A DNA stretch of 64,000 nucleotides from positions 1-64,000 of the forward strand of contig JAKQPS010000157.1 of NCBI GenBank assembly GCA_029564595.1. Reading direction: 5' to 3'. Every line of letters begins with the position of its first letter. Position 1 is the first letter of the stretch. The position numbers were made by a program, and so were the translations under genes. This DNA comes from a bacterium. GTDB lineage: Bacteria > UBP15 > UBA6099. The notes beneath the pieces are model-generated. The model made no database searches and had not been told where the DNA came from. It saw only the letters and a list, made by a program, of their open reading frames with translations. Below, one piece after another: positions 1-64,000 of this stretch.

Positions 1-82
1 AACCGGGGCAATTTTCATAGCGGCGAACTGCTTCGTTGCCGCCGCATTTTTTTGTTCATGAACAATAAGTTCTATTCACTGC

Positions 83-156
83 AAAAATGCGCCTTGCGCC
101 TCGCATTTCATCCGCTCTGAACAATCGCTCCCGAATCCTAATGACGGATTCGGGTT
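83..156. repeat. Copy A of a repeated about 75-nt element (AAAAATGCGCCTTG...TGAACAATCGCTCC + hairpin CCCGAATCC-TAATGAC-GGATTCGGG followed by TT)
   Basis: Near-identical to the sequences at 474-550 and 52003-52076. A perfect 9-bp stem is seen directly in the sequence. Confidence 0.6.
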
Positions 157-473
157 AAATGAAACCTCCCACTCAAAAATAAGGGTGCCACCCCCAAACT
201 CGTTGGGGGCGCTCCAAACAGTTTCGCCGGAAGTGGGAAGATTCATCTAATCATTCGTATATACATAAATCAAATACAACTTACCATCAGCAATTTGCGA
301 TAACCGCATCATGCTCAAAGGAAAGAACTTCGAACATGACACACATGTTTATGAGCAGAAATATCTAATAGCAAGCATATCGGCGAACTGCTTCTCACGC
401 ACAAATGAATTTGTGCGTGCCACCCATCTATATTGCTTAACACTTCGGGCGGGGGCAAGCCCCGCCCCTACAG

Positions 474-550
474 TAAAAAAACGCGCTTGCGTTCCGCGTG
501 TTATCCGCTCTGAACAATCGCTCCCGAATCCCAATGACGGGTTCGGGTTT
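474..550. repeat. Copy B of the same repeat (hairpin CCCGAATCC-CAATGAC-GGGTTCGGG followed by TTT)
   Basis: Same conserved core TGAACAATCGCTCCCGAATCC. The single A to G change in the 3' arm produces a U·G-compatible pair. An upstream GGCGAACTGCTTC block is also shared with positions 24-36. Confidence 0.6.
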
Positions 551-589
551 ATAGTATATTATTGGCAACAGAAGAAGCGAGGCTGTTTG

Positions 590-1738
590 TCACATTCTGC
601 CGAAGGGGTCGTCCCGCCAGTCGGACATGAACGACAACAGCTTGTCCATGTCGGGAGTCTCGCCGGTCATCACGTAGTGGCCGGAGCAGCAGACGCCCAT
701 GAGAAGAGCGGTCTGAGGGTCGGCTCCGAGGGAGAGGGCGAGGGAGAAAGCCGCGTTGAAATGGTCTCCGGCTCCGGTGGTGATGACGGGGCGTTTCGTG
801 TGCGGGCCGTCCTGAAGGTATGTTTTTCCGCCGATGACGGTTACGGCGAATTCCACTGGATGAACGACGACGGAAAAGACGCCGAGGGCGCGGGAGATTT
901 CCTCGCAGGCGCGGGCGGCGGCGTCCGGCCCGCAAGCGTCGGCGGCGATGCCGAGCGCGGACGCTATCTGTCCGGCCTCGCGTCCGTTCAGGCCGAGTAT
1001 GACTTTATAGCGACTTGAAAACTTCGGAACTATGCTCAACATGCGTTTGATGTCGGACAATTCCCGTTTCTGCGGGTCGGCAAGGTCGATGAAGAAAAAG
1101 CGGTCAGCGGTTGTTGAAAGTTTCGGGAATATTTCTGAGATTATATTTTCCCAGATGTCGGACATGAAGGGGAGCATGCTCCAGTTGACGAGGGCGAGAA
1201 GGCGGGCCTCGTCCAGAAGGTTGACAAAACGCTCTTTGCCGACATCCTCCAGAATTCTGTCCCAAGTGACGTGTGAGACGGGGGCCATCTTTCCGACCAT
1301 GATTTTTCCGTCGAGGAATTCCACGGCGTCCGTATGGCAAGGTTCCGCGATGGATATGACGTTTGCTGCGTCTTTGAGAGGGCTGAAAACAGGATGGATG
1401 TCCGGTCTGCCGAGAGTTCCTATGTAAGTGGTTGATATTCCGAGGGAGGCGATGGCGTTTGCCATAATGGGGCCGTTGCCGCCTATCTTCACCCGCTGCG
1501 GCACATACTCTATGTTGCCGCTTTTGCCCGCGTAGCTTTTTATCCTCTCGGCGTAGTCCGACATCATTTCGAGCCGCGCGTATTCGGAGTTGTTTTTGCG
1601 GGTGTCCACCACGTGGACTATCTCGTCGATGAAGCCGTCCAGCCCGACGACGCAACGCATTTTTCCGGGCGCGTTGGCATTTGAGGATATGTTGTTTTTG
1701 AGCCGGGCGACAAGCTCTCGTTCTGTTTGTTGTGACAT
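590..1738 (-). CDS. PfkB-family carbohydrate/sugar kinase (ribokinase-like)
   Basis: 382-aa ORF carrying the C-terminal GAGDHFNAAF motif typical of the PfkB anion-hole/catalytic region, plus the N-terminal glycine-rich segment GGNGPIMANAIASLG. Confidence 0.6.
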   Translation of the reverse strand: MSQQTERELVARLKNNISSNANAPGKMRCVVGLDGFIDEIVHVVDTRKNNSEYARLEMMSDYAERIKSYAGKSGNIEYVPQRVKIGGNGPIMANAIASLGISTTYIGTLGRPDIHPVFSPLKDAANVISIAEPCHTDAVEFLDGKIMVGKMAPVSHVTWDRILEDVGKERFVNLLDEARLLALVNWSMLPFMSDIWENIISEIFPKLSTTADRFFFIDLADPQKRELSDIKRMLSIVPKFSSRYKVILGLNGREAGQIASALGIAADACGPDAAARACEEISRALGVFSVVVHPVEFAVTVIGGKTYLQDGPHTKRPVITTGAGDHFNAAFSLALSLGADPQTALLMGVCCSGHYVMTGETPDMDKLLSFMSDWRDDPFGRM

Positions 1739-1800
1739 TTTATCTCTCCGCGCGCAGTCTTGATAAAATCGGATATAGTATATAACGGCGTCGCGGCGAA

Positions 1801-3330
1801 GTGAAGGAACCGGCGTCTGAAAGAGCGGGGGATCGGCGAATGGAAAGAAAGATATTCATCAAAGGCGGAACGGTTTACGACGGGGCCGGGGGGCCGGGCG
1901 TCAACAGCGACGTCTACATCGAAGGAGACAAGATAAAGGCAGTGGGAGAAGAGGCTAGCGCGATGGCCCGCGCGGACGATCCCGCTCTTTCATCCATCGA
2001 CGCCGCCGGCAAGATGGTGTGTCCGGGATTCATAGATATGCACGCGCATTCGGATTACAAGATAGCGGTGAACGGCTCGATGGAGGCGAAGTTGCGGCAG
2101 GGGGTGACGACCGCGGTGGTGGGGTCGTGCGGGTTTTCGGGAGCGCCTATGAACGACAGGCTGAGGCGCGATTTCAAGGGCTATCTGTCCGGCATGTTCG
2201 GAACGGAGTGCCGGTTTGAATGGGATTCCACCGCCGGATATATCGAACACATAAAGAGAATTGGAATCGGGGCAAACGTGTTTTTGCAGACCGGGTTCGG
2301 CAATTTGAGGCAGATGACGATGGGGCGGTCGCCGTTGAAAGCGAACGCGGGGCAGATAGCCGAAATGAAAAAGTTGCTGGATAAGTCGCTGGAAGAAGGG
2401 TCGAGGGGTTTTTCCGCGGGGCTGGCGTACCCGATGCAGATGTTCTCGTCCACAGAAGAAGTGAAGGCTCTCTGCGGGACGGCGGCGAAGCGTGGCGCGC
2501 TGTTCAGCGTTCACGTGAGGAACGAGATAGACAAGCTGGAGGAGGCGAACCGGGAGGTAATCGGGATAGCGGAGGAGACCGGGGTGTCGCTGCAGATATC
2601 GCACCACAAGGCGATATTGAGCCGCAACTGGGGCAAGCCGCGGCAAACGATGAAGATGATGGAGGAGGCGCGCGCGCGCGGCGTGGATGTCGAGGCGGAC
2701 GTGTATCCGTTCACGGCGTTTTCCAATATCCTCGCCACGACGATGCTGCTGAACGAGCCGGGGATGGAGGAAAAGGTGATTTTCCTCGAACTGAAAAAAT
2801 TGAAGCAGTACGAGGGTAAATCGCTTGCGGACGTGATGAAGGACACCGGGAAGGGGGCGAAGGCCGCCGCCCTGCATATCCTTTTCAAAGAGGGTTTCAG
2901 CAACGCCCCGGTCGCGGGCGAGTTTATTTCGGAAGACGACCTTCGGTTCATCATGTCGCATCCCCTCAGCAGCATAGGGTCGGACGGAGTGGAGACAGAC
3001 GAGGGGGCGAAGGCGCATCCCCGGCTGTTTTCCACCTCGGTCAGGTTTCTGAAACATTACGTCCTTGGCGAAAAGCTGATGCCGATGGGAGAGGCGGTCA
3101 GGAAGATGACGTCGATGCCGGCAAGGAAAATCGGGGCTGCTCGCCGGGGATTGATTAAGGAAGGTTATTTTGCGGACATCGCGGTGTTCGACCCGGACGC
3201 GCTCAGGGACAATTCTACGTATGAGGACCCTGTCAGGTATCCGAGCGGGTTTGACGCGGTGATTGTAAACGGCGAAATTGCCGTTATGAAGGATGAGATT
3301 ACAAGCGCGCGCGCAGGAACCGTGCTTTGA
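1801..3330 (+). CDS. N-acyl-D-amino-acid deacylase (D-aminoacylase), metal-dependent amidohydrolase superfamily
   Basis: 509 aa. The N-terminal ...GGTVYDG...GFIDMHAHSD metal-binding HxH motif and overall length match the D-aminoacylase family. Confidence 0.6.
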   Translation: MKEPASERAGDRRMERKIFIKGGTVYDGAGGPGVNSDVYIEGDKIKAVGEEASAMARADDPALSSIDAAGKMVCPGFIDMHAHSDYKIAVNGSMEAKLRQGVTTAVVGSCGFSGAPMNDRLRRDFKGYLSGMFGTECRFEWDSTAGYIEHIKRIGIGANVFLQTGFGNLRQMTMGRSPLKANAGQIAEMKKLLDKSLEEGSRGFSAGLAYPMQMFSSTEEVKALCGTAAKRGALFSVHVRNEIDKLEEANREVIGIAEETGVSLQISHHKAILSRNWGKPRQTMKMMEEARARGVDVEADVYPFTAFSNILATTMLLNEPGMEEKVIFLELKKLKQYEGKSLADVMKDTGKGAKAAALHILFKEGFSNAPVAGEFISEDDLRFIMSHPLSSIGSDGVETDEGAKAHPRLFSTSVRFLKHYVLGEKLMPMGEAVRKMTSMPARKIGAARRGLIKEGYFADIAVFDPDALRDNSTYEDPVRYPSGFDAVIVNGEIAVMKDEITSARAGTVL

Positions 3331-3494
3331 GACTCATAGAAGAAAATAATAGTTCTTTTATATACTAGATAAAATATATAAATATGTTATATTATACGGA
3401 TTCGCGCGTATGTTCGACTGGCAGACGCGCTTGTCAAGTCCGGGTTTTTCTTGTGAAAAATCCTAGTTAGGCGCGCAACCGACCGGAGAGAGAA

Positions 3495-4058
3495 TTGAGG
3501 GTAATCGGCGGCGATTTGAAGAGGTCCAAGCTGTTCGGCCCGGAGGATGGAGACGACAGCATAAGAGTGACGTACGACCGGGTCAGGGAGAGCATATTCA
3601 ACTTGACCGGGCCGATGGACGGAGCGAGGTTTCTGGACCTGTTCGCGGGGGCGGGGAGCGTAGGGATAGAGGCGTTGAGCCGGGGGGCGGCGAAAGTGAC
3701 GTTTGTGGATCACGCGCCGAAAGCTATCCGGCTGGTGGAGAGCAACGTAGGGAAATTCGGGCTTGAGGACAGGGTTGAAATAATCAGGATGGACGCTAGG
3801 GAATACGTCGCCGGAGGGGCGGCGCGGGGAGTTTTCGATCTGATATTCCTCGACCCGCCGTATGCGGGGGGCCTTTTCGAGGCGGCGATGGACTCGCCGG
3901 GGATTGCCGACATGCTGGCGGACGGCGGAAAAGTCGTCGGGCAGCACGGGGCGGAGCCGGAACGCGCGAAATTCGGGGCGCTGTTCATGGCGGACATCAG
4001 GAGATACGGCTCAAGCTGGGTCTCTATCTGGAAAAAAAATAAGGACAGCGAAAAATGA
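3495..4058 (+). CDS. rsmD: 16S rRNA (guanine966-N2)-methyltransferase RsmD
   Basis: About 185 aa with FLDLFAGAGSVGIEALSRGA and the DPPY motif (FLDPPYAGG). The conserved rsmD-coaD adjacency is present. Confidence 0.8.
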   Translation: MRVIGGDLKRSKLFGPEDGDDSIRVTYDRVRESIFNLTGPMDGARFLDLFAGAGSVGIEALSRGAAKVTFVDHAPKAIRLVESNVGKFGLEDRVEIIRMDAREYVAGGAARGVFDLIFLDPPYAGGLFEAAMDSPGIADMLADGGKVVGQHGAEPERAKFGALFMADIRRYGSSWVSIWKKNKDSEK

Positions 4059-4537
4059 ACATTGCTGCTTATCCGGGGAGTTTCGACCCGATTACCAACG
4101 GCCACATGGATATAGTTCAGCGCTCGGCCTCGGTGTTCGACGAGCTTATTGTCGCGATTTCCAACAATCCGTCGAAAAAACATCTTTTCTCGATTCAGGA
4201 GAGGTTGGAAATTGCCAAGGAGCTGACGAAGGGCATCGCCAATGTGAAGGTGGAAAGCTTCGACACTCTGCTTGTGGATTATGTGAAGGCGTGCGGAGCG
4301 AAAGCGGTTGTGCGCGGGCTGCGCGCGGTGACGGACTTTGAAATGGAGTTTCAGATGGCGCTGGTGAACAAAAGGCTGGCTCCGAACGTCGAGACGGTGT
4401 TTCTGGTGACGAGCACGGAGCATTCTTTCATCAGTTCCTCGATAATAAAGGAAGTGGCGTCGTTCGGCGGGGACGTGAGTTCTCTGGTGTCGCCGCTGGT
4501 GGACGCGAAGCTGAAGGAAAGATTTTCAAAGAAGTGA
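4055..4537 (+). CDS. coaD: Phosphopantetheine adenylyltransferase
   Basis: N-terminus MNIAAYPGSFDPITNGHMDIVQR is the canonical CoaD nucleotidyltransferase motif. 160 aa, overlapping the rsmD stop by 4 nt. Confidence 0.85.
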   Translation: MNIAAYPGSFDPITNGHMDIVQRSASVFDELIVAISNNPSKKHLFSIQERLEIAKELTKGIANVKVESFDTLLVDYVKACGAKAVVRGLRAVTDFEMEFQMALVNKRLAPNVETVFLVTSTEHSFISSSIIKEVASFGGDVSSLVSPLVDAKLKERFSKK

Positions 4538-4550
4538 GTGGGAGAGGAAA

Positions 4551-4967
4551 ATGGCGGCAGGGGAAGGCGGGAAGGGATTGAAGAAGGAAAAGCTGGCAAG
4601 GTTTCAGAAGTTGCTGGACGCGCTGGAATCGCATCTGGACGGCGGTTTTTTCCTTTCATTTATTGGAAAAATCGTTGTGGATGAGAAGAAGATATACTCT
4701 GTCCTCAATGAAATGAGGTCTATGAGGATAGAGATGGAGGCCGAGGCGGAAGAGGAAACGGTGCGGGCGGCGGCGGAAAAAATGGCGTCGCCTGAGGGGG
4801 CCGGCAAAGGTGATGTCGGGGCCGGAGCTGAGATGTATGCCCTCCAGACGCTTGACAATCTGGAGCAAACATTGCACAAAGTTATGAGCACGGTTAAGGA
4901 AGGCAGAAAGTATTTAGAGAGAAAAATGGAGCGGGAGGTGAAAGAAGATGGCGCTTCCGAAATATAA
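4551..4967 (+). CDS. Hypothetical coiled-coil/acidic protein upstream of rpmF (not recognisably YceD/DUF177)
   Basis: 138-aa ORF in coding-like composition with no recognisable motifs. It occupies the position usually held by yceD. Confidence 0.4.
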   Translation: MAAGEGGKGLKKEKLARFQKLLDALESHLDGGFFLSFIGKIVVDEKKIYSVLNEMRSMRIEMEAEAEEETVRAAAEKMASPEGAGKGDVGAGAEMYALQTLDNLEQTLHKVMSTVKEGRKYLERKMEREVKEDGASEI

Positions 4968-5139
4968 GAAATCGCGTTCAAGCACAAGAAGCCAGAAGGC
5001 GCAGTGGAAAAGAGGCTTGAAGACGCCGACGCTGACGGAATGTCCGCAGTGCCACGAAGTGAAGATGACGCATCGCGCGTGCGCGAAATGCGGCTACTAC
5101 AAGGGCAAGACGGTTCTTGTGACCAAAGTCGAGGGATAA
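4948..5139 (+). CDS. rpmF: 50S ribosomal protein L32
   Basis: 63 aa, MALPKYKKSRSSTRSQKAQWK...CPQCHEVKMTHRACAKCGYYKG. Four Cys zinc-ribbon typical of L32. Confidence 0.85.
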   Translation: MALPKYKKSRSSTRSQKAQWKRGLKTPTLTECPQCHEVKMTHRACAKCGYYKGKTVLVTKVEG

Positions 5140-5156
5140 CGGAGGCAGGACGCTAA

Positions 5157-5393
5157 ATGTCAGACATGATAGAACGCCTGAAGAAAGTGGTCATGGCGGA
5201 GCTTGGCGTGTCGGAGGACAAGATAGTGATGGAGGCGTCGTTCAGGGACGACCTCGGAGCCGACTCGCGCAAGATATTCGACTTGATAATGGCCGTAGAG
5301 GACGAGTTCGGGATAGAAGTGCCGGACGAGGACGCGGTGATGATAGTCACGGTGGGAGACGCCGCCGATTATCTGAAAAAACGGCAGGTGTGA
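5157..5393 (+). CDS. acpP: Acyl carrier protein
   Basis: 78 aa. LGADS(R)...EDEFGIEVPDEDA aligns closely with the E. coli ACP LGADSLD...EEEFDTEIPDEEA. The phosphopantetheine Ser is present, but the motif is DSR rather than DSL. Confidence 0.8.
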   Translation: MSDMIERLKKVVMAELGVSEDKIVMEASFRDDLGADSRKIFDLIMAVEDEFGIEVPDEDAVMIVTVGDAADYLKKRQV

Positions 5394-5397
5394 CCCG

Positions 5398-6144
5398 TTG
5401 AAACTTTCCCCCCTCGAAGTTCGGGACAGAGAAGGATTCCCGAGGCCGCTCGAGGACTTGCTGGGAATCATCGGCGTGGAATTCAACGACCAATCGGCGT
5501 TGAGGGCGGCTCTTACGCACCCGTCATACTGGGGCTCGTGCGTGCTGCCCGAAATTGAGCGGCTGGAACGCAGTTACGAACGGCTGGAGTTCCTCGGCGA
5601 CTCTGTTCTGGCGCTCTCCATCTGCGAACGCCTGTTCAAATCTTTTCCGGAAGACAATCAGGGAGCGATGAGCAAGGCAAAGGCGCACCTTGTGAGCAAG
5701 GGCGTGCTGCTGAAGGCCGCTCGCAGGATCGAGCTTGGGGATTTCATCAGGGTCGGCAAGGGCGTCGAGGAGTCGGCGGGCAGAGACCACACGGCTTTCG
5801 TGGTGGATTGCTTCGAGGCGCTGATCGGAGCCGTCTTCATCGACCAAGGGTTCGAGAGGGCGCGCGACTTCGTCATCGAACGGATGTCCGAGTTTCTTGA
5901 GGAGGCTGGCGGCGAGGCCGCTCGCGACTTCAAAACCGAACTTCAGGAATACGCTCAAAAACGCCACAAGAATCTCCCTCGATATGTTATGATATCCGAG
6001 AACGGCCCGGACCACTGCAAGGTGTTCAGGGTGGAGGTATTCGTGAACGGGGAGTCTCTCGCAACCGGAGAGGGGCGAAGCAAAAAAGAAGCGGAGACGG
6101 AGGCGGCGCGCTCGGCGATATTGGGCATAAGCTCCGGCTCCTGA
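5398..6144 (+). CDS. rnc: Ribonuclease III
   Basis: RNase III signature ERLEFLGDSVL and a C-terminal dsRBD-like region. Conserved rnc-smc-ftsY synteny. Confidence 0.85.
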   Translation: MKLSPLEVRDREGFPRPLEDLLGIIGVEFNDQSALRAALTHPSYWGSCVLPEIERLERSYERLEFLGDSVLALSICERLFKSFPEDNQGAMSKAKAHLVSKGVLLKAARRIELGDFIRVGKGVEESAGRDHTAFVVDCFEALIGAVFIDQGFERARDFVIERMSEFLEEAGGEAARDFKTELQEYAQKRHKNLPRYVMISENGPDHCKVFRVEVFVNGESLATGEGRSKKEAETEAARSAILGISSGS

Positions 6145-6170
6145 GTCGATAATAAACAATAAGGCCCGCA

Positions 6171-9100
6171 ATGTATCTGAAATCGGTGTCAATGTTCGGA
6201 TTCAAGACGTTCGCCCGCCGGACGGTCTTTGAGTTCCGCGAGGGCGTCACCGCGGTGGTCGGCCCGAACGGAAGCGGAAAAAGCAATCTGGTGGACGCGA
6301 TAACGTGGGCGCTCGGCGAACAGAGCATGCGCTCGATCCGGGGCCGCAAACTCGAAGAGGTCGTCTACCACGGCAGCGCCAGCCGCAAGCCCCTCGGCTT
6401 CGCCGAGGTCGTCCTAACTTTCGACAACGACGACGGCTATTTCCCGCTCCCTCAGAGCGAAATATCCATAACCAGAAGGTACTTCAAATCCGGCGAGAGC
6501 GAGTTTGCCATCAACAACGAGCCTTGCAGGCTCAAGGATATTCAGGAACTTCTCATCGACACCGGACTGTCCACCACCAACTATTCGATTATCAATCAGG
6601 GCGACGTCGAATACGTCATCGACCTGTCTCCATCGCAGAGGCGCGAGATATTCGACGAGGCCGCCGGAATAAATAAATATAAAATCGAAAAAACGAAAAC
6701 GCTGTCGAAAATCAAAGACACGAATATCAACATCTCCCGGCTGAAAGACATACTGACTGAGATATCCGAATCGCTGGGGCCGTTGAAAGAGCAGGCGGAA
6801 AAGGCGAAACGGTATGACGAGATAGTGGAGGAGATGGAACGGCTGAAGCTGGGCGTCTTCGCGTCCGAGATAAGGCGTCTGAAGAGCCGCTTGGAACAGC
6901 TTTCCGCCGAGGGAGAAGGTCTTAAGGCAAAGAGGGCGGAAGGGTTGAAGAAAGTCGGCGAGCTGAGGCAGTCGCGGGAGAACGTCGGAGCGGGGATAGA
7001 CGGAGCGCGGGCGGAAATCGACTCGGCGCTGCGCGAATTGGCGGACATCGGCTCGAAGCTGGCGCGCGCGGAGGAATCCGCGAGGTTGCTGGCCCGCGCG
7101 GTGGAAGACGCGGACAGAAGGGCCGCCGCCGCCGACGTTGAAAAGACTGACATCTCAAAACAGGAGCAAACTCTAGAAAAAGATATAAAAGACCTTAGCG
7201 CGAAAGCCGAGCAGAAAAAACGCCGGCTCGAAGAAGCCGCCGCAGAGCTTGAAAGCGCGACGAAACAGTCCTCCGACGACCTGAAACTGAATAGGAAAGA
7301 GCTGACGGAGAAACGCGACGGGTTGCTGCCGGAAGCGGAGGAATTGAAGAAGATAGAGGCGCGGCTGGCGGGCGAACTGGCGGTGGCGAAGGACAGGCTG
7401 GCCGGGATGTCGGCGCGGGTGAAGTCCCTGACCGCCGCCCGGGATTCGGCGCGGGACAGGCTGGCTTCGGCGCGCGAACGGGGCAAGTCCGAGAGCGAAA
7501 AAGTTTCGCTATTTGAAAAGCAAATCCGCGAAAAAGAATCGCAGGCGGAAAAGCTTCGCGCTGGCATCGAGGAAACTTCCGCCGGGCGGGATAAAGCGCG
7601 GGCGGCGCTTGATGCGGTCGTCGCGGAGCGCAACGCTTTGTCTGCGCGGGTCGAAGCTATCGAACGCGTAGCGGGCCTGATGGCCGTGAGCGAAAAAGGA
7701 AAACAAACCGCCCGGCTCGCTGACGAGATTGAGATCAAAACCGGGTTCGAGCCTGCCGCGCGCCGCGCTCTGAATGAGCTTTTTAACGCTTCAATTTCGA
7801 CTTCCGCAGACATAGGGAAAGCGCTCGAAGAGGCCGCCGACAGCGGGGCCGCGAGGCTGATTCTCGACTGGTTTGCCGGAGCCGGAGCGGCGGCGGCGGA
7901 GGCTCTCACAAAGAAAAAATGGGCGAAACGGCTCCTGTCGGACGCGGTGTCGGTCAAACCGGGCGCGCCGAAGGAGTTGCTGAATGTATTCTCAATGTTC
8001 GCGCTCGCGGACACCGACGCGGAGATGAAAGAGGCGATTTCGGAACTGCCTCCGGGGGCCGGGGTTGTGAGGGCGGACGGAGCGGCGTGTTTCATCAACG
8101 GGACGTTGTTCACGGGCGAGGCTCTGCCTACCAGCGAGGCTGCAAGAGAGCGCGTGGCCGAGCTTAAGTCTGAACTCGAAAAGAAGAACGCGGAAGTCAA
8201 GGCGGGCCGCGCCGCGCGCGAAGAAGCTGAAAAGAAATACGCGGCCATGAGGACGTCGTCCGAAGAGGCTGGAAAAGAATTTAACAAATTGAATATCGAA
8301 CTGGCTGCGGCGCGCGAGCGCGCTGCGGCGGCTGTGGAGCGCGTCGAGATTCTGACGAAAGACCTAGAATCGGCGGAAAAAGCGCTGGCCGATTTCGCGT
8401 CGTCCGGGGGCGGCTCCGAGTCGGATGTCGCAAAACTGGAATCCGAATTCCGGAATGTTTCTGAAAAGAGAAAAGATATTGAGTCGGATTTAAAGTCGGC
8501 GCAGTGCGGGCTGGACGAGATTGCGGACGCTTTCAGGAAACGGGAGATGCGCGAGGTGGACTTGCGCGTCGAGATGGGAGAACTGAGGCGGGAGATAGAG
8601 GCGGCGGGCGACGCGGAGAAGTACAGGCAGGCGGAGTTGGAGCGGGCGCGCAGGAGAAGCGGGGACATTGAAGCGGAGAAGTCAAAACTGTCTGCGGACA
8701 GGCAGCGCACATCCGAAGAGATGAAGGCGGGCGAGGCGCTGGCAAAAGAGCTTGGGGCGTCGCGCGCGGCGGCGGAATCCGCGCTCGCGCAGAAACGTGC
8801 CGCGCTCAAAGGCATGGAAGACGAAAGCCTGAGGCTGCGCGGAGAGATACACGCCGTCGAAACCCGGCTTGAAGAGTTGAAAGAGGCGATGCTCGACAGC
8901 GAGATGAAGTGCGCGCGCGCGGAAACGCAACTCGAAGAGATAAGAAGGCAGTTCTCTGAGGAGTTCGACGATGTCTCCGAGGAGCGGGCGCTCGAAGAGA
9001 CTGCCGACGGCGGCCCAGCGGGAAAAGGACGCTACCTCGCTCTGAAAAAAGAGCTTGAGACGCTTCAGCCGGTGAACATGCTGGCTATCGGCGAATATGA

Positions 9101-9659
9101 GGAGAAGTCCAACAGATTCGACCTGCTGAGCGAACAGATAGGCGACCTCGAAGACGCGCGCGCGACTCTGCTCGACATCGTGAACGAGTACGACGACCGC
9201 AGCAGGTCGCAGTTCATGGAGACGTTCGAGCGGGTGCGTGAAAAATTTCAGGAGACGTTCGTCGAGATGTTCGGCGGCGGCGAGGCGGAGCTGATGCTTG
9301 TCGGCGACGGCGATCCGCTCGAATCGGGCGTGGATGTTTCCGTGCAGGTGCCCGGCAAGAGGATGAGGGCGATAACCCTTCTGTCCGGCGGCGAAAAAGC
9401 CCTTTGCGCGCTGGTTCTGATTTTCTCCATACTCAAAGTGAAACCCAGCCCGTTCTACGTGCTCGACGAGGTTGACGCCGGGCTTGACGAAAGCAATATT
9501 GTGCGGTTCCGCGAAATGCTGAAAAAACATTCGACCAACAGCCAGTTTCTGGTCGTCACCCACAACAAGGGAACGCTGGTGGGAGCCGACCAATTGTTCG
9601 GCATAACAATGGACAAACAGGAAGGATACTCGAAGCTCCTTACGGTATCCATGGAATAA
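6171..9659 (+). CDS. smc: Chromosome segregation protein SMC
   Basis: 1162 aa. N-terminal FKSFA...VGPNGSGKSNLVDAI Walker A, long coiled-coil regions, and C-terminal LSGGEKALCALVLIFS...YVLDEVDAGLD signature and Walker B motifs. Confidence 0.9.
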   Translation: MYLKSVSMFGFKTFARRTVFEFREGVTAVVGPNGSGKSNLVDAITWALGEQSMRSIRGRKLEEVVYHGSASRKPLGFAEVVLTFDNDDGYFPLPQSEISITRRYFKSGESEFAINNEPCRLKDIQELLIDTGLSTTNYSIINQGDVEYVIDLSPSQRREIFDEAAGINKYKIEKTKTLSKIKDTNINISRLKDILTEISESLGPLKEQAEKAKRYDEIVEEMERLKLGVFASEIRRLKSRLEQLSAEGEGLKAKRAEGLKKVGELRQSRENVGAGIDGARAEIDSALRELADIGSKLARAEESARLLARAVEDADRRAAAADVEKTDISKQEQTLEKDIKDLSAKAEQKKRRLEEAAAELESATKQSSDDLKLNRKELTEKRDGLLPEAEELKKIEARLAGELAVAKDRLAGMSARVKSLTAARDSARDRLASARERGKSESEKVSLFEKQIREKESQAEKLRAGIEETSAGRDKARAALDAVVAERNALSARVEAIERVAGLMAVSEKGKQTARLADEIEIKTGFEPAARRALNELFNASISTSADIGKALEEAADSGAARLILDWFAGAGAAAAEALTKKKWAKRLLSDAVSVKPGAPKELLNVFSMFALADTDAEMKEAISELPPGAGVVRADGAACFINGTLFTGEALPTSEAARERVAELKSELEKKNAEVKAGRAAREEAEKKYAAMRTSSEEAGKEFNKLNIELAAARERAAAAVERVEILTKDLESAEKALADFASSGGGSESDVAKLESEFRNVSEKRKDIESDLKSAQCGLDEIADAFRKREMREVDLRVEMGELRREIEAAGDAEKYRQAELERARRRSGDIEAEKSKLSADRQRTSEEMKAGEALAKELGASRAAAESALAQKRAALKGMEDESLRLRGEIHAVETRLEELKEAMLDSEMKCARAETQLEEIRRQFSEEFDDVSEERALEETADGGPAGKGRYLALKKELETLQPVNMLAIGEYEEKSNRFDLLSEQIGDLEDARATLLDIVNEYDDRSRSQFMETFERVREKFQETFVEMFGGGEAELMLVGDGDPLESGVDVSVQVPGKRMRAITLLSGGEKALCALVLIFSILKVKPSPFYVLDEVDAGLDESNIVRFREMLKKHSTNSQFLVVTHNKGTLVGADQLFGITMDKQEGYSKLLTVSME

Positions 9660-9664
9660 CAACC

Positions 9665-10585
9665 ATGTTCGACAGATTGAAGAAGGGTCTCAAGAAGACC
9701 AGCGACAGCTTACGGCATAAAATTTCAGCCGCCATAGGGCGGGCGGTGAAGATAGACGACGAGTTCTGCGAGAGGCTGGAAGAGGCTTTGCTGCTTTCAG
9801 ACGTTGGCGCGTCGACCGCCGCGCTTATCGTGGATGAAATCAAGAGCAAGGCGATGGAAAAGCGCCCGGCGGACGCGGAGGCTCTAAACGCGCTCGTCGT
9901 GGACATACTCGCCGAGATACTCGAATCGGGGGCGGCCGCCGAACCGCTGGCCCCCGGCCTGAACGTCGTCATGATGATGGGCGTGAACGGCTCCGGAAAA
10001 ACCACGACGATAGGCAAGTTGGCAATGCGCTACAAAGCCGAAGGGCGCAAGGTGATGCTGGCGGCGTGCGACACGTTCCGGGCGGCGGCTTCCGAGCAGC
10101 TTGAGATATGGGCCAAGCGGTCGGACGTGCCGATAATAAGGCAGAGGGAAGGCGCGGACCCGTCGGCGGTCATGTACGACGCGATACAGGCCGCGCGCGC
10201 GCGCGGCGCAGACCTGCTTATCGCCGACACCGCCGGACGCCTTCACACCCAGTCCAACCTCATGCGCGAACTGCAGAAAATCCAGCGCGTGGCTGTGGAA
10301 AAAGCCGGGGTCGAGAACTTCAGGGCGTGGCTCGTCCTCGACTCGACCATCGGAAGAAACTCGTACAATCAGGTTCAGCAGTTCGGACAGGCCGTCCCTG
10401 TGGACGCGTTGGTGCTGACCAAGATGGACGGAACGGCGCGCGGCGGCGTCGTGTTCTCCATACTCAAGGAATGGCGCATGCCGATAATGTTCGTCGGCGT
10501 CGGAGAAAAGATGGAAGACCTGCTCCCGTTCAACGCCTCGGAATTTTCCCGCGCTCTCCTCGGCGACGCCGTTGATCCGGCCTGA
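9665..10585 (+). CDS. ftsY: Signal recognition particle receptor FtsY
   Basis: SRP GTPase NG domain with GVNGSGKTTTIGKLA (G1), DTAGR (G3) and TKMDGTARGG (G4/G5-like). 306 aa. Confidence 0.85.
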   Translation: MFDRLKKGLKKTSDSLRHKISAAIGRAVKIDDEFCERLEEALLLSDVGASTAALIVDEIKSKAMEKRPADAEALNALVVDILAEILESGAAAEPLAPGLNVVMMMGVNGSGKTTTIGKLAMRYKAEGRKVMLAACDTFRAAASEQLEIWAKRSDVPIIRQREGADPSAVMYDAIQAARARGADLLIADTAGRLHTQSNLMRELQKIQRVAVEKAGVENFRAWLVLDSTIGRNSYNQVQQFGQAVPVDALVLTKMDGTARGGVVFSILKEWRMPIMFVGVGEKMEDLLPFNASEFSRALLGDAVDPA

Positions 10586-10654
10586 AACTGAAAAACCGAA
10601 AAAATCCGAAAATACCGCGAAAAAGTTTTCGCCTTTGGCGATTGGGGAAAAACC

Positions 10655-10697
10655 CTTTGAACCCGAATCCTTCATTAGGATTCGGGATTATTATCAA
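10655..10697. repeat. Copy C (short form) of the repeat hairpin: CTTTGAACCCGAATCC-TTCATTA-GGATTCGGG followed by ATTATTAT
   Basis: Same 9-bp stem as copies A and B, located just downstream of ftsY at the edge of an AT-rich intergenic region. It may act as a terminator. Confidence 0.5.
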
Positions 10698-11007
10698 CCC
10701 AAAGAGCGACAGACGATTGACAACAAGACCGCTCGATATGATATAGTATCTTCAAGCGAGAACAGCACGAATAACGGAGGCGTAAATAGGCGGCTGACTC
10801 TTCCTGTATTATCAATAGTGTTATTTGGTTATTCTAGTTGTTCAGTTTTGATACGATTCATATCGCGGTATCAGATGGAAACAGTGAATAAAAGAATCGC
10901 TTTATCACTACAGACGCCACATCAAGGAAAATGACGCTATCATTTATTGACTTTTTAGATATTTACGAATAACGTTAAGCAATATTCTTGTTTATGAAGG
11001 TGAAAAA

Positions 11008-11577
11008 ATGGAAGCATGGTGGGGTGCGTTAAGCTCTTTTGAAAAGGTGTTTTGGGCTGTTGCTGTCGTATTCTCGGTGTTCTTCTTGCTCCAACTCATA
11101 TTCACTTTCGCAGGGGGCGACGACATCGACTCCGGGGACGTAGATCCGAGTAGCGACACGCATAGCGATTTATTTCTTGGTTTTTTCACCATCAGAAACA
11201 TGGTGGCGTTTTTTCTCGGTTTCTCTTGGTTTGGTTTGGCCTGCTTGGAGAAAGGCTTGTCGAAGTCGCTCACGGTAATCATCGCCGGTGTTTGCGGCGT
11301 TGGAACCGTAGCGCTGGTGATGCTGCTTATGAAAGGGCTTTCTTCCATGAAAAGCAGCGGAACTTTGTCGCTGAAAAACGCCATCGGAAAAGAAGGCTCT
11401 GTAACAATAGCAGTGCCAGAAAATATGAATGGAAGAGGTAAGATAAATATTGTCCTTCAGGGAAGGTTGGTAGAGCTTGATGCGGCAACAAAGGGAGCTA
11501 GGCTAAATAAGGGAGAACAGGTAAAAGTAACAGAGACGATCGGGGATCAAACCTTGGTGATTGAAAAAATCAAATAA
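11008..11577 (+). CDS. NfeD/YqiJ-like membrane protein (N-terminal TM helices + C-terminal OB-fold)
   Basis: 189 aa. Hydrophobic N-terminal half and a C-terminal beta-rich segment (GKINIVLQGRLVELDAATKG...VKVTE) typical of short NfeD proteins. Immediately upstream of an SPFH/flotillin gene (yqiJ-yqiK-like operon). Confidence 0.6.
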   Translation: MEAWWGALSSFEKVFWAVAVVFSVFFLLQLIFTFAGGDDIDSGDVDPSSDTHSDLFLGFFTIRNMVAFFLGFSWFGLACLEKGLSKSLTVIIAGVCGVGTVALVMLLMKGLSSMKSSGTLSLKNAIGKEGSVTIAVPENMNGRGKINIVLQGRLVELDAATKGARLNKGEQVKVTETIGDQTLVIEKIK

Positions 11578-11600
11578 AGATATTGGCGGGGGAATATTAA

Positions 11601-13178
11601 ATGTACATGCTTATCGGTCTTGTTGTAGTGGCAGTTGTGCTTTTCGCGACTTTGCTCGCCGCGATGACAAGGTACCGGCGGTGTCCGTCGGACCAGATCA
11701 TGGTCGTTTATGGGAAAGTGGCGAAGGGTCAAACATCGAAGTGCATACATGGTGGCGCGTCGTTCGTCTGGCCGCTTTTTCAGGCTTGCGAGTATCTTGA
11801 CCTCACCCCGATGACAATCGACATCGGCCTGAAAAACGCGCTGTCGAATCAGAATATAAGGGTGGATGTCCCATCTCGATTCACCATAGGGATTTCCACC
11901 AATCCATCGGTTATGACTGTAGCAGCCGAACGCCTTCTCAGCATGAGCAGGGAGCAAATTGAGGAGAACGCCAAAGACATTATTTTCGGGCAACTCCGCG
12001 CGACTATAGCAACAATGAGCATTGAAGAGATCAATGCGAAACGTGAAAAGTTCGAAGAAGAAGTGATGAAAAATGTCGAGACGGAGCTAGAGAAGCTCGG
12101 CCTCAAGTTAATAAATGTGAATATCACCGATATTTCCGATGAATCTGGATACATTGAGGCGTTAGGGAAAAAAGCGGCTGCCGAGGCCATAAACAAAGCC
12201 AAGGTGGAAGTGGCCCAGCAGGAAAGAGACGGAAAAACAGGCGAAGCGAACGCGCAACAGCAGATGCGCGTAAATATCGCCAATGCCGAAAAAGACGGAT
12301 TGACCGGCGAGGCGAACGCGCAACAGCAGATGCGCGTCAATATTGCCAATGCCGAAAGAGACGGAAAAACCGGCGAAGCGAACGCGCAACAGCAGATGCG
12401 AGTTAACATTGCCGATGCTGAAAGAGACGGCAAAACCGGCGAGGCGAACGCGCAACAGCAGATGCGAGTTAACGTTGCAAAAGCCAACGCCGAAGCCATT
12501 AAAGGAGAGAACACCGCTAAAGTAGTCGAGGCCAACTCGCACGCTGACAGACGAGAAGCGGAAGCCGAAGCGGAGAGAAAAGCCGTCGCTGCGGAAAAAA
12601 CAAAAGCCGCCGAGGCCGCCACCCTAGCCTACATAGCCGAGAAAAAGGCGGAGGAAGCAAGGGCGGATAGAGAGAAGTCCACTCGAAAAGCCGATGTGAT
12701 TGTGCCGGCTGAGATAGAGAAAGAAAAATTAATCATAGAAGCGGAAGCGGCAAAGGAACAACAGACGCTCAAAGGACAGGGAGAAGGAGCGGAAATAAGA
12801 GAGCGGCTAAGCGGAGAAGCGGCTGGCATTCAGGAAATACTCAAAAAGAAAGCCGAGGGTTTCGCGGAGATGGTAAAAGCCGCGAACGGCGACGCGGAAA
12901 AAGCCGCCATGTTGCTCATAGTGGAGCAGTTGCCGGAAATCGTGAGAGCGCAGGCTGAGGCTATCAGCAAAATTAAATTCGACAAGATCGTAGTGTGGGA
13001 CAGCGGCAGCGGCAATGGCGGCGGCTCGACCGCGTCCAACTGGTTGGGCAGTTTCACGAAAATGTTGCCCGCGATGCACGATGTCTGCGAGATGGCCGGA
13101 GTCAGTCTTCCCGAATTTCTTGGAAAAATTAAAGAGCAGGAAAATTCGGAAAACAATCCGGACGCCCCTAAAGCATAA
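11601..13178 (+). CDS. Flotillin-like SPFH/band-7 protein (YqiK/FloA-type) with internal 22-aa tandem repeats
   Basis: 525 aa. N-terminal TM helix followed by an SPFH-like region (VVYGKV..., INVNITDISDESGYIEALGKKAAAEA), then an A/E/Q-rich coiled coil and a repeat block. Confidence 0.7.
   Translation: MYMLIGLVVVAVVLFATLLAAMTRYRRCPSDQIMVVYGKVAKGQTSKCIHGGASFVWPLFQACEYLDLTPMTIDIGLKNALSNQNIRVDVPSRFTIGISTNPSVMTVAAERLLSMSREQIEENAKDIIFGQLRATIATMSIEEINAKREKFEEEVMKNVETELEKLGLKLINVNITDISDESGYIEALGKKAAAEAINKAKVEVAQQERDGKTGEANAQQQMRVNIANAEKDGLTGEANAQQQMRVNIANAERDGKTGEANAQQQMRVNIADAERDGKTGEANAQQQMRVNVAKANAEAIKGENTAKVVEANSHADRREAEAEAERKAVAAEKTKAAEAATLAYIAEKKAEEARADREKSTRKADVIVPAEIEKEKLIIEAEAAKEQQTLKGQGEGAEIRERLSGEAAGIQEILKKKAEGFAEMVKAANGDAEKAAMLLIVEQLPEIVRAQAEAISKIKFDKIVVWDSGSGNGGGSTASNWLGSFTKMLPAMHDVCEMAGVSLPEFLGKIKEQENSENNPDAPKA
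12222..12485 (+). repeat. About 4 tandem copies of a 66-bp (22-aa, RDGKTGEANAQQQMRVNIANAE) intragenic repeat, nearly identical at nucleotide level
   Basis: Directly visible: GGCGAAGCGAACGCGCAACAGCAGATGCGCGT... repeated with few substitutions. Confidence 0.85.
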
Positions 13179-13334
13179 CCAAGTCTCGCTCTGAAAAATG
13201 GGTGAATGACAGATTATGCCTATTTATGATTTGTTTTTACCCATCTCACACCCGCAACGGGGTTGTGGGTGGCGCCCAGCGCAATGGGTAGAATCATCTA
13301 ATAATATGTATAATTGTGAAGGGGCATATTAGCA

Positions 13335-13730
13335 ATGTTATTCTTATTGTTAATATTTTCAGCGGGTGGTATCGAAGTCGCATACAATGTGGTAAAGAAA
13401 AGACATCGCGCGTTTAAAAATTTAGCATTTATAAATGTTCTTGTGGCAGCGTTCGTCATGATGCTCACAAGAGATGTGTCTGGTGAACATCTATCATTTA
13501 ATCTTTGCATAAATCCTATTGCTTTGATTGTTTTTGTTGCAAATCTCATTATCTTCAATAAATACTATTTATCGTTGGCGATCAAGACAAGAAAAGAAAA
13601 CATTGCGTTTGAGCAAAATCATCTTGATGGACAAGATGTAAATGTTGCCATAAAGGTTGTTGCGGCTATAAGCTATATTTTATTATATTTTGCCATTGTA
13701 TACATGATATTAACAGGAAACAATGGGTAG
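13335..13730 (+). CDS. Hypothetical small membrane protein (about 4 TM) in an AT-rich islet
   Basis: 131-aa hydrophobic ORF. The surrounding 13.2-13.86 kb is markedly AT-richer than its flanks. Confidence 0.4.
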   Translation: MLFLLLIFSAGGIEVAYNVVKKRHRAFKNLAFINVLVAAFVMMLTRDVSGEHLSFNLCINPIALIVFVANLIIFNKYYLSLAIKTRKENIAFEQNHLDGQDVNVAIKVVAAISYILLYFAIVYMILTGNNG

Positions 13731-13858
13731 TGACTGCGAGAAAAACGGACATTCGTCGCGAAAAGCTGGCACGGCGAGATGGTTAAAATCAAACAGCGCT
13801 TCGTATAAGGATATCGTTTTAAGAATTTGATAATTGAACAGTGTTGAGTGAATCCGGC

Positions 13859-15703
13859 TTAGTAATTTGATGTGAAGTCGATCATGAAGTCGTTGGTGTC
13901 TGCGAACCAGCGGGTGTTGATGCGCGTGCCGTAGAGGTCGTAGTCGACGTTGAAGTTTTTGGTGGAGAAATGGTTATTTTTGAGGCTGTAGATAAAGTCC
14001 GTGCGGAGTCTGCATTTTTTGTTGACGGTGTAATCAAGGCCGGAGGACAGGCTGCTGATGGTGGCTTCGCGGATGTCGTAAGTGGCTGACATGGCGGAAC
14101 TCCATTTAAGCCCTTTGGACTTGGAGACGTATAGCATGAGTTGTCGTTTGACGGTGGAGGAGCCTGTGTATCTGCTGTCAGTGAAATTATATCTGGCCTG
14201 AATCAACATACCCTGCCGGGGTCTGTGGCCTATGCGGGCGGAGGCGGACAGGCGGGCGCTGGGCCTGCCTTCGGTGTCGCCGCCAAGCCCGGTGGCTGTG
14301 TTCCAATCGATGCTGGTCTTTTTTGACAGCGCGATTGAAGGGCTGACGGCGGTGAGGGTGGTGTAAGCCGCCGTAACGGCGTCGGTATAGTCGTAGTTGT
14401 CCATTTTAATATGGGAGCTGACAGAGTAGCCGATGCCCCGCGTGTTGCCGTTGACGAACTTTCTGTTGCCGTCGAAGCTTACGAGGGCGTTCATAGTGGA
14501 CTGGCCGTAGTCGCCGTCTCCGGTTCTGCGGCCTGAGAGGTAGCCGTTAATTCTGGTTTTCTTGATGCCGCCCGCTGCTCCGAGCCGGAAACCTTTCGCC
14601 CCGGAAAGGTCGTAGTCCATCTGAAGGGTCTGCGACCTCATGCCGGCGGCGTAGCGCGACATGGACATTGTGTAGCCCCTGTCGCCGCCGAAGAGGTTGC
14701 GCATGTTGAACTGGCCGCTTGTCTGGGTGTTCATGCGGAAGGATTGGCGCAGGTCCGCCGAATAAGATTTCGAGTTGTCTCCGTGGTAGTTCATATCGAC
14801 GAAGCCTCTGAAGTCGCGGGCTTCTTTATAGCGCACGTTTGCGCCGACTTTCCAGTCCGCGTTCGAGCCGTAGCTGACGTTGCGGATGCGCCATTTGCCG
14901 GTGGTGTATTTTTTGCTGGTGTTGGTCCAGAAAGGGAGGGACATTACTTTGTTGCCTTTTACCCACATGGTGGCGCGCCACGCTTCATACTGGTCGCCGG
15001 GATAGACGCGCATGCGCGCGGCGGTCACGGCGTTCGCGGTGAGGTAAGGCTCTTCGTAGATGTAGACCGCGTCGCTCATTAGAGGTTCTTGAGCTGTTTC
15101 GTACAGTTCTTCGCCTACGAGATAAAAAGTTCTGACTCCGCTTTGGGTTTGAGTGAGGACGCCCGCCGCGCGGTCCAAGTCGAACCTGAGTTGGTCGCCG
15201 GAGAAAGAAGCGCCGTCCATGCCTGTGACCTGAGCTTCGACGCGCTGGTCGAGCAGGTCGCCGGTCTCTTCGATGTCCGTCAATATCGGGTTGGTCGATG
15301 GAGTCCCAGCGTTGCCAGTTGTTGTGTCTGCGGACTTCTTCATAGTGGAAGCGATGACGTTTCCTTCGGCGTAAAAGACGTGCGATTTAACGTCCACTCG
15401 TATCGAGTCGGCTTGAAAGCGAAGGTTGCCGTGAAGAAGCTCGACCTGTCCGTCGCAGTAAATCACTTTGCGGTCGATGTCGAACATAATGTAGTTTGCG
15501 GTGACGGTGTAGTGGAGTTTGAGGGCGCGCGCGGGCACGGCGGCGGACACAACCGCAAGCGCGGCCAGCGCCGATGCCGCCGCGAGCAATGTTTTTCTTT
15601 TCAGCAAATCAAGCACTATAAGACAACCTGCCGCATTAAACCCGAAAACAATCCGGGTACGCCAATATAACGCGCGGATTCCTCCGCAACCGTATTGTAT
15701 CAT
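13859..15703 (-). CDS. Outer-membrane beta-barrel protein, LptD/OstA-like (LPS-assembly)
   Basis: About 600 aa. N-terminal signal-like LLAAASALAALAVVSAAVPARA, an OstA-like N-terminal segment, and many amphipathic beta-strand motifs ending ...IDFTSNY. The true start is probably a non-ATG codon near 15640. Confidence 0.45.
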   Translation of the reverse strand: MIQYGCGGIRALYWRTRIVFGFNAAGCLIVLDLLKRKTLLAAASALAALAVVSAAVPARALKLHYTVTANYIMFDIDRKVIYCDGQVELLHGNLRFQADSIRVDVKSHVFYAEGNVIASTMKKSADTTTGNAGTPSTNPILTDIEETGDLLDQRVEAQVTGMDGASFSGDQLRFDLDRAAGVLTQTQSGVRTFYLVGEELYETAQEPLMSDAVYIYEEPYLTANAVTAARMRVYPGDQYEAWRATMWVKGNKVMSLPFWTNTSKKYTTGKWRIRNVSYGSNADWKVGANVRYKEARDFRGFVDMNYHGDNSKSYSADLRQSFRMNTQTSGQFNMRNLFGGDRGYTMSMSRYAAGMRSQTLQMDYDLSGAKGFRLGAAGGIKKTRINGYLSGRRTGDGDYGQSTMNALVSFDGNRKFVNGNTRGIGYSVSSHIKMDNYDYTDAVTAAYTTLTAVSPSIALSKKTSIDWNTATGLGGDTEGRPSARLSASARIGHRPRQGMLIQARYNFTDSRYTGSSTVKRQLMLYVSKSKGLKWSSAMSATYDIREATISSLSSGLDYTVNKKCRLRTDFIYSLKNNHFSTKNFNVDYDLYGTRINTRWFADTNDFMIDFTSNY

Positions 15704-15830
15704 TATTAAAAAGCAATGTCAGCGAGGAAAAAATAATATATGGATAATAGATTTTTGGGGATTTGCGGTGAAACCATTTTTTTGCAAAAAACAGGTTTCC
15801 CCGCGCCCCTTCCGAAAAAAACTCTTGATC

Positions 15831-15873
15831 GCCGATTTTGCTGAACTTCGTTCTTGCAAAATCGGCTTTTTTC
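15831..15873. terminator. Hairpin GCCGATTTTGC-N14-GCAAAATCGGC followed by TTTTTTCTT (intrinsic-terminator-like, possibly bidirectional) between the LptD-like gene and wecB
   Basis: 11-bp perfect stem with a T-run on the + strand, and an A-run upstream giving a weaker minus-strand reading. No + strand gene sits upstream, so its function is uncertain. Confidence 0.3.
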
Positions 15874-15916
15874 TTAGATTTATGAAAACCAGAAGTATGG
15901 CGACGTTGACACAAAC

Positions 15917-17050
15917 TTAATATAACAGAGATTCCAGTTTTGAGACGATGCGGGGGGCGGCATGGCCGTCCCAGAGTTCGGGTATGCGCCCCTGTTTCCA
16001 GTCGCCGCGCAGTGCGGCGGCAGCGGCGGCGGAGATTTTTCCGGCGTCTGAGCCGACAAGGATGTTTGTGCCGATGTCAACAGTGACGGGGCGCTCGGTG
16101 TTTTCGCGGATTGTGGCGCACGGGACGCCCAGCCAAGTGGTCTCCTCCTGAATGCCGCCGGAATCGGTGAGGACGATTTTTGCGTTCATGGTGAGGGAGA
16201 GGAATTCCAGATATCCGAGAGGTTCCATGATGAAGATTTTTCCGGCGGGCGTGGAAGCGCCGTCCCAAGCGGCGAAATGGTCGTCCAGCCCGAACCGGCG
16301 TATGTTGTTGACGGTTCTGGGGTGAGCCGGGAAAAAGACGGGGGCTTCGGCGGCGGCGGCTTCGAGAGCGGAGATGATGCGGGAGAATGTGGCGGGGTCA
16401 TCCACGTTGGAGGGTCTGTGAAGGGTGAGGGCGGCGTAATCGCCGGAGAAATCGCCGAGAGGGCGGGCCGATTCGCCGTTGCGCACGCGGCGCGCGTTTT
16501 CCGCCAGAGTGTCAATCATGACGTTGCCGACGAAGAAAATGTTGTCTTCCGCGACGCCTTCTCGCAGGAGGTTGTCGCGTCCGCTAGGCTCTGTGATGAA
16601 GAGGAAAGAGGAGATCGAGTCTGTGAGGACGCGGTTGATTTCTTCTGGCATGGAGCGGTCGAAGCTGCGGAGGCCGGCTTCCACGTGTGCGACCGGGATC
16701 ATGAGTTTTGCGGACACGAGGGAGCAGGCGAGGGTGGAGTTGACGTCGCCGACCACTAGAACGAGGTCGGGTTTTAATTCGAGGACGGCTTTTTCGAAGG
16801 CGAGCATGACGGCGGCGGTCTGGGCCGCGTGGCTTCCGGAGCCGACTTCGAGGAAAACGTCGGGCCGGGGGATGTTCAACTCGTCGAAGAAACTCTGAGA
16901 CATGTTGTGGTCGTAGTGCTGTCCGGTGTGGACGAGGATGGGGCGCAGGGAGGGGCTGGCGGCCATAGCGCGCATAATCGGGGCCACTTTTACAAAGTTC
17001 GGTCTCGCCCCCGCGACGATGAAGACTTTCTTTTTTTTCGACTCAGTCAT
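15917..17050 (-). CDS. wecB: UDP-N-acetylglucosamine 2-epimerase (non-hydrolysing)
   Basis: KKVFIVAGARPNFVKVAPIMRA...HTGQHYDHNMSQSFFDELNIP is the canonical WecB/MnaA N-terminus. The ORF track extends to a TTG at 17080; the ATG starts at 17062 or 17050 are more likely. Confidence 0.8.
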   Translation of the reverse strand: MTESKKKKVFIVAGARPNFVKVAPIMRAMAASPSLRPILVHTGQHYDHNMSQSFFDELNIPRPDVFLEVGSGSHAAQTAAVMLAFEKAVLELKPDLVLVVGDVNSTLACSLVSAKLMIPVAHVEAGLRSFDRSMPEEINRVLTDSISSFLFITEPSGRDNLLREGVAEDNIFFVGNVMIDTLAENARRVRNGESARPLGDFSGDYAALTLHRPSNVDDPATFSRIISALEAAAAEAPVFFPAHPRTVNNIRRFGLDDHFAAWDGASTPAGKIFIMEPLGYLEFLSLTMNAKIVLTDSGGIQEETTWLGVPCATIRENTERPVTVDIGTNILVGSDAGKISAAAAAALRGDWKQGRIPELWDGHAAPRIVSKLESLLY

Positions 17051-17076
17051 GATTTCATCCATGCCGGCCTCCAATT

Positions 17077-17715
17077 TCAACGAGGAAGGCTCCGCTTCTG
17101 AGCGTTTTTGGCGGCTGCCAGTATTTCATCGGTAAACTTCTTGAAATTAGGACATTTGTCACGCACGGTATCAGGCGAGAGTTTTTTAAAAAGATTGACG
17201 CCGTCAATAGTCTTTTTATAGCTGTAATTTTTTTTGTTTTTTCTAAAAAGTTCCTTGAGCAGTTTTGCCGGAGGGGTGTCGAAGTCAACTGTTTCCGGGT
17301 TGTCGCAGCAACCGGGCAGCTTGATCTCGTTGGGGAATATTTTAGGGTCGCTGAGCAACCATGCTTCCAGTTCATGAACCGCGAAATGCTGGTGGAATTT
17401 AGGCCTGCATTCTTTTGGCAAAGACTCTATGATTTTTTTTCTTGCGAAATTGGTTTTTTCATCGACAGTGTTTCCGCCTTTGCACTTTTCCGGCAATCCA
17501 TAGAGGTCGAGCAATCCGAAGATGGCGATTACTTCGCTATTATCAAGATGTAATTGAGATTTTTTGCCGGCGCGTTTTAAATAATCGCCGCAACCATCAA
17601 AAACAATAGGTTTGACGCTTATCTTTTTGTCCAGTTGAGAATCCAACCACTTTTTAAGAAAAACTTGAGTTATTATGTTTTCAGTTTTGCCTTCGACGAA
17701 AAGAAGTATTTTCAT
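17077..17715 (-). CDS. DUF4276/RloB-like small protein (putative TOPRIM-like nuclease partner of the upstream ATPase)
   Basis: 212 aa. N-terminal KILLFVEGKTE motif (resembling the ILVCEGEKTE of RloB/OLD-TOPRIM) and HELEAWLL. AT-rich codon usage. The start ATG lies 3 nt after the ATPase stop codon. Confidence 0.5.
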   Translation of the reverse strand: MKILLFVEGKTENIITQVFLKKWLDSQLDKKISVKPIVFDGCGDYLKRAGKKSQLHLDNSEVIAIFGLLDLYGLPEKCKGGNTVDEKTNFARKKIIESLPKECRPKFHQHFAVHELEAWLLSDPKIFPNEIKLPGCCDNPETVDFDTPPAKLLKELFRKNKKNYSYKKTIDGVNLFKKLSPDTVRDKCPNFKKFTDEILAAAKNAQKRSLPR

Positions 17716-17718
17716 GGA

Positions 17719-18957
17719 TCATCCGCCGATTTCTCTATCGAGCCATAGTCTGCCGAGGGTGTATTCCTCCAGCCACTTGGAAAGGGAATCGCGGTCAAGT
17801 CTTTTCGCAGTGGTCGCGCCGTCTTCTTTTTCCACGACCACGACTGATTCCGGCATGTCGGAGAAGGCGCTTAAAAGTTCGGGAGAGTGAGTGGAAACAA
17901 TAAGTTGAGTTCTGTTTGACGCGTCTTTGATAAGCTCCGCGATGATGCCGAGCATAGAAGGGTGCATTCCAAGTTCAGGTTCGTCGATACAGATTATCGG
18001 CGGGGGTTCAGGGGAGAGAAGAATCGCGGAAAGCATCAGGAAAAGGATGGTTCCGTCAGACAGATCGGCGGGTGAAAGCTCGCGGTTGAGCGTTTTCGAG
18101 CGCCATTTCATATAGACTCTGCCGTTTTCGAGAGGCGGGAATGTCAATTCTTCAAAGTCGTCGCCGAAAGCCGCTTCGAGAGTGTTGTTAAGTTGTTCTT
18201 CGAACTCTTTATTGCCGGTGTAAAGAGTGTGAAGGACGGCGATGAGGTTGTCGCCGTTCGATTCCAACACCTTTTCCGATCTCGTGACAGTCGAATGTCT
18301 AGCTTCTGCTTCCGGGCCATGATTTAGGTTTCGGTAAAATGAACAGTCATTAAAAAAGTTGATGAACCTATATATTTGTAATTCAGTATAATTTTTCCAT
18401 CCATTTTTGATTGAATCCATATTAAAAAACATGGATTCGCTATCTTTAAAAATATCGAACACAGCCGCTGGAATATCGCTATTAATTTCTTTCGTGAAAT
18501 ATTCTTTTCCATCTCTGTTAATAATCGTGCCTGTGTAATTGGATAAATCATCATCATTGGCAATATTCTCGACATGGAGTTTTTCTAATTCAATGCCATA
18601 TTCGCTTGAGGCTCTCAATTGTTCAAGTCTTAAACTATAAACATATCGTCTTTTTACTAAATTGGATGCGTTTTCTTCCGGGTTTTCGTTGAAGCCAAAA
18701 CGATGAGAGCGTATTGTTGCCTCAAAACCGATTTCCTTTGCGGTTCCATTCCAAAGAATGGGGATCATGCCGCCGTGTTTTTTCATAATGGCGTCGCGAA
18801 GTTTGCCGGAGACGGCGTCGGAAAGAAGTTCAAGGGCGCTGATTATGTTGCTTTTGCCGCTGGAGTTGGGGCCGATGAGGATGTTTACGGGCATAAGGTC
18901 TAGGTTGAGATTTTTTAAAGATCTGAAACCTTCGACTTTGAAATTTTTGATAATCAT
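17719..18957 (-). CDS. AAA_21-type (ABC/SMC-like) ATPase
   Basis: Walker A GPNSSGKSN, ABC-signature-like LSDGT, Walker B IICIDEPELGMHP and H-loop VSTHSP are all present. An AGGAGA RBS sits 8 nt upstream of the ATG at 18957. AT-rich composition. Confidence 0.7.
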   Translation of the reverse strand: MIIKNFKVEGFRSLKNLNLDLMPVNILIGPNSSGKSNIISALELLSDAVSGKLRDAIMKKHGGMIPILWNGTAKEIGFEATIRSHRFGFNENPEENASNLVKRRYVYSLRLEQLRASSEYGIELEKLHVENIANDDDLSNYTGTIINRDGKEYFTKEINSDIPAAVFDIFKDSESMFFNMDSIKNGWKNYTELQIYRFINFFNDCSFYRNLNHGPEAEARHSTVTRSEKVLESNGDNLIAVLHTLYTGNKEFEEQLNNTLEAAFGDDFEELTFPPLENGRVYMKWRSKTLNRELSPADLSDGTILFLMLSAILLSPEPPPIICIDEPELGMHPSMLGIIAELIKDASNRTQLIVSTHSPELLSAFSDMPESVVVVEKEDGATTAKRLDRDSLSKWLEEYTLGRLWLDREIGG

Positions 18958-19089
18958 GAACAAATCTCCTAGAGCCGGCTAAAAGCCTGACAACTTATAT
19001 GTGAATTTTACATTTTTCCGACGGATAGCGCCATCGGAGGGGAAAAAGAGGGAGCGGAGCGCGGGCGGCGAGGGTGTGCCCGGATTCTT

Positions 19090-19138
19090 GACCTCTGAAA
19101 AATATTGTAAATGTCTGCGATGGCTTTTTTCAGAGGTC
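19090..19138. promoter_or_regulatory. Perfect 13-bp inverted repeat GACCTCTGAAAAA-N23-TTTTTCAGAGGTC in the divergent intergenic region between the ATPase gene and the protease gene
   Basis: Directly visible palindrome arms. Its position between divergent starts suggests an operator, or a terminator/insulator hairpin. Confidence 0.35.
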
Positions 19139-19285
19139 GCGGATTCTGGTTTAATTTGATTTGATAATGAGATATAATATCAAACTTAAATGCGCGCCGA
19201 AGGCGGAGCGCGCGGGGTTGATGTTGAGATTGACGTCAAGTTGCGGCGCGGGTTTTTCATAGGCGCGCGGTCGCGGCGGAACATA

Positions 19286-21334
19286 ATGATGAAATCAAAA
19301 GCAAGGATAATTCTCGGAGCGCTGGCGGTTCTTGTGACAGTCGTTTCCGGGGCGATGACGCGAGTCGCCGGGGCGGCTCCGGCTGTTTCATATATGGCCG
19401 CGTCAGAGGTCAAGCCCGGAATGGAAGGATACGGGCTGACGGTGTTTGAGGGGCTGGAGGTATCGAAATTCCCGGTGAAGATAAAAGGAGTGATGCCGGG
19501 GGCGGGAGTTAGCGGGGGGCCGCTGATACTGATAGAGTTGACCGGGCCGGAGCGGGAAAAATACGGCGGGGTGTCGATGGGGATGAGCGGCTCTCCGATA
19601 TATGTCGGGGGCAAGCTCATCGGAGCATTGTCCATGACTTTTCCGATGACGGATCATCATCTGGGCGGGGTGACGGATATCGCGTCCATGTTGAAGGCGG
19701 CGGAGTATGACGCGCCGAGGGCTGGGACGGTCGAGTTCGACGCGCCTTTCGAGCATGACGGAAAGGTTTTTACGAGAATAAGTTATGAAACTGGCAGAGA
19801 CGAGATAGCGGGGACATTATTTGCGAGCGCGGCGGCGGCTCCGGCGATGGTTCGCGGGGTGACGGCGCGAACGATGCCTTTTGCAAAGAGAATATTCGAG
19901 GGAACGGGAATAGAAGTGACGGACGCGGGCGGCGCATGGGCTGGGGCGAAAACGGGACGCACCGTAATCGGACCCGGCTCGGAGATAAAACCCGGCAGTT
20001 CGGTGGCTGTGTTGTTGTTGACGGGAGACATGGAAGTGTCGGCGGCGGGAACTGTGACGCACGTGGACGGCAAGCAAGCCCTGATGTTCGGGCATCCGCT
20101 GTTCAGGAAGGGAGATGTTAGGTATCTGCTGGCGGACGCGCCGGTGCTCGCGGTGGCGCGAGGCACTGACATGTCGTTCAAAGCCGCCGCGACCGGGGCG
20201 CTTCGAGGAGAGATAACTCAGGACCGCGGCCCGGCTCTGGTGGGACGGCTGGACAGTTTTCCTCTGCTGATACCGTTCGACATAACCGTCACTGACGGAG
20301 ATATCGGCAAGACGGAGAAGTATTCGTTCAAGGTGGCGCGGGACGAGGATTTGTTGAGCAATCTGGCGGCGATGGCGGCGCTCCAAAGTCTCGACAACAC
20401 TATCGACAGGCTCGGCAAAGGAACCTCCAGAGTGTCGTTTTCCATAGGATGTTCGACCTGCGAAAAACCTGTCGAAAGGGAAAACATGTTTTACGACGGG
20501 GACGACATCGCGGCGTTGTCTCTGGTGGAGTTCGTGACGGCTCTTCAACTGCTCAAGGACAACAAATACGCGGACGCGGAAGCGCGCAAGTTAAACCTGA
20601 ACGTCGAGATAGATTCGAAGAACTCTTACGCGCTTATAGAAAAAGTGGAGATAGACGGCGGGGACGAAGAGAAACCGGAAGCGGAAGAAACGAAGACGGG
20701 CGAAAATGCGGCATCCGCCGCCGAGCTGGATGCTAAAGCTGAAGAAAAAGAGCCGAGCGCGGCTGGAGAAAAGGCAAACAAGGAAAAGGAAAAGCCGCCG
20801 GTGGTGAAGCGCGGGCAGAAGCTGGGGCTGAAGGTGTCTGTGAGGCCGTACCGGAGCGAGACGGTAGAGGAAAAAATATGGTTGAAAGTGCCAGCCGACA
20901 TAGCGCCCGGACGCGCGGTGATAAGCGTTTTCTCCGGAGCCAGAGAGCTTCCGTCGGCGGCCCCGGAAATGTTGCTGATAAAAATCCAAGTCGAGGGGCA
21001 GGAAAGACAAGACGAAAAAGACCCTCATTTCCTTCGCGAAAGAAAGAAGGAGAAAAGTCTGGATGAAGTGTTGAAGGAGTTTTCGAGTCGTCCGATGAAC
21101 AACGAGCTTGTGGCGAACATCGAGTCATTAGGGTTCTCCGGGCCGGACGACGAAGACGAAGAAGAGTATGAAGACGAGGATCGGAACAGGGATGGAAGAG
21201 CGGGCAAGCTGACGGGCTGGGCTTTGGACGGCGTGGCGTCGATAAGGGTGGAGGTGGAGGACGAGTCGCCGAAGGTTTCTCCGAAAAGAAACATCAGAAA
21301 ATCTAGAATAAATACTCTCAAGGGAGAAAAATGA
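19286..21334 (+). CDS. Secreted serine peptidase, SpoIVB/S55-like catalytic motif, with acidic C-terminal region
   Basis: N-terminal signal peptide MMKSKARIILGALAVLVTVVSGAMT. GMSGSPIYVGGKL resembles the Ser-nucleophile motif of SpoIVB/trypsin-fold proteases. The C-terminal tract is D/E-rich (DDEDEEEYEDED). Confidence 0.45.
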   Translation: MMKSKARIILGALAVLVTVVSGAMTRVAGAAPAVSYMAASEVKPGMEGYGLTVFEGLEVSKFPVKIKGVMPGAGVSGGPLILIELTGPEREKYGGVSMGMSGSPIYVGGKLIGALSMTFPMTDHHLGGVTDIASMLKAAEYDAPRAGTVEFDAPFEHDGKVFTRISYETGRDEIAGTLFASAAAAPAMVRGVTARTMPFAKRIFEGTGIEVTDAGGAWAGAKTGRTVIGPGSEIKPGSSVAVLLLTGDMEVSAAGTVTHVDGKQALMFGHPLFRKGDVRYLLADAPVLAVARGTDMSFKAAATGALRGEITQDRGPALVGRLDSFPLLIPFDITVTDGDIGKTEKYSFKVARDEDLLSNLAAMAALQSLDNTIDRLGKGTSRVSFSIGCSTCEKPVERENMFYDGDDIAALSLVEFVTALQLLKDNKYADAEARKLNLNVEIDSKNSYALIEKVEIDGGDEEKPEAEETKTGENAASAAELDAKAEEKEPSAAGEKANKEKEKPPVVKRGQKLGLKVSVRPYRSETVEEKIWLKVPADIAPGRAVISVFSGARELPSAAPEMLLIKIQVEGQERQDEKDPHFLRERKKEKSLDEVLKEFSSRPMNNELVANIESLGFSGPDDEDEEEYEDEDRNRDGRAGKLTGWALDGVASIRVEVEDESPKVSPKRNIRKSRINTLKGEK

Positions 21335-21337
21335 TAA

Positions 21338-21904
21338 ATGGAAAAGAAGAAAAAGGCCGCCGCTAGGCAGAAAAGGGCGCAGGCCCCGGACGTGGCGGTT
21401 GTTATGGGAAGCGATTCCGACCTTAAAAGCATGACGGCGTGTTTTGAGACGCTGGACAGTTTCGGCGTGTCGTACGAGGCGCATATCGCGTCTGCGCACC
21501 GCACGCATGATTACGTGAAGAGGATAGTGACGACGTTTGACAACAATGGCGGAAAAGTGATGATAGCGGCGGCGGGGGCGGCGGCGCACCTGCCGGGAGT
21601 GGTCGCGGCGCTTACGAACCTGCCGGTGATAGGGGTTCCGATGGAATCGAAGATGCTGGGGCTGGACTCGCTGTTGTCGATAGCTCAGATGCCTGCCGGG
21701 ATGCCTGTGGCGACGGTGGCTGTGGGCGGATGCAAGAACGCGGCTCTGCTGGCTGTTCAGATACTGGCTCTGGGCAGGCCGGAGCTTGCCTCGCGCTACA
21801 GCAGGTTCAGGGCGCAGCAGGCGGAAGCCGTAATAAAGAAATCCGAGCGCCTGAGGACTTCGGGCTACAGGAACTACTTTTCGGAGGGCGGTTCGACGAG
21901 ATGA
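21338..21904 (+). CDS. purE: N5-carboxyaminoimidazole ribonucleotide mutase
   Basis: VAVVMGSDSDLKSM...AHRTHD...IAAAGAAAHLPGVVAALT..PVIGVP are classic PurE motifs. Confidence 0.85.
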   Translation: MEKKKKAAARQKRAQAPDVAVVMGSDSDLKSMTACFETLDSFGVSYEAHIASAHRTHDYVKRIVTTFDNNGGKVMIAAAGAAAHLPGVVAALTNLPVIGVPMESKMLGLDSLLSIAQMPAGMPVATVAVGGCKNAALLAVQILALGRPELASRYSRFRAQQAEAVIKKSERLRTSGYRNYFSEGGSTR

Positions 21905-23226
21905 TAGACAGGTACACATACGAGCCGATGCGCTCGATCTGGTCGGAAGAGAACAAGTTCAGGAAGTGGCTGGACGTGGAGATAGCCGCGTGCGAGGCGT
22001 GGCACGCGAAGGGGAAAATCCCCGCGCGAGCGCTGTCGACGATAAAAAAGAAAGCCGCATTCACGATTCAGCGCATAGACGAGATAGAGAAAGAGACGGA
22101 CCACGACGTGATAGCGTTCCTCACAAACGTGGCGGAGAATGTCGGGCCGGATTCGAGATTCATACATGTGGGAATGACGTCGTCGGACGTGCTGGACACG
22201 GCGCAGGCGCTCCGCATGCGCGAGTCTGCGGACGCTCTCATCTCGGAGGTCAAGGAAATCCGCGTCATCTTAGAGCGCCGGGCGAAAGAGCACAAGTTCA
22301 CCGTCATGGTGGGCCGCACGCACGGTATACACGCCGAGCCTATGACTTTCGGAATGAAGATGCTGCTGTGGCTGGCCGAGATGGGGCGCAACCTTGAAAG
22401 GCTCGAAAGGGCGCGGGAGACGATATCTGTCGGAAAGATTTCAGGCGCGGTGGGAACATACTCGAACCTGCCGCCCGATGTTGAAGAAGACACCTGCCGC
22501 AGGCTTGGGCTTAAGGCCGCGCCTATCGCCACGCAGGTGATTCAGAGGGACAGGCACGCGGAGTTCATGTCGACTCTGGCGGTGGTCGGCGGCACTATAG
22601 AGAAGATAGCCACCGAAGTGCGCGGGCTTCAGCGAACGGACATCCGCGAGGCGGAGGAGTTCTTCGCGAAGGGACAGAAAGGCTCGTCGGCGATGCCTCA
22701 CAAGAGGAACCCGATCACAGCCGAGCGTCTGGCCGGGCTTGCGCGCGTGTTGCGGGCGAACGCCCACGCCGCAATGGAAAACATGGCTCTCTGGCACGAG
22801 CGGGACATCACCCATTCGTCCGTGGAAAGGGTGATAATTCCGGACAGTTGCATACTGCTTCACTATATGCTGGTCAGGCTGAAACGCCTTCTGGACAAGC
22901 TGTTGGTGTATCCGGACGCGATGCTTGAAAACCTCAACAAGACGAGGGGATTGATATTCTCGCAGCGGGTGATGCTGGCGCTGGTGGGCAAGGGAGCGAC
23001 TAGGGAGCAGGCGTACCACATCGTGCAGCGCAACGCGATGAGGGTGTGGGCGGAGAAGGCGGAATTTAAGGCGCTGCTGTCGGCGGACGCCGAAGTGGGA
23101 GCGCTGCTGAAGCCCGCCGAGTTGGAAGAGTGTTTTGAAGTTGAGTATTTCATAAGGCACGTGGACGAAATATACGAGAGATTTTTCCCGAAGAAGAAAG
23201 CGCGGGCGGGCAAGGCGAAGAAATAG
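21901..23226 (+). CDS. purB: Adenylosuccinate lyase
   Basis: MIDRYTYEPMRSIWSEENKFRKWLDVEI... and the fumarate-lyase signature GSSAMPHKRNP. The ATG overlaps the purE stop codon (ATGA). Confidence 0.85.
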   Translation: MIDRYTYEPMRSIWSEENKFRKWLDVEIAACEAWHAKGKIPARALSTIKKKAAFTIQRIDEIEKETDHDVIAFLTNVAENVGPDSRFIHVGMTSSDVLDTAQALRMRESADALISEVKEIRVILERRAKEHKFTVMVGRTHGIHAEPMTFGMKMLLWLAEMGRNLERLERARETISVGKISGAVGTYSNLPPDVEEDTCRRLGLKAAPIATQVIQRDRHAEFMSTLAVVGGTIEKIATEVRGLQRTDIREAEEFFAKGQKGSSAMPHKRNPITAERLAGLARVLRANAHAAMENMALWHERDITHSSVERVIIPDSCILLHYMLVRLKRLLDKLLVYPDAMLENLNKTRGLIFSQRVMLALVGKGATREQAYHIVQRNAMRVWAEKAEFKALLSADAEVGALLKPAELEECFEVEYFIRHVDEIYERFFPKKKARAGKAKK

Positions 23227-23244
23227 CCCGCGCGGGGTGAAGGC

Positions 23245-23952
23245 ATGGGAAAAGGCGCGTTGATAAGAGAAACGCCGGGGATGCGGGTGTATCAGTCGGA
23301 CGCGTCCGCCGACCGGTTCGCGGTCGAGTTCACGAACGACGCGGTTGAATGCGGCGCTGAGAAGTCGCCCATGTTTCCGGGAAAGGGAGTGCTGAACATG
23401 AAGATTGCCGCCGCGCTCTTCAAGAGGCTGGAAGATTGCGGAGTGGCGACACATTACGCGCGCGAGACGGGCGAGTCCGAGATGGAGACCGTAGCGGCGC
23501 GGATAATCCCGGCCCGAGTGGCGGTGCGCAACATGGTTTCGGATGAGTTCGCCGCTCGCACGCGACTCGCCGCAGGCTCGATACTCCCTGTGACCATCAT
23601 CGAGTTTAACGTGAAGATGGACGCCGTCAAGGAGTTTCAGCCCGGGATGCGCGCGCGCGTCTACACGGAAGTGACGGACGGCGACGTTAAGACGATGAGA
23701 ACGAGGGCGGCTCAAGTCAACAAGGCTCTGCAGCCGTTTCTTTACAGTCGCGGGATCGCTCTGGCGGATTACTATCTCGAATTCGGGAAGGACTCGAACG
23801 ACTTTTTCCGCGTGTGCGGGGCGCTCACGCCGGACAATTGCTCGTTCTGGAGCAGGGACACGCTGGAGAAGCTGGACAAGGACAGATATCTGCGGCCGAT
23901 GAGAGGCTCTGAGGCGGCGGCCGGCAGCGTGTTGAAGGCGCTGACAGCGTAA
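23245..23952 (+). CDS. purC: Phosphoribosylaminoimidazole-succinocarboxamide synthase (SAICAR synthetase)
   Basis: 235 aa immediately after purE-purB, with a G-K-G..L nucleotide-binding start and length consistent with short-form PurC. Confidence 0.65.
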   Translation: MGKGALIRETPGMRVYQSDASADRFAVEFTNDAVECGAEKSPMFPGKGVLNMKIAAALFKRLEDCGVATHYARETGESEMETVAARIIPARVAVRNMVSDEFAARTRLAAGSILPVTIIEFNVKMDAVKEFQPGMRARVYTEVTDGDVKTMRTRAAQVNKALQPFLYSRGIALADYYLEFGKDSNDFFRVCGALTPDNCSFWSRDTLEKLDKDRYLRPMRGSEAAAGSVLKALTA

Positions 23953-24040
23953 GCCTGTCGGCCGGACGATATTTGAAATGACCGCCGAAGGCGGCGCGAG
24001 ACGCGCCCGGCGGAAGCGCAGAATTTGAGGCCATAGAAAA

Positions 24041-25183
24041 ATGTCTATGCAAAGACCGCAACCGCAACAGCAGAAACCGCAGCAGGTTTTGCCTTCGCTC
24101 GAAGAGAACATAGAGCCGAAAGAAAGGCTGAACGCGTACCTGAGGTATCTGGCCGAGCACAACGGATCGGATGTCCATTTCAAAGGGAACAGCCCGGTGT
24201 TTTTCCGTCTGGACGGAAGGCTCCGCCCGGCAGACCCGCGCTCCGTCCTTCCCCCGCAGCTTGTGGACGTGATGGCGAAATCAATCATGAACGAGAGGCA
24301 GTTGCGCGAGTTCATAGAGACGAACGAATGCGACATGTCATACAGTCTGCCGGGAGTGTCGAGGTTCCGCGTAAACGTGTTCAAGCAGAGCGGGCTTACC
24401 GGGGCGGTGCTGAGAACGATCCCGCTGAAAATACTGACTATCAAAGAACTGGCGCTGCCGGACACGCTGGAAGAGCTTTCCAATCGCCCGAAAGGGCTGA
24501 TACTAGTCACCGGCCCGACGGGCAGCGGCAAGTCCACAACCCTTGCGGCGATGATAGACCACATAAACCAGACGCGCAATGAGCACATCCTGACAATCGA
24601 AGACCCTATTGAATTTCTGCACAGGGACAAGAACTGCAGCGTGTGTCAGAGGGAGGTCGGGCAGGACACCAAGTCGTTCGACCGCGCGCTGCGTTCGGCT
24701 CTGCGCGAAGACCCGGACGTGATACTTGTTGGAGAGCTGCGCACGCTGGAGACCATCTCGATGGCGATCACCGCGGCTGAGACCGGGCACCTAGTGTTCG
24801 CCACGCTGCACACGACGGGCGCGGTTCAGACCATAAACAGGGTCATCGACGTGTTCCCGCCGCACCAGCAACAGCAAATAAGGATGCAGCTATCTGTGAC
24901 GCTGCAGAGTGTGGTGTCTCAGACGCTTGTGCCAGCGGCGACGGGGAAAGGCCGCGTCGTCGCTCATGAAATTATGGTCATCAACTCGGCCATATCGAGT
25001 CTTATTCGAGAGAACAAAGTATTCATGATTCATCAGGCGATTCAGGCCGGCAAGGAGTTGGGCATGCACACGCTGGACCAGCACTTGGCCGAACTGATGA
25101 AACGCCGGCTCGTCAAGTTCGAAGACGCGGTGGCGAAATGCCAGAACGTTCCTGAATTCTCCAAACTAGTGGGCAGAGGATAA
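24041..25183 (+). CDS. pilT: Type IV pilus retraction ATPase PilT
   Basis: LILVTGPTGSGKSTTLAAMIDHIN (Walker A), ILTIEDPIEF, and GHLVFATLHTT (His box). Confidence 0.85.
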   Translation: MSMQRPQPQQQKPQQVLPSLEENIEPKERLNAYLRYLAEHNGSDVHFKGNSPVFFRLDGRLRPADPRSVLPPQLVDVMAKSIMNERQLREFIETNECDMSYSLPGVSRFRVNVFKQSGLTGAVLRTIPLKILTIKELALPDTLEELSNRPKGLILVTGPTGSGKSTTLAAMIDHINQTRNEHILTIEDPIEFLHRDKNCSVCQREVGQDTKSFDRALRSALREDPDVILVGELRTLETISMAITAAETGHLVFATLHTTGAVQTINRVIDVFPPHQQQQIRMQLSVTLQSVVSQTLVPAATGKGRVVAHEIMVINSAISSLIRENKVFMIHQAIQAGKELGMHTLDQHLAELMKRRLVKFEDAVAKCQNVPEFSKLVGRG

Positions 25184-25189
25184 CAGCAG

Positions 25190-26278
25190 ATGCATATAAG
25201 AGAGCTTCTGGACGTAATGCTCCAATCCGACGCGTCCGACCTTCACATGAAAGTCGGCAACCATCCGATGTTGAGGGTTGACGGGAAAATCGCCCTTCAA
25301 ACTAATCTGGCGAAACTCACTCCCCAGACGATGGATGAGCTGATAAACAGCATGCTGGACGAGGAGCACGCGAAGGAATACAGAGAAACATGGGAGTCTG
25401 ACTTTGCGTACGACTATCCGGGCAAGGCGAGGTTCCGCGTCAATGTGTTCCATCAGAGAGGGACGAAGGCCGCCGTGCTGCGAGTCATCCCGACAAAAGT
25501 TCGGTCTATAGAGGACTTGAGCCTGCCGCCGGTGGTGAAGAAGTTCTGCGAGCGCCCGCGCGGGCTTATCCTAGTGACAGGCCCCACAGGGAGCGGCAAG
25601 TCCACCACGCTGGCGGCAATGATAGACCACATAAACGCGACCCGCGAAGAACACATAATAACAATCGAGGACCCGATAGAGTTCGTCCACCAGAACAAGA
25701 AGAGCCTAGTCAATCAACGCGAGGTCGGACGGGACACAGGGTCGTTCTCGGCGGCGTTGAAGAGCGCGCTCAGGCAGGACCCGGACGTGGTGCTTATCGG
25801 CGAAATGAGAGACCTAGAGACCATCTCCACCGCAATCACCACCGCCGAGACGGGACACCTTGTGCTCGGCACGCTTCACACTACGGGCGCGGCCCAGACG
25901 GTAGACCGCATCATCGACGTTTTCCCTCCCGAACAGCAGTCGCAGATAAGGATGCAGGTGTCGCAGAACATTGAGGGGATAATCTCGCAGACGCTTGTCC
26001 GCAGGGCGGCAGGGCGCGGGCGCGTCGCAGCATTCGAGATAATGGTTCCCACAGGGGCGCTGCGAAACCTCATTCGCGACGGAAAAACATACCAACTCCC
26101 CGCCTCCATTCAAACGGGAAAGAACATCGGCATGCTCTCTCTGGAACAAGCCCTTTATGAGTTGATGAAGAAAAACATCATCACCAAAGAGGACGCGATG
26201 AACAAGTCTATGGACAGGGACTATCTGTTAGAGCTGATGACGGGCATACAGAAACAGCCGCAGAGAAGAACAACCTGA
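25190..26278 (+). CDS. Second PilT/PilU-family retraction ATPase
   Basis: Paralog of the preceding gene with the same motifs (LILVTGPTGSGKSTTLAAMIDHIN, GHLVLGTLHTT). Confidence 0.8.
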   Translation: MHIRELLDVMLQSDASDLHMKVGNHPMLRVDGKIALQTNLAKLTPQTMDELINSMLDEEHAKEYRETWESDFAYDYPGKARFRVNVFHQRGTKAAVLRVIPTKVRSIEDLSLPPVVKKFCERPRGLILVTGPTGSGKSTTLAAMIDHINATREEHIITIEDPIEFVHQNKKSLVNQREVGRDTGSFSAALKSALRQDPDVVLIGEMRDLETISTAITTAETGHLVLGTLHTTGAAQTVDRIIDVFPPEQQSQIRMQVSQNIEGIISQTLVRRAAGRGRVAAFEIMVPTGALRNLIRDGKTYQLPASIQTGKNIGMLSLEQALYELMKKNIITKEDAMNKSMDRDYLLELMTGIQKQPQRRTT

Positions 26279-26331
26279 ACGCGGCAGGCAAGGGCGGCGG
26301 AACGCCCGCGCCGCGCCGGAGCGCGAACTCG

Positions 26332-27321
26332 ATGGACAACCCGCAACGCGTCACAGTCGTCATCCCGAACTGGAACGGAGAGAAATATATCGACGAATGT
26401 CTCGGCGCGCTTGAGCGCCAGACTCTGGGCGGGCAGCGAGTTATTGTGATAGACAACGCGTCGCGGGACGGCTCCCGCGAAATAATAAAAAACAATCATC
26501 CCGATGTGGAATTAATCGAATCGAGCGCCAATGAGGGGTTCGCCCGCGCGGTGAACAAAGGCATACGCGCGGCGGACACCGAGTTCGTGGCGTTGCTGAA
26601 CAACGACGCGGTTGCCGACCCGGATTGGCTCGAAAAAGCGGTCGCCGCGCTGGATTCTAATCCCGGCTTCAATTCGGTCGCGTGCAAGATAGTTTTTTAC
26701 GACGACCCTAACACAATCGACTCGGCGGGGGATGAGTACGCGCCGTGGGGAGCCGTTTCCAACCGGGGGCATGGACTGAGAGACGGCGGGGATTACGACC
26801 TTCCGGCTCGTGTGTTCGGGCCGTGCGCGGCCGCGGCGCTATATAGGAAATCGCTGTTCGACGAGATAGGGCTGTTCGACGAAAATTTCTTCGCGTATTA
26901 CGAGGACACGGATTTGAATATGCGAGCGGCGCTAGCGGGTCGCAAGTGTCTCTACGCGCCCGGCGCGAGGGTTAGACATCGCTATTCGGCAAGCACGAGC
27001 GGCAAGACCCGGAAGCTGGGCGTTGAAGAAGTGTATATACATCTGACCGGCGTGGCCGTGAAGGGGTTGCCTGTCGCGGCCGCCGCGCCTCTGAAGGCCG
27101 CCGTTTTTCACGGGGCGATTCTTTTCTTTTTTGTTCTTGCTCGCCTGCGCAAACGCAACAGTCTGCCTTCGGTGCCGCTCATAAAATTCATGTCCGCCAT
27201 GTTGGCGCAGCGGCGCGCTACGGCGGGAGCGGCGAGGGTGAAAGCCGCCGAGTTGAGGCGTCTATTCCGGGCGGAGCTGTTGACGGCGAACGCGGTAGCG
27301 CGCGGAGACGGCGATGTTTGA
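26332..27321 (+). CDS. Glycosyltransferase family 2
   Basis: VVIPNWNGEKYIDECLGAL...VIVIDNASRDGS...NEGFARAVNKG and a DxD-containing region, a typical GT2 rhamnosyl/glucosyl-transferase architecture. Confidence 0.75.
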   Translation: MDNPQRVTVVIPNWNGEKYIDECLGALERQTLGGQRVIVIDNASRDGSREIIKNNHPDVELIESSANEGFARAVNKGIRAADTEFVALLNNDAVADPDWLEKAVAALDSNPGFNSVACKIVFYDDPNTIDSAGDEYAPWGAVSNRGHGLRDGGDYDLPARVFGPCAAAALYRKSLFDEIGLFDENFFAYYEDTDLNMRAALAGRKCLYAPGARVRHRYSASTSGKTRKLGVEEVYIHLTGVAVKGLPVAAAAPLKAAVFHGAILFFFVLARLRKRNSLPSVPLIKFMSAMLAQRRATAGAARVKAAELRRLFRAELLTANAVARGDGDV

Positions 27322-27363
27322 CATTGATTTTTTGTTATTCTAATATGACGCTGGGAGAAAATA

Positions 27364-28662
27364 ATGACTCTGGCGATAATTGTTCTTTTCGCACTGCTGT
27401 TGGCTAGCGCGCTCTTTTCGGCGTCTGAGACGGCTCTGGTGACGATGAGCAGACACCGGCTCAAGACACTCAAGGAGGAGCATCCGGCGCGCGCCGGCGC
27501 GATCGACAACTGGCTGACAAAACCCAACAACATGCTCACTTCGATTTTAATAGGTCTTAACGGCGTAAACCTGCTGGCCGCGATATTGACCGACAACATT
27601 ACAGAAGAGATGCTGGGGCACACTGATTGGCCTTCATGGACAGGCCCTGTAATCAGCTTCGGATTGGTGTCGTTTGTGATAATCGCGTTCTGCGAAATTC
27701 TTCCGAAGATGGTCGGGTACAACAACTCGGACCGCGTGGTTATAAAAATGATCAAGCCGATTTCGACTTTCCACGCGATTGTGTCGCCGATAGGCAAAGT
27801 GTTCGTGGCGATAGCCAACCTGACGCTCAGGATATTCACCGGGAAGTCAGGCCCGGCGGAAGGCCCGTTCATCACCCAATCGGAGATTCTTGGGATTGTG
27901 GATGACGCCGGAGAGCAGGGCATAATAGACAAAACAGAAAGAGAAATGATACGCAGCGTGGTCGAATTCGGCGAAACGCAGGTTAGGGAAGTGATGACGC
28001 CGAGGCCGGACATGCGGATGGCTCCGGCGGACACCACGGTGGACCGCATGGCGGTTCTGATGGAGGAGCACAAACATTCCCGCATTCCGATTTACGAAGG
28101 CGGGGAGGACAACGTCATCGGCGTGGTCAATTCGAGAACGCTGCTGCGCGCTCTGAAAGACGGACGCGACTCGGACCCGGTGAAGAACTATGTGCACAAA
28201 GCATACTTCGTGCCGGAGTCAAAGATGGTGGACGACCTGCTGCATGATTTTCAAAAGAAGCGGACGCATCTGGCGATAGTCATAGACGAATATGGATGCA
28301 CGGCGGGGCTGGTGACGATAGAAGACCTGCTCGAGGAAATCGTGGGTGAGATATGGGACGAGTACGACACCGAAGAGCCTCTTTACAGATGGGTGGACTC
28401 GGACACTTTGCGCGTGGACGCTAGGATCGACATCGCGGAACTGAACGATATTCTTGACGCGGAGTTCAACGACGACGAAGAGTTTGAGACGCTAGGCGGA
28501 TTGATTTTTCATACGATGGGCAAAGTTCCCAAGCAGGAAGAGACAGTCGATATAGACGGTTACGAGATGAAAGTGGAGCGGATGGTCGGGCGGAGGATTG
28601 CGTCGGTGATTATAAAAAGGCCGTCTTATCCGGGGCCGGAATCCGAGAACGGCGAGAAATGA
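27364..28662 (+). CDS. CNNM/HlyC-CorC family transporter (DUF21 + CBS pair + CorC_HlyC)
   Basis: N-terminal 4-TM DUF21 ([16 protein letters not shown]), a CBS pair ([11 protein letters not shown]..., [16 protein letters not shown]), and a C-terminal transporter-associated domain. Confidence 0.8.
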
Positions 28663-28716
28663 GACTCGCCGCCCCGCGAAGTCGCGGAATAGACTAGTCA
28701 ACAAAGGTGAACGCGA

Positions 28717-30102
28717 ATGGAAATGGCGGTAGGGATTGCTCTCTTCGGAGTGTTTCTGGCTTTCGCGGCGCTGATGTATCTGGGAAAACTGCCCGCGCTG
28801 ATAGCGTTGCCGCTGATGGCAGCCACGCTGTACATTGTGGGCGGAGCTTTCTACCACGGCCTTTCATTCAGCTATCCCGGCTCGAACGCCGTCGTTCTGG
28901 CGAGGGAATTTTTCAGAGTGGTGATAGAAGAAGGAATGCCGAGGCTGTGGCCGGTGGTGATAACGGTCGTGCTCGGAGCGGCGCTAGCCGAACTGCTCAA
29001 GTCGAGCGGAGCGACCACGACCATAATCAGGTGGGCGTCCGAACTGGGCGGAGATAATAAGATTGTTTCATGCGTGCTGCTGACCGGCGTGACGGCGCTG
29101 TTATTCTCGTCATTGGTGGGGCTCGGAGCGGTCATTATGGTGGCGTCGATAATGCTGCCGATTCTCATGAGCATCGGCGTGACTCCCGCAGTCGCAGGCT
29201 CTCTGTTCCTGTTCGGGATGAGCCTCGGCGGAGCGTTGAACCCGGTCAACTGGAAGTTTTACACAGAGATAATGACGGCAAGCTCGACAGTGAGCGCGAT
29301 CGACGCTCAGAATCAGTTGATAGGTTTTATTCTGCCTTTCATGATCCCGTTCACGCTGGTTGTTCTGGGATTTATAATTCTGCACGGAAGGAAAGGCCAC
29401 ACGTCGTTCTGGGCGGTTGCGCCGGGTGGCGGCGCGGCGGCGGGCGAATCTGGGCGAGCTGGAATTCTGGCTGTTCTCACGCCGCTTGTTCCTCTCTCTC
29501 TCGTTCTGGGATTCAACATTGCCAGCCGGTTGAGAGGCGGCGCAGGATACGCGTTCCCGATAAACACGGCGCTGCTTGCGGGAATGCTGTACTGCCTGAT
29601 CGTGTCCGGCAGAGGTCCGAACGGAAGGATTCAGAGGCTGACGAAAGCGGTGTTCGACGGGATAACAGGCGTCGCTCCCGTGGTGGCGCTAATCATTGGG
29701 ATAGGCATGGTGATACGCGTTGTGTGGGACCCGGCGGTAGGCACATACATGGAGCCTGTGATGAGGCGGATAGCGCCGAGCGCGCCGGTTCTATACGTGA
29801 TTGTTTTCACCGCGCTCGCGCCGTTGGCTTTGTACCGGGGGCCTTTGAACGTGTGGGGCATGGGAATAGGGATAGCGGCGATAATGATTTCCACCGGCGC
29901 GCTGCCGCCGATGGCGGTGGTCGCCGCGTTCTATTCGGTGGGGATGATTCAGGGCGTGAGCGACCCGACCAACACTCACAATGTCTGGATCGCGGGTTTT
30001 CTGGGAGAGGACGTTCAGATTTTCACCCGGAAAACGCTGGCATGGACATGGGGGTTGGCCGTGGCGGGCCTTGCCATTTCGGCGTTTATGTTCCTGAGAT
30101 AG
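28717..30102 (+). CDS. Polytopic membrane permease (GntP/DcuC/IT-superfamily-like)
   Basis: 461 aa, about 12 predicted TM segments, Gly/Ala-rich helices. Family assignment is tentative. Confidence 0.4.
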   Translation: MEMAVGIALFGVFLAFAALMYLGKLPALIALPLMAATLYIVGGAFYHGLSFSYPGSNAVVLAREFFRVVIEEGMPRLWPVVITVVLGAALAELLKSSGATTTIIRWASELGGDNKIVSCVLLTGVTALLFSSLVGLGAVIMVASIMLPILMSIGVTPAVAGSLFLFGMSLGGALNPVNWKFYTEIMTASSTVSAIDAQNQLIGFILPFMIPFTLVVLGFIILHGRKGHTSFWAVAPGGGAAAGESGRAGILAVLTPLVPLSLVLGFNIASRLRGGAGYAFPINTALLAGMLYCLIVSGRGPNGRIQRLTKAVFDGITGVAPVVALIIGIGMVIRVVWDPAVGTYMEPVMRRIAPSAPVLYVIVFTALAPLALYRGPLNVWGMGIGIAAIMISTGALPPMAVVAAFYSVGMIQGVSDPTNTHNVWIAGFLGEDVQIFTRKTLAWTWGLAVAGLAISAFMFLR

Positions 30103-30160
30103 CGCGCGATATTTGAGGCCGCGCGCGCGGGACGGAAGCCGGAAAGAATATAATAAGAAT

Positions 30161-33100
30161 ATGCCTGACAAGAAGCCCACATACGAAGAGTTGGAGCGGC
30201 AGGTCGCCGAGTTGCGCGCGCGGTTGGAATCGTTCCCCGACAACTCTTCATATCTGCCTCCGACAAGTATGTCAGGGCGAATCGACTCGGCTGCTTTCCG
30301 AGAAATCGCTGAAAACATTCCTGTTCTGATGATTGAAATTGACACGCAGGGTAGAGTGGCATACGCGAACACCGCCGTTCTGGAGATGTACGGTTACACG
30401 AGGGCCGATTTGGGAAAACACGTGACCGAGTTCGTGCCGGTTGCGGATGTGAAAATGGAGCTTGACACTCTCGCAAGAGGGATGGCGGGAAAACAGGACA
30501 TAATCGTTTCAAGAATCAAGACGGCCTCCGGAGAAATCCGGCATGTTATAAACAATTCGTTCCCGACATATGAAAACGGAAAGCAGTCCGGAATCACTGT
30601 GTTCGGAATAGATATAACGAGGCAGAAAGAGGCGGTGGATGCGCTTAGGGAGAGCGAGGACAGATACAAGGCGCTGTTCGAACAGTCTCTGGACGCTGTA
30701 TATGTTTCATCCAAGGAAGGCATCGTGCTGGAGGCTAATCAGGCGGCGTTTTCGATGCTGGGATATCAAAAAGAAGAAATTATCAATAAGAGCGTCCTGA
30801 AAACGTATGTGGATGAAAGGGATCGGGAGCCGTTTCAGAAACTTCTAGAAACTCGCGGTTCGGTCAGGAATTACGACGTCAAACTAAAGCATAAAAGCGG
30901 GCGCGAAATAGACTGCAAAGTGACGGCGACCGCGCGCAGAGGGCCTGACGGTTCGGTCATCGGGTATCAGGGAATAATCAGGGACATGACCGAACAGATG
31001 AAGATGGAAAACGCTCTCAGGGAGAGAGAGGAGTGTTTCAGGCTTATAGTCGAGACGATGTACGACGGCATAACAGTGATAGATGAAAAGGGAGCCATGA
31101 CGTACGCGAACAACCGCGCTCTGGAAATGCTCGGATACGAGCGTGGCGAGGTCATAGGAAAGCCTATAACCAATTTCCTAGACTCGAAAAATGTGGCCCT
31201 TTTCAAAAACCAATTCTCAAGGAGAAAACTCGGCGAGGGCGGAAAATACGAGTTGACGTTCACCCGGTCTGACGGGTCGCCTCTGCATTCGCTCGTGTCG
31301 GCCAACCCTCTTTTCGACGCTCAAGGCGGTTTCTCCGGAAGCTTCGCGGTAATCACCGATATAACCGAGCGAAGAAGAGCAGAGGAACAACTGCTCAGCC
31401 ATCACGAAAGGCTTGAGGAGACGGTGAAGGAACGCACGGCGGAATTCAGCGAAGTGATAGAGGAGTTGAGGAAGGAAATCTCGAACCGGCGGCGAATGGA
31501 GGAAGAATTAAGAGACTCTAGAGACCGTCTGAAGACGACTCTTGAGGCTATGCCGGACATATTGTTTGAAGTGAATCTCGAAGGGCGAATAGTAGGCTAT
31601 CACGCATCCAGTGTGGACAAGCTCTACGCGCCGCCCGATGCTTTTATCGGAAAAAAAGCAACAGACGTGCTGCCTCCGGAAGCCGCGGAGGCGCTGAACA
31701 AGGCGGTCAACAAAACATTCGAGACGGGCGAGAAATCAGCCGCGACGTATTCTCTGCCATATGCGGACGGAGAGATGTATTTCGAGGCAATACACTCGCT
31801 GAAAGGCGATTTGAAATCGCCGAACAGGACGGTCATATCGGTCGTGCGCGATATTACGCAGCGCCGCCGCGCCGAGCAGTCGCTCCGGGAGTCAGAACTG
31901 AGGTACAGGCTCACGATGGACTCTATGGCCGACGCGATTCATGTCGTAGACAGAAATTTCAACATCGTTCTTTTTAACAAAACCATGAAGGAATGGAACG
32001 CGCGAAGCGGTTTGCCGACGGACATCGCGGGCCGGAGCATTTTCGATGTTTTTTCTTTCCTCGACGATTCCATCCGCGAAGAATACGAATCGGTTTTCAC
32101 CAGCGGCAATATGATGCTTTCCGAAGAGATCAACGAAATAGACGGGGAAACGATAATAACGGAGACTCGCAAGATACCGATATTCGAAAAAGACGCCGTC
32201 GCCAGAGTTGTGACGGTGATGAGAGACGTGACGACGCGAAGGCGGGCGGAAGAAGCGATGCGCTACAACTTCGACTTCCAGAGCGTGGTCATGGACATAT
32301 CGGCGGGATTTGTAGGAGTGGGCGCGGACAATCTGGACGCCGCTCTGAACGACGCGCTGAAAAGGCTGGGCGAGTTTCTGCAGGTCGACCGCAGTTACTT
32401 GTTTCGCGTTTCAGAGGACGGATTGTTTGTCGACAACACACATGAATGGTGCGCGGAGGGAATCAGTTCAGAGATTGAGAACAGCAAGAATATTCCCCTT
32501 GACAGCATGATGTGGCTCAAGCCGAAATTCATCAGCGGGGAAACGATAGCGATAGACGATGTAACCGAGCTTCCTGATGAGGCGGCCGTTGAAAAGAGGC
32601 TTTTCGATGCCCAGAGCATCAAGTCGCTGATAATATTCCCGCTGTATTCCAATGAAAAATTATCGGGTTTCATGGGGCTTGATTCAGTCAAGACGAAGAG
32701 GCGGTGGAAGCGAGACCACAGCGCGTTGCTATCGGTCGCGGCGGAGATATTTGCCAACGCGTTTATGAGGCATCAAGCGGAAACTGCGCTCAAACGGAGC
32801 GAACAAAGACTGGACGCCATCATAAGCAACACGCCGAACGTGGCGGTAGAGGGATACGATGTAGAGGGCCGGGTTATTTATTGGAACAACGCGGCGGAAT
32901 CGGTTTTCGGGTGGTCCGCCGAGGAGATGATAGGTAGAACTCTAGAAGGAGCGACGCTCGACTTGGTGGCAACCGAGGCTTTTCACATTCTGCTTAAGGA
33001 GATGAATGAAAGCAACCTTCCTTCAGGCCCGTCCGAATGGATTTGCAACAGGAAAGACGGCTCCAGCGTCGTAGTGTATTCTATGATATTTCCAATAGAC

Positions 33101-34636
33101 GTAGGGGACGGAAACAAAGAGTTCATCTGTATGGACGTGGACATAACCGGCATGAAAGAAGCCGAAGAGGCTCTCAGGGAGAGCGAGGAGAGATACCGGA
33201 CTCTGGCGGAAGCCGCCGAAGACTTCATTTTTATAGTCGATCGAGACGATATCGTCAGGTACACGAACAGTTTCGCCGCGCGTCAACTCGGCATGACGCC
33301 GGAACAGACAATAGGAGTTTCAAGAGCGAAGTTGTTCGGCTCGCCGGACGCCGACAGGCAGAAAATGAGTCTCAACAAAGTTTTTGAATCCGGAGAATCG
33401 TTTTACATAGAAACTGTGACGCAGTTCCCGGACCGGGAGTTCTGGCTGGGTTCGAGGCTTGTCCCGATCAAGGCCCCCGACGGGCGGGTGTCCTCCGTGC
33501 TGGGCATATCGCGAGACATTACGGACAGGAAGAGGATCGAACAGGAAAAGATTAACTTCCTCAGTTCGATATCTCACGAGCTTAGGACGCCGCTTTCGCT
33601 GATACTAGGATACAGCGAGATGCTGCTCAAGGAGGAGCTGCCGCACGCCGCAAAGAAGAAAATCAAGACCATCAATGACAGGGGCCGCCAGCAGCTCAAA
33701 CTTGTCGAGGAGCTTATAACGCTGGATGCGTTCGAGAGCGGAACGACGACCTACGACATGGCGGAGATTAATATATACAACTTCCTAGAAGCGAGGCTAA
33801 ACGAGACTCGCCTGATGATAGAGAGCATCGTGCGTCGCAGGTTCAGAACGTCGGAATACTCCTTCAAGAAGGATGTGTCCGAATCGCTGAAAGGCGTCAT
33901 CGTCAAATGCGACGAAGGCAGAATTCGGCAGACTCTGGACAACCTAATAGAAAACGCGGTGAAGTATTCGACGCCGGAGAGGCTGGAGTTCGCCGTGTCG
34001 GCGACCCGCGAGGACGGTTTCGTGGAGATAAGCGTTTCGGACCGAGGAATCGGAATCGCGTCCGCTGACCTGAAGAACATTTTCAAGCCTTTCTTCCAAG
34101 TCAGAAAAGGCTCGCATCCTGTTTCGGACGGAGTGGGAAAGGGTCTAAGCATAGTCAAGGAGTTCATCGAGGCGCACGGAGGCCGGATAAAAGTCGAATC
34201 GGTTCCCGGAGAAGGCTCGACGTTCTCGTTCACTATTCCGATCCTGAAGACGGTGGAGCATGTGGAATCGCGCAGGGTGAACAGGATTTTGGTTGTGGAC
34301 GATGACGGCGACCTGCTGGACTTGGTGAAGACGATGCTGCTTTCCGAAGGATTCGACGTTGCGGTGGCGTCGAATGAAACAGAGTTGTTCGAGGAGATGG
34401 CGGCTTTTGATCCGCAGCTTGTGATGCTGGACGTGCAGTTGCCGGGGCTAAGCGGCGCGGAACTTTGCGAAAAGATAAAGTGCGGCCCGGCTCCGGCTCC
34501 CATGGTGTTCCTGTTCAGCGCGATGCCGCGCGCCCGGATCGAGGCTCTCGCTCGCGAGATCGGAGCGGACGGCGCGGTTTCGAAACCCATCAATATCGAC
34601 TCATTCATTGAAACCCTAGAAAAACTCAATCAGTGA
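30161..34636 (+). CDS. Multi-PAS hybrid sensor histidine kinase with C-terminal receiver domain
   Basis: Multiple PAS-like blocks (repeated ...ITERRRAEE / ITQRRRAEQ linkers), HisKA ISHELRTPLS, HATPase (NLIENAVKYS, GVGKGLSIV), and receiver ILVVDDDGDLL...MLDVQLPGLSG. The ATG at 30161 is preferred over the upstream ORF-track start. Confidence 0.85.
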   Translation: MPDKKPTYEELERQVAELRARLESFPDNSSYLPPTSMSGRIDSAAFREIAENIPVLMIEIDTQGRVAYANTAVLEMYGYTRADLGKHVTEFVPVADVKMELDTLARGMAGKQDIIVSRIKTASGEIRHVINNSFPTYENGKQSGITVFGIDITRQKEAVDALRESEDRYKALFEQSLDAVYVSSKEGIVLEANQAAFSMLGYQKEEIINKSVLKTYVDERDREPFQKLLETRGSVRNYDVKLKHKSGREIDCKVTATARRGPDGSVIGYQGIIRDMTEQMKMENALREREECFRLIVETMYDGITVIDEKGAMTYANNRALEMLGYERGEVIGKPITNFLDSKNVALFKNQFSRRKLGEGGKYELTFTRSDGSPLHSLVSANPLFDAQGGFSGSFAVITDITERRRAEEQLLSHHERLEETVKERTAEFSEVIEELRKEISNRRRMEEELRDSRDRLKTTLEAMPDILFEVNLEGRIVGYHASSVDKLYAPPDAFIGKKATDVLPPEAAEALNKAVNKTFETGEKSAATYSLPYADGEMYFEAIHSLKGDLKSPNRTVISVVRDITQRRRAEQSLRESELRYRLTMDSMADAIHVVDRNFNIVLFNKTMKEWNARSGLPTDIAGRSIFDVFSFLDDSIREEYESVFTSGNMMLSEEINEIDGETIITETRKIPIFEKDAVARVVTVMRDVTTRRRAEEAMRYNFDFQSVVMDISAGFVGVGADNLDAALNDALKRLGEFLQVDRSYLFRVSEDGLFVDNTHEWCAEGISSEIENSKNIPLDSMMWLKPKFISGETIAIDDVTELPDEAAVEKRLFDAQSIKSLIIFPLYSNEKLSGFMGLDSVKTKRRWKRDHSALLSVAAEIFANAFMRHQAETALKRSEQRLDAIISNTPNVAVEGYDVEGRVIYWNNAAESVFGWSAEEMIGRTLEGATLDLVATEAFHILLKEMNESNLPSGPSEWICNRKDGSSVVVYSMIFPIDVGDGNKEFICMDVDITGMKEAEEALRESEERYRTLAEAAEDFIFIVDRDDIVRYTNSFAARQLGMTPEQTIGVSRAKLFGSPDADRQKMSLNKVFESGESFYIETVTQFPDREFWLGSRLVPIKAPDGRVSSVLGISRDITDRKRIEQEKINFLSSISHELRTPLSLILGYSEMLLKEELPHAAKKKIKTINDRGRQQLKLVEELITLDAFESGTTTYDMAEINIYNFLEARLNETRLMIESIVRRRFRTSEYSFKKDVSESLKGVIVKCDEGRIRQTLDNLIENAVKYSTPERLEFAVSATREDGFVEISVSDRGIGIASADLKNIFKPFFQVRKGSHPVSDGVGKGLSIVKEFIEAHGGRIKVESVPGEGSTFSFTIPILKTVEHVESRRVNRILVVDDDGDLLDLVKTMLLSEGFDVAVASNETELFEEMAAFDPQLVMLDVQLPGLSGAELCEKIKCGPAPAPMVFLFSAMPRARIEALAREIGADGAVSKPINIDSFIETLEKLNQ

Positions 34637-34696
34637 CGCGCCGCGCCCGGGCGTCATCGTTTGACACATAAATATCGAACTCCTACACTATTTGGC

Positions 34697-35305
34697 ATGA
34701 TTGCGATTGTGGACTATGGAATGGGCAATTTGCGGAGCGTGCAGAAGGCGTTCGAGCGGGTGGGCGCGGACGCGCGCGTGACCACCTCCGCCACGGATGT
34801 CCGGGACGCTTCCGGCGTGGTTCTGCCGGGCGTCGGCGCATTCGCGGCGGCAATGAAAAACTTGGAATCGCAGGGGCTTGCGGGGCTAATCGTCTCTGAA
34901 ATCAAATCCGGCAAGCCGTTCTTGGGGATATGCCTCGGACTGCAGATGCTATTTGACTACAGCGAGGAAGGGGAGCGCATCCCCGGCCTCGGCGTTTTTC
35001 CGGGCAAGGTGACGCGCTTCAGAGGCGACCTCAAAGTCCCGCACATGGGTTGGAACCAGCTTGAGTTCAGGAACAGAGGGCTGGTCGCCGAAGGAATTCC
35101 CGACGGCTCTTTTTTCTATTTCGTGCACTCGTTTCTGGTGGAGCCGGAGGATCCGTCGCTGGCGATGACGGTCACGGACTACGGCGGCGAATTCGTTTCG
35201 TCGATAATGCGCGACAATGTGTCCGCCGTGCAGTTCCACCCGGAAAAGAGCCAGAGGATGGGGATGAAGTTGCTTGAGAATTTCGGGAGGATGGCGAAGG
35301 GATGA
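34697..35305 (+). CDS. hisH: Imidazole glycerol phosphate synthase, glutamine amidotransferase subunit
   Basis: MIAIVDYGMGNLRSV...GVGAF...GICLGLQ... motifs, including the catalytic Cys in GICLG. Confidence 0.85.
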   Translation: MIAIVDYGMGNLRSVQKAFERVGADARVTTSATDVRDASGVVLPGVGAFAAAMKNLESQGLAGLIVSEIKSGKPFLGICLGLQMLFDYSEEGERIPGLGVFPGKVTRFRGDLKVPHMGWNQLEFRNRGLVAEGIPDGSFFYFVHSFLVEPEDPSLAMTVTDYGGEFVSSIMRDNVSAVQFHPEKSQRMGMKLLENFGRMAKG

Positions 35306-36033
35306 ATCTGTATCCGGCGATAGATTTGATGGACGGCAAATGCGTGCGGTTGACGCAGGGCAAGAGGGAGTTATGCACGGTTTATTCCGATAAGCCGGAG
35401 CAGATGGCGATACGATGGGCGAGGGAAGGGGCCAAGTGGCTGCATGTCATTGATCTAGACGCGGCGCTCGACCAGAAGTGCTTTTCCAACTTGGAAGCGG
35501 CAAAGGCGATATTCGAGGCGTCGCCCGGAATCAGGACGCAGGTGGGCGGGGGCGTAAGGTCGGCGGCGGACGTCGGGCGCTGGCTGAAAGAGGGCGCGTC
35601 CCGCGTCATAGTCGGCACGTCCGTTCTCGAATCGCGGGATTTTGCCAAGGGGCTTTTTTCCGAGTTCGGCGAATCGGTCGCTGTGTCCATAGATTCGAAG
35701 GGCGGCAAAGTGGCTCTCAGGGGCTGGACGGACGAATCTGAAATAGAAACGATTGAAGCGTGCCTCAGGATGCGAGACGACGGCGCGAAACTCATCATAC
35801 TTACAGACATCGTGCGCGACGGGATGCTGACGGAGCCGAATTTCGACATGATGTCGCAGGCGGCGGACGCTCTGGAAATCCCGGTGGTGTGCGCGGGCGG
35901 AGTGTCGTTGGTGGAGCACGTAGAGCGGCTCGCCTCGCTTGAAAAATCGAATCTTGACGGGGCGGTGATCGGCCGCGCGCTGTACACCGGCGACTTCGAT
36001 CTCAAGGCCGCCGTCGAAAGGTTCCCGCAGTAG
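35302..36033 (+). CDS. hisA: ProFAR isomerase
   Basis: [17 protein letters not shown] start and a (beta/alpha)8 pattern, located between hisH and hisF. Confidence 0.85.
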
Positions 36034-36050
36034 GCGGCGCGGAGGGCGTT

Positions 36051-36806
36051 TTGCTTGCCAAAAGGATAATACCCTGCTTGGATGTCGATAGCGGTCGCGT
36101 CGTCAAAGGCGTGAACTTCGTGAACCTTGTGGATGCCGGAGACCCGGTCGAGCAGGCTAAAAAATACGAGGAAGCTGAAGCGGATGAACTGGTCTTTCTG
36201 GACATCACCGCCTCTTCGGACAAGCGTCACATAATGCTGGACGTCGTCAGGCGGGTGGCGGAGACGGTATTTATCCCGTTCACTGTCGGCGGCGGCATAA
36301 CGGAAGTCGCCACGATCCGGCAACTGCTTAGCGCGGGCGCGGACAAGGTGTCGCTCAACACGGCGGCCGTACTGAACCCCAGTCTGATAAACGAGTCCTC
36401 CGAGATTTTCGGAGCGCAGTGCATAGTGGTCGCGATAGACGCGAAGCGCGAGGGCGACGGGTGGGTGGTTTACACTCACGGCGGCAGGAAACCGACCGAG
36501 ATAGACGCGGTGGGCTGGGCGGTAGAGGCGGAGAGGCGGGGCGCGGGCGAAATCCTGCTCACCAGCATGAACCGCGACGGCACGAAAATCGGTTATGACA
36601 ACGAGTTGAATCTCGCCATCTCCTCCGCGGTGAGAATCCCCGTGATAGCGTCAGGCGGCGCGGGCGAACTTTCTCACCTCTATGACGCGATACATGAAGG
36701 CAAGACAGACGCCGTATTGGTCGCTTCTCTGTTCCACTACGGGATTTTCACCATCAGGCAGGCAAAGGAATATCTGCGGGACAGGGGAATAGCGATGAGG
36801 CTGTGA
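36051..36806 (+). CDS. hisF: Imidazole glycerol phosphate synthase cyclase subunit
   Basis: [21 protein letters not shown]...[11 protein letters not shown]...VGGGI. Confidence 0.9.
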
Positions 36807-36836
36807 CCTCATTGCGCCAAGAGAGAAGGTTTAGAC

Positions 36837-37151
36837 ATGGATTTGAAATTCGATGAAAAAGGGCTTATCCCGGCGATAGTGCAGGATGAAAAAAGCGGGG
36901 ATGTCCTTATGCTGGCGTACATGAACGAGGAGTCTGTGAGAAGGACTCTTGAGACGGGCACGACATGGTTCTGGAGCCGTTCGCGGAGCGAGTTCTGGAA
37001 CAAAGGGGCGACCTCGGGCAATTTTCAGAAAGTGAAAAAGGTGATGTACGACTGCGACTCCGACGCGCTTCTGGTGATAGTTGAGCAGAGCGGCGAGGGG
37101 GCCTGCCACACAGGAGCATGGTCCTGCTTTTTCAGGGAGTTGAAAGGCTGA
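36837..37151 (+). CDS. hisI: Phosphoribosyl-AMP cyclohydrolase (stand-alone HisI, no HisE domain)
   Basis: GLIPAIVQD...MLAYMNEES...[24 protein letters not shown]...DCDSDALL...GACHTG. Confidence 0.85.
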
Positions 37152-37156
37152 GCTTC

Positions 37157-38455
37157 ATGGCGGAGACAGGCCCTCCCAAATTTTTCATTAAAACATTCGG
37201 TTGCCAGATGAACATGGACGACTCGGCGTCGCTCGCGCGGATGTTGCGCTCGATGGGCATGGCGGAGGCGGCGACGCCCGACGAGGCCGCGCTGGTTCAC
37301 GTCAACACGTGCAGCGTGCGGCGCAAAGCCGAGGAGAAGATGTTGAGTTTCATAGGCGTGTTGCGCAATCGCAAAAGAACTGGCGGCGCGCCCGTCGTCG
37401 TCGGCGTGGGCGGATGCTCCGCCGAACTGGCCGACATCCGCGCGGAAATTCGCGACGTGGACTACGTCATCGGGGCGGGAAGGCCGCAGGACTATGAGGA
37501 AATCATCAGGGAAGCGGTGGTCGAAAACTTTCCCGGCTTGGCGGCGGGAACGGCTCCGTTTGCGTCCGGCCCGGCGTCCGCTTTCCAGACGGTAGTGCGC
37601 GGCTGCTCGAATTTCTGCTCGTACTGCGTGGTTCCATACGCGCGCGGCGCGGAATCCAGCCTGACTCCGGCTCAAGTTAGAGCGGAAGCCGCGATAAAGG
37701 CGGAGGAAGGCGCGCGGGAAATCATACTTCTAGGCCAAAACGTGCTCGCTTACGGGCTGGACTTATCGCCGAAAGTTTCCCTTCTCGACGCCATATCCGC
37801 CGTCCACGATCTGCCGGGGATAACAAGGATAAGGTTTGTAACGTCGCACCCGAAATGGGTGACGGAGGAGTTTCTGCGCGGACTGTCGGCGCTGCCGAAA
37901 GCGTGCGGCCATTTCCACGCGCCGTTCCAGAGCGGCGATGACGAGATACTCAGGAGGATGAGGCGCGGATACGACGCCGCGTATTATCTCGAAATGATAG
38001 AAATGATAAGAAGTCACTCGCCGGGCTGCGGCATATCGGCGGACGCGATAGTCGGGTATCCCGGAGAGACGGAAGAGCAGTTTGAGCGGACGCTTGAGCT
38101 GGCGGCGCGCGCGCGCGTGGACCAGTTGTACGCGTTCAAATATTCGCCGCGTCCGGGGACCGCCGCCGCCGGGCAGGCCGACGATGTGCCGCTCGAAGCC
38201 AAGAAGTCGCGGCTTGCGCGGTTGCTGGATTTGCAGGAAAATATATCGAGGGAAATCAACGAAAGCCTTGTCGGCGGGATCGCTGAAACGATGGTCTTCG
38301 AGTCTCTGGGCGGAGAGCGGCGGCGGGGGCGGACGCGGGAGAACAGGATAGTGGATTTCACTATGCGCGAAGGCGTTAAGGCCGAGCCGGGAGACGAGTT
38401 GCTTGTCAGCATCGCGGGAGCGTCTCCGCACGCCCTGAAAGGAGAGGCCGTATGA
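37157..38455 (+). CDS. Radical-SAM methylthiotransferase, MiaB/RimO family
   Basis: N-terminal MTTase domain FFIKTFGCQMN, radical SAM CSNFCSYC, and a C-terminal TRAM-like region. Precedes mutS. Annotated MiaB-like. Confidence 0.75.
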   Translation: MAETGPPKFFIKTFGCQMNMDDSASLARMLRSMGMAEAATPDEAALVHVNTCSVRRKAEEKMLSFIGVLRNRKRTGGAPVVVGVGGCSAELADIRAEIRDVDYVIGAGRPQDYEEIIREAVVENFPGLAAGTAPFASGPASAFQTVVRGCSNFCSYCVVPYARGAESSLTPAQVRAEAAIKAEEGAREIILLGQNVLAYGLDLSPKVSLLDAISAVHDLPGITRIRFVTSHPKWVTEEFLRGLSALPKACGHFHAPFQSGDDEILRRMRRGYDAAYYLEMIEMIRSHSPGCGISADAIVGYPGETEEQFERTLELAARARVDQLYAFKYSPRPGTAAAGQADDVPLEAKKSRLARLLDLQENISREINESLVGGIAETMVFESLGGERRRGRTRENRIVDFTMREGVKAEPGDELLVSIAGASPHALKGEAV

Positions 38456-41046
38456 ACGCCACTCCTATGTATCAGCAGTACGCCGCCATCAAGGAGCGCC
38501 ACCGGGACGCTATCTTGATGTACCGGCTGGGCGATTTCTACGAGATGTTCGGCGAGGACGCGAAAACCGCCGCCGCCGAACTGGAAATAGTGCTGACTGC
38601 GCGCGAGTTCGGCAAGGGCGTCAAACTGCCCATGTGCGGCGTGCCCCATCACGCCGCCGACGGCTACGTGGCAAAACTCATCCAGCGCGGACACAAGGTC
38701 GCCATCGCGGATCAGACAGAGGACGCGGTCGCCGGAAAACTTGTCAACCGGGAAGTCGTCAGGGTGGTCACGCCCGGAACGTATCTCGATCTGGACAGGC
38801 TGGACTCATCGCGAAACAACTACATACTTTCAGTGGCGGACGCCGGCGACAGGTTCGGGCTGGGGATACTCGACGTTTCGACCGGGGAGTTCAAGGCGGG
38901 CGAGATATCGAGGTCGGCGGACGATTCGTCTCTGGTCAGGGAGATCGAGCGGCTGTCGCCCGGCGAATGCGTCGTGGCGATGCGCGATTCCGGGGCGGAC
39001 GCCGCCGGCAGGATATCGGCCCGTTTCCCCGACGTGAAAGTCACCGAGCTTGACCTGATGTTCGACGCGTCGTACCACCGGGACAGGCTGTGTGCGCATT
39101 TCGGAGTGAAGACGCTGCTCGGATTCGGCATTGAGGAGTTCCCTGCGGCGATAATGGCCGCCGGGCAGCTTCTGGACTATGTCAGGGACAACCTGCGCGC
39201 CGACCCCAAGCACGTGATGTCCGTTTCGCTCTACAGTCCCCGCGACGGGATGTATCTGGACGCGGCGACGCGGCGCAACCTCGAACTGACGGAAACCATG
39301 CGCGAGAAGGAAAAGAAGGGGAGCCTGCTGTGGGCGCTTGACAGGACTCTCACGCCGATGGGAAAGAGGCTGATACGCAACTGGCTCGAACAGCCTCTCA
39401 ACGACCCGGCGGAGATAAACCTGAGGCTGGACGCCGTCGGCGAGCTTCTGGAAAACAGGACGGCGCGGGAGGGGGCAAGGGAATGCCTTTCGGAGGTAAG
39501 GGACATCGAGAGGCTTTGCAGCCGGATCGCCACCATGCTCATCACGCCCAAGGAGACGCTGGCCGTGCGCGACTCACTAGCGGCGCTGCCCGCGCTCGCG
39601 GCCCTCGCCTCCGCTTTTAAGTGCGACATGCTGGAGTCCCTGCGCGCCGACATGGACACGCTGGATGACGCGCGCGCCGACCTTGCCGCCGCCGTCTCTG
39701 ACGACGCTCCGAGGTCCGCCCGCGAGGGCGGCATAATCCGTGACGGCTTTGATGCCCGCGTGGACGATCTGCGCGCTCTGAAAAAAGGCGGTCGCAAATG
39801 GATTGCCGACCTCGAAGAGAAGGAACGCAGGGAAACAGGCGTCAAATCCCTCAAAATCGGCTACAACAAAGTGTTCGGCTATTACATCGAGGTGACTAAA
39901 GCCAATCTGGCAAACGTCCCTGATAGATACATACGCAAACAGACCACTTCCAACGCGGAGCGGTTCTACACCGAGGAACTGAAAGAGAAAGAGTTCGCGA
40001 TACTCGGAGCGGAGAGCAGGCTCGAAGAGCTTGAGTATCAGTTGTTCTGCGGGATAAGGGACAATCTGGCGGGGCACATCGGAAGGATGCTGAAGACGTC
40101 GCGGGCGGTGGCGGCGCTGGACGCGTTGCAGTCGCTGGCGCAGGCGGCGGAGGAAAACAGGTACTGCCGCCCGCAGGTCAGCGCGTCGGAAACGATAAAG
40201 ATAGAAGAAGGCCGGCACCCGTCGCTGGACCTGACGATGCCCGCGCGCACATTCATCCCCAACGACACGCTGCTCAATTGCTCGAAGAGCCAGATACATA
40301 TCATCACCGGGCCGAACATGTCGGGAAAATCGACTTACATGAGGCAGGTGGCGCTGATAACGCTGATGGCGCAGATGGGCAGCTTTGTGCCGTGCCGCGC
40401 GGCGGAGATAGGCGTGGTGGACAGGATATTCACGAGGGTCGGAGCGGTCGACGACATCACCCTTGGCCTCAGCACGTTCATGGTGGAGATGGTAGAGACT
40501 GCGACGATTCTGACTAACGCGACAAAGAAAAGCCTAGTGCTGCTCGACGAGGTCGGCAGAGGCACGAGCGCCGCAGACGGCATAAGCATCGCATGGGCCG
40601 TCTCCGAATACATACACGAGAGGATTGGCGCGAGAACTCTATTCGCAACACATTTCAACCACCTGACGCGCATGGCCGACTTGTTCGAGAGGATAGAAAA
40701 TTTTCACGTCTCCGCAGTTGAGCGTGGCAGGGAGATTCTATTCACGCACAAGGTGCGCCCCGGAGGCACGGACAGGAGTTTCGGAGTCGAGGTGGCTAGA
40801 CTCGCGGGCATACCGGCCTCAGTTATCCGCCGCGCGTCGGAAATTCTTGCTTCTCAGGAAGCGGAGTCGGACATCGAAGTCCCTGAGGCCCGGACGGCGC
40901 AACTAGCGCTCATTCCCGACCAGCCTCCGAGCCGCATCGAGGAAATGCTCCGCGCGGCCGACCCGGAAGAGTTGACGCCCCGCAAGGCGCTTGATCTAGT
41001 GTTCAGGATGAAAGATATTCTCGAGGAAAACGACAGGTCGCGGTGA
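38452..41046 (+). CDS. mutS: DNA mismatch repair protein MutS
   Basis: N-terminal TPMYQQYAAIKERHRDAILMYRLGDFYEMFGEDA, Walker A ITGPNMSGKSTYMRQ, and STFMVEMVE. Confidence 0.9.
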   Translation: MNATPMYQQYAAIKERHRDAILMYRLGDFYEMFGEDAKTAAAELEIVLTAREFGKGVKLPMCGVPHHAADGYVAKLIQRGHKVAIADQTEDAVAGKLVNREVVRVVTPGTYLDLDRLDSSRNNYILSVADAGDRFGLGILDVSTGEFKAGEISRSADDSSLVREIERLSPGECVVAMRDSGADAAGRISARFPDVKVTELDLMFDASYHRDRLCAHFGVKTLLGFGIEEFPAAIMAAGQLLDYVRDNLRADPKHVMSVSLYSPRDGMYLDAATRRNLELTETMREKEKKGSLLWALDRTLTPMGKRLIRNWLEQPLNDPAEINLRLDAVGELLENRTAREGARECLSEVRDIERLCSRIATMLITPKETLAVRDSLAALPALAALASAFKCDMLESLRADMDTLDDARADLAAAVSDDAPRSAREGGIIRDGFDARVDDLRALKKGGRKWIADLEEKERRETGVKSLKIGYNKVFGYYIEVTKANLANVPDRYIRKQTTSNAERFYTEELKEKEFAILGAESRLEELEYQLFCGIRDNLAGHIGRMLKTSRAVAALDALQSLAQAAEENRYCRPQVSASETIKIEEGRHPSLDLTMPARTFIPNDTLLNCSKSQIHIITGPNMSGKSTYMRQVALITLMAQMGSFVPCRAAEIGVVDRIFTRVGAVDDITLGLSTFMVEMVETATILTNATKKSLVLLDEVGRGTSAADGISIAWAVSEYIHERIGARTLFATHFNHLTRMADLFERIENFHVSAVERGREILFTHKVRPGGTDRSFGVEVARLAGIPASVIRRASEILASQEAESDIEVPEARTAQLALIPDQPPSRIEEMLRAADPEELTPRKALDLVFRMKDILEENDRSR

Positions 41047-41074
41047 AAACGCGGCGGCTGCCGGGAGGCGCGCG

Positions 41075-41665
41075 ATGAGCGGAATACCCGCTGTTTTCAT
41101 AGACAGGGACGGCACTCTGAGCGAGGAGATCGGCTACGTGAACCATGTCAGCCGGTTCAAGCTGCTCGAAAAGTCGGCTGCGGCGATAAAAAAGTTGAAC
41201 GAAGCTAACATGCCCGCTGTTCTGGTGACCAATCAGGCGGGCGTCGCGCGCGGCTATTTCCCCGAAAGGCTCATAGCGGATGTCCACGCGCGCATGAACG
41301 AGCTTCTGGCTGCGGGTGGCGCGAAACTGGACGGGATTTACTATTGTCCCCATCATCCGACCGCCGGAGAGCCGCCTTACAGGATGGACTGCGACTGCAG
41401 GAAGCCTAAGACGGGACTGATAGACCGGGCGGCGTCGGAAATGGGACTGGACGTTGCCCGTTCGTACATGATTGGCGATAAGCTCAGCGATGTGGCGCTG
41501 GCGAAGCGCGCGGGCTGCGCCGCTGGCATACTCGTCCTGACAGGATACGGCAGAGGCGATTGGGAGTTCAACAGGGAACGCGAAGGCGTAGAACCCGATT
41601 TTATCGCAGAAGACCTGTTAGAGGCTGTCGACTGGCTGTTGAAAGACCTCGCGTCGCGAGCTTGA
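41075..41665 (+). CDS. gmhB: D,D-heptose 1,7-bisphosphate phosphatase (HAD-IIIA)
   Basis: AVFIDRDGTL (HAD motif I), Cys-rich zinc site CPHHP...CDCRKP, and GDKLSD. Confidence 0.75.
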   Translation: MSGIPAVFIDRDGTLSEEIGYVNHVSRFKLLEKSAAAIKKLNEANMPAVLVTNQAGVARGYFPERLIADVHARMNELLAAGGAKLDGIYYCPHHPTAGEPPYRMDCDCRKPKTGLIDRAASEMGLDVARSYMIGDKLSDVALAKRAGCAAGILVLTGYGRGDWEFNREREGVEPDFIAEDLLEAVDWLLKDLASRA

Positions 41666-41777
41666 CCCTCGTTTTTTTACGATAGAGGCAATTTCCACCC
41701 ATATAATAAGGAAACTGTATAAAGGGCGCTTTGAGGCGCGGCGCGCGCGCGCGTCCGGAAAACTGGAATAAGTTTTT

Positions 41778-43229
41778 ATGAATCTTGCGGATAATCTGAA
41801 AAACAGCGCGGAGCGGTTTCCCGACCGGCCTGCGGTCGTTTTTTACGACAGAGTGATAAGGTACGAGCAGCTTTACGCGGACGCGCTGAGGTTTGCGGGC
41901 GCGCTCGGCGAGATGGGCATGTCGCGCGGGGACAGAATGGCGATAGCGATTCCGAACGTTCCGGAATATCCTGTGGCTCTTTACGGGGCCTTCGCGGCCG
42001 GGGTGGAGGTCGTCACAATCAACCCTCTGTATTCCGCCCGCGAAATCGAATATATGCTGAAGGATAGCGGGGCGAAGCTGGCGATAATGCATCCGATGTT
42101 CGAGCCGCCCGTCAGGGAAGCCGCCGCGAACGCCGGAACTAAGTTGCTGTACAGCGACTCCATGGGCGACCCGGCCAAGCGCGACATGAAGAAGGCGATG
42201 TCGGAGGCGGCCGCCGCGCCCGCGCCCGCGGACCTAGACCCGAACCACACGGCGGCTATCATCTACACCAACGCGTGGAGGGGATATCCGCTTGGAGCCT
42301 GCCTCACTCATCACGGACTGATGACCAACGCCCGTTCGAGCGTTGTTACTGCGTCGGCGCATGAAGACGACGCTTTTCTCACAGTTATTCCCCTGTTCCA
42401 TGCGTTCGCCTGCACCACATGTCTGCATCTGCCTTTTCTCGCGGGAGCAAAGACTGTTCTTCATGAGATGTTTTCAGAGGATCGCGTGATGGCGGATCTC
42501 AAAAAAGAGAAGATAAGCGTTTTTCCGAATGTGCCGACGATAAACAAAAGGCTGCTTGATAAATACGGCTCGGCGGGGAGCGACCTATCGTTCGTGAGGG
42601 CGATAGTGCCCGGAGGCGCTCCTCTGACGGATGATCTGTACGGCGGGCTTGTGGAGAAACTAAACGCAAATGTATATCAGGGGTACGGGATAACGGAATG
42701 CGGGCCGGTGACTTCGGTGAACCCGATGCGGGGCAGGGAGTTTGTGAAAGCCGGCTCCGTAGGCCCGCCGATTGAAGGCATAACCGTGAAAGTCGTCGAC
42801 GAGAACGGCGAGGCGCTCCTGACGGGCGAGACGGGCGAGCTTTGCGTCCGGGGCGGCAACGTCATGCGCGAATATCTCGGAAAACCCGAAGACACGGCAA
42901 TGTTTCTAAAAGACGGTTGGCTGTTTTCAGGCGACCTAGCCCGCATAGACGAAGACGGCTATATATACATAACGGGACACAAGAAAAGGCTTGTGCTTGT
43001 CGGCGGGTTTAACGTCTATCCGCAAGAGGTGGAGGCGTTGCTCGGCGCGCATCCGGCGGTGGAAAGCTGCCGCGTCTTCGGCGTCCCGGACGATTCCCTC
43101 GGAGAGAGAGTTATGGCGGAAGCGAAACTTCGTTCCGGAGCTTCCGCTGAACCCGGCGAACTGAGAAAATTCCTCCGCTCTGCTCTTGCTCCCTATAAAG
43201 TCCCCCGCCGGGTTGATATCATAGAATAG
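41778..43229 (+). CDS. AMP-dependent synthetase/ligase (acyl-CoA ligase)
   Basis: AMP-binding motifs IIYTNAWRGYPLGACLTH (degenerate P-loop-like), YGITECG, and GWLFSGDLARIDEDGYIYITGHKKRL. Confidence 0.75.
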   Translation: MNLADNLKNSAERFPDRPAVVFYDRVIRYEQLYADALRFAGALGEMGMSRGDRMAIAIPNVPEYPVALYGAFAAGVEVVTINPLYSAREIEYMLKDSGAKLAIMHPMFEPPVREAAANAGTKLLYSDSMGDPAKRDMKKAMSEAAAAPAPADLDPNHTAAIIYTNAWRGYPLGACLTHHGLMTNARSSVVTASAHEDDAFLTVIPLFHAFACTTCLHLPFLAGAKTVLHEMFSEDRVMADLKKEKISVFPNVPTINKRLLDKYGSAGSDLSFVRAIVPGGAPLTDDLYGGLVEKLNANVYQGYGITECGPVTSVNPMRGREFVKAGSVGPPIEGITVKVVDENGEALLTGETGELCVRGGNVMREYLGKPEDTAMFLKDGWLFSGDLARIDEDGYIYITGHKKRLVLVGGFNVYPQEVEALLGAHPAVESCRVFGVPDDSLGERVMAEAKLRSGASAEPGELRKFLRSALAPYKVPRRVDIIE

Positions 43230-43503
43230 TTCCGTAGAGCGCAAGTAATCGTAGAGCCACAACCATTTGCTCTTGGCTTCCTCGTTTTTCTATGATTGAA
43301 AAACGTAGAAATGAACTGTGTTTGACAGCGTTTTGGACGCGGGTGTATACTTTAATTGACACGAAACAAAAATTTTGAGGCTGAAATAGGCAACTTCCCG
43401 GAAAGGCAAAATGTTTGACTCTTGCCGCGACGGGGAATATCATAGTAAGCGAAAGGGCTTTTTTATTGCGCGCCTGAAACATAATAATATTCAGGGAGAA
43501 AAA

Positions 43504-44388
43504 ATGCGAAACAAGCGACGCCGGGAAAAAGGATTCACCTTGGCGGAAGTTCTGGTTGTTTTGTGCATAATGATAATATTACTCGGAATGATGACGCCAT
43601 CGTATTATCAGTATCAGGCGTCGAGACGGGTCAGAAGCGCTATTAGCGCGACGCTTGTTCTTAAGACGGCTCTTAACGACACGGCCAATTCTTGCAAGGG
43701 ATTTCCCAGAAGATCTTTGACAGGCACGGACAACGCTTCACTTATGGAGTTTCTTTCCATAGTCGACCAGACCGAATGTGGAAGAACAACCGACATCAAC
43801 GATTCCACAATATTGGTTTTCCCCAAAAACGATAATTGTTCCCATACCGCCATATCCCAGACTACTATGCCGTCGCATCCGTATTCGGCGAATTTCAAAG
43901 CTTCCGGGTTATGCTCTTCAGTGTGCGAAAGGTCTGACGATGGGTGTTCAGGCAAAGCCGGGGTTGGTTTTGGAGGCGTTTTCATTAGAGACGACACCAC
44001 ATCCGACTCAAGATTTGAGGCTTGTTCCCCAGAATATTCAGGGGTTTCCGGGCCTGATTACTCCGGCAACTACAAACCCGGCTGGAACTACGCTCTGCTG
44101 GAAGGCTTTACTTTGGACAAACCCGTCGGCGTCGTCTGCTCAGTCGCGATGGGTTATAAGAGATCCGTTCTCATTATTGTCAATACCAGCGGGTATTACG
44201 GCGGGAAACAAGTTACGGAAGGATCGGGTATTTTTGATATGGACGGAGACGATCTTGACGAGCCGTGCCCGTGCGGTCCGTACTGCGAGGAACTGTTCGA
44301 GGCTGTGGGCGACGGGCAGAGCGGGTGCTGTTCGCCTTGTATTGCCGCGGACGGAACAGAGTATGACGGCATAGGGTACAAGTTCTAA
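43504..44388 (+). CDS. Type IV pilin-like (prepilin N-terminal methylation motif) protein with large Cys-rich C-terminal domain
   Basis: GFTLAEVLVVLCIMIILLGMM is the class III signal/N-methylation motif with Glu+5. 295 aa with at least 16 Cys. A GGGAGA RBS precedes the ATG. Confidence 0.65.
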   Translation: MRNKRRREKGFTLAEVLVVLCIMIILLGMMTPSYYQYQASRRVRSAISATLVLKTALNDTANSCKGFPRRSLTGTDNASLMEFLSIVDQTECGRTTDINDSTILVFPKNDNCSHTAISQTTMPSHPYSANFKASGLCSSVCERSDDGCSGKAGVGFGGVFIRDDTTSDSRFEACSPEYSGVSGPDYSGNYKPGWNYALLEGFTLDKPVGVVCSVAMGYKRSVLIIVNTSGYYGGKQVTEGSGIFDMDGDDLDEPCPCGPYCEELFEAVGDGQSGCCSPCIAADGTEYDGIGYKF

Positions 44389-44451
44389 TTTCCCATTTTG
44401 TTTTTCTTGATTGCGATCGAAGATGCGAGGAACGTCTGCGCGCGCGACGAT

Positions 44452-45831
44452 TTATTCGCCGGCATCGAGCAACCCGTATTTTTTCATTTTATTGTAAAGG
44501 GTGACGCGGGTGACGCCGAGGCGGCGGGATGTTTTGTCGCGGCTTCCGCCAAGTTCGCGGAGCAGAGAAGAAATCATCGCGGCCTCGAACCCTTCGACGG
44601 CTTTTTTAAGAGGCATGTCGGCGGGGATGGAGGAGCGCGGGGCGCTTGCCGGAGCGCTCCGGGCTGATACCCGCGCGGGCAGATCGGCCGCCCCGATTTT
44701 TCCTCCGCCGGACAGGATGACGGTGCGTTCTATCGCGTTTTCCAGTTCCCGCACGTTTCCCGGCCAGTCATAGACGCAAAGCAACTCCATCGCCTCGGCG
44801 GTGATTCCGGGGTTGGGCCGGTTATTCTCCCGGCAAAACCTGTCTATGAACGCGTCCGCAAGCAGCGGTATGTCCTCTCTTCTATCCCTCAAAGAGGGAA
44901 CTGTAATCGGAACTACGTTCAGTCTGTAAAAGAGGTCTTCCCTGAATTTGCCCTCGGACACTGTTTTTTCAAGGTCTAGGTTGGTGGCGCTGATGAGGCG
45001 GATGTCCACGTTGATGCGCCGTTCGCCGCCGAGCCGGGTGAACTGCCTGTCCTGAATCACGTTCAGCAACTTCGCTTGTGTGGCCGGGGAGAGATTTCCA
45101 ATTTCATCGAGGAATACTACGCCGCCGTCAGCCTGCTCGAACCTGCCTGTCTGTGCGCGGGTGGCTCCGGTGAAAGCCCCTCGCTCATGTCCGAACAGTT
45201 CGCTTTCGAGAAGAGTTTCCGGAAGCGCGGCGCAGTCCACTTTGACGAAAGGCTTGTCTCGCCTCGCGCTTTCCTTGTATATGGCGCGGGCGATGAGGTC
45301 TTTTCCGGAGCCGGTCTCTCCGTCGATGAGCACGTTGGCGTCGCTTTTCGCCACTGCCGCCGCCCTCTCGAACACCCTTCTCATCGCGGCGCTTCTTCCG
45401 ATTATCCCCTCGAATCCGTATATCTCTCTGAGCCGTCTTTTAAGCTCGACATTCTCGTCTGTTATCGCCTGTTTTCTGGCGATTCGCTCTAGGACTATCT
45501 TCATTTCTTCCATCTCGAAAGGTTTTTGAAGATAGTCTTCGGCGCCGGACTGTATGGCGGCCACCGCGTCTCTTACGTTTCCATGCCCGGTCATGATAAC
45601 TGCGGACGTCCCGGGGGAAATCTCGATTGCGCGCTTCAGAAGGTCAAGACCGTTCATTCCCGGAAGGTTTACGTCTATAACAACGATATGAATGGATTCA
45701 TCGCGCAGGATTGTAAGGGCGGCCTCGGCGTCTTCCGCGCCGATGGCGTAGTGGCCCTCGAGTTCTAGGCGCTCGCAAAGCGACTCGCGCACGATGCGCT
45801 CGTCGTCGACTACCAGCACGGAGCGTTTCAA
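44452..45831 (-). CDS. Sigma-54-dependent response regulator (NtrC family)
   Basis: REC (LVVDDERIVRESL...D), AAA+ sigma54 activator (GETGSGKDLIARAIY, GAFTGA, ESELFGHERGAFTGA) and a C-terminal HTH. Confidence 0.9.
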   Translation of the reverse strand: MKRSVLVVDDERIVRESLCERLELEGHYAIGAEDAEAALTILRDESIHIVVIDVNLPGMNGLDLLKRAIEISPGTSAVIMTGHGNVRDAVAAIQSGAEDYLQKPFEMEEMKIVLERIARKQAITDENVELKRRLREIYGFEGIIGRSAAMRRVFERAAAVAKSDANVLIDGETGSGKDLIARAIYKESARRDKPFVKVDCAALPETLLESELFGHERGAFTGATRAQTGRFEQADGGVVFLDEIGNLSPATQAKLLNVIQDRQFTRLGGERRINVDIRLISATNLDLEKTVSEGKFREDLFYRLNVVPITVPSLRDRREDIPLLADAFIDRFCRENNRPNPGITAEAMELLCVYDWPGNVRELENAIERTVILSGGGKIGAADLPARVSARSAPASAPRSSIPADMPLKKAVEGFEAAMISSLLRELGGSRDKTSRRLGVTRVTLYNKMKKYGLLDAGE

Positions 45832-46877
45832 GCTTTGTCCTCGGTTTCCGCGCGCAACGGCAGTTCGATGCGGAACTTCGCGCCTTCGCCTTTTCTGCCG
45901 CCAGCGGTTATTTTCCCTTCGTGGTCGTCCATTATTCTTCTTGCCACATACAGACCGACGCCGGTTCCGATGCCTCTCGCTTTTTTCGAGAAGAATAGGT
46001 CGAAAACTCTCGGCAGGTCCGCCTCATCGATGCCCGCGCCCGTGTCGGAAAAAGTCATCACTGCCGCGACATCGGTTTTTTCCAGCGCTATGTTCAATTC
46101 CCCTCCGTCCGGCATGGAGTCCAGAGCGTTGATCATTATATTGATGAACACTTGCCGCATTGCGTCTTTATCGAACCGCGCCTCGATTTTCTCCAAGCCC
46201 GGCGGACAGTCTATCGATATGCGGACATTCTGTTTGACCGCCTTAGGCTCGATTAGAGTGACGGCTCCTCTGATTTCTGCGGCGAGGTCGGAGTCGGTTT
46301 TCATTGGGGACCGGGGCCGCGCCAGTTCTAGCAGGCCGTTGGTGACCATTCGTATCTGGTTTATAGCCTCGCGTATCACCCGCGTGTAGGCGTCGATTTT
46401 CGGATCGTCGCCTGCTCTTGCCGATATCAGGTCGATATAGTTTGAAATTCCGAACAGAGGATTGTTTATCTCGTGAGCCACGCTGGCGGCCATCTTTCCC
46501 GCGCTGGCAAGTTTTTCCATCTCGACCAGCCTGCCCTGCGTGCGCTCTATGAGATGCATCATATTATTGAAAGTCTCGCCGATTTCCGTCATCGGGTCGT
46601 TGCCTATTCCCGCGAGGTACACTTCGCATTTCCGGCAGTCGAGAACGTCGGCCAGCCGGCAGCACCCGCCTTCCTCGGAGAACGTTCCCATTATCTGCCA
46701 GCAACGGACGCCTTCCTTGTCTCTCAACTGGCACCCTTCGGGTCGGGGGCAGTCGATCATCATCCAGCATGTTTTCACGCCGGGGTTGTCGAACCGGACT
46801 TCGGTTCCGCCCGCGAACGCGCGACGCATCAGCGTCACCAGCGTTTCGTTGACCTCGGCGAGTTTTTTCGGTTCCAT
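45828..46877 (-). CDS. Cytoplasmic sensor histidine kinase with N-terminal Cys-rich (8 Cys) domain
   Basis: HisKA SVAHEINNPL, HATPase (NIMINALDSM, GTGVGL), and no TM segment. The N-terminus carries C-x4-C-x6-C-x9-C...CC-x8-C-x2-C. The 4-nt overlap with the regulator gene indicates an operon. Confidence 0.8.
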   Translation of the reverse strand: MEPKKLAEVNETLVTLMRRAFAGGTEVRFDNPGVKTCWMMIDCPRPEGCQLRDKEGVRCWQIMGTFSEEGGCCRLADVLDCRKCEVYLAGIGNDPMTEIGETFNNMMHLIERTQGRLVEMEKLASAGKMAASVAHEINNPLFGISNYIDLISARAGDDPKIDAYTRVIREAINQIRMVTNGLLELARPRSPMKTDSDLAAEIRGAVTLIEPKAVKQNVRISIDCPPGLEKIEARFDKDAMRQVFINIMINALDSMPDGGELNIALEKTDVAAVMTFSDTGAGIDEADLPRVFDLFFSKKARGIGTGVGLYVARRIMDDHEGKITAGGRKGEGAKFRIELPLRAETEDKA

Positions 46878-47158
46878 TTTTCCCTATGCGTTCCGCCGCG
46901 CAGTTCGTTTCAGCGCGTGGTTGCCTTCCTAATAAAAGCCATTGATTCGTTGATTTTGCATAATAAGGTGAAAGCTCTTTGTTGTCAAGAAAGAGGTCTT
47001 TCGGCCTAGATTTCTATGGTAAATCAAAAAAATGTAAAATTTTATTAACATAATGATAATATATTTTATTATAAAATATTATTGCCGCAACAGGATCCTA
47101 AAAAATGTTTTTTTTGTGTCATGTTTTATGAAACCCACTGAACGGGTAAAAGCTAAAC

Positions 47159-47692
47159 GTGAACAATGAAAATGACATAAATCACACAACTGAAAAACTG
47201 AGGGAAGTGCAGGCGGAATTCGTCAACCCGTTTCTGAGCGCGGTCGGATATGCGCTGAAGACAATGGGCCGGGCTTCCGCCAACAAGGGGATGGTCGCCC
47301 TCGAACGCGCCAACACCTTCAGGGGCGACGCTCAGATTCTCCTGCGCGTGGACGGCACGATCAAGGGCTTTGTCATCCTTGAAATGCCGGAGGCGCTCGC
47401 CCGCAAATTCGTCTCTATCTTCCTTTTCGGTCTGCCGATAAAGGAGCTTGACGCTATGGCGAGGAACTCTCTGGAGGAATTCTCCATCAGGATTTCCGAG
47501 ATGGCTCGCAGGCAGCTCATCGACAGAGGCTATCTTGCCAGCGTGTCGTCTTTCGTGAATTTTAACAAACCGCTCCATTTCTCAGGAGACAAGCAGTTTA
47601 TAGTCGTCCCAATCGACACCGAACACGGCGATTTTAAAGTGTTTTTCAATGTGATGAAGGCGGAGCTGATGGATCAGGCGTCCGTCAATTGA
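47159..47692 (+). CDS. CheX/CheC-like chemotaxis phosphatase-family protein
   Basis: 177 aa. The N-terminal EFVNPFLSAVGYALKTM resembles the CheX N-terminal helix. Stand-alone gene. Assignment is tentative. Confidence 0.4.
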   Translation: MNNENDINHTTEKLREVQAEFVNPFLSAVGYALKTMGRASANKGMVALERANTFRGDAQILLRVDGTIKGFVILEMPEALARKFVSIFLFGLPIKELDAMARNSLEEFSIRISEMARRQLIDRGYLASVSSFVNFNKPLHFSGDKQFIVVPIDTEHGDFKVFFNVMKAELMDQASVN

Positions 47693-47794
47693 TTCCCGTT
47701 CTATGCTGATATAGTATTTTCGCAGGCGGCGGCGTATGTTGCGAGATGTGTTTCGCGCGGCGTTGCGGCAAACCTTCGCGTTGCAGGGGGGGCG

Positions 47795-48784
47795 ATGAAA
47801 AAGAGGATGCGTCTGGGGATATTCGGAGCCGGAATGATGGCGCGCGCGCACCTTGAGGCTCTGCGCGGGGTTAATGAGGCTGAGGCGGCCGGAGTGTCTT
47901 GGGCCGGAGCGAAAAGCCTGAAAATGATTTCCGCCGAGTTCGGGGTCCCCGCTTTCTCCAAGCCGGATGAGTTGCTCGCGCGGGCGGACGCGGTGAGCGT
48001 CTGTCTGCCGACGTTTCTGCATGAAGAGGCGGCGGTCATGGCGGCTGCGGCGGGCAGGGATGTTCTATGCGAAAAACCTCTGGCCCTCGAAGAGGCGGCC
48101 GCAATAAGGATGATAAAGGCCTGCCGTCGCGCTGGAGTCAGGCTCATGACGGCGCATTGTCTGCGCTTCTGGCCGGAATACGCGTTTTTGAAAAGGGCTG
48201 TGGATAGCGGAGAGTTCGGCGCGGCGCTGGAGTTTCACGGGAGCAGGTTTAGCGCGGCTCCCGGATGGTCGTCGGGGAACTGGCTGTTGGAAGACTCGCT
48301 CAGCGGCGGGCCTGCCATTGACTTGCACATCCACGACGCCGACATGATTCTGCATCTTTTCGGGCCGCCGGAGTCGGCGCGATCGCGGTTGGTTTCCGCT
48401 CCCGGCGAGAAGTCGGTTCACACCGAATTCACGTATCCGAACGGGCCTGTGGCGCGCGCGGACGCCGGATGGTTTTTCGGCTCCTATCCGTTCAGGATGG
48501 GATACAGAGCGGTGTTCGAGCGGGCGGTTGTCGAGTATGACTCGGCGGCGGAGAAGACGCTCAAGATTTGGACACCGGCGGGCGGCCCGCCTCGCGCCCC
48601 TAAACTTACAAAGACGGACGGATATCGGGAGCAGATAAGGTACTTCGCGCGTTGCGCTTCAAAGGGTTGCGAGCCGGAGATGAGCGACGGGCAGGCGGGC
48701 TTGGCCGCGCTGCGCCTTGTGAGAAACGCCCTGCGGTCGTCCGAGACCGGGCGCGCCGTCCGCTATCGTCCGCCCAGCGTCTGA
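47795..48784 (+). CDS. Gfo/Idh/MocA-family NAD(P)-dependent oxidoreductase
   Basis: Rossmann N-terminus RLGIFGAGMMARAHLEAL and a C-terminal alpha/beta domain. 329 aa. Confidence 0.7.
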   Translation: MKKRMRLGIFGAGMMARAHLEALRGVNEAEAAGVSWAGAKSLKMISAEFGVPAFSKPDELLARADAVSVCLPTFLHEEAAVMAAAAGRDVLCEKPLALEEAAAIRMIKACRRAGVRLMTAHCLRFWPEYAFLKRAVDSGEFGAALEFHGSRFSAAPGWSSGNWLLEDSLSGGPAIDLHIHDADMILHLFGPPESARSRLVSAPGEKSVHTEFTYPNGPVARADAGWFFGSYPFRMGYRAVFERAVVEYDSAAEKTLKIWTPAGGPPRAPKLTKTDGYREQIRYFARCASKGCEPEMSDGQAGLAALRLVRNALRSSETGRAVRYRPPSV

Positions 48785-48802
48785 CTCGCCTTCGGCGGTT
48801 GG

Positions 48803-50518
48803 CTACAGATTGAAATCCATGTCTTTCAACAGTTCTTCCGGAACATCGAAAACCCTGCCGAAGGGCGGCAGCGGCTCGGTTCTGAAAAAGTCGGGCAGCC
48901 TGTCCGCCTCGGCGGATATGCCCGCGTCCCTGTTGAATTTCTTCTCAATGTTCAGAGTAGACACGCCTATGTCTATGACATCGGCTTTTGTAAGGCTCCA
49001 ACCGTAGAGCGAGTTGAGAAGGCCGGCCGTGCGCTCCATGTTGGCGGCGTCCGGGCCGACGAAGAAGCAGTAGCCCATGCTGTCGACAACCGTGATCATA
49101 ATCTGAAGATCGCGGGAAAGCTCGTGCTGGCCTTCGGCTTCGGTGAGTTCGAAGGATTTTGACGGGTCGAGTCCGATGCGGCCGGGGATAGCCGGGCCGC
49201 TGGTGTGGTCGGCTCCCATAGGCGATGTCGCGTAAGAGCAACCCATTCCTTTGAACGTGCGCGGGTCGTATGCGACGGTGGCCTGCCCCTTGACTGCCGG
49301 GACGCGGCGCGCGCCGAGGGCCTTGCCTACCGCCGCCGCTCCGCTTCCTATCAGCTTTCCGTCGGGGCTTCCCGCGCGGACTTCTTCCAGCAGGCGGAGC
49401 GCCGCTTCGGCGTCTCCCCACGGCAGCATGCCGTTCTCCATCGCGATACCGAGAGCCACGCCTGTGTCTATGGTGTCCAGCCCGAGGTCGTCCAGCAGGA
49501 AGTCGAAACGCGCGAGCGCGTCTAGATCTCCGATGTCCAGATTCGGGCCGACCAGAACCATCGTCTCGTATTCTAAGCTGGACGTGACGTATTCGCCGTC
49601 TTTCGAGACGTAAATGTTGGAGCATCTGATAACGCATCCCGGATGGCAGGGGGCGGAAGGGGTTCCGCCGCGCTCGACAATGGTCTCGTAGAGTTTTTCG
49701 CCGCTGACGTCCGCGGCGCGCTCGAAGCTGCCCGAAGAGTAGTTGCGGGTCGGCAATCCGCCCATTTTGTTCGCCGCCGTCACCATCGCAGCGGTTCCGT
49801 ACTTCGTCAGCCCGGCTTTGGCGGAGATGAGCTGTTTGGCGAATTCTTTCGAAATCCTTTTGAACTCTCCGGCGTCCGAATAATCCGGGGAAGCGGCAGG
49901 GAATGGGAGTATCACGACAGCTTTGACGCCTTTGGAGCCGAGGACGGCTCCGAGGCCTCCCCTGCCCGCCGCGCGGGAGGGGCGGCCCGCCATGTCAGAA
50001 CTTTGAATCGACGCCGCCGCCAGCCTCTGTTCGCCTGCCGGGCCGATGCAGAGGACGGCTGCTTTGTCGCCGTGCAATGCGCGCAATTTCTCCGCTGTTT
50101 CGTATGTGCCGAGACCTCTGAGATAGGAGGCGTCTTCCAACCTCGCGCCGCCGGGGGCGATTACGATTGTTTTTAGCGCGAAAGAGTCCGACGGCGCGCC
50201 CTCGATGACGATAGCCCTTATTCCCGCGCGCGCCAGATTTGCTCCGGCGACGCCCCCAACGTTGCTTTCCTTAATGCCTCCCGTGAGCGGGCTTTTAGCG
50301 CCTATCGAAATTCTTCCGGAACACGGAGCCGTCGTCCCCGTAAGAAGTCCGGTGGCAATAATAAGTTTGTTTTCAGGGCCTAGCGGGTCGCATATCGCCG
50401 GTATCTCGTCGGCGATTATGCGGGAAGTTAGCGCCCGGCCTCCGTACTTCAGATATTTTTCCGGCGTCGGCGAGACCGATACAGCGCCGTCGGCGATATT
50501 TACTCGCAGAAAATCCAT
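48803..50518 (-). CDS. Aldehyde:ferredoxin oxidoreductase (tungstopterin AOR family)
   Basis: N-terminal MDFLRVNIADG...YGGRALTSRII and overall AOR-family length and pattern. The ATG at 50518 is preferred over the ORF-track TTG/ATG at 50581. Confidence 0.75.
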   Translation of the reverse strand: MDFLRVNIADGAVSVSPTPEKYLKYGGRALTSRIIADEIPAICDPLGPENKLIIATGLLTGTTAPCSGRISIGAKSPLTGGIKESNVGGVAGANLARAGIRAIVIEGAPSDSFALKTIVIAPGGARLEDASYLRGLGTYETAEKLRALHGDKAAVLCIGPAGEQRLAAASIQSSDMAGRPSRAAGRGGLGAVLGSKGVKAVVILPFPAASPDYSDAGEFKRISKEFAKQLISAKAGLTKYGTAAMVTAANKMGGLPTRNYSSGSFERAADVSGEKLYETIVERGGTPSAPCHPGCVIRCSNIYVSKDGEYVTSSLEYETMVLVGPNLDIGDLDALARFDFLLDDLGLDTIDTGVALGIAMENGMLPWGDAEAALRLLEEVRAGSPDGKLIGSGAAAVGKALGARRVPAVKGQATVAYDPRTFKGMGCSYATSPMGADHTSGPAIPGRIGLDPSKSFELTEAEGQHELSRDLQIMITVVDSMGYCFFVGPDAANMERTAGLLNSLYGWSLTKADVIDIGVSTLNIEKKFNRDAGISAEADRLPDFFRTEPLPPFGRVFDVPEELLKDMDFNL

Positions 50519-50561
50519 GTCTGACAACCGCCTTTCATAGCGGAAATATGCGCGCCTTATT

Positions 50562-51791
50562 TCACTCGAATACTTTCTCATCCGTCAGGTGAGAGTTGAC
50601 AGCGTCTTCTTCTACGTCGCGCCCTGCGGGGCCGGATTTCTCAAGCTCTTTATAATATTCGTGCTGAATGAGCGCGTTCATTATCTGGTTCGTGCCCGTC
50701 CATATCATGGCGAGCCGCGAATCGCGAAGCAGCCTCTCGATGGGATAGACGTTCGTGTAGCCTATGCCGCCCATAATCTGCATGGAGTTGTTGATGGCCA
50801 GCCAAGAGTTCTCCGTGCCGACCTTTTTCGCCTCTGAGACGAGCCTGCGGGCGTCCTGTCCGGAATCGACTTTTCGGGCAGCGGCGTACACCAATCCGCG
50901 CGCCGCGTCGAGAGCGGACAGTGAATCGGCCAGCATGAAATTGACCGCCTGAAACTTCATGATTGCGCGCCCGAAGGCTTTGCGCTGAGTGGAGTACCGC
51001 GCCGCCACTTCGACGCACGCGCGCCCAGTGCCGACCGCTCCGGCGGCGCTCGTCAGCCGCTCCGGTATCATCATCTTGTTGAATATCATTCCGCCGCCGT
51101 TGAGCGGGCCGACCAAGTTCTCGGCGGGCACTTTCACGTCCTTGAAAATTATCCTGCCCGTACCGCTTCCCCTGCTGCCCATCAATCCGTACACTTCCTG
51201 CACCTCGACCCCGAAGTCCCGCTCGACTATGAAGACGCTTATCGATTCGTGCGCCGGAGCGTCGAACGCCGTCCTAACGTAAACGAGGAAATAGTCCGCT
51301 CCTTTTGCGCCGACTATGAATCTTTTCTGACCGTTGAGAATGTAATAGTCGCCTTTCTTTTCCGCTTTAGTGGTCGCGCCGAAGAAGTCTGAGCCTCCGC
51401 GCGGCTCGGTGAGAGCCTCGGCGCATATCATCTTGCCGGCGAGCGTCGGCTTGAGATATTTCTCTTTCTGGGCGTCCGTGCCGAACAGCGCGATGGCGTC
51501 CCCGATGATGCTCGGAAGCGAATAGAGGCAGGCCAGAGAAGTGCCCAGAGTCCCGAACTCTTCGAGAACGGCCACTTCCGCGCTCCAGCCCAGACCCCTG
51601 CCTCCCCATTCCTTCGGGAACCGCAGGCCGAGCAGGTTTGCTGCGCCAAGTTTCTGGACATATTCGTAAGGATACTCTATCTCGTCGCGGTCCATCGATT
51701 TGAGAAGCTCGTTGGGGACCTCTTTCTTTATAAAATCCACAGCTTCCTGCCGCAGTTTTTTCTCCTCGTCGTTAAGCATGAAATCGAACAT
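50562..51791 (-). CDS. Acyl-CoA dehydrogenase
   Basis: 409 aa with a typical ACAD N-terminal helical, middle beta, and C-terminal helical pattern ([30 protein letters not shown]). Confidence 0.8.
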
Positions 51792-52002
51792 GGCTCTCCG
51801 CCTCCCTTTATTTGTCGAGCTTATTATATAACGACAGCCTTTAATAAACGAGAAGGAAGTTGTTGAACCCGGATTCTCCGATAGAGCCGGTGAACCGGGC
51901 CGATTGTTTATAGCGGCGAACTTCTTTGTTGCTGTCGTTGCCGTAGCATTTCGAGCCTAATTTATCACATATCGCGGCGGGAATCGGAGTTCCTGCTACA
52001 CA

Positions 52003-52076
52003 AAAAATGCGCCTTGTGTCTAGCATTTTATCAGTTATGAACAATCGCTCCTGAGTCCTAAAGATGGATTCGGACT
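52003..52076. repeat. Copy D of the repeat family (AAAAATGCGCCTTG...TGAACAATCGCTCC + hairpin CCTGAGTCC-TAAAGAT-GGATTCGGA), at the left edge of the 52-56 kb AT-rich island
   Basis: Aligned to copies A and B. The substitutions in the stem are mostly compensatory or G·U-compatible. Confidence 0.55.
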
Positions 52077-52289
52077 GAAACAAAAAGCAAAAAAAGCGCC
52101 ATTTTTTCGTTTTTGGGCGTTTTTTAAAAAATCCCAAAAATAAGTTTTGGCTTTATTGCTCGAATATTTTTTCAAAAAGGCCCTTAGGTAGTTTAAAACT
52201 TTTTTACTCTTTTCTATAATAGTAATATTTCGGCATATAAAAAACAGTTTTTTTTGTCAAGATGTGAATAAAACAATGGAGGCATTATC

Positions 52290-52958
52290 ATGGCAAAACT
52301 GGGAAAAAATGACTTGGAAAAAATTATGAAATCATTATCAAAGAGAAGGCCCGTATTCCATAGAGAAGCAGATTTTCAACACGAACTTGCATTTGAATTG
52401 CGTGAACATTTTAAAGATGCAAGTATCCGTTTGGAATATCCCCAAAAGCCAATTAAAGAGAAGCCAATTGAAGAGAAAGGTGAAAAGAGGAAATATATAG
52501 ACATAGTTGTTTTGTTTAAGGATGAAAAAATTGGCATAGAAGTAAAGTATTTATTAAAAGGAATGAACAAAAACAAATTAGCTCAACCGATCTATGATGA
52601 TCATGACTGCACTAAAAAACCTGAACCTTTCTACGTTTCAGGACAAGGAGGGCAGAATAAGAGAGGCTATGCATTTGTTGAAGACATCCACAAATTAGAA
52701 AATGCAGTATGCTCTTATGGTTATTTGATAATACTTACAAATGACGCAATATATAGTAAAAAAGCTAGAAATAAAAATGCTAAATGCGCAAAATACAGAT
52801 TCCATGAAGAAGCTGTGCTTGAAGGTACATTTAACTATGGGAGTCAAGCAATTACATTAGTAAGAGAATATAAAGACTTCAAATGGGAAGAATACAATGC
52901 AAAAGACAGCAAATTTGAAGATTTCAAATACCTTATTGTCCCAATAGGCAAAAAATAG
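52290..52958 (+). CDS. Hypothetical protein with PD-(D/E)xK nuclease-like motif
   Basis: 222 aa, AT-rich. The E...D...ExK arrangement is READFQHELAFEL ... KYIDIVVLF ... IGIEVKYL. A -10-like TATAAT and a GGAGG RBS lie upstream. Confidence 0.45.
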   Translation: MAKLGKNDLEKIMKSLSKRRPVFHREADFQHELAFELREHFKDASIRLEYPQKPIKEKPIEEKGEKRKYIDIVVLFKDEKIGIEVKYLLKGMNKNKLAQPIYDDHDCTKKPEPFYVSGQGGQNKRGYAFVEDIHKLENAVCSYGYLIILTNDAIYSKKARNKNAKCAKYRFHEEAVLEGTFNYGSQAITLVREYKDFKWEEYNAKDSKFEDFKYLIVPIGKK

Positions 52959-53054
52959 CATTAAAAGCATCGCGATAATTCGATTCTAAAACCCATCGGC
53001 AATCTTGTCACACCCTGTGACTATTATTTCTATTGGAGCAAAGGAGCCTTTAAT

Positions 53055-53972
53055 ATGCACAATACGCTTGAAAAGCTAGTGGAGGAACTCAGGTTTTATG
53101 ATGCGAGAAAAAAAGATGTGTCGGCGATTTCGAATGCAATAATGTTTGAAAGGGGAGAATTCATTTTCAAAGGGCGGCAAATCAGCGTTGCCGACACCGC
53201 GCTGAGACAACTGCTTGGCTATTGCGGAATCCCTCCGAAGTTTTTTAAAGAGACGCTTTCCGACTCAGAAAAGACTCTTTTGTTTAACAGGCTCTACAGA
53301 AAAAAAGACGGCAACGCGATGCGGATGTATAGGTTCGATTGCGACGAACTTTACGGCGTGGTCAGCGACAGATACAGAAAGATTGACAACATCGAGTTGA
53401 TTCCTGTTCTGGAAGGAATGGCGGGAAAGGGTATAGCTATGGAGGCTGTCAACATAACGCTCAATCCTGACCATACAAAGATTAGGCTTGTTCCATTGGA
53501 TTATTATCATGGAGAAACTGCGCCGATGATAGAATTCACTAATAGCGAAAACGGTCTTGGCTCAATGAAAGTATGGGCCGGTGTTTATCGTGCAGTGTGC
53601 TCTAACGGCTTAATGGTCGAGATAGAAAGCCACACACGTACGAAATGGCGGCATTTATGCAATACAATTTTTGATTTGCCGGATTTTAACGCTGTTCTTT
53701 CTGTGTCCATTGATTACATGAAACGACTTGATAATTCAAAAGTCGTCTATCTCGGCGCGAAGGATAAAGAAAAGCATTTGCGCAGTGTTTTCTCGGAATT
53801 CGGAAAAGACGCGGCAGACAAAGTGGTTGAAGTAGCGCGAAGCGAATACAGGAACGGCGAGACACTACATGATGTGGTTAACTCGATTACACGCGCGGCG
53901 CAGCATTATCAGTCAAGACAACGCACTGAAATGGAGCGTTTTGCTACGACAATACTTGACTCGAGAAACTGA
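53055..53972 (+). CDS. DUF932-like (phage/plasmid/ICE-associated) protein
   Basis: 305 aa. FTNSENGLGSMKVWAGVYRAVCSNGLMV matches the NSxDGSxA...R.VCxNG core characteristic of DUF932 (TIGR03299-type) proteins. Confidence 0.5.
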   Translation: MHNTLEKLVEELRFYDARKKDVSAISNAIMFERGEFIFKGRQISVADTALRQLLGYCGIPPKFFKETLSDSEKTLLFNRLYRKKDGNAMRMYRFDCDELYGVVSDRYRKIDNIELIPVLEGMAGKGIAMEAVNITLNPDHTKIRLVPLDYYHGETAPMIEFTNSENGLGSMKVWAGVYRAVCSNGLMVEIESHTRTKWRHLCNTIFDLPDFNAVLSVSIDYMKRLDNSKVVYLGAKDKEKHLRSVFSEFGKDAADKVVEVARSEYRNGETLHDVVNSITRAAQHYQSRQRTEMERFATTILDSRN

Positions 53973-53978
53973 TAATAT

Positions 53979-54965
53979 TTGATCATAGTAAAATACATTG
54001 AGGGAGATAATATGATGATAGAGAATTGGCGCATGAGAAAGAAGCAAACAATAGCCGTCAATGGTTTAATTGAAGAAATACTAGCAGCGGTATTAAACAG
54101 TGATGATGTGGGAAGTATTAAAAAGGCAAATGAGACTGAATCAGATGATCGCAATATCAATATAATTGAAACAGGGTTTCCTGAATTAGATAAAGCATCC
54201 GTCGTCCTAAAACCATCCAACCTTGTTCTTATTGCTGCGAAGAACGGAATGAAAGCGACGAGTCTTGCGCTGTCAATAGCAAAACACATTGCGATAGAGC
54301 AAAATAGACGAATAGGGATTATCTGCCTAAAAGAAACCCCTGAAATGATTGCTGTCCGACTATTATGCAATATCGCAGACGTTAATCCGACAAGCGTAAT
54401 GCATGGGTGGCTAAGCACAGAAGAATATTATGATATAGAAAAAGCAATGAACGCCTTAAATAACGCATCGATAAACATATCGACAGTATCTATTAATAGC
54501 AACATATTAATAAATGCAACAAAAAACTTAAAAAAACAACATGATGTTGAGTGCATCGTTTTAGAAGCCTCGCGAATTTCAGCAAGACGTTGTATGCCGA
54601 TAATGAAAGCAATGAAAGAAGTAGCAGAGATAGACGATATACCGATCATGGTGGCCATGCGTCTGCCTGCAAATAAGAAGAGTGGCAAAAGGAAAAGAGC
54701 TTACATAGAAGACACAAGTAAATGGCAAACCATACTCGATATAGCTGATCTCTTTATGTCCGTTTACTGCGAAGATCGTATCCACTTGTTGAAAGCAGAT
54801 GCAAATTACAATATTTTGGCTATACAAGAAGCCGAGATGACGGAACTGAGAGTAAAAGCCAAAATTGCTATAAATAAGAACGGAAGCGATTGCGAAGTAA
54901 CGACTAATTTAGCTTATAATCACAATTTCGAACGTTTTGAAAGATATTACGCGACTAATGACTAG
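53979..54965 (+). CDS. DnaB C-terminal (RecA-fold) domain protein with degenerate Walker motifs
   Basis: TGFPELDKASVVLKPSNLVLIAAKNGMKATSLALSIA aligns with the DnaB [37 protein letters not shown], but the P-loop is altered (GMKAT instead of MGKT) and Walker B is IVLEAS rather than IDYLQ. There is no DnaB N-terminal domain. Confidence 0.5.
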   Translation: MIIVKYIEGDNMMIENWRMRKKQTIAVNGLIEEILAAVLNSDDVGSIKKANETESDDRNINIIETGFPELDKASVVLKPSNLVLIAAKNGMKATSLALSIAKHIAIEQNRRIGIICLKETPEMIAVRLLCNIADVNPTSVMHGWLSTEEYYDIEKAMNALNNASINISTVSINSNILINATKNLKKQHDVECIVLEASRISARRCMPIMKAMKEVAEIDDIPIMVAMRLPANKKSGKRKRAYIEDTSKWQTILDIADLFMSVYCEDRIHLLKADANYNILAIQEAEMTELRVKAKIAINKNGSDCEVTTNLAYNHNFERFERYYATND

Positions 54966-55103
54966 CAATATAAGCGCAATAACGAAGGCAATGTCGAGGC
55001 ATGTAAAGTAAAATGATTACTGTATGACGTGAAATACAATTGTTAGATGCGCAACCGTATTTAATATCTATTGCGAATGTAACTGCAAAGCTAACTATTC
55101 AAT

Positions 55104-55901
55104 TTGGCCATTATTTGGCAGACAGGAGACTGTATGCAAAACACAGATTACATGTATCATGTGGATTATGCTCATGAATGTATTGAGAATGAACTGTACG
55201 AAGAAGCACTTAAACATTTATATCTTGTCTTGGAAATTGAACCGTCGTGTAAATATGCATACTTATCCATCGGCAATATATATGGAATACAGAAGGAGTA
55301 TGATAAGGCATTGGGTATATTTAAACAAGCGCTGGAGATGGATCCGCATGACGCATTAGCTTATGTCGGATTAGGAATACTGCACGAAAGGATGAATAAA
55401 ACCGAAAGAGCAAAAAAATATTATGCTCAAGCTATGCTTGTGGACAGAAGCTGTTCATATGCAATTATGTTATATGGCGACGTATGCGTGATGCTTGATC
55501 AAATCAATGAAGCGATAAATGCTTACAAGAAAGTGATTGAGATCGACAATACTGACATAGATGCGTATGCAACACTAGCTTCTGTATCCCGCAAATACGG
55601 CTACATAGAATTAGCTGAAAAAACAAGCAAAGAGCTATTGGAATTAACCCCTATTGATGCTAGTGACTATATTGATATGGGAAATTGTTGTTTAGATTTG
55701 GAAGATTATAGAAAGGCTATAACATATTTTGATAAAACGCTCGAAATGAAACCACATGAATCATCAGCTTATTACAATCTAACTATTGCGTATCTCGAAA
55801 TAGGAGAAAAGGCCGCTGCATGGGATTGTCACAGGAGATCGCTATTCATTGATAGAGAATTGGCGAAAGAGATAAAAGAATTAATTCGAAAATATCGTTA
55901 G
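55104..55901 (+). CDS. TPR-repeat protein
   Basis: 265 aa. Repeated 34-aa units with the A/Y/L pattern (YAYLSIGNIY...AL..FKQALEMDP; ALAYVGLGIL; AYATLASV; AYYNLTIAYLE). Confidence 0.6.
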   Translation: MAIIWQTGDCMQNTDYMYHVDYAHECIENELYEEALKHLYLVLEIEPSCKYAYLSIGNIYGIQKEYDKALGIFKQALEMDPHDALAYVGLGILHERMNKTERAKKYYAQAMLVDRSCSYAIMLYGDVCVMLDQINEAINAYKKVIEIDNTDIDAYATLASVSRKYGYIELAEKTSKELLELTPIDASDYIDMGNCCLDLEDYRKAITYFDKTLEMKPHESSAYYNLTIAYLEIGEKAAAWDCHRRSLFIDRELAKEIKELIRKYR

Positions 55902-56147
55902 TGGCGCGTGTAAGAATGAAGCAAATATGCGAAGAATATTAAAAGCAAGAAAACATTTGGCATCATATTTCGCGCGACGCTATAAGTTGCCAATTAATTG
56001 CTGGCACGACTGAGAGAGACGAAGAAATATGAGCCAAGTAAATTATCACAATTTGCTTTAGCCGCAGAATTAGCTTGATAGAGTTGTAATTATGATTAGT
56101 GGTAATTATTATTATGCCCTGACTCGGAAGGGAATATTGCGGGACTG

Positions 56148-58175
56148 ATGTCAAGATTGAAGGGACTGAACGAGCAGCAGAGGGAGGCCGCGAGGCATGT
56201 GGACGGGCCGATAGCTGTCGTGGCGGGCGCGGGGACGGGCAAGACGCGCACGATCGCGCACCGCGCCGCCTACCTGATCGAGGAGCGGGGCGTAGACCCC
56301 TCCGGCATTCTGGCTGTGACGTTCACGAACAAAGCGGCGCGCGAGATGCGCGAGCGCATCTCCAAAATGATAGGCTCGGAGACCTGCGCCCTGATGACGG
56401 TGCGCACCATCCATTCTCTGTGCTCGATGATTCTCAGGGAGGATTTTTTAGCGCTCGGACGCTCCGGGGAATTCACTATCTGCGATTCCTCGGACCAGAC
56501 GTCGCTCGTGCGCCGCGCGCTTGTCGAGAACGGGTTCGACCCCAAGAAGAACGACCCGGTCAGTCTGTTGTGGCGCATAGGGGCGGTGAAAAACGCGTTC
56601 CCGGATGTCGATAGGGAAGAGTTCGAAGACCCGGTTTTCGCGCGCGTGTGGTCCGCATACAACAAGGCCCTCGAAAGCGCCAACTCGGTGGATTTCGACG
56701 ACCTGCTGATATTCGCCCTCAAACTTCTCGGAAAGAAAGAGATAAGGACTAAATACCAGAAGCGGTTTCGCTATATCATGGTGGACGAGTATCAGGACGT
56801 CAACGGCTGCCAGTACGAGATAATAAAACGGCTCGCGGCCGGGCACGGCAACCTGTACGTGGTTGGGGACGACGACCAGAGCATATACGGGTGGCGCGGC
56901 GCGCAGGTGAAGAACATCCTGAACTTCGAACAGGACTTCAAGAAGGCGCGCGTGGTCAAGCTCGAGCGCAACTACCGCTCCACCCCGCAGATTCTGGAAG
57001 CCGCCAACGCGGTGATAAAGAACAACGTCGAACGCAGGGACAAGAAACTCTGGACTTCCGAAAAGAGCGGCGACCTCGTCGGCATAATTGAATCGGCGGA
57101 TGAAACGGAAGAGGCCGCCCGCGTAGTGGATTACATCATAGCCGAAAAATACTCGAAGGGGCTGAAGTACGGCGACTTCGCGATTCTCTACCGCACCAAC
57201 GCGCAGTCCCGCTTGTTCGAGGAAAAACTTATGCGGCACGCGGTCTCTTACATAATGGTCGGAGGAACAAGGTTCTTCGAGAGGCGGGAGATAAAGGACG
57301 TGACGGCGTACCTGCGGATGGTCGCGAACCCGGAGGACGAAACTGCGGCGCTCCGGGCGGCGGCTTTCCCGCCGCGAGGCATCGGAAAGACGTCGCTGGA
57401 AAAGATAAGGGAACGCGCGTTCGAGGAGAAGAAGCCGATTTTGGCGGCTATGAGGGAGGCGGCGGGAGCCGGTTGGCTGAATGCGAAAGCGGCGGAAGGC
57501 CTGCGCGGGTTCGTCGCGCTGTGCGACGCTCTGGACGAAATCCGCCGGCGGCTGCCGAAACAGCCTTTGGAGATGGCGAAGAAACTCGTCGGTTCGGTCA
57601 ACTTCAAGGCGGGGTACGAGCGGGCCGGAGCGGATAAAAACGAGGCCGCCAGAAGGATGGACAACATCGCCGAATTCGTCAACGCCGTCGAGGAATACCA
57701 GAGGAACGAGCCGGGCTCCTCTCTCGAAGGTTTTCTCGAAAACATCGCGTTGATGACGGACGAGCGCGAGACAGAGCTTGAACAGAAAGAGGACTCCGTC
57801 ACGCTGATGACGCTGCATTCCGCAAAAGGGCTGGAATTCAAATATGTCGTGTTGGTGGGAGCCGAGGAGGGTTTCACCCCGCACGAAAGGTCCACTTTCG
57901 AGTGGGAGCTTGAGGAGGAGCGCAGGCTTTTTTATGTGGGGATGACCCGCGCGAGAAAGAAGCTTCTGATATCATACGCCGGGAGCCGCCGCAGGTACGG
58001 CGAGTCGCTTTTGCGCAAACCCAGCCCGTATGTGGCGGAGATACCGCCGGCGCTCCTGACAAGCGAGGACAACGAGGAAATCGAGCGGGCGCGCGAGGCC
58101 GCCGCGGAATCTATTTCCGAAGGCCACAGGGCCAGAATGCGCGCCATGCTTTTTTCCGACGGAGGCGAATCATGA
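56148..58175 (+). CDS. UvrD/PcrA/Rep-family ATP-dependent DNA helicase
   Basis: [29 protein letters not shown] (motifs Q/I), VDEYQDVN (II), and YRST...QILEAAN. Confidence 0.85.
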
Positions 58176-58585
58176 AATTTCACACAGCTTACCTTTGGTT
58201 TGAAACAAAAAAGAGGCGGGAGTATATCAACATCACCCGCGAAGTTCAGTCCGAACTCAACAAGAGCGGGATACGGGAAGGGATGGCGCTGGTGTCGGCA
58301 ATGCATATCACGGCGGGTGTTTACGTTAACGACGCCGAGAGCGGGCTTATCGACGACATTGACGAGTGGTTGGACAAAGTGGCTCCGTTCGGACCGGATT
58401 ACCGTCATCACCGGGCGGGCGAGGACAATGGAGACGCGCATCTCAAGAGCCTTCTCATCGGGCATGAAGTGATTATCCCGGTGACGGACTGGAAGCTGGA
58501 GCTTGGCCCGTGGCAGCAGGTGTACTACGCCGAGTTCGACGGGAAACGCAAGAAACGGGTCATAATAAAAATCATGGGAATATGA
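58172..58585 (+). CDS. yjbQ: YjbQ/UPF0047 family (secondary thiamine-phosphate synthase-like) protein
   Basis: 137 aa. [12 protein letters not shown]...[39 protein letters not shown] matches the conserved YjbQ core. Confidence 0.7.
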
Positions 58586-58663
58586 GAAAAAGCTGCGGAG
58601 GCATGCCTCTTTCGCCTTGACATCGTGGGCGGGAGACCCTAAAATATTTCGGTTATGACGGAC

Positions 58664-58735
<72 letters not shown>

Positions 58736-58744
58736 TGAAAAAAA

Positions 58745-58816
58745 GGGTGGTTAGTTCAGAGGAAGAACGCTTCCTTGACACGGAAGAGGTCACAGGTTCA
58801 AGTCCTGTACCACCCA
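58745..58816 (+). tRNA. tRNA-Val (anticodon GAC)
   Basis: Manual fold: acceptor GGGTGGT/ACCACCC, D-stem GTTC/GAAC, anticodon stem CTTCC/GGAAG with loop TTGACAC, and T-arm ACAGG-TTCAAGT-CCTGT. Confidence 0.75.
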
Positions 58817-58819
58817 TGA

Positions 58820-58845
58820 CGCCCGTGAGAGCGGGCGGTTTTTTA
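58820..58845 (+). terminator. Intrinsic terminator after the tRNA pair (CGCCCG-TGAGAG-CGGGCG followed by GTTTTTT)
   Basis: GC-rich 6-bp stem followed by a T6 run, immediately 3' of tRNA-Val. Confidence 0.55.
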
Positions 58846-58864
58846 TGCCGCTAGGCCGCCCGGG

Positions 58865-59524
58865 GTGAAAAAATCCGGGTTTATTGACTGGGCGGAAAAA
58901 AGTTGTTATATTGAAAAGTCGGTCGCCGCGCTTGACGGCGATATTAAAGCGCGTTTGGAAGAGGGGTGTCGTAAAAACCGTTTGAAAAAACAGTCAAAGA
59001 AATTCACGTATGTTCAGAAAACCCGGGTGAACGAGGAAATCAGGAACACCCCGGAAGTAAGGACGATAAACGATGAGGGCGAGATGCTCGGCGTTTTGCC
59101 GATAGACGAGGCGCTGAGACTGGCTCAGGAAAAGCAGCTTGACTTAGTGGAAGTGGCTCCGGACGGGCAGCCGCCTGTTTGCCGGATAATGGATTACGGG
59201 AAATACCTCTACGAGAAGAGGAAGAAGACTAAGAAATCTAAGACGCACGTCTCGACGATGAAAGAGATAAAGTTGAGACCCAAGATCGGACAGCACGACT
59301 TCGACTTCAAGTCGAAACATGTGGAAAGGTTTCTGGCGGACGGGGACAAGGTGAAGGCGACGATAATGTTCAGGGGCCGCGAGATGGACTTCACGGACCG
59401 GGGCAGGGACCTTCTGATGAGGCTCGCCGATGTGCACAAAGAGACGGCCACGATAGAGAGAATGCCGAAGCTCGAGGGAAGAAACATGATAATGATCCTC
59501 GCGCCGAATAAAAAACAGGGATGA
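58865..59524 (+). CDS. infC: Translation initiation factor IF-3
   Basis: ...INDEGEMLGVLPIDEALRLAQEKQLDLVEVAPDGQPPVCRIMDYGKYLYE... and ...VKATIMFRGREM... are canonical IF3 N- and C-domains. The ORF-track start is probably too far upstream; the true start is likely a non-AUG (AUU-type) codon near 59000. Confidence 0.8.
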   Translation: MKKSGFIDWAEKSCYIEKSVAALDGDIKARLEEGCRKNRLKKQSKKFTYVQKTRVNEEIRNTPEVRTINDEGEMLGVLPIDEALRLAQEKQLDLVEVAPDGQPPVCRIMDYGKYLYEKRKKTKKSKTHVSTMKEIKLRPKIGQHDFDFKSKHVERFLADGDKVKATIMFRGREMDFTDRGRDLLMRLADVHKETATIERMPKLEGRNMIMILAPNKKQG

Positions 59525-59531
59525 AGCAGCC

Positions 59532-59726
59532 ATGCCTAAGATGAAATCGCACAGCGGAGCGCGGAAAAGGTTCAAACAGACCGGCTCCGGAAAGATCGTA
59601 AGGAAGAAGGAAGGTATGGGGCATTTGCTTTCGAGCAAGAGCAGAAAGCGGAAGCGCCGACTTAACAAAATCGCCGTAGTGACCGGCGGAAACCTCAACA
59701 AGATCAAGAGGGGCGTGCAGTTCTAA
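59532..59726 (+). CDS. rpmI: 50S ribosomal protein L35
   Basis: [26 protein letters not shown]..., 64 aa. Confidence 0.9.
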
Positions 59727-59763
59727 AGCGCGCCCGATCGCGCAGAGAAGGAGCAGGAGACCA

Positions 59764-60120
59764 ATGCCACGCGTTAAAAGAGGGATGACCGCGCGACGCA
59801 AAGCCGCGAAGGTTCTCAAAAGGGCGAAAGGATTCCGGGGAACCCGGAGCCGCCATTATAAGAACGCGCATGAAGCGGTGATGCATGCGCAGGCTTACGC
59901 ATATCGCGACAGGAGAAACAAGAAACGGGACTTCCGCAGACTGTGGATAGCGCGCATCAGCGCCGCCGTCAGACAGCGCGGGATGTCCTACAGCGTGTTT
60001 ATGGCAGCTCTCAAAAAGGCGGGGATCGAGTTGGATCGCAAAGCCTTGTCCGAGATGGCCATCCACAATCCCGCGGACTTCGACCGGTTGGTCGAGAACG
60101 CCCGCGGGCATGTGGCCTGA
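59764..60120 (+). CDS. rplT: 50S ribosomal protein L20
   Basis: [26 protein letters not shown]...[20 protein letters not shown]..., 118 aa. Confidence 0.9.
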
Positions 60121-60158
60121 CGCCGCGCTGCCTCTCAGCTTTAAAGATCGTCGAATCC

Positions 60159-60204
60159 GCGCCGCTTCCCCCTTTGCCGGTTGTGAAGCGGCGCTTATTA
60201 TTTT
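60159..60204 (+). terminator. Intrinsic terminator after rplT (GCGCCGCTTC-N16-GAAGCGGCGC followed by TTATTATTTT)
   Basis: 10-bp perfect GC-rich stem followed by a T-rich tract, at the end of the infC-rpmI-rplT operon. Confidence 0.6.
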
Positions 60205-60219
60205 ACGCGGAAGACTTTT

Positions 60220-61044
60220 ATGCTGAATGTCACGAGAATTGAAAGCCTTAACAACCCTCAGGCGCGCGAGCTTGCCGCCCTTTCAACCCGAAAGGGACGC
60301 GCAAAAGCGGGCTGTTTCGCCATCGACGGCGTCCGCATGCTTGAAGACGCGCTGAAAGCGACCAACGTTGCTGTGCGCCGCGTCGCCGCGCTCGAATCTC
60401 TAGCTGAAGACAAAAACATCTCGCGACTTCTGGGCGCTTGTTCAGACGAGGGCGCGGCCATTCTTCTGGTCGCTCCTCAGGTGATGTCGAAAATTTCCCG
60501 CATGGAGACCAGCCAAGGAATAGTAGCCGAAGTTTCGCTGGAGAAAATGCCCAAGCTTGGGGATGTCGATTTCGAGGGGGCGTCCGTGATAGCTCACGCT
60601 GTCCGCGACCCGCGAAACATGGGAATGCTGGCGAGGACGTGCGAGGCCGCCGGGGCAGGGGCGCTGTTCGCTCCGTCGGGCGCTACCGACCCGTTTCACC
60701 CCATCGCCGCGCAGACGTCCATGGGGGCGGTCTTCTATCATAAGATAGTGACGGGGTCGGAAACGGAAGATATTGTGGCCGCCGCAAGAAAGGCCAGACC
60801 CGGCATTGCGGTCATCGGCGCGGCGACTAGGGCCGGAGTCCCGATCGCCGATTTCATGAAGGCTCCGCCGCGCGATTTGCTTCTGGTCCTCGGCAACGAG
60901 GGCGCCGGGCTTGACTCAGAGACGGCTTCTCTCCTCGACTCGACCGTGACCATCCCGATTTTCGGAAGGGCGGAATCTCTCAACGTGTCGGTGGCGGCGG
61001 GTTTGATTTTGTATTTGCACAGGCTGTCTTTGAAAAAGAAATGA
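60220..61044 (+). CDS. TrmH/SpoU-family RNA 2'-O-methyltransferase
   Basis: SPOUT C-terminal motifs: AIVLGNEGAGL-like LLLVLGNEGAGLD and ...IPIFGRAESLNVSVAAGLILY. Confidence 0.75.
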   Translation: MLNVTRIESLNNPQARELAALSTRKGRAKAGCFAIDGVRMLEDALKATNVAVRRVAALESLAEDKNISRLLGACSDEGAAILLVAPQVMSKISRMETSQGIVAEVSLEKMPKLGDVDFEGASVIAHAVRDPRNMGMLARTCEAAGAGALFAPSGATDPFHPIAAQTSMGAVFYHKIVTGSETEDIVAAARKARPGIAVIGAATRAGVPIADFMKAPPRDLLLVLGNEGAGLDSETASLLDSTVTIPIFGRAESLNVSVAAGLILYLHRLSLKKK

Positions 61045-61120
61045 CGCGCAACCCGGAACAGCCGGAGCGCGAGCGGCCGGGACGCCGGGGATATAACTCA
61101 AACATTTTGAAGGTGACGCG

Positions 61121-62143
61121 ATGGATCAGGAACTGACGAAACTGCTGGAAGACGCGGCGGCCGCTTTCAAAGCCGCTCGGAACAATCAGGAACTTCAGGA
61201 CGCAAAGGCCGCGTATCTGGGAAAAAAGGGGCGCATCGGAGAGCAGATGGCGCGCCTCAAGGAACTGCCCAGCAACAGGCGCGGCAGCTTCGGCGACTCC
61301 GTCAACAAAGTAAAAACCCAACTCGAAGAGGTCTTCGCTTCGCGCAAAGCCGAGCTTGACCGGATTAAGCTCGAAGAGAAAATCCGCGCGCAGAAACTAG
61401 ACGTGACGCTCCCCGGACTGCGGTTCCCCGTCGGCAGAGTCCATCCGCTCACCCGCGTGTGGAACGAGGCGGTGGAAATCTTCATGGCGATGGGGTTCGA
61501 CGTGGTCGAGGGGCCGGAAATAGAGACGGAGTGGTACAACTTCGAGGCGCTGAATCTCGACGCCGACCATCCCGCGAGGGACGAACAGGACTCGTTCTAC
61601 ATCACCGGGGACACGTTGCTGCGGACGCAGACGTCGCCGGTTCAGATAAGGACGATGGAGCGGGTGGGGAAGCCGCCGGTTCAGGTAATCGCTCCCGGAC
61701 GCACTTTCCGCAGGGACGCTCCGGATGCCAGCCATTCGCCGGTCTTTCACCAGATCGAAGGCCTGATGGTGGACAAAGGCATCACGATGGGCAACCTCAA
61801 GGCGGTGCTCGAAGAGTTCAACCGCGAGATGTTCGGCAAAGACGTCCGCTCCCGCTTCAGGCCCGACTTTTTCCCGTTCACGGAGCCGAGCGTGGAGATA
61901 GCGATATCTTGTTTTATCTGCGGGGCGAAGGGGTGTCCGGCCTGCAAGCGCACCGGATGGATAGAGATACTCGGCGCCGGCATGATGCATCCGCAAGTGC
62001 TGAGGAACGGCGGGTTCAATCCGGACGAGGTCAGCGGGTTCGCCTTCGGCATAGGCATAGACCGACTGGCTCTTCTCAAATACGGAATCGACGACATCAG
62101 GCTGCTGTACGAGAACGATTTGAGGTTCCTCAATCAGTTCTGA
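61121..62143 (+). CDS. pheS: Phenylalanine--tRNA ligase alpha subunit
   Basis: Class II aaRS motifs: HPLTRVWNEAVEIFMAMGF, FRRDAPDASHSPVFHQIEGL, and GFAFGIGIDRLALL. Confidence 0.9.
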   Translation: MDQELTKLLEDAAAAFKAARNNQELQDAKAAYLGKKGRIGEQMARLKELPSNRRGSFGDSVNKVKTQLEEVFASRKAELDRIKLEEKIRAQKLDVTLPGLRFPVGRVHPLTRVWNEAVEIFMAMGFDVVEGPEIETEWYNFEALNLDADHPARDEQDSFYITGDTLLRTQTSPVQIRTMERVGKPPVQVIAPGRTFRRDAPDASHSPVFHQIEGLMVDKGITMGNLKAVLEEFNREMFGKDVRSRFRPDFFPFTEPSVEIAISCFICGAKGCPACKRTGWIEILGAGMMHPQVLRNGGFNPDEVSGFAFGIGIDRLALLKYGIDDIRLLYENDLRFLNQF

Positions 62144-62179
62144 TTATAATATTGACAAACAGCAAAAAGGAGCGCGGAC

Positions 62180-64000
62180 ATGCGGGTCCCTGTTGAATGG
62201 CTGAAAGAATATGTTGACTTCGATGAATCCACCGAGGAGATTGCCGAACTGCTGACGATGGCGGGCCTCGAAGTGGGAGAGATATCGCTGGAGAGGTTCG
62301 GTTTCGAGAATTCCTACGTGTGCGAGGTCGTCGCCTGCGAGCGCCATCCGGCGCGCGACGAGTTTTTCGTCCTGAAAGTGGCGGCGGACGGGATGGAACG
62401 CATCGTCCTGACCAATCTCCGCGCGTACTCGCCCGGCGAAATCCTTCCCATTGCTTTCGAGGGCTACACATTTCCGGACGGCTCCAAGCTGGAGCCTATG
62501 AAGTTCGGCGGCGTGGAGTCGAACGCGAAAATAATGTCGGAATGGGACATCGAATATTCGGACAACAGGGAAGTGGTGTTGCCGCTGCCGGAGACGGCCA
62601 AACCGGGCGACCGCGTGCCGGACGCTCTCGGAATGACCCTTGAAGTTCTGGTGTTCGAGCTTCGCGCCAATAGGGGCGACTGCTTGTGCGTTCTGGGCGT
62701 GGCGACAGAGTTGGCCGCCGTACTGAACAGGCCGCTGAAGAAAAATGTGTTCGACGTTTCTTTTGAAGAGAAGAAGCGGGACGTCGAGTTCACGGTGGAC
62801 ATACGAGACGCCGATCTTTGTTCCAGATACACGGGACGCCTGTTGCAGAATATCGTTATCACAGAATCCACGCCGCTGATGAAGCGCCGCCTGACCGCCT
62901 GCGGGATGCGGCCCATCAACTGCATAGTCGATGTCACCAACTATGTGATGCTCGAAGTCGGCCAGCCGCTTCACGCGTTCGATCTGGACACGCTGGAGAA
63001 CCGGGAGATAATCGTGCGCCGCGCCGCGGAGGGCGAATCGATAGTCACTATAGACGGGGCTGACCGCGCGCTCTCCACCGAGATGCTGGTCATCGCCGAC
63101 AGCTCGCGCCCTGTGGCCGTGGCCGGAGTGATGGGCGGCCTTCAGACGGAAATCACAGACGCCACCAAGAACATGCTCCTCGAATCGGCGTTCTTCAATC
63201 CCCGCTCGATACGAAGGACGGCTTCCGCCCTCGACATGAGGTCAGAAGCCTCCATGAGATTTGAAAAAACGATACCGCTCGACGATGTCGCGGCGGCCTC
63301 GAATTACGCGACATGGCTCATTTGGAAGAACGGCTGGGGCGCTCCTCTTTCCGGCATGATCGATTCGTTCCCCGCGCCTAAGAACCCTGTTTCAATATCC
63401 GTTTCCGGAGACAAAATCCGCTCGCTGACTTCTCCCGATTTGACGGACGATGTGATTGCCGACGCGCTCAACCGCCTGAACTTCTCGGTAAAGCTGGAAG
63501 GCGGCGAAATATCCGCGACCGCGCCGTCCCGCCGCTCGGACATCTCCATCTGGCAAGACCTCGCCGAAGAGGCCGCGCGGATTTTCGGATACGAGCGAAT
63601 CACTTCCGAACTGCCCACAGTGAAGATTCGCCGCGCGGTGATGATGCCCAATCTTTACGCCAATCGCAGGCTCCGAGAGCTTCTCTTCAGAGCCAACCTC
63701 TCGGAAGCCATCACCTTCAGCTTCACTCGAATGGAAGACCTGTCGAAGATATGGCCTGAAAACACCCCGGCGGCGGTTCCGATTAGGAATCCGCTCACCG
63801 AGGACCAAACGCATCTGCGACCTTCCATCATTCCCAACATGCTCAATGTGGTCGCCCACAACAGAAGGAACATCGGCGACGCGCCGATACAGTTGTTCGA
63901 GCTTGGCAGGATTTTCTTCAACCCGTCGCAGCCGAGCGAGAAGGATTCGCTTGTGATAGCGGTTTCAGGGCGTTCGCTGAGGACTCCCACTGAGTCCGAC
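62180..64000 (+). CDS. pheT: Phenylalanine--tRNA ligase beta subunit (5' partial; continues beyond window)
   Basis: MRVPVEWLKEYVDFDESTEEIAELLTMAGLEVGEI is the canonical PheT N-terminus. The open frame runs to the window end, so it is absent from the ORF track. Confidence 0.85.
   Translation, partial: MRVPVEWLKEYVDFDESTEEIAELLTMAGLEVGEISLERFGFENSYVCEVVACERHPARDEFFVLKVAADGMERIVLTNLRAYSPGEILPIAFEGYTFPDGSKLEPMKFGGVESNAKIMSEWDIEYSDNREVVLPLPETAKPGDRVPDALGMTLEVLVFELRANRGDCLCVLGVATELAAVLNRPLKKNVFDVSFEEKKRDVEFTVDIRDADLCSRYTGRLLQNIVITESTPLMKRRLTACGMRPINCIVDVTNYVMLEVGQPLHAFDLDTLENREIIVRRAAEGESIVTIDGADRALSTEMLVIADSSRPVAVAGVMGGLQTEITDATKNMLLESAFFNPRSIRRTASALDMRSEASMRFEKTIPLDDVAAASNYATWLIWKNGWGAPLSGMIDSFPAPKNPVSISVSGDKIRSLTSPDLTDDVIADALNRLNFSVKLEGGEISATAPSRRSDISIWQDLAEEAARIFGYERITSELPTVKIRRAVMMPNLYANRRLRELLFRANLSEAITFSFTRMEDLSKIWPENTPAAVPIRNPLTEDQTHLRPSIIPNMLNVVAHNRRNIGDAPIQLFELGRIFFNPSQPSEKDSLVIAVSGRSLRTPTESD

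Follow-up and report, generated by a model that had tools for sequence, protein, structure and literature searches.

The window, i.e. the whole 64-kb stretch of DNA that was analyzed, harbors two adjacent and intact genes on its minus strand. The first encodes an ATPase of the ABC/SMC-head type (HEC-01A-like, 17719..18957). The mechanically called open reading frame spans 17719..18963 and opens at a TTG (18963), which yields 414 aa according to the ORF list and the sequence. However, a ribosome-binding site (AGGAG, 18970-18966) is located 8 nt upstream of an ATG (18957) but no more than 2 nt upstream of the TTG. This spacing favors the ATG, and the 412-aa reading of the preliminary description is therefore likely. 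The second gene (17077..17715) encodes a DUF4276 protein of 212 aa (HEC-01B-like). At the junction of the two genes (17716..17721, minus strand) the sequence reads ggc gga TGA tcc ATG, so that the ATPase stop codon (17721-17719) is followed by a 3-nt spacer and the DUF4276 start codon at 17715. The pair is flanked by a peptidase S55 gene and by wecB, encoding a UDP-GlcNAc 2-epimerase (15917..17062, minus strand; Epimerase_2, 8e-103). The DUF4276 stop codon (17079-17077) lies 14 nt from the wecB ATG at 17062, on the same strand. Both the TGA-tcc-ATG junction and the tight packing against the wecB start had been reported before and were found in the sequence.

The ATPase matches the Pfam families AAA_21 (6.7e-34) and AAA_15 (3e-24) far beyond chance. 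It possesses the Walker A motif, the LSGG-like signature, the Walker B motif with catalytic glutamate and the H-loop of SMC/Rad50-like ABC ATPases, which appear as IGPNSSGKSN (G29-N31-G34-K35-S36-N37), LSDGT (S300-D301-G302), IICIDEPELGMHP (I324-D325-E326-P327-E328) and VSTHSP (T356-H357-S358), respectively. All of these motifs are invariant among 45 aligned ATPase homologues. The modelled fold resembles the heads of SMC and Rad50, PtuA and AriA, as well as those of RecN and RecF. Residues ~100-260 form a variable, very AT-rich insert region.

The small protein matches DUF4276 over its full length (Pfam, 2.3e-27), again far beyond chance, and carries the motifs KILLFVEGKTE and HELEAW. The motifs that the preliminary description had quoted for both proteins are all present and fall on invariant columns of the alignments, which comprise 51 homologues for the DUF4276 protein. 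Its structure model (pLDDT 93) consists of a beta1-alpha-beta2-alpha-beta3-alpha-beta4 TOPRIM core and a C-terminal helical region. The four-stranded parallel sheet with the order 2-1-3-4, the flanking helices and a conserved Glu after beta1 correspond to the OLD-like branch of the TOPRIM fold. The nuclease region of Burkholderia pseudomallei OLD (BpOLD), AriB and GajA were the best structural matches, and RecR was absent from the 60 best. Together with the conserved acidic residues, these matches support the TOPRIM-like nature that had been claimed for this protein. The identity, the fold and the conserved residues of the gene products are thus directly established.

Among the 51 DUF4276 homologues, E8, E12, D70, E115, E117 and W119 are invariant and Y166, K168 and K187 nearly so. 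The active site of BpOLD is formed by E400, E404, D455, T506/E508 and K562 (PMC6755086). E8 and E12 show the same i/i+4 spacing as E400 and E404, D70 is positioned at the end of beta3 like D455, E115-x-E117 follows beta4 where BpOLD harbors T506-x-E508, and K168 and K187 are located in the helical part like K562. The arrangement resembles the OLD/BpOLD pattern E...E / D / x-E / K, and a fit of the conserved acidic residues to the OLD two-metal pattern is supported. However, the second Asp of the DxD motif of OLD is a Tyr in the window protein. Instead of the canonical TOPRIM DxD after beta3, it contains D-L-Y, in which D70 is invariant and Y72 nearly invariant (family consensus GLLDLYG). Judging from T506/E508 of BpOLD, the invariant E115-x-E117 after beta4 may replace the missing carboxylates; by position in the predicted structure, not by superposition, both glutamates would be ligands of metal B. 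PF20469 is touched by 32 of the 51 homologues (best 6e-6), and the window's own protein scores 0.05 with this family, which is sub-threshold. The alignment profile found no match among all PDB sequences at E <= 10. The link to OLD therefore rests on the fold and the sub-threshold PF20469 matches.

The best of 143 PADLOC matches was that of HEC-01A (PDLC04177) to the ATPase (8.2e-76; residues 2-414, numbered from the TTG, and profile positions 2-390 of 393). Three nucleotides away on the same strand, the DUF4276 gene product was matched best by HEC-01B (PDLC04188; 1.6e-20, residues 2-201 of 212). [quoted passage not shown] (10.1101/2024.01.29.577857), who found it embedded in Hma (helicase-methylase-ATPase) systems and reported a metal site in common with BpOLD. 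The window pair is identical in layout, an ABC ATPase gene (AAA_15/21) being directly followed by a small TOPRIM-like gene, and the residues conserved in its DUF4276 family agree with the reported metal site. In contrast to the Hma-embedded loci, it is accompanied by neither Hma nor another defence system and is probably joined to the wecB transcription unit amid housekeeping genes. Embedding in Hma is the discovery context of HEC-01 and not a requirement of the PADLOC model.

A pairing of ATPase and DUF4276 has also been shown as 'MADS3-4' (PMC11464382), and DUF4276 has been placed in the Toprim superfamily with Mad4 named as a homologue (PMC12065111). The Mad3-Mad4 proteins of the MADS system of P. 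aeruginosa, an AAA_15/21-type ABC ATPase and a DUF4276 TOPRIM protein, are architecturally equivalent to the window pair. MADS comprises six further genes (methylase, specificity, regulator and Mad6-8), none of which occurs at the window locus. The mandatory Mad6, Mad7 and Mad8 and the methylase Mad5 gave no PADLOC matches in the window, and the flanking genes are housekeeping genes. The PADLOC mad3 model matches the ATPase at 2.5e-28, but it matches the housekeeping SMC of the window at 4.8e-59. Since the SMC scores more strongly, the mad3 similarity is unspecific and was rejected as a sign of MADS membership. The NCBIfam equivalog model NF047739 (antiphage_MADS3) aligned with the whole ATPase and reached 92.9 bits versus a cutoff of 420, and no NCBIfam model matched the DUF4276 protein. 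The HEC-01A and HEC-01B matches and the Mad3/Mad4-equivalent architecture do not support the earlier suggestion of an undescribed sub-family: the gene pair is an ordinary new member of HEC-01, a kind of system already catalogued in PADLOC, and opens no new class.

The preliminary description had further proposed kinship with PARIS, AbiL or class-2 OLD, of which the defining parts are missing. The partner protein AriB of PARIS is a DUF4435 protein of ~300 aa, whereas the window partner is a DUF4276 protein of 212 aa without a match to DUF4435 (PF14491) in Pfam or to AriB in PADLOC, and for the ATPase the HEC-01A model gives a far better score than AriA. In AbiL (AbiLi and AbiLii) and RloA/RloB-type pairs, an AAA_21-type ATPase is followed by a small protein of the TOPRIM superfamily as in the window, but the AbiL partner is RloB (PF13707), for which neither the DUF4276 protein of the window nor its 50 homologues gave a match. 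The AbiLi model of PADLOC matches the ATPase (5.3e-30) more weakly than HEC-01A does. [quoted passage not shown] Nevertheless, OLD and GajA carry both modules on a single polypeptide, whereas they occupy two open reading frames separated by a stop codon in the window. A UvrD/PcrA-like helicase corresponding to GajB is absent next to the pair, and the only UvrD-like gene of the window (56148-58175) lies 37 kb off. The pair is not PARIS, AbiL or class-2 OLD because DUF4435 and RloB matches, an ATPase-TOPRIM fusion and an adjacent UvrD-like partner are all lacking. The GajB and RTasHel matches in the window come from the ordinary UvrD/PcrA-like helicase, and those of RtcR_PspF from a sigma-54-type activator; neither gene was counted as defence.

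Both genes differ in composition from their surroundings. Their GC contents of 0.442 (ATPase; z = -4.9) and 0.415 (DUF4276; z = -5.8) compare with 0.579 +/- 0.028 for 19 further genes in the window, and GC3 amounts to 0.49 and 0.46 versus 0.72 elsewhere in the window; GC and GC3 are 5-6 sd lower. In a close relative the site is empty, and wecB and the peptidase S55 gene are immediate neighbours in divergent orientation. Blastn breakpoints and the junction alignment show that homology to the empty-site loci L013 and L014 extends through a wecB ATG at 17050-17048 and restarts at GTGAATTTTAC (19001-19011); the sequence upstream of 19001 corresponds to the wecB 5' region of the relative. The comparison delimits an insert of 1950 bp (17051..19000; GC 0.434), in whose place the relative has 18 bp (TTCAGCGCCTGCCTTTTA). 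Besides the window, the L007-L010 lineage and L017 carry the cassette, which is absent with clean junctions from L013-L015, the flanks of which are 86-88% identical; altogether, two or three other lineages carry it at the same site. No convincing target-site duplications, terminal inverted repeats or recombinase were detected at its ends. A 17-nt imperfect inverted match between 17073-17089 and 18929-18945 lies inside coding sequence, is probably due to chance and was discarded. No outgroup settled the polarity of the indel, as more distant relatives have lost synteny upstream of the peptidase gene: they keep the purE-purB-purC block downstream, and upstream they harbor rtcB, gyrB/parE-like or lipid A genes. 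The call of an insertion rather than a deletion therefore rests on composition. The AT-richness relative to the flanks reported earlier was thus confirmed, and the proposed low-GC insert was substantiated by foreign composition and by presence/absence polymorphism between close relatives; the GC content of 65% given for wecB has to be corrected to 60%. Comparison with L007 yielded dN/dS values of 0.135 for the ATPase and 0.265 for the DUF4276 gene, with dS similar to that of flanking genes. Both genes are under purifying selection, a sign that the pair is still functional; like the insertion, this selection is directly established.

The cassette brought its own leader (18958..19000, minus strand), which contains the AGGAG of the ATPase gene, and it also provides wecB with a GGAGG (17072-17068) and, in frame, with a new ATG at 17062. 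The ancestral wecB ATG at 17050 is 26 nt from the DUF4276 stop codon. Scans for promoters and terminators did not return more sites than shuffled sequence did and therefore carry little weight; they were used only for the gap between the DUF4276 gene and wecB, in which no terminator-like site was found on the minus strand (17077 to 17050). Co-transcription of wecB with the cassette is therefore probable, and the ATPase, DUF4276 and wecB genes probably constitute one operon driven from the former wecB promoter region. The insertion point lies precisely at the border between the leader and the ATG of wecB, a position relevant to the idea, considered below, that such modules land in leaders.

Exact-pattern seeds for the sub-family of the window pair retrieved 317 loci among about 185,000 species genomes (one genome per species). 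They occur in Acidobacteriota, Chloroflexota, Planctomycetota, Myxococcota, Desulfobacterota, Verrucomicrobiota, Bacillota and other phyla. The pairing is likewise established directly: the ATPase gene is located directly upstream of the DUF4276 gene on the same strand in all 78 testable loci from many phyla, and start and stop codons overlap by 4 nt (ATGA, GTGA or TTGA) in 68 of 77 homologous pairs. About a quarter of the homologous pairs have a same-strand neighbour at a distance of <= 60 bp on a given side. Housekeeping genes predominate among the immediate neighbours of 43 homologous pairs (radical SAM 6, RecG 4, and others), and clear defence genes are few; this survey used a crude longest-ORF caller and family counts without naming the matching member, and provides a rough picture rather than an enrichment statistic. 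The enrichment of defence genes around homologous pairs to which the preliminary description had looked is largely lacking in this survey, and the PADLOC models revealed no other defence system in the 64-kb window. This leaves the defence-island argument weak. The same scarcity of defence neighbours was noted by Payne et al. for Hma-embedded candidates generally (10.1101/2024.01.29.577857). It weakens the inference of a defence function for the pair.

Direct tests of HEC-01 gave differing results. In the E. coli screen of Payne et al., the HEC-01 representative gave no protection from any phage used (10.1101/2024.01.29.577857), whereas one from a cold seep made E. coli resistant to one or more of the phages T4, T5 and T7 (PMC12881386). 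A link to defence is further provided by a homologue with 46% identity (locus L034) that lies inside a BREX system, flanked by pglX and pglZ, by the discovery of HEC-01 within Hma systems and by the requirement of both mad3 and mad4 for MADS defence. An anti-phage function of the window pair can reasonably be inferred. The joint explanation that we consider probable, though by no means certain, is that of a stand-alone HEC-01-type module, acquired horizontally as the 1950-bp cassette and acting in defence as a restrained nuclease. An ancestor of the lineage would have gained the module as a cassette without recombinase gene between leader and start codon of wecB. By analogy to PARIS, P2 Old, Gabija and Mad3/Mad4, translational coupling would set the ratio of ATPase to DUF4276 protein, and the two would assemble into a complex. 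Within this complex the ATPase may keep the nuclease inactive until its region ~100-260 senses a phage-derived trigger, for instance a protein or DNA of aberrant structure. Binding or hydrolysis of ATP at the Walker A, Walker B and signature sites would then release or open the TOPRIM partner, whose putative two-metal site (E8, E12, D70 and E115/E117, with a lysine of the helical region) would cut nucleic acid, tRNA or DNA being candidate substrates. Such cleavage would stop phage propagation, probably at the expense of the infected cell. From the analogous systems we infer the complex, its trigger, its substrate and any phage-resistance phenotype.

Another way to account for a coupled nuclease and ATPase is a selfish, toxin-antitoxin-like module, in which the TOPRIM nuclease is the toxin, the ATPase its restraint, and persistence and fusion to wecB reflect stabilization rather than an advantage against phages. 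The patchy spread across phyla, the foreign composition of the cassette, the mostly non-defence neighbours and the tight translational coupling, which is typical for toxin-antitoxin pairs, agree with such addiction, and AriA has been labelled 'antitoxin' by PDB depositors. But the complete catalytic ABC motifs under strong constraint (dN/dS 0.135) exceed the need of a simple antitoxin, and the BREX embedding together with protection by one HEC-01 favors defence. We consider addiction unlikely; as it overlaps mechanistically with abortive infection, defence would stay compatible with it.

The pair could also be a restriction-like effector that normally acts with a methyltransferase, as Mad3/Mad4 in MADS and Hma, and attacks unmodified DNA; the orphan pair would then need a methylase elsewhere or be inactive. 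In MADS, mad3 and mad4 are each required for defence, and the methylase gene mad5 can be lost only together with mad2 or mad3 (10.1101/2023.03.30.534895), which suggests self-targeting by the Mad3 module. The discovery of HEC-01 inside Hma loci, the BREX methylase PglX adjoining the L034 homologue and the alignment of the NCBIfam MAD3 model over the entire ATPase point in the same direction. However, the MAD3 score lies far below its cutoff and the mad3 similarity is unspecific, no methylase or helicase adjoins the pair, and no such partner is among the PADLOC matches of the window. Most homologous pairs likewise lack methylase or helicase neighbours, and purifying selection on the orphan pair argues for a stand-alone function. 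Dependence on a methylase therefore appears quite improbable. A housekeeping or accessory repair module acting on damaged or stalled DNA like RecF (SMC-like ABC ATPase) and RecR (Toprim) is very improbable: the ATPase model resembles SMC, Rad50, RecN and RecF heads, 4 of 43 loci have recG directly downstream in the same orientation and most neighbours are housekeeping genes, but absence from a close relative, foreign composition and 317 exact-pattern loci in about 185,000 genomes do not form a core-repair pattern, and the 60 best structural matches of the small protein include OLD, AriB and GajA and not RecR.

Beyond the stand-alone defence module, it may be speculated, as a rather unlikely but wider proposal, that stand-alone ATPase-DUF4276 pairs form a fifth branch of OLD-like immunity with a mechanism of its own. 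This branch would be characterized by a rebuilt TOPRIM site (D-x-Y and the post-beta4 E-x-E replacing DxD), possibly with a separate substrate, and by minimal recombinase-free cassettes that insert into housekeeping operons or the 5' leaders of housekeeping genes, where they use the host promoter.

Although the family is widespread, HEC-01 has been assayed against phages only twice, with a negative outcome in one case and a positive one in the other. For mutagenesis, the conserved residues provide a list comprising K35 and E326 of the ATPase and E8, E12, D70, E115 and E117 of the nuclease. The window adds a 1950-bp cassette of defined extent that some close relatives carry and others lack. This polymorphism, the purifying selection and the obligate cross-phylum pairing with start/stop overlap indicate that the pair alone is the unit of transfer and selection.

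The two genes of the cassette are located on the minus strand between wecB and a peptidase S55 gene, at 17719..18963 (ATPase) and 17077..17715 (a DUF4276 protein of 212 amino acids), as outlined in the preliminary description. The ATPase is likely a protein of 412 amino acids starting from the ATG at 18957, the length proposed initially, rather than of 414 amino acids starting from a TTG, because this ATG begins 8 nt after an AGGAG ribosome binding site (18970-18966). The proposed TGA-tcc-ATG junction between the genes is present in the sequence (ggc gga TGA tcc ATG). GC contents are 0.442 for the ATPase gene and 0.415 for the DUF4276 gene, with GC3 values of 0.49 and 0.46. These are 4.4 to 5.8 standard deviations below the means of 19 other genes of the window (GC 0.579 +/- 0.028, GC3 0.72 +/- 0.05). 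Thus both genes are AT-richer than their surroundings, as claimed, but the GC content of wecB is 60% and not 65%.

Based on PADLOC-DB, the pair was called as HEC-01 (Hma-embedded candidate 01), with an end-to-end match of the ATPase to HEC-01A (8.2e-76) and of residues 2-201 of the small protein to HEC-01B (1.6e-20). These models were well ahead of AriA (1.6e-34), AbiLi (5.3e-30), mad3 (2.5e-28), Old and GajA, and the AriB models did not match the small protein. The locus is therefore a further member of a known, catalogued candidate family and not the undescribed subfamily initially suspected. The more specific affiliations suggested at first were also incorrect: PARIS is ruled out by the absence of DUF4435 from the partner, AbiL by the absence of an RloB partner, and class-2 OLD or Gabija because the modules are unfused and no helicase is adjacent. 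The methylation-associated defence system MADS was rejected as well, as the NCBIfam MAD3 score (92.9 bits) falls below the cutoff of 420 and the remaining MADS genes are absent from the locus and the window. The PADLOC mad3 model alone is unspecific, because the housekeeping SMC protein of the window (6171-9659) scores better (4.8e-59) than the HEC-01A-like ATPase. No further defence system was found by PADLOC among the other 51 ORFs of the window. [quoted passage not shown] In E. coli B, a representative from a cold seep conferred protection against one or more of the phages T4, T5 and T7 (PMC12881386). The PARIS paper (PMC11464382) draws ATPase plus DUF4276 as 'MADS3-4' among the AAA15/21 plus TOPRIM systems, and the Menshen paper places DUF4276 (Mad4) in the Toprim superfamily (PMC12065111).

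The ATPase matches AAA_21 (6.7e-34) and AAA_15 (3e-24) of Pfam. Alignment with 45 homologues identified G29, N31, G34, K35, N37, S300-D301-G302, I324-D325-E326-P327 and T356-H357-S358 as invariant. The small protein shows a full-length DUF4276 match (2.3e-27), and E8, E12, D70, E115, E117 and W119 are invariant among 51 homologues. All motifs quoted in the preliminary description are present and fall on invariant columns of these two alignments. A confident AlphaFold2 model of the small protein (pLDDT 93, pTM 0.88) predicts strands at 2-7, 33-38, 62-70 and 107-112 with helices between them and a helical C-terminal part; the TOPRIM fold and the ATPase/TOPRIM architecture had been recognized correctly. 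At the sequence level the link to OLD-like_TOPRIM (PF20469) is weak but recurrent, with a value of 0.05 for the small protein and contacts to 32 of the 51 homologues (best 6e-6). DUF4435 and RloB touched none of these homologues, and a profile search with the family gave no match among PDB sequences. The two-metal site of BpOLD is formed by E400, E404, D455, D457, T506, E508 and K562 (PMC6755086). Mapped by their positions in the model, the invariant residues of the small protein appear to share this layout. E8 and E12 have the i/i+4 spacing of E400 and E404, D70 at the predicted end of beta3 may correspond to D455, E115-x-E117 after beta4 would take the place of T506-x-E508, and K168 and K187 in the helical part are candidate counterparts of K562. 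In contrast, the second Asp of the DxD motif is replaced by a conserved tyrosine (Y72).

Comparison with relatives delimits the insert. The cassette occupies the same site in the L007-L010 lineage (DNA about 91% identical) and in L017, a GTDB species-representative MAG (about 90%), and an identical DUF4276 protein with unchanged neighbours occurs on contigs of several anaerobic-digester-type metagenomes. The relative represented by L013-L015 lacks the cassette (flanks 86-88% identical, peptidase 88%); there wecB is divergent from and directly beside the peptidase S55 gene, with about 235 bp between them. Homology to this empty site extends through the wecB ATG (17050-17048 of the window) and restarts at GTGAATTTTAC (19001-19011), which defines a cleanly bounded insert of 1950 bp (17051-19000) replacing 18 bp of the relative, exactly between the start codon of wecB and its former leader. 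The insert supplies the AGGAG of the ATPase gene and, for wecB, a GGAGG and a new in-frame ATG at 17062, 14 nt behind the DUF4276 stop codon (17079-17077). No terminator-like site was found between the DUF4276 gene and wecB, and the simplest reading would be a single operon, ATPase-DUF4276-wecB, whose transcription is driven from a site upstream of 19001. Neither terminal repeats nor a recombinase gene were found at the insert. More distant relatives do not retain the gene order upstream of the peptidase gene, so that no outgroup separates insertion from deletion; the foreign composition speaks for insertion. Compared with L007, the ATPase gene has a dN/dS of 0.135 and the DUF4276 gene one of 0.265, and their dS values (0.10 and 0.31) lie within or close to those of the flanking genes (0.16-0.41). 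This agrees with a single old acquisition and subsequent vertical inheritance under purifying selection.

Between cassette and peptidase gene lies a 74-bp palindromic element (19076-19149; 24-nt arms at 19079-19102 and 19126-19149, 79% complementary) that is unique in the window and absent from L007 and L014. Its minus strand has sigma-70-like hexamers, which are upstream of the ATPase gene. A 614-amino-acid conserved protein without Pfam match (13859-15703, minus strand) is encoded next to wecB, as in all close relatives (569-586 amino acids there). Between ftsY and this gene is a variable slot (window 10600-13800; L007 17214-18374; L013 3202-4464). In the window it harbors orf189, a Band_7/flotillin gene with internal 66-bp (22-aa) tandem repeats, and orf131 of very low GC (0.33); the L007 lineage has extra IS3-family transposase genes, and the empty-site L013 instead a defence-like 420-aa SIR2_2-domain gene. 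A second, larger low-GC island (51800-55000, GC 0.37-0.40 versus 0.58), flanked by acyl-CoA dehydrogenase and TPR protein genes, encodes a protein without Pfam hit (52290-52958), a DUF932 protein (53055-53972) and a DnaB_C-like helicase (53979-54965), and resembles what is left of an integrated mobile element.

In a pattern-seeded search covering a single genome per species, 317 loci with relatives were detected across many phyla (39-48% identity among the 79 non-self loci kept). In 78 of the 80 best loci the ATPase gene immediately precedes the DUF4276 gene on the same strand, the remaining two being cut by contig ends. A 4-nt start/stop overlap (ATGA, GTGA or TTGA) joins 68 of 77 pairs; the 3-nt spacer of the window pair is a minor variant of this junction. 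About a quarter of pairs have a same-strand neighbour within 60 bp on a given side. At 43 loci the genes immediately next to the pair have mostly housekeeping functions (radical SAM 6, RecG 4, sulfatases, peptidases), with a few clear defence genes among them. At L021, L037, L074 and L077 (about 10640-12800 in each; labelled Blastocatellia or Acidobacteria MAGs and one labelled Heliomicrobium) the pair overlaps or lies 17-25 bp upstream of a same-strand ORF of 715-732 amino acids. RecG matches (wedge and domain-3 families) came from exactly four neighbours, for which these four ORFs are the candidates by size. In a Lentisphaeria MAG (JAWLHB010000014.1, L034 49-13228) a 46%-identical pair is located inside a BREX system, in the single-strand order brxC, a 337-aa gene, pglX, the pair and pglZ.

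An OLD-like two-component sensor-effector is the reading with the best support; it stands on the fold, motifs, pairing and selection shown here. The TOPRIM nuclease would be held and regulated by the ABC ATPase. A cue from a phage, detected by the ATPase, would act with the ATP cycle to free or open the nuclease, which would then cut tRNA or DNA and abort infection. Complex formation, trigger, substrate and phenotype are proposed purely by analogy with PARIS, P2 Old, which is reported to be a tRNase (10.64898/2026.07.10.737580), Gabija and Mad3/Mad4. That the pair is instead a selfish toxin-antitoxin-like addiction module is unlikely. MADS defence requires both mad3 and mad4, and its methylase gene mad5 can be deleted only along with mad2 or mad3 (10.1101/2023.03.30.534895); a modification-dependent restriction effector whose methylase was lost or is used in trans is a shade less likely still. 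A RecF/RecR-like repair module is highly improbable, since it poorly fits the patchy, foreign presence/absence pattern. The locus offers clean insertion evidence and a testable list of residues in HEC-01, an ATPase-DUF4276 module that is widespread and biochemically uncharacterised.

Follow-up and report, generated by a model that had tools for sequence, protein, structure and literature searches.

DUF932 is a large domain family of unknown function, typical of phages, plasmids and ICEs. Proteins of the DUF932, DUF945 and TIGR03299 types are widespread in phages and are also found in plasmids and ICEs, and distant DUF932 genes of viruses have ParB-like, ligase, integrase and DnaB genes nearby. 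In E. coli, YfjQ and YafZ of CP4-type elements are 'phage/plasmid-like' proteins of this type. Several described or proposed defence systems also share traits with the locus reported here. Variable defence hotspots, allelic specificity genes (e.g. hsdS of type I R-M systems) and nuclease-plus-TPR-sensor defence designs resemble it in its fixed, housekeeping-flanked site, its deeply divergent alleles, its nuclease with a conserved catalytic core and a variable half, and its repeat-protein partners. Stand-alone DnaB_C proteins adjoin candidate type XI-like retron reverse transcriptases in putative loci (bioRxiv 10.64898/2026.05.14.725207), and resemble our locus in that a separate DnaB_C protein recurs as an accessory component where defence is the putative function.

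The locus lies within the 64,000-nucleotide stretch of DNA that we analyzed (the window), and its hosts are a group of closely related, uncultured anaerobic bacteria. Its features are as follows.

50562-51791, - strand: acyl-CoA dehydrogenase gene, left neighbour of the segment
51865-52076, no strand: MITE-like repeat copy of ~210 bp (earlier called a hairpin repeat)
51868-56097, no strand: AT-rich variable segment, delimited by GC content (0.38 vs 0.58 in the flanks) and sister-genome alignment
52290-52958, + strand: g1, 222 aa, predicted PD-(D/E)xK-fold nuclease
53007-53031, + strand: terminator-like hairpin and T-run between g1 and g2, from a consensus scan
53055-53972, + strand: g2, 305 aa, DUF932 protein, conserved, forming the cassette core
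54012-54965, + strand: g3, 317 aa, DnaB linker and C-terminal domain, a hypervariable, predicted pseudo-helicase (pseudo-DnaB)
55134-55901, + strand: g4, 255 aa, TPR protein, accessory to the cassette
56148-58175, + strand: uvrD, right neighbour of the segment
58664-58816: tRNA-Cys and tRNA-Val, the sole tRNAs reported, 2.5 kb off, beyond uvrD and yjbQ

GC content, measured in 400-nt windows, drops from 0.57-0.62 to 0.31-0.45 across ~51.85 to ~56.1 kb and is back at 0.56-0.63 at uvrD; the island mean is 0.381, compared with 0.578 and 0.573 in the 5-kb flanks, making this the deepest and longest of the AT-rich stretches in the window. The preliminary description had placed the drop at ~51.85 kb and the recovery at uvrD, as we found, but its host level of ~65% must be lowered to the measured ~0.58. 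Sliding-window GC (0.381 vs ~0.58) agreed with the foreign, AT-rich composition that it had assigned to the four genes, and the ORF list with its count of four genes on the + strand; the domains it had predicted (nuclease motif, DUF932, RecA-fold pseudo-helicase and TPR) were recovered by Pfam, motif and fold analysis. Start codons of g1-g4 were picked by Shine-Dalgarno support and gene calls in other assemblies, and strong Shine-Dalgarno sequences precede all four genes. Upstream of g1 is a promoter-like site (TTTAAA-17-TATAAT, 52192-52220, + strand) with 10 of 12 consensus matches, which is weak evidence since shuffled sequences hold as many such sites as the region. A match to a SAM/SAH riboswitch at 53007-53031 was sub-threshold (23 bits vs a cutoff of 40) and was regarded as chance.

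No integrase, transposase or relaxase was present in the syntenic gene tables, which cover ~7-10 kb of flank, and no direct repeats or att site flanking the island were found, in line with the earlier statements that the junction has neither mobility genes nor a tRNA and that the tRNAs lie 2.5 kb further on. The hairpin repeat had also been proposed as the left bound of the island. This assignment fails, as sister genomes L003-L006 lack the repeat at 51865-52076 and the flanking sequence there is continuous in the alignment; the ~210-bp repeat is a lineage-specific insertion outside the cassette and not its boundary. Partial copies are found at window positions ~1-153 (84.5% over 71 nt) and 476-546, and the predicted fold of the repeat is no stabler than that of shuffled sequence (z = -1.4).

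A search for an empty site in relatives found none: all five related assemblies retrieved have a cassette at the acyl-CoA dehydrogenase/uvrD site. Nucleotide identity between the window and L003-L006 is 94-95% up to 51867 and from 56098, and patchy between. Since relatives with flanks this similar carry a cassette at exactly the same site, the AT-rich segment is neither a recent insertion nor, as initially considered, a recognisable ICE or prophage remnant. Both haplotypes with readable flanks (the window and L003-L006) are AT-rich, and the L092 cassette is low-GC as well. The preliminary description had held that synteny at host-like GC in close relatives would mark an ancestral region; the genes are syntenic, but at a GC content in the relatives of 0.385 vs 0.58 rather than at host level.

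Divergence from L003-L006 is uneven along the segment. Flank genes have dS of 0.12-0.26 and dN of at most 0.01, and g2 has dS of 0.31 and dN of 0.06, with dN/dS of ~0.2; by these estimates the DUF932 gene diverges roughly in step with the host. For g1, dS is 1.24 and dN 0.35, and for g3, dS is >1.3 and dN 0.67; between haplotypes, dS of g3 is saturated at 1.4-1.9. Given dS >1.2 vs 0.12-0.26 in the flanks, g1 and g3 must have been exchanged: deeply divergent alleles have taken the place of the pseudo-DnaB (and TPR) segment in full and of the nuclease gene in its C-terminal half. Across haplotypes, amino acid identity is 81-94% for the DUF932 protein, 58-74% for the nuclease, 30-35% for pseudo-DnaB and 42-43% for the TPR protein in L092. 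In L092/L097 compared with the window, UvrD is 97% identical, DUF932 81%, pseudo-DnaB 30-34% and TPR 42%. The ORFs are intact in all haplotypes, with the sole exception of a stop codon that interrupts the L001 TPR gene; the g3 gene call is shorter in L003. Allele swapping of this kind around a DUF932 gene is a pattern typical for genes of phage defence or of other conflicts.

The g1 protein combines a conserved N-terminal core with a hypervariable C-terminal half. It has no significant Pfam match; a motif, E26...D71...E84-x-K86, is invariant in 20 family members, and in the structural model the catalytic residues lie on a helix (H26-40) and two strands (E69-76 and E79-88). Fold matches of the model are almost all PD-(D/E)xK nucleases, with the restriction-endonuclease-like alpha/beta fold. 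By catalytic-residue order and modelled fold, g1 is thus a predicted member of the PD-(D/E)xK superfamily. A type II restriction-modification system was rejected, as no DNA methyltransferase ORF or domain lies beside g1 in 51.8-56.1 kb.

The assignment of g2 to DUF932 rests on a match to PF06067 (48 bits, gathering cutoff 23, model positions 3-214 of 227) and on a predicted fold that matches many phage DUF932/TIGR03299 models (Foldseek E down to 1e-18); the TIGR03299 score itself (20.3 bits) is below the NCBIfam cutoff of 110.7, and no solved structure was found as a fold relative of DUF932. The g2 subfamily is small, rare and set apart from other DUF932 proteins. It is absent from IMG/VR, INPHARED phages and PLSDB plasmids, where DUF932 matches are only 23-31% identical, and unlike the phage and plasmid copies g2 is chromosomal with no element around it. 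The g4 protein matches TPR_1 (E = 2e-27, 94 bits in four stretches) and several other TPR models; its gene is missing from the L003-L006 cassettes and so is dispensable.

The resemblance of g3 to replicative DnaB covers the linker helix and the RecA-like C-terminal domain, identified by Pfam and by alignment to DnaB, with a match over practically the full DnaB_C model (PF03796, 84.8 bits, E = 8e-24, model positions 2-254 of 255). The N-terminal DnaB domain (PF00772) is lacking, ~170 N-terminal residues being missing in the alignment, and the TIGR00665 score of 85 bits is below the cutoff of 385. Compared with true DnaB, the window allele has lost the residues expected for catalysis: the Walker A position reads AAKNGMKATS instead of GK[ST], the catalytic-Glu motif LKET instead of LEMS, and Walker B VLEASR instead of IDYLQL, and the SQLSR sensor and Arg finger are gone, with DTSKWQ at the Arg-finger position. 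Sister alleles are likewise degenerate, Walker B, sensor and Arg finger being lost in every one; Walker A and the catalytic Glu are the exceptions, with GKT kept solely in L093. Family-specific features are shared, namely an LP motif that replaces SQLSR and a conserved C-terminal RFE. With the N-terminal domain, Walker B, sensor and Arg finger gone, a role as replicative helicase was ruled out; judged from its motifs, g3 is a predicted catalytically dead DnaB look-alike that cannot be a replicative helicase. When 1.84 billion representatives were scanned in full with HMMER, only ~5 relatives were closer to g3 than true DnaB, and four of the five known family members adjoin a DUF932 gene of the g2 subfamily, one with reversed gene order.

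Elsewhere, members of the g2 subfamily are paired with Cas4-like PDDEXK_1 nucleases (L007, L008, L101) or with TPR or ankyrin proteins (L011, L103, L104, L093), the larger TPR proteins of L011, L103 and L104 coming after DUF932. Other neighbours include pseudo-DnaB, type I R-M genes, WYL regulators, an integrase, and a PLD nuclease similar to restriction enzymes of type IV. That a different, Cas4-like PD-(D/E)xK nuclease lies directly downstream of the DUF932 gene in other lineages suggests that DUF932 cassettes have repeatedly needed a nuclease.

In agreement with the preliminary description, which had recognised no named defence module, g1-g3 had no match in PADLOC-DB v2.0.0 at E <= 0.1, and g4 had generic TPR matches only. 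Gabija, which comprises the GajA nuclease and the UvrD-like helicase GajB, was considered given that the adjacent uvrD matches GajB models strongly and that a nuclease gene is nearby. It was rejected, as uvrD is at host GC, shows 97-99% conservation in relatives and has housekeeping genes downstream, g1 matches neither GajA nor any PADLOC model, and other DUF932 cassettes are without UvrD. Unlike the retron-linked DnaB_C loci, the DUF932 cassette has no reverse transcriptase or ncRNA, and the partner of its DnaB_C protein is DUF932. It also differs from defence hotspots, allelic specificity genes and nuclease-TPR designs in lacking a methyltransferase, a STAND ATPase or any PADLOC-modelled component, and in that its constant gene is a DUF.

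We tentatively favour, at close to but short of an even chance, a laterally derived, site-fixed, DUF932-centred cassette that would act as a conflict module, most likely in anti-phage defence; the option of a novel defence or anti-defence cassette, raised before, survives and appears strengthened. In such a module, g1 would be a DNA-cutting effector whose recognition is set by its variable half, the TPR protein and the ATPase-dead pseudo-DnaB could be interchangeable components that serve as sensors or adaptors by binding a protein of an invader or of replication, and DUF932 may provide a constant coupling or enzymatic core. Another possibility, though rather unlikely, is a composite of independent genes, in which g1 is a solitary restriction-type nuclease (e.g. 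modification-dependent, type IV-like) and DUF932 with pseudo-DnaB (± TPR) is a separate module merely sharing a recombination-prone hotspot with it. Indeed, g1 may be independent of the rest of the cassette, given the terminator-like hairpin before g2 and an allele change independent of g3/g4 in L001 (g1 74% identical in amino acids, g3 98%); homologues of the g1 family at 28-36% identity stand alone in housekeeping surroundings, with no DUF932 nearby, and the lack of a methyltransferase gene in the island also fits. However, g1 adjoins DUF932 in every haplotype of the lineage with a readable left side, and the Cas4-like nucleases downstream of DUF932 in other lineages likewise argue for an association.

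Because the wider DUF932 family is phage-, plasmid- and ICE-typical and uncharacterised, an element-side role (anti-defence or establishment) is an equally natural prior. A module from the early or leading region of an ICE, plasmid or phage, with anti-defence, establishment or addiction functions and stranded in the chromosome, would accord with this distribution, with the genes near distant viral DUF932, with the integrase and IS-like gene near the L104 locus and with the AT-rich composition. We nevertheless consider it unlikely: mobility genes and an att site are lacking from the flanks covered, the site is occupied by intact ORFs across genomes at flank dS of ~0.25, the g2 subfamily was not found in the phage and plasmid collections, and anti-defence genes would not be expected to last in a chromosome once their element is gone. 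It is very improbable, in our judgment, that the cassette is what remains, in decay and without function, of a replication module from a phage or plasmid, its DnaB-like gene having lost its motifs by drift. The degenerate g3 ATPase motifs, the L001 stop codon and the shorter L003 call would be expected of such a remnant, but four deeply diverged g3 alleles retain full-length ORFs with strong ribosome-binding sites, their shared LP and RFE features indicate selection on a new function, and g2 has the low dN/dS given above. Moreover, genes for a primase, an origin-binding protein or an integrase are missing, and the lack of the DnaB N-terminal domain is clean, with no sign of fragmentation. A more specific version of the defence reading, which we regard as a long shot, is a new modular defence family with a DUF932 subfamily core in which the dead DnaB C-terminal domain is a decoy of the host replicative helicase. 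Pseudo-DnaB, alone or with the TPR adaptor, would sense phage helicase loaders or replication-hijacking proteins and thereby license the PD-(D/E)xK nuclease, and the extreme divergence of decoy alleles would reflect an arms race.

The locus is a compact natural experiment, in which a DUF932 gene is kept and its nuclease, pseudo-helicase and TPR neighbours are swapped among near-identical genomes, and the swap pattern points to the proteins that cooperate and to the parts exposed to an adversary. If it is not a defence system, it illustrates that an integrase-less AT-rich island can be an old, site-fixed, recombining locus instead of a fresh insertion. If it is one, its architecture would be new, and so, possibly, would be the principle of sensing by a helicase decoy; should the decoy reading be true, it would provide a first function for DUF932, a large family of phages, plasmids and ICEs.

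Sliding-window GC analysis agreed with the preliminary description of a sharp drop in composition at ~51.85 kb and a recovery at uvrD: GC falls from 0.57-0.62 to 0.31-0.45 within ~51.85-56.1 kb, the strongest AT-rich extreme in the 64-kb window (mean 0.381 vs 0.578 and 0.573 for the 5-kb flanks). Smaller AT-rich patches (GC 0.39-0.45) were seen at 13001-14000, 17001-19000, and 46800-47400. As also described earlier, four plus-strand ORFs fill the segment, each with a good Shine-Dalgarno sequence upstream; the starts adopted are those called in other assemblies too.

52290-52958, + strand: g1, ORF with Shine-Dalgarno sequence, predicted PD-(D/E)xK nuclease
53055-53972, + strand: g2, ORF with Shine-Dalgarno sequence, DUF932 protein
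54012-54965, + strand: g3, ORF with Shine-Dalgarno sequence, pseudo-DnaB
55134-55901, + strand: g4, ORF with Shine-Dalgarno sequence, TPR protein

The flanks consist of housekeeping genes, those for aldehyde:ferredoxin oxidoreductase and acyl-CoA dehydrogenase on the left and uvrD/pcrA, yjbQ, tRNA-Cys, tRNA-Val, and infC-rpmI-rplT on the right. Syntenic gene tables listed no integrase or transposase in ~7-10 kb of flank, as the preliminary description had noted for the junction, and no direct repeats bracketing the segment were found. A possible riboswitch at 53002-53040 was rejected (23 bits vs a cutoff of 40; the position coincides with a terminator-like hairpin).

A hairpin repeat at 51865-52076 had been proposed as the left bound of the island. 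This sequence is missing in the sister genomes L003-L006, which carry a related cassette beside uvrD and are continuous across the insertion point, and its folding is no better than that of shuffled sequence. Partial copies are present at ~1-153, truncated at the first base of the window, and at 476-546, with ~76-85% identity between copies. The repeat probably is a small MITE-like element, a lineage-specific intergenic insertion of ~210 bp, and marks no island boundary; a minus-strand 98-aa ORF at 51841-52137, inside the insertion, was dismissed as spurious. We likewise rejected the idea that the repeat delimits what is left of an ICE or prophage, given the lineage specificity of this insertion, the lack of att repeats and, in the flank covered, of mobility genes, and the presence of the cassette at the identical site in related contigs.

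The exact g2 DUF932 protein and near relatives were found on metagenomic contigs syntenic with the window. L003-L006 align with 94.0% identity up to 51867 and 95.1% from 56098 on, and at the same site encode a 205-aa g1, DUF932, and DnaB_C, with the TPR gene absent. The neighbourhood thus is conserved in relatives, a point the preliminary description had left to be checked, but not at host-like GC, the sister cassette being equally AT-rich (0.385 vs 0.58). While the flank genes differ between L003-L006 and the window by a dS of 0.12-0.26 and a dN ≤ 0.01, the values are 0.31 and 0.06 for g2 (89% amino acid identity), 1.24 and 0.35 for g1 (58%, with DNA alignable over the 5´ half only), and ~1.4 and 0.67 for g3 (33%). 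Synonymous sites thus are far more diverged in g1 and g3 than in the flanks, from which it follows that both genes were exchanged for old divergent alleles, rather than merely having evolved fast in place. In the sister genome comparison, yjbQ (58172-58585; 93% amino acid identity) has a dS of 0.53, above those of uvrD (0.12) and the acyl-CoA dehydrogenase gene (0.26).

A third haplotype, represented by contigs L092/L097, encodes a UvrD 97% identical to that of the window, together with a DUF932 (81%), a pseudo-DnaB (30-34%), and a TPR protein (42%). Contig L001 is 96% identical to the window across g2-g4 and into uvrD, with a g1 allele showing 74% identity at aligned positions. The L001 TPR gene is split by a stop codon (L001 3480-3484, ~55.72 kb in the window) into 196-aa and 67-aa ORFs, which makes it a pseudogene unless the stop is an artefact of the assembly, GCA_046128295.1, which is very fragmented. 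No empty site was found among the related assemblies compared. The locus itself is ancestral to the clade, yet its content is a hypervariable mosaic in which the DUF932 gene is comparatively stable. We also noted a 29-nt direct repeat (54016-54044 and 55850-55878; 25/29 identical, with the exact 16-nt core TGATAGAGAATTGGCG), whose copies at the g3 start and near the g4 end bracket these two genes; exactness is kept in only the second copy in L001, and any exact 16-mer repeat arose in 8 of 1000 Markov shuffles. Cassette exchange may have left this repeat behind, or it may have arisen by chance.

The g3 protein corresponds to DnaB without its N-terminal domain, aligning over the linker and the RecA-like C-terminal domain. 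Given its altered Walker A (AAKNGMKATS), catalytic-Glu (LKET), and Walker B (VLEASR) motifs, and the alteration of both the SQLSR sensor and the arginine finger, g3 is predicted to be no helicase. The g4 product is an ordinary protein with multiple TPRs. A PDB sequence search with g1 and g2 profiles gave no matches, and PADLOC v2 has no models for g1-g3. Literature searches for DUF932/PF06067/TIGR03299, YfjQ/YafZ, and DnaB-like defence returned no functional data, and no function for DUF932. One preprint describes an integrated plasmid whose DUF932 gene acquired mutations under phage selection. Stand-alone DnaB_C proteins, comparable to g3, have been reported as accessories of unvalidated retron-like loci (preprint, bioRxiv 10.64898/2026.05.14.725207). 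A Gabija-like pairing with the adjacent UvrD was rejected: uvrD is a conserved housekeeping gene with host-like GC and conservation, its matches to GajB models are no more than any UvrD would give, and a GajA is lacking. Type II restriction-modification (R-M) was rejected because a methyltransferase is absent. We regard the cassette as a variable defence-like type with an uncharacterised core (DUF932).

The cassette is rare. The DUF932 subfamily comprises ~20 clusters among 5.8 billion proteins, and 1.84 billion representatives, scanned exhaustively with HMMER, yielded only ~5 g3-like proteins closer than true DnaB. Four of these five adjoin a subfamily DUF932 (the window, L004, and L092 types, and L093, which has the reverse gene order, with an ankyrin protein next). 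In L007 and L008, which have type I R-M genes a few kb away, DUF932 is followed by a Cas4-like PDDEXK_1 nuclease, also present in L101, and preceded by two small conserved ORFs, the upstream ORF also being present in L099 and L106. These ORFs (~149 aa and 64 aa, without Pfam or NCBIfam match) may be further components of the Cas4-like variant. In L011, L103, and L104, a large TPR protein follows DUF932, with a divergent WYL regulator as neighbour in L011 and a PLD nuclease similar to type IV restriction enzymes in L103. In L104 (1-8559), the genes encode, in order, an integrase, an IS-like HTH protein, a 525-aa ankyrin protein, a ClpP-like protease, DUF932, the TPR protein (531 aa), and a papain-family (papain-like) protease. 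Such an abundance of proteases is unusual and may point to another type of effector. A ~10-kb AT-rich stretch of L011 holds an Amidoligase_2, GATase_6, and GGACT cluster (L011 10919-14049), at ~7 kb from the genes for WYL, DUF932, and TPR, suggesting a larger mobile or defence island. No member of the subfamily was found in IMG/VR, INPHARED phages, or PLSDB plasmids, where DUF932 proteins are only 23-31% identical; the neighbours of these distant viral genes (ParB-like, ligase, integrase, and one DnaB gene) offered no mechanistic lead. Distant homologues of g1 occur singly, among housekeeping genes.

Collectively, the description of the locus as a DUF932-centred cassette that is AT-rich, recombining, and fixed at one site, and whose nuclease and pseudo-DnaB/TPR parts are exchangeable, is well supported. 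Its role is less certain. Alternatively to a single system, g1 might be an independent, solitary nuclease that occupies the same hotspot as a distinct DUF932 module, consistent with the terminator-like hairpin between g1 and g2, the independent turnover of g1 alleles, and the solo occurrence of its distant homologues. The cassette also could be a module that serves a mobile element in anti-defence or addiction and is now stranded, as the wider DUF932 family lives in phages and plasmids. A decaying replication remnant is unlikely, since the ORFs are intact across deeply diverged alleles and g2 has a dN/dS of ~0.2.

Our tentative reading, to which we give somewhat under an even chance, is a conflict system, with anti-phage defence the likeliest kind. 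A conflict system is suggested by alleles that diverge deeply while their site stays fixed, by a nuclease whose active site is intact and one half variable, by partners that are repeat proteins and a pseudo-enzyme, and by neighbourhoods that recur yet are modular, with defence-type neighbours elsewhere. In such a conflict system, g1 would be the effector and g3 and g4 the sensor or adaptor parts, the dead DnaB domain of g3 perhaps, speculatively, serving as a decoy for phage helicase loaders, and DUF932 would form the constant core.
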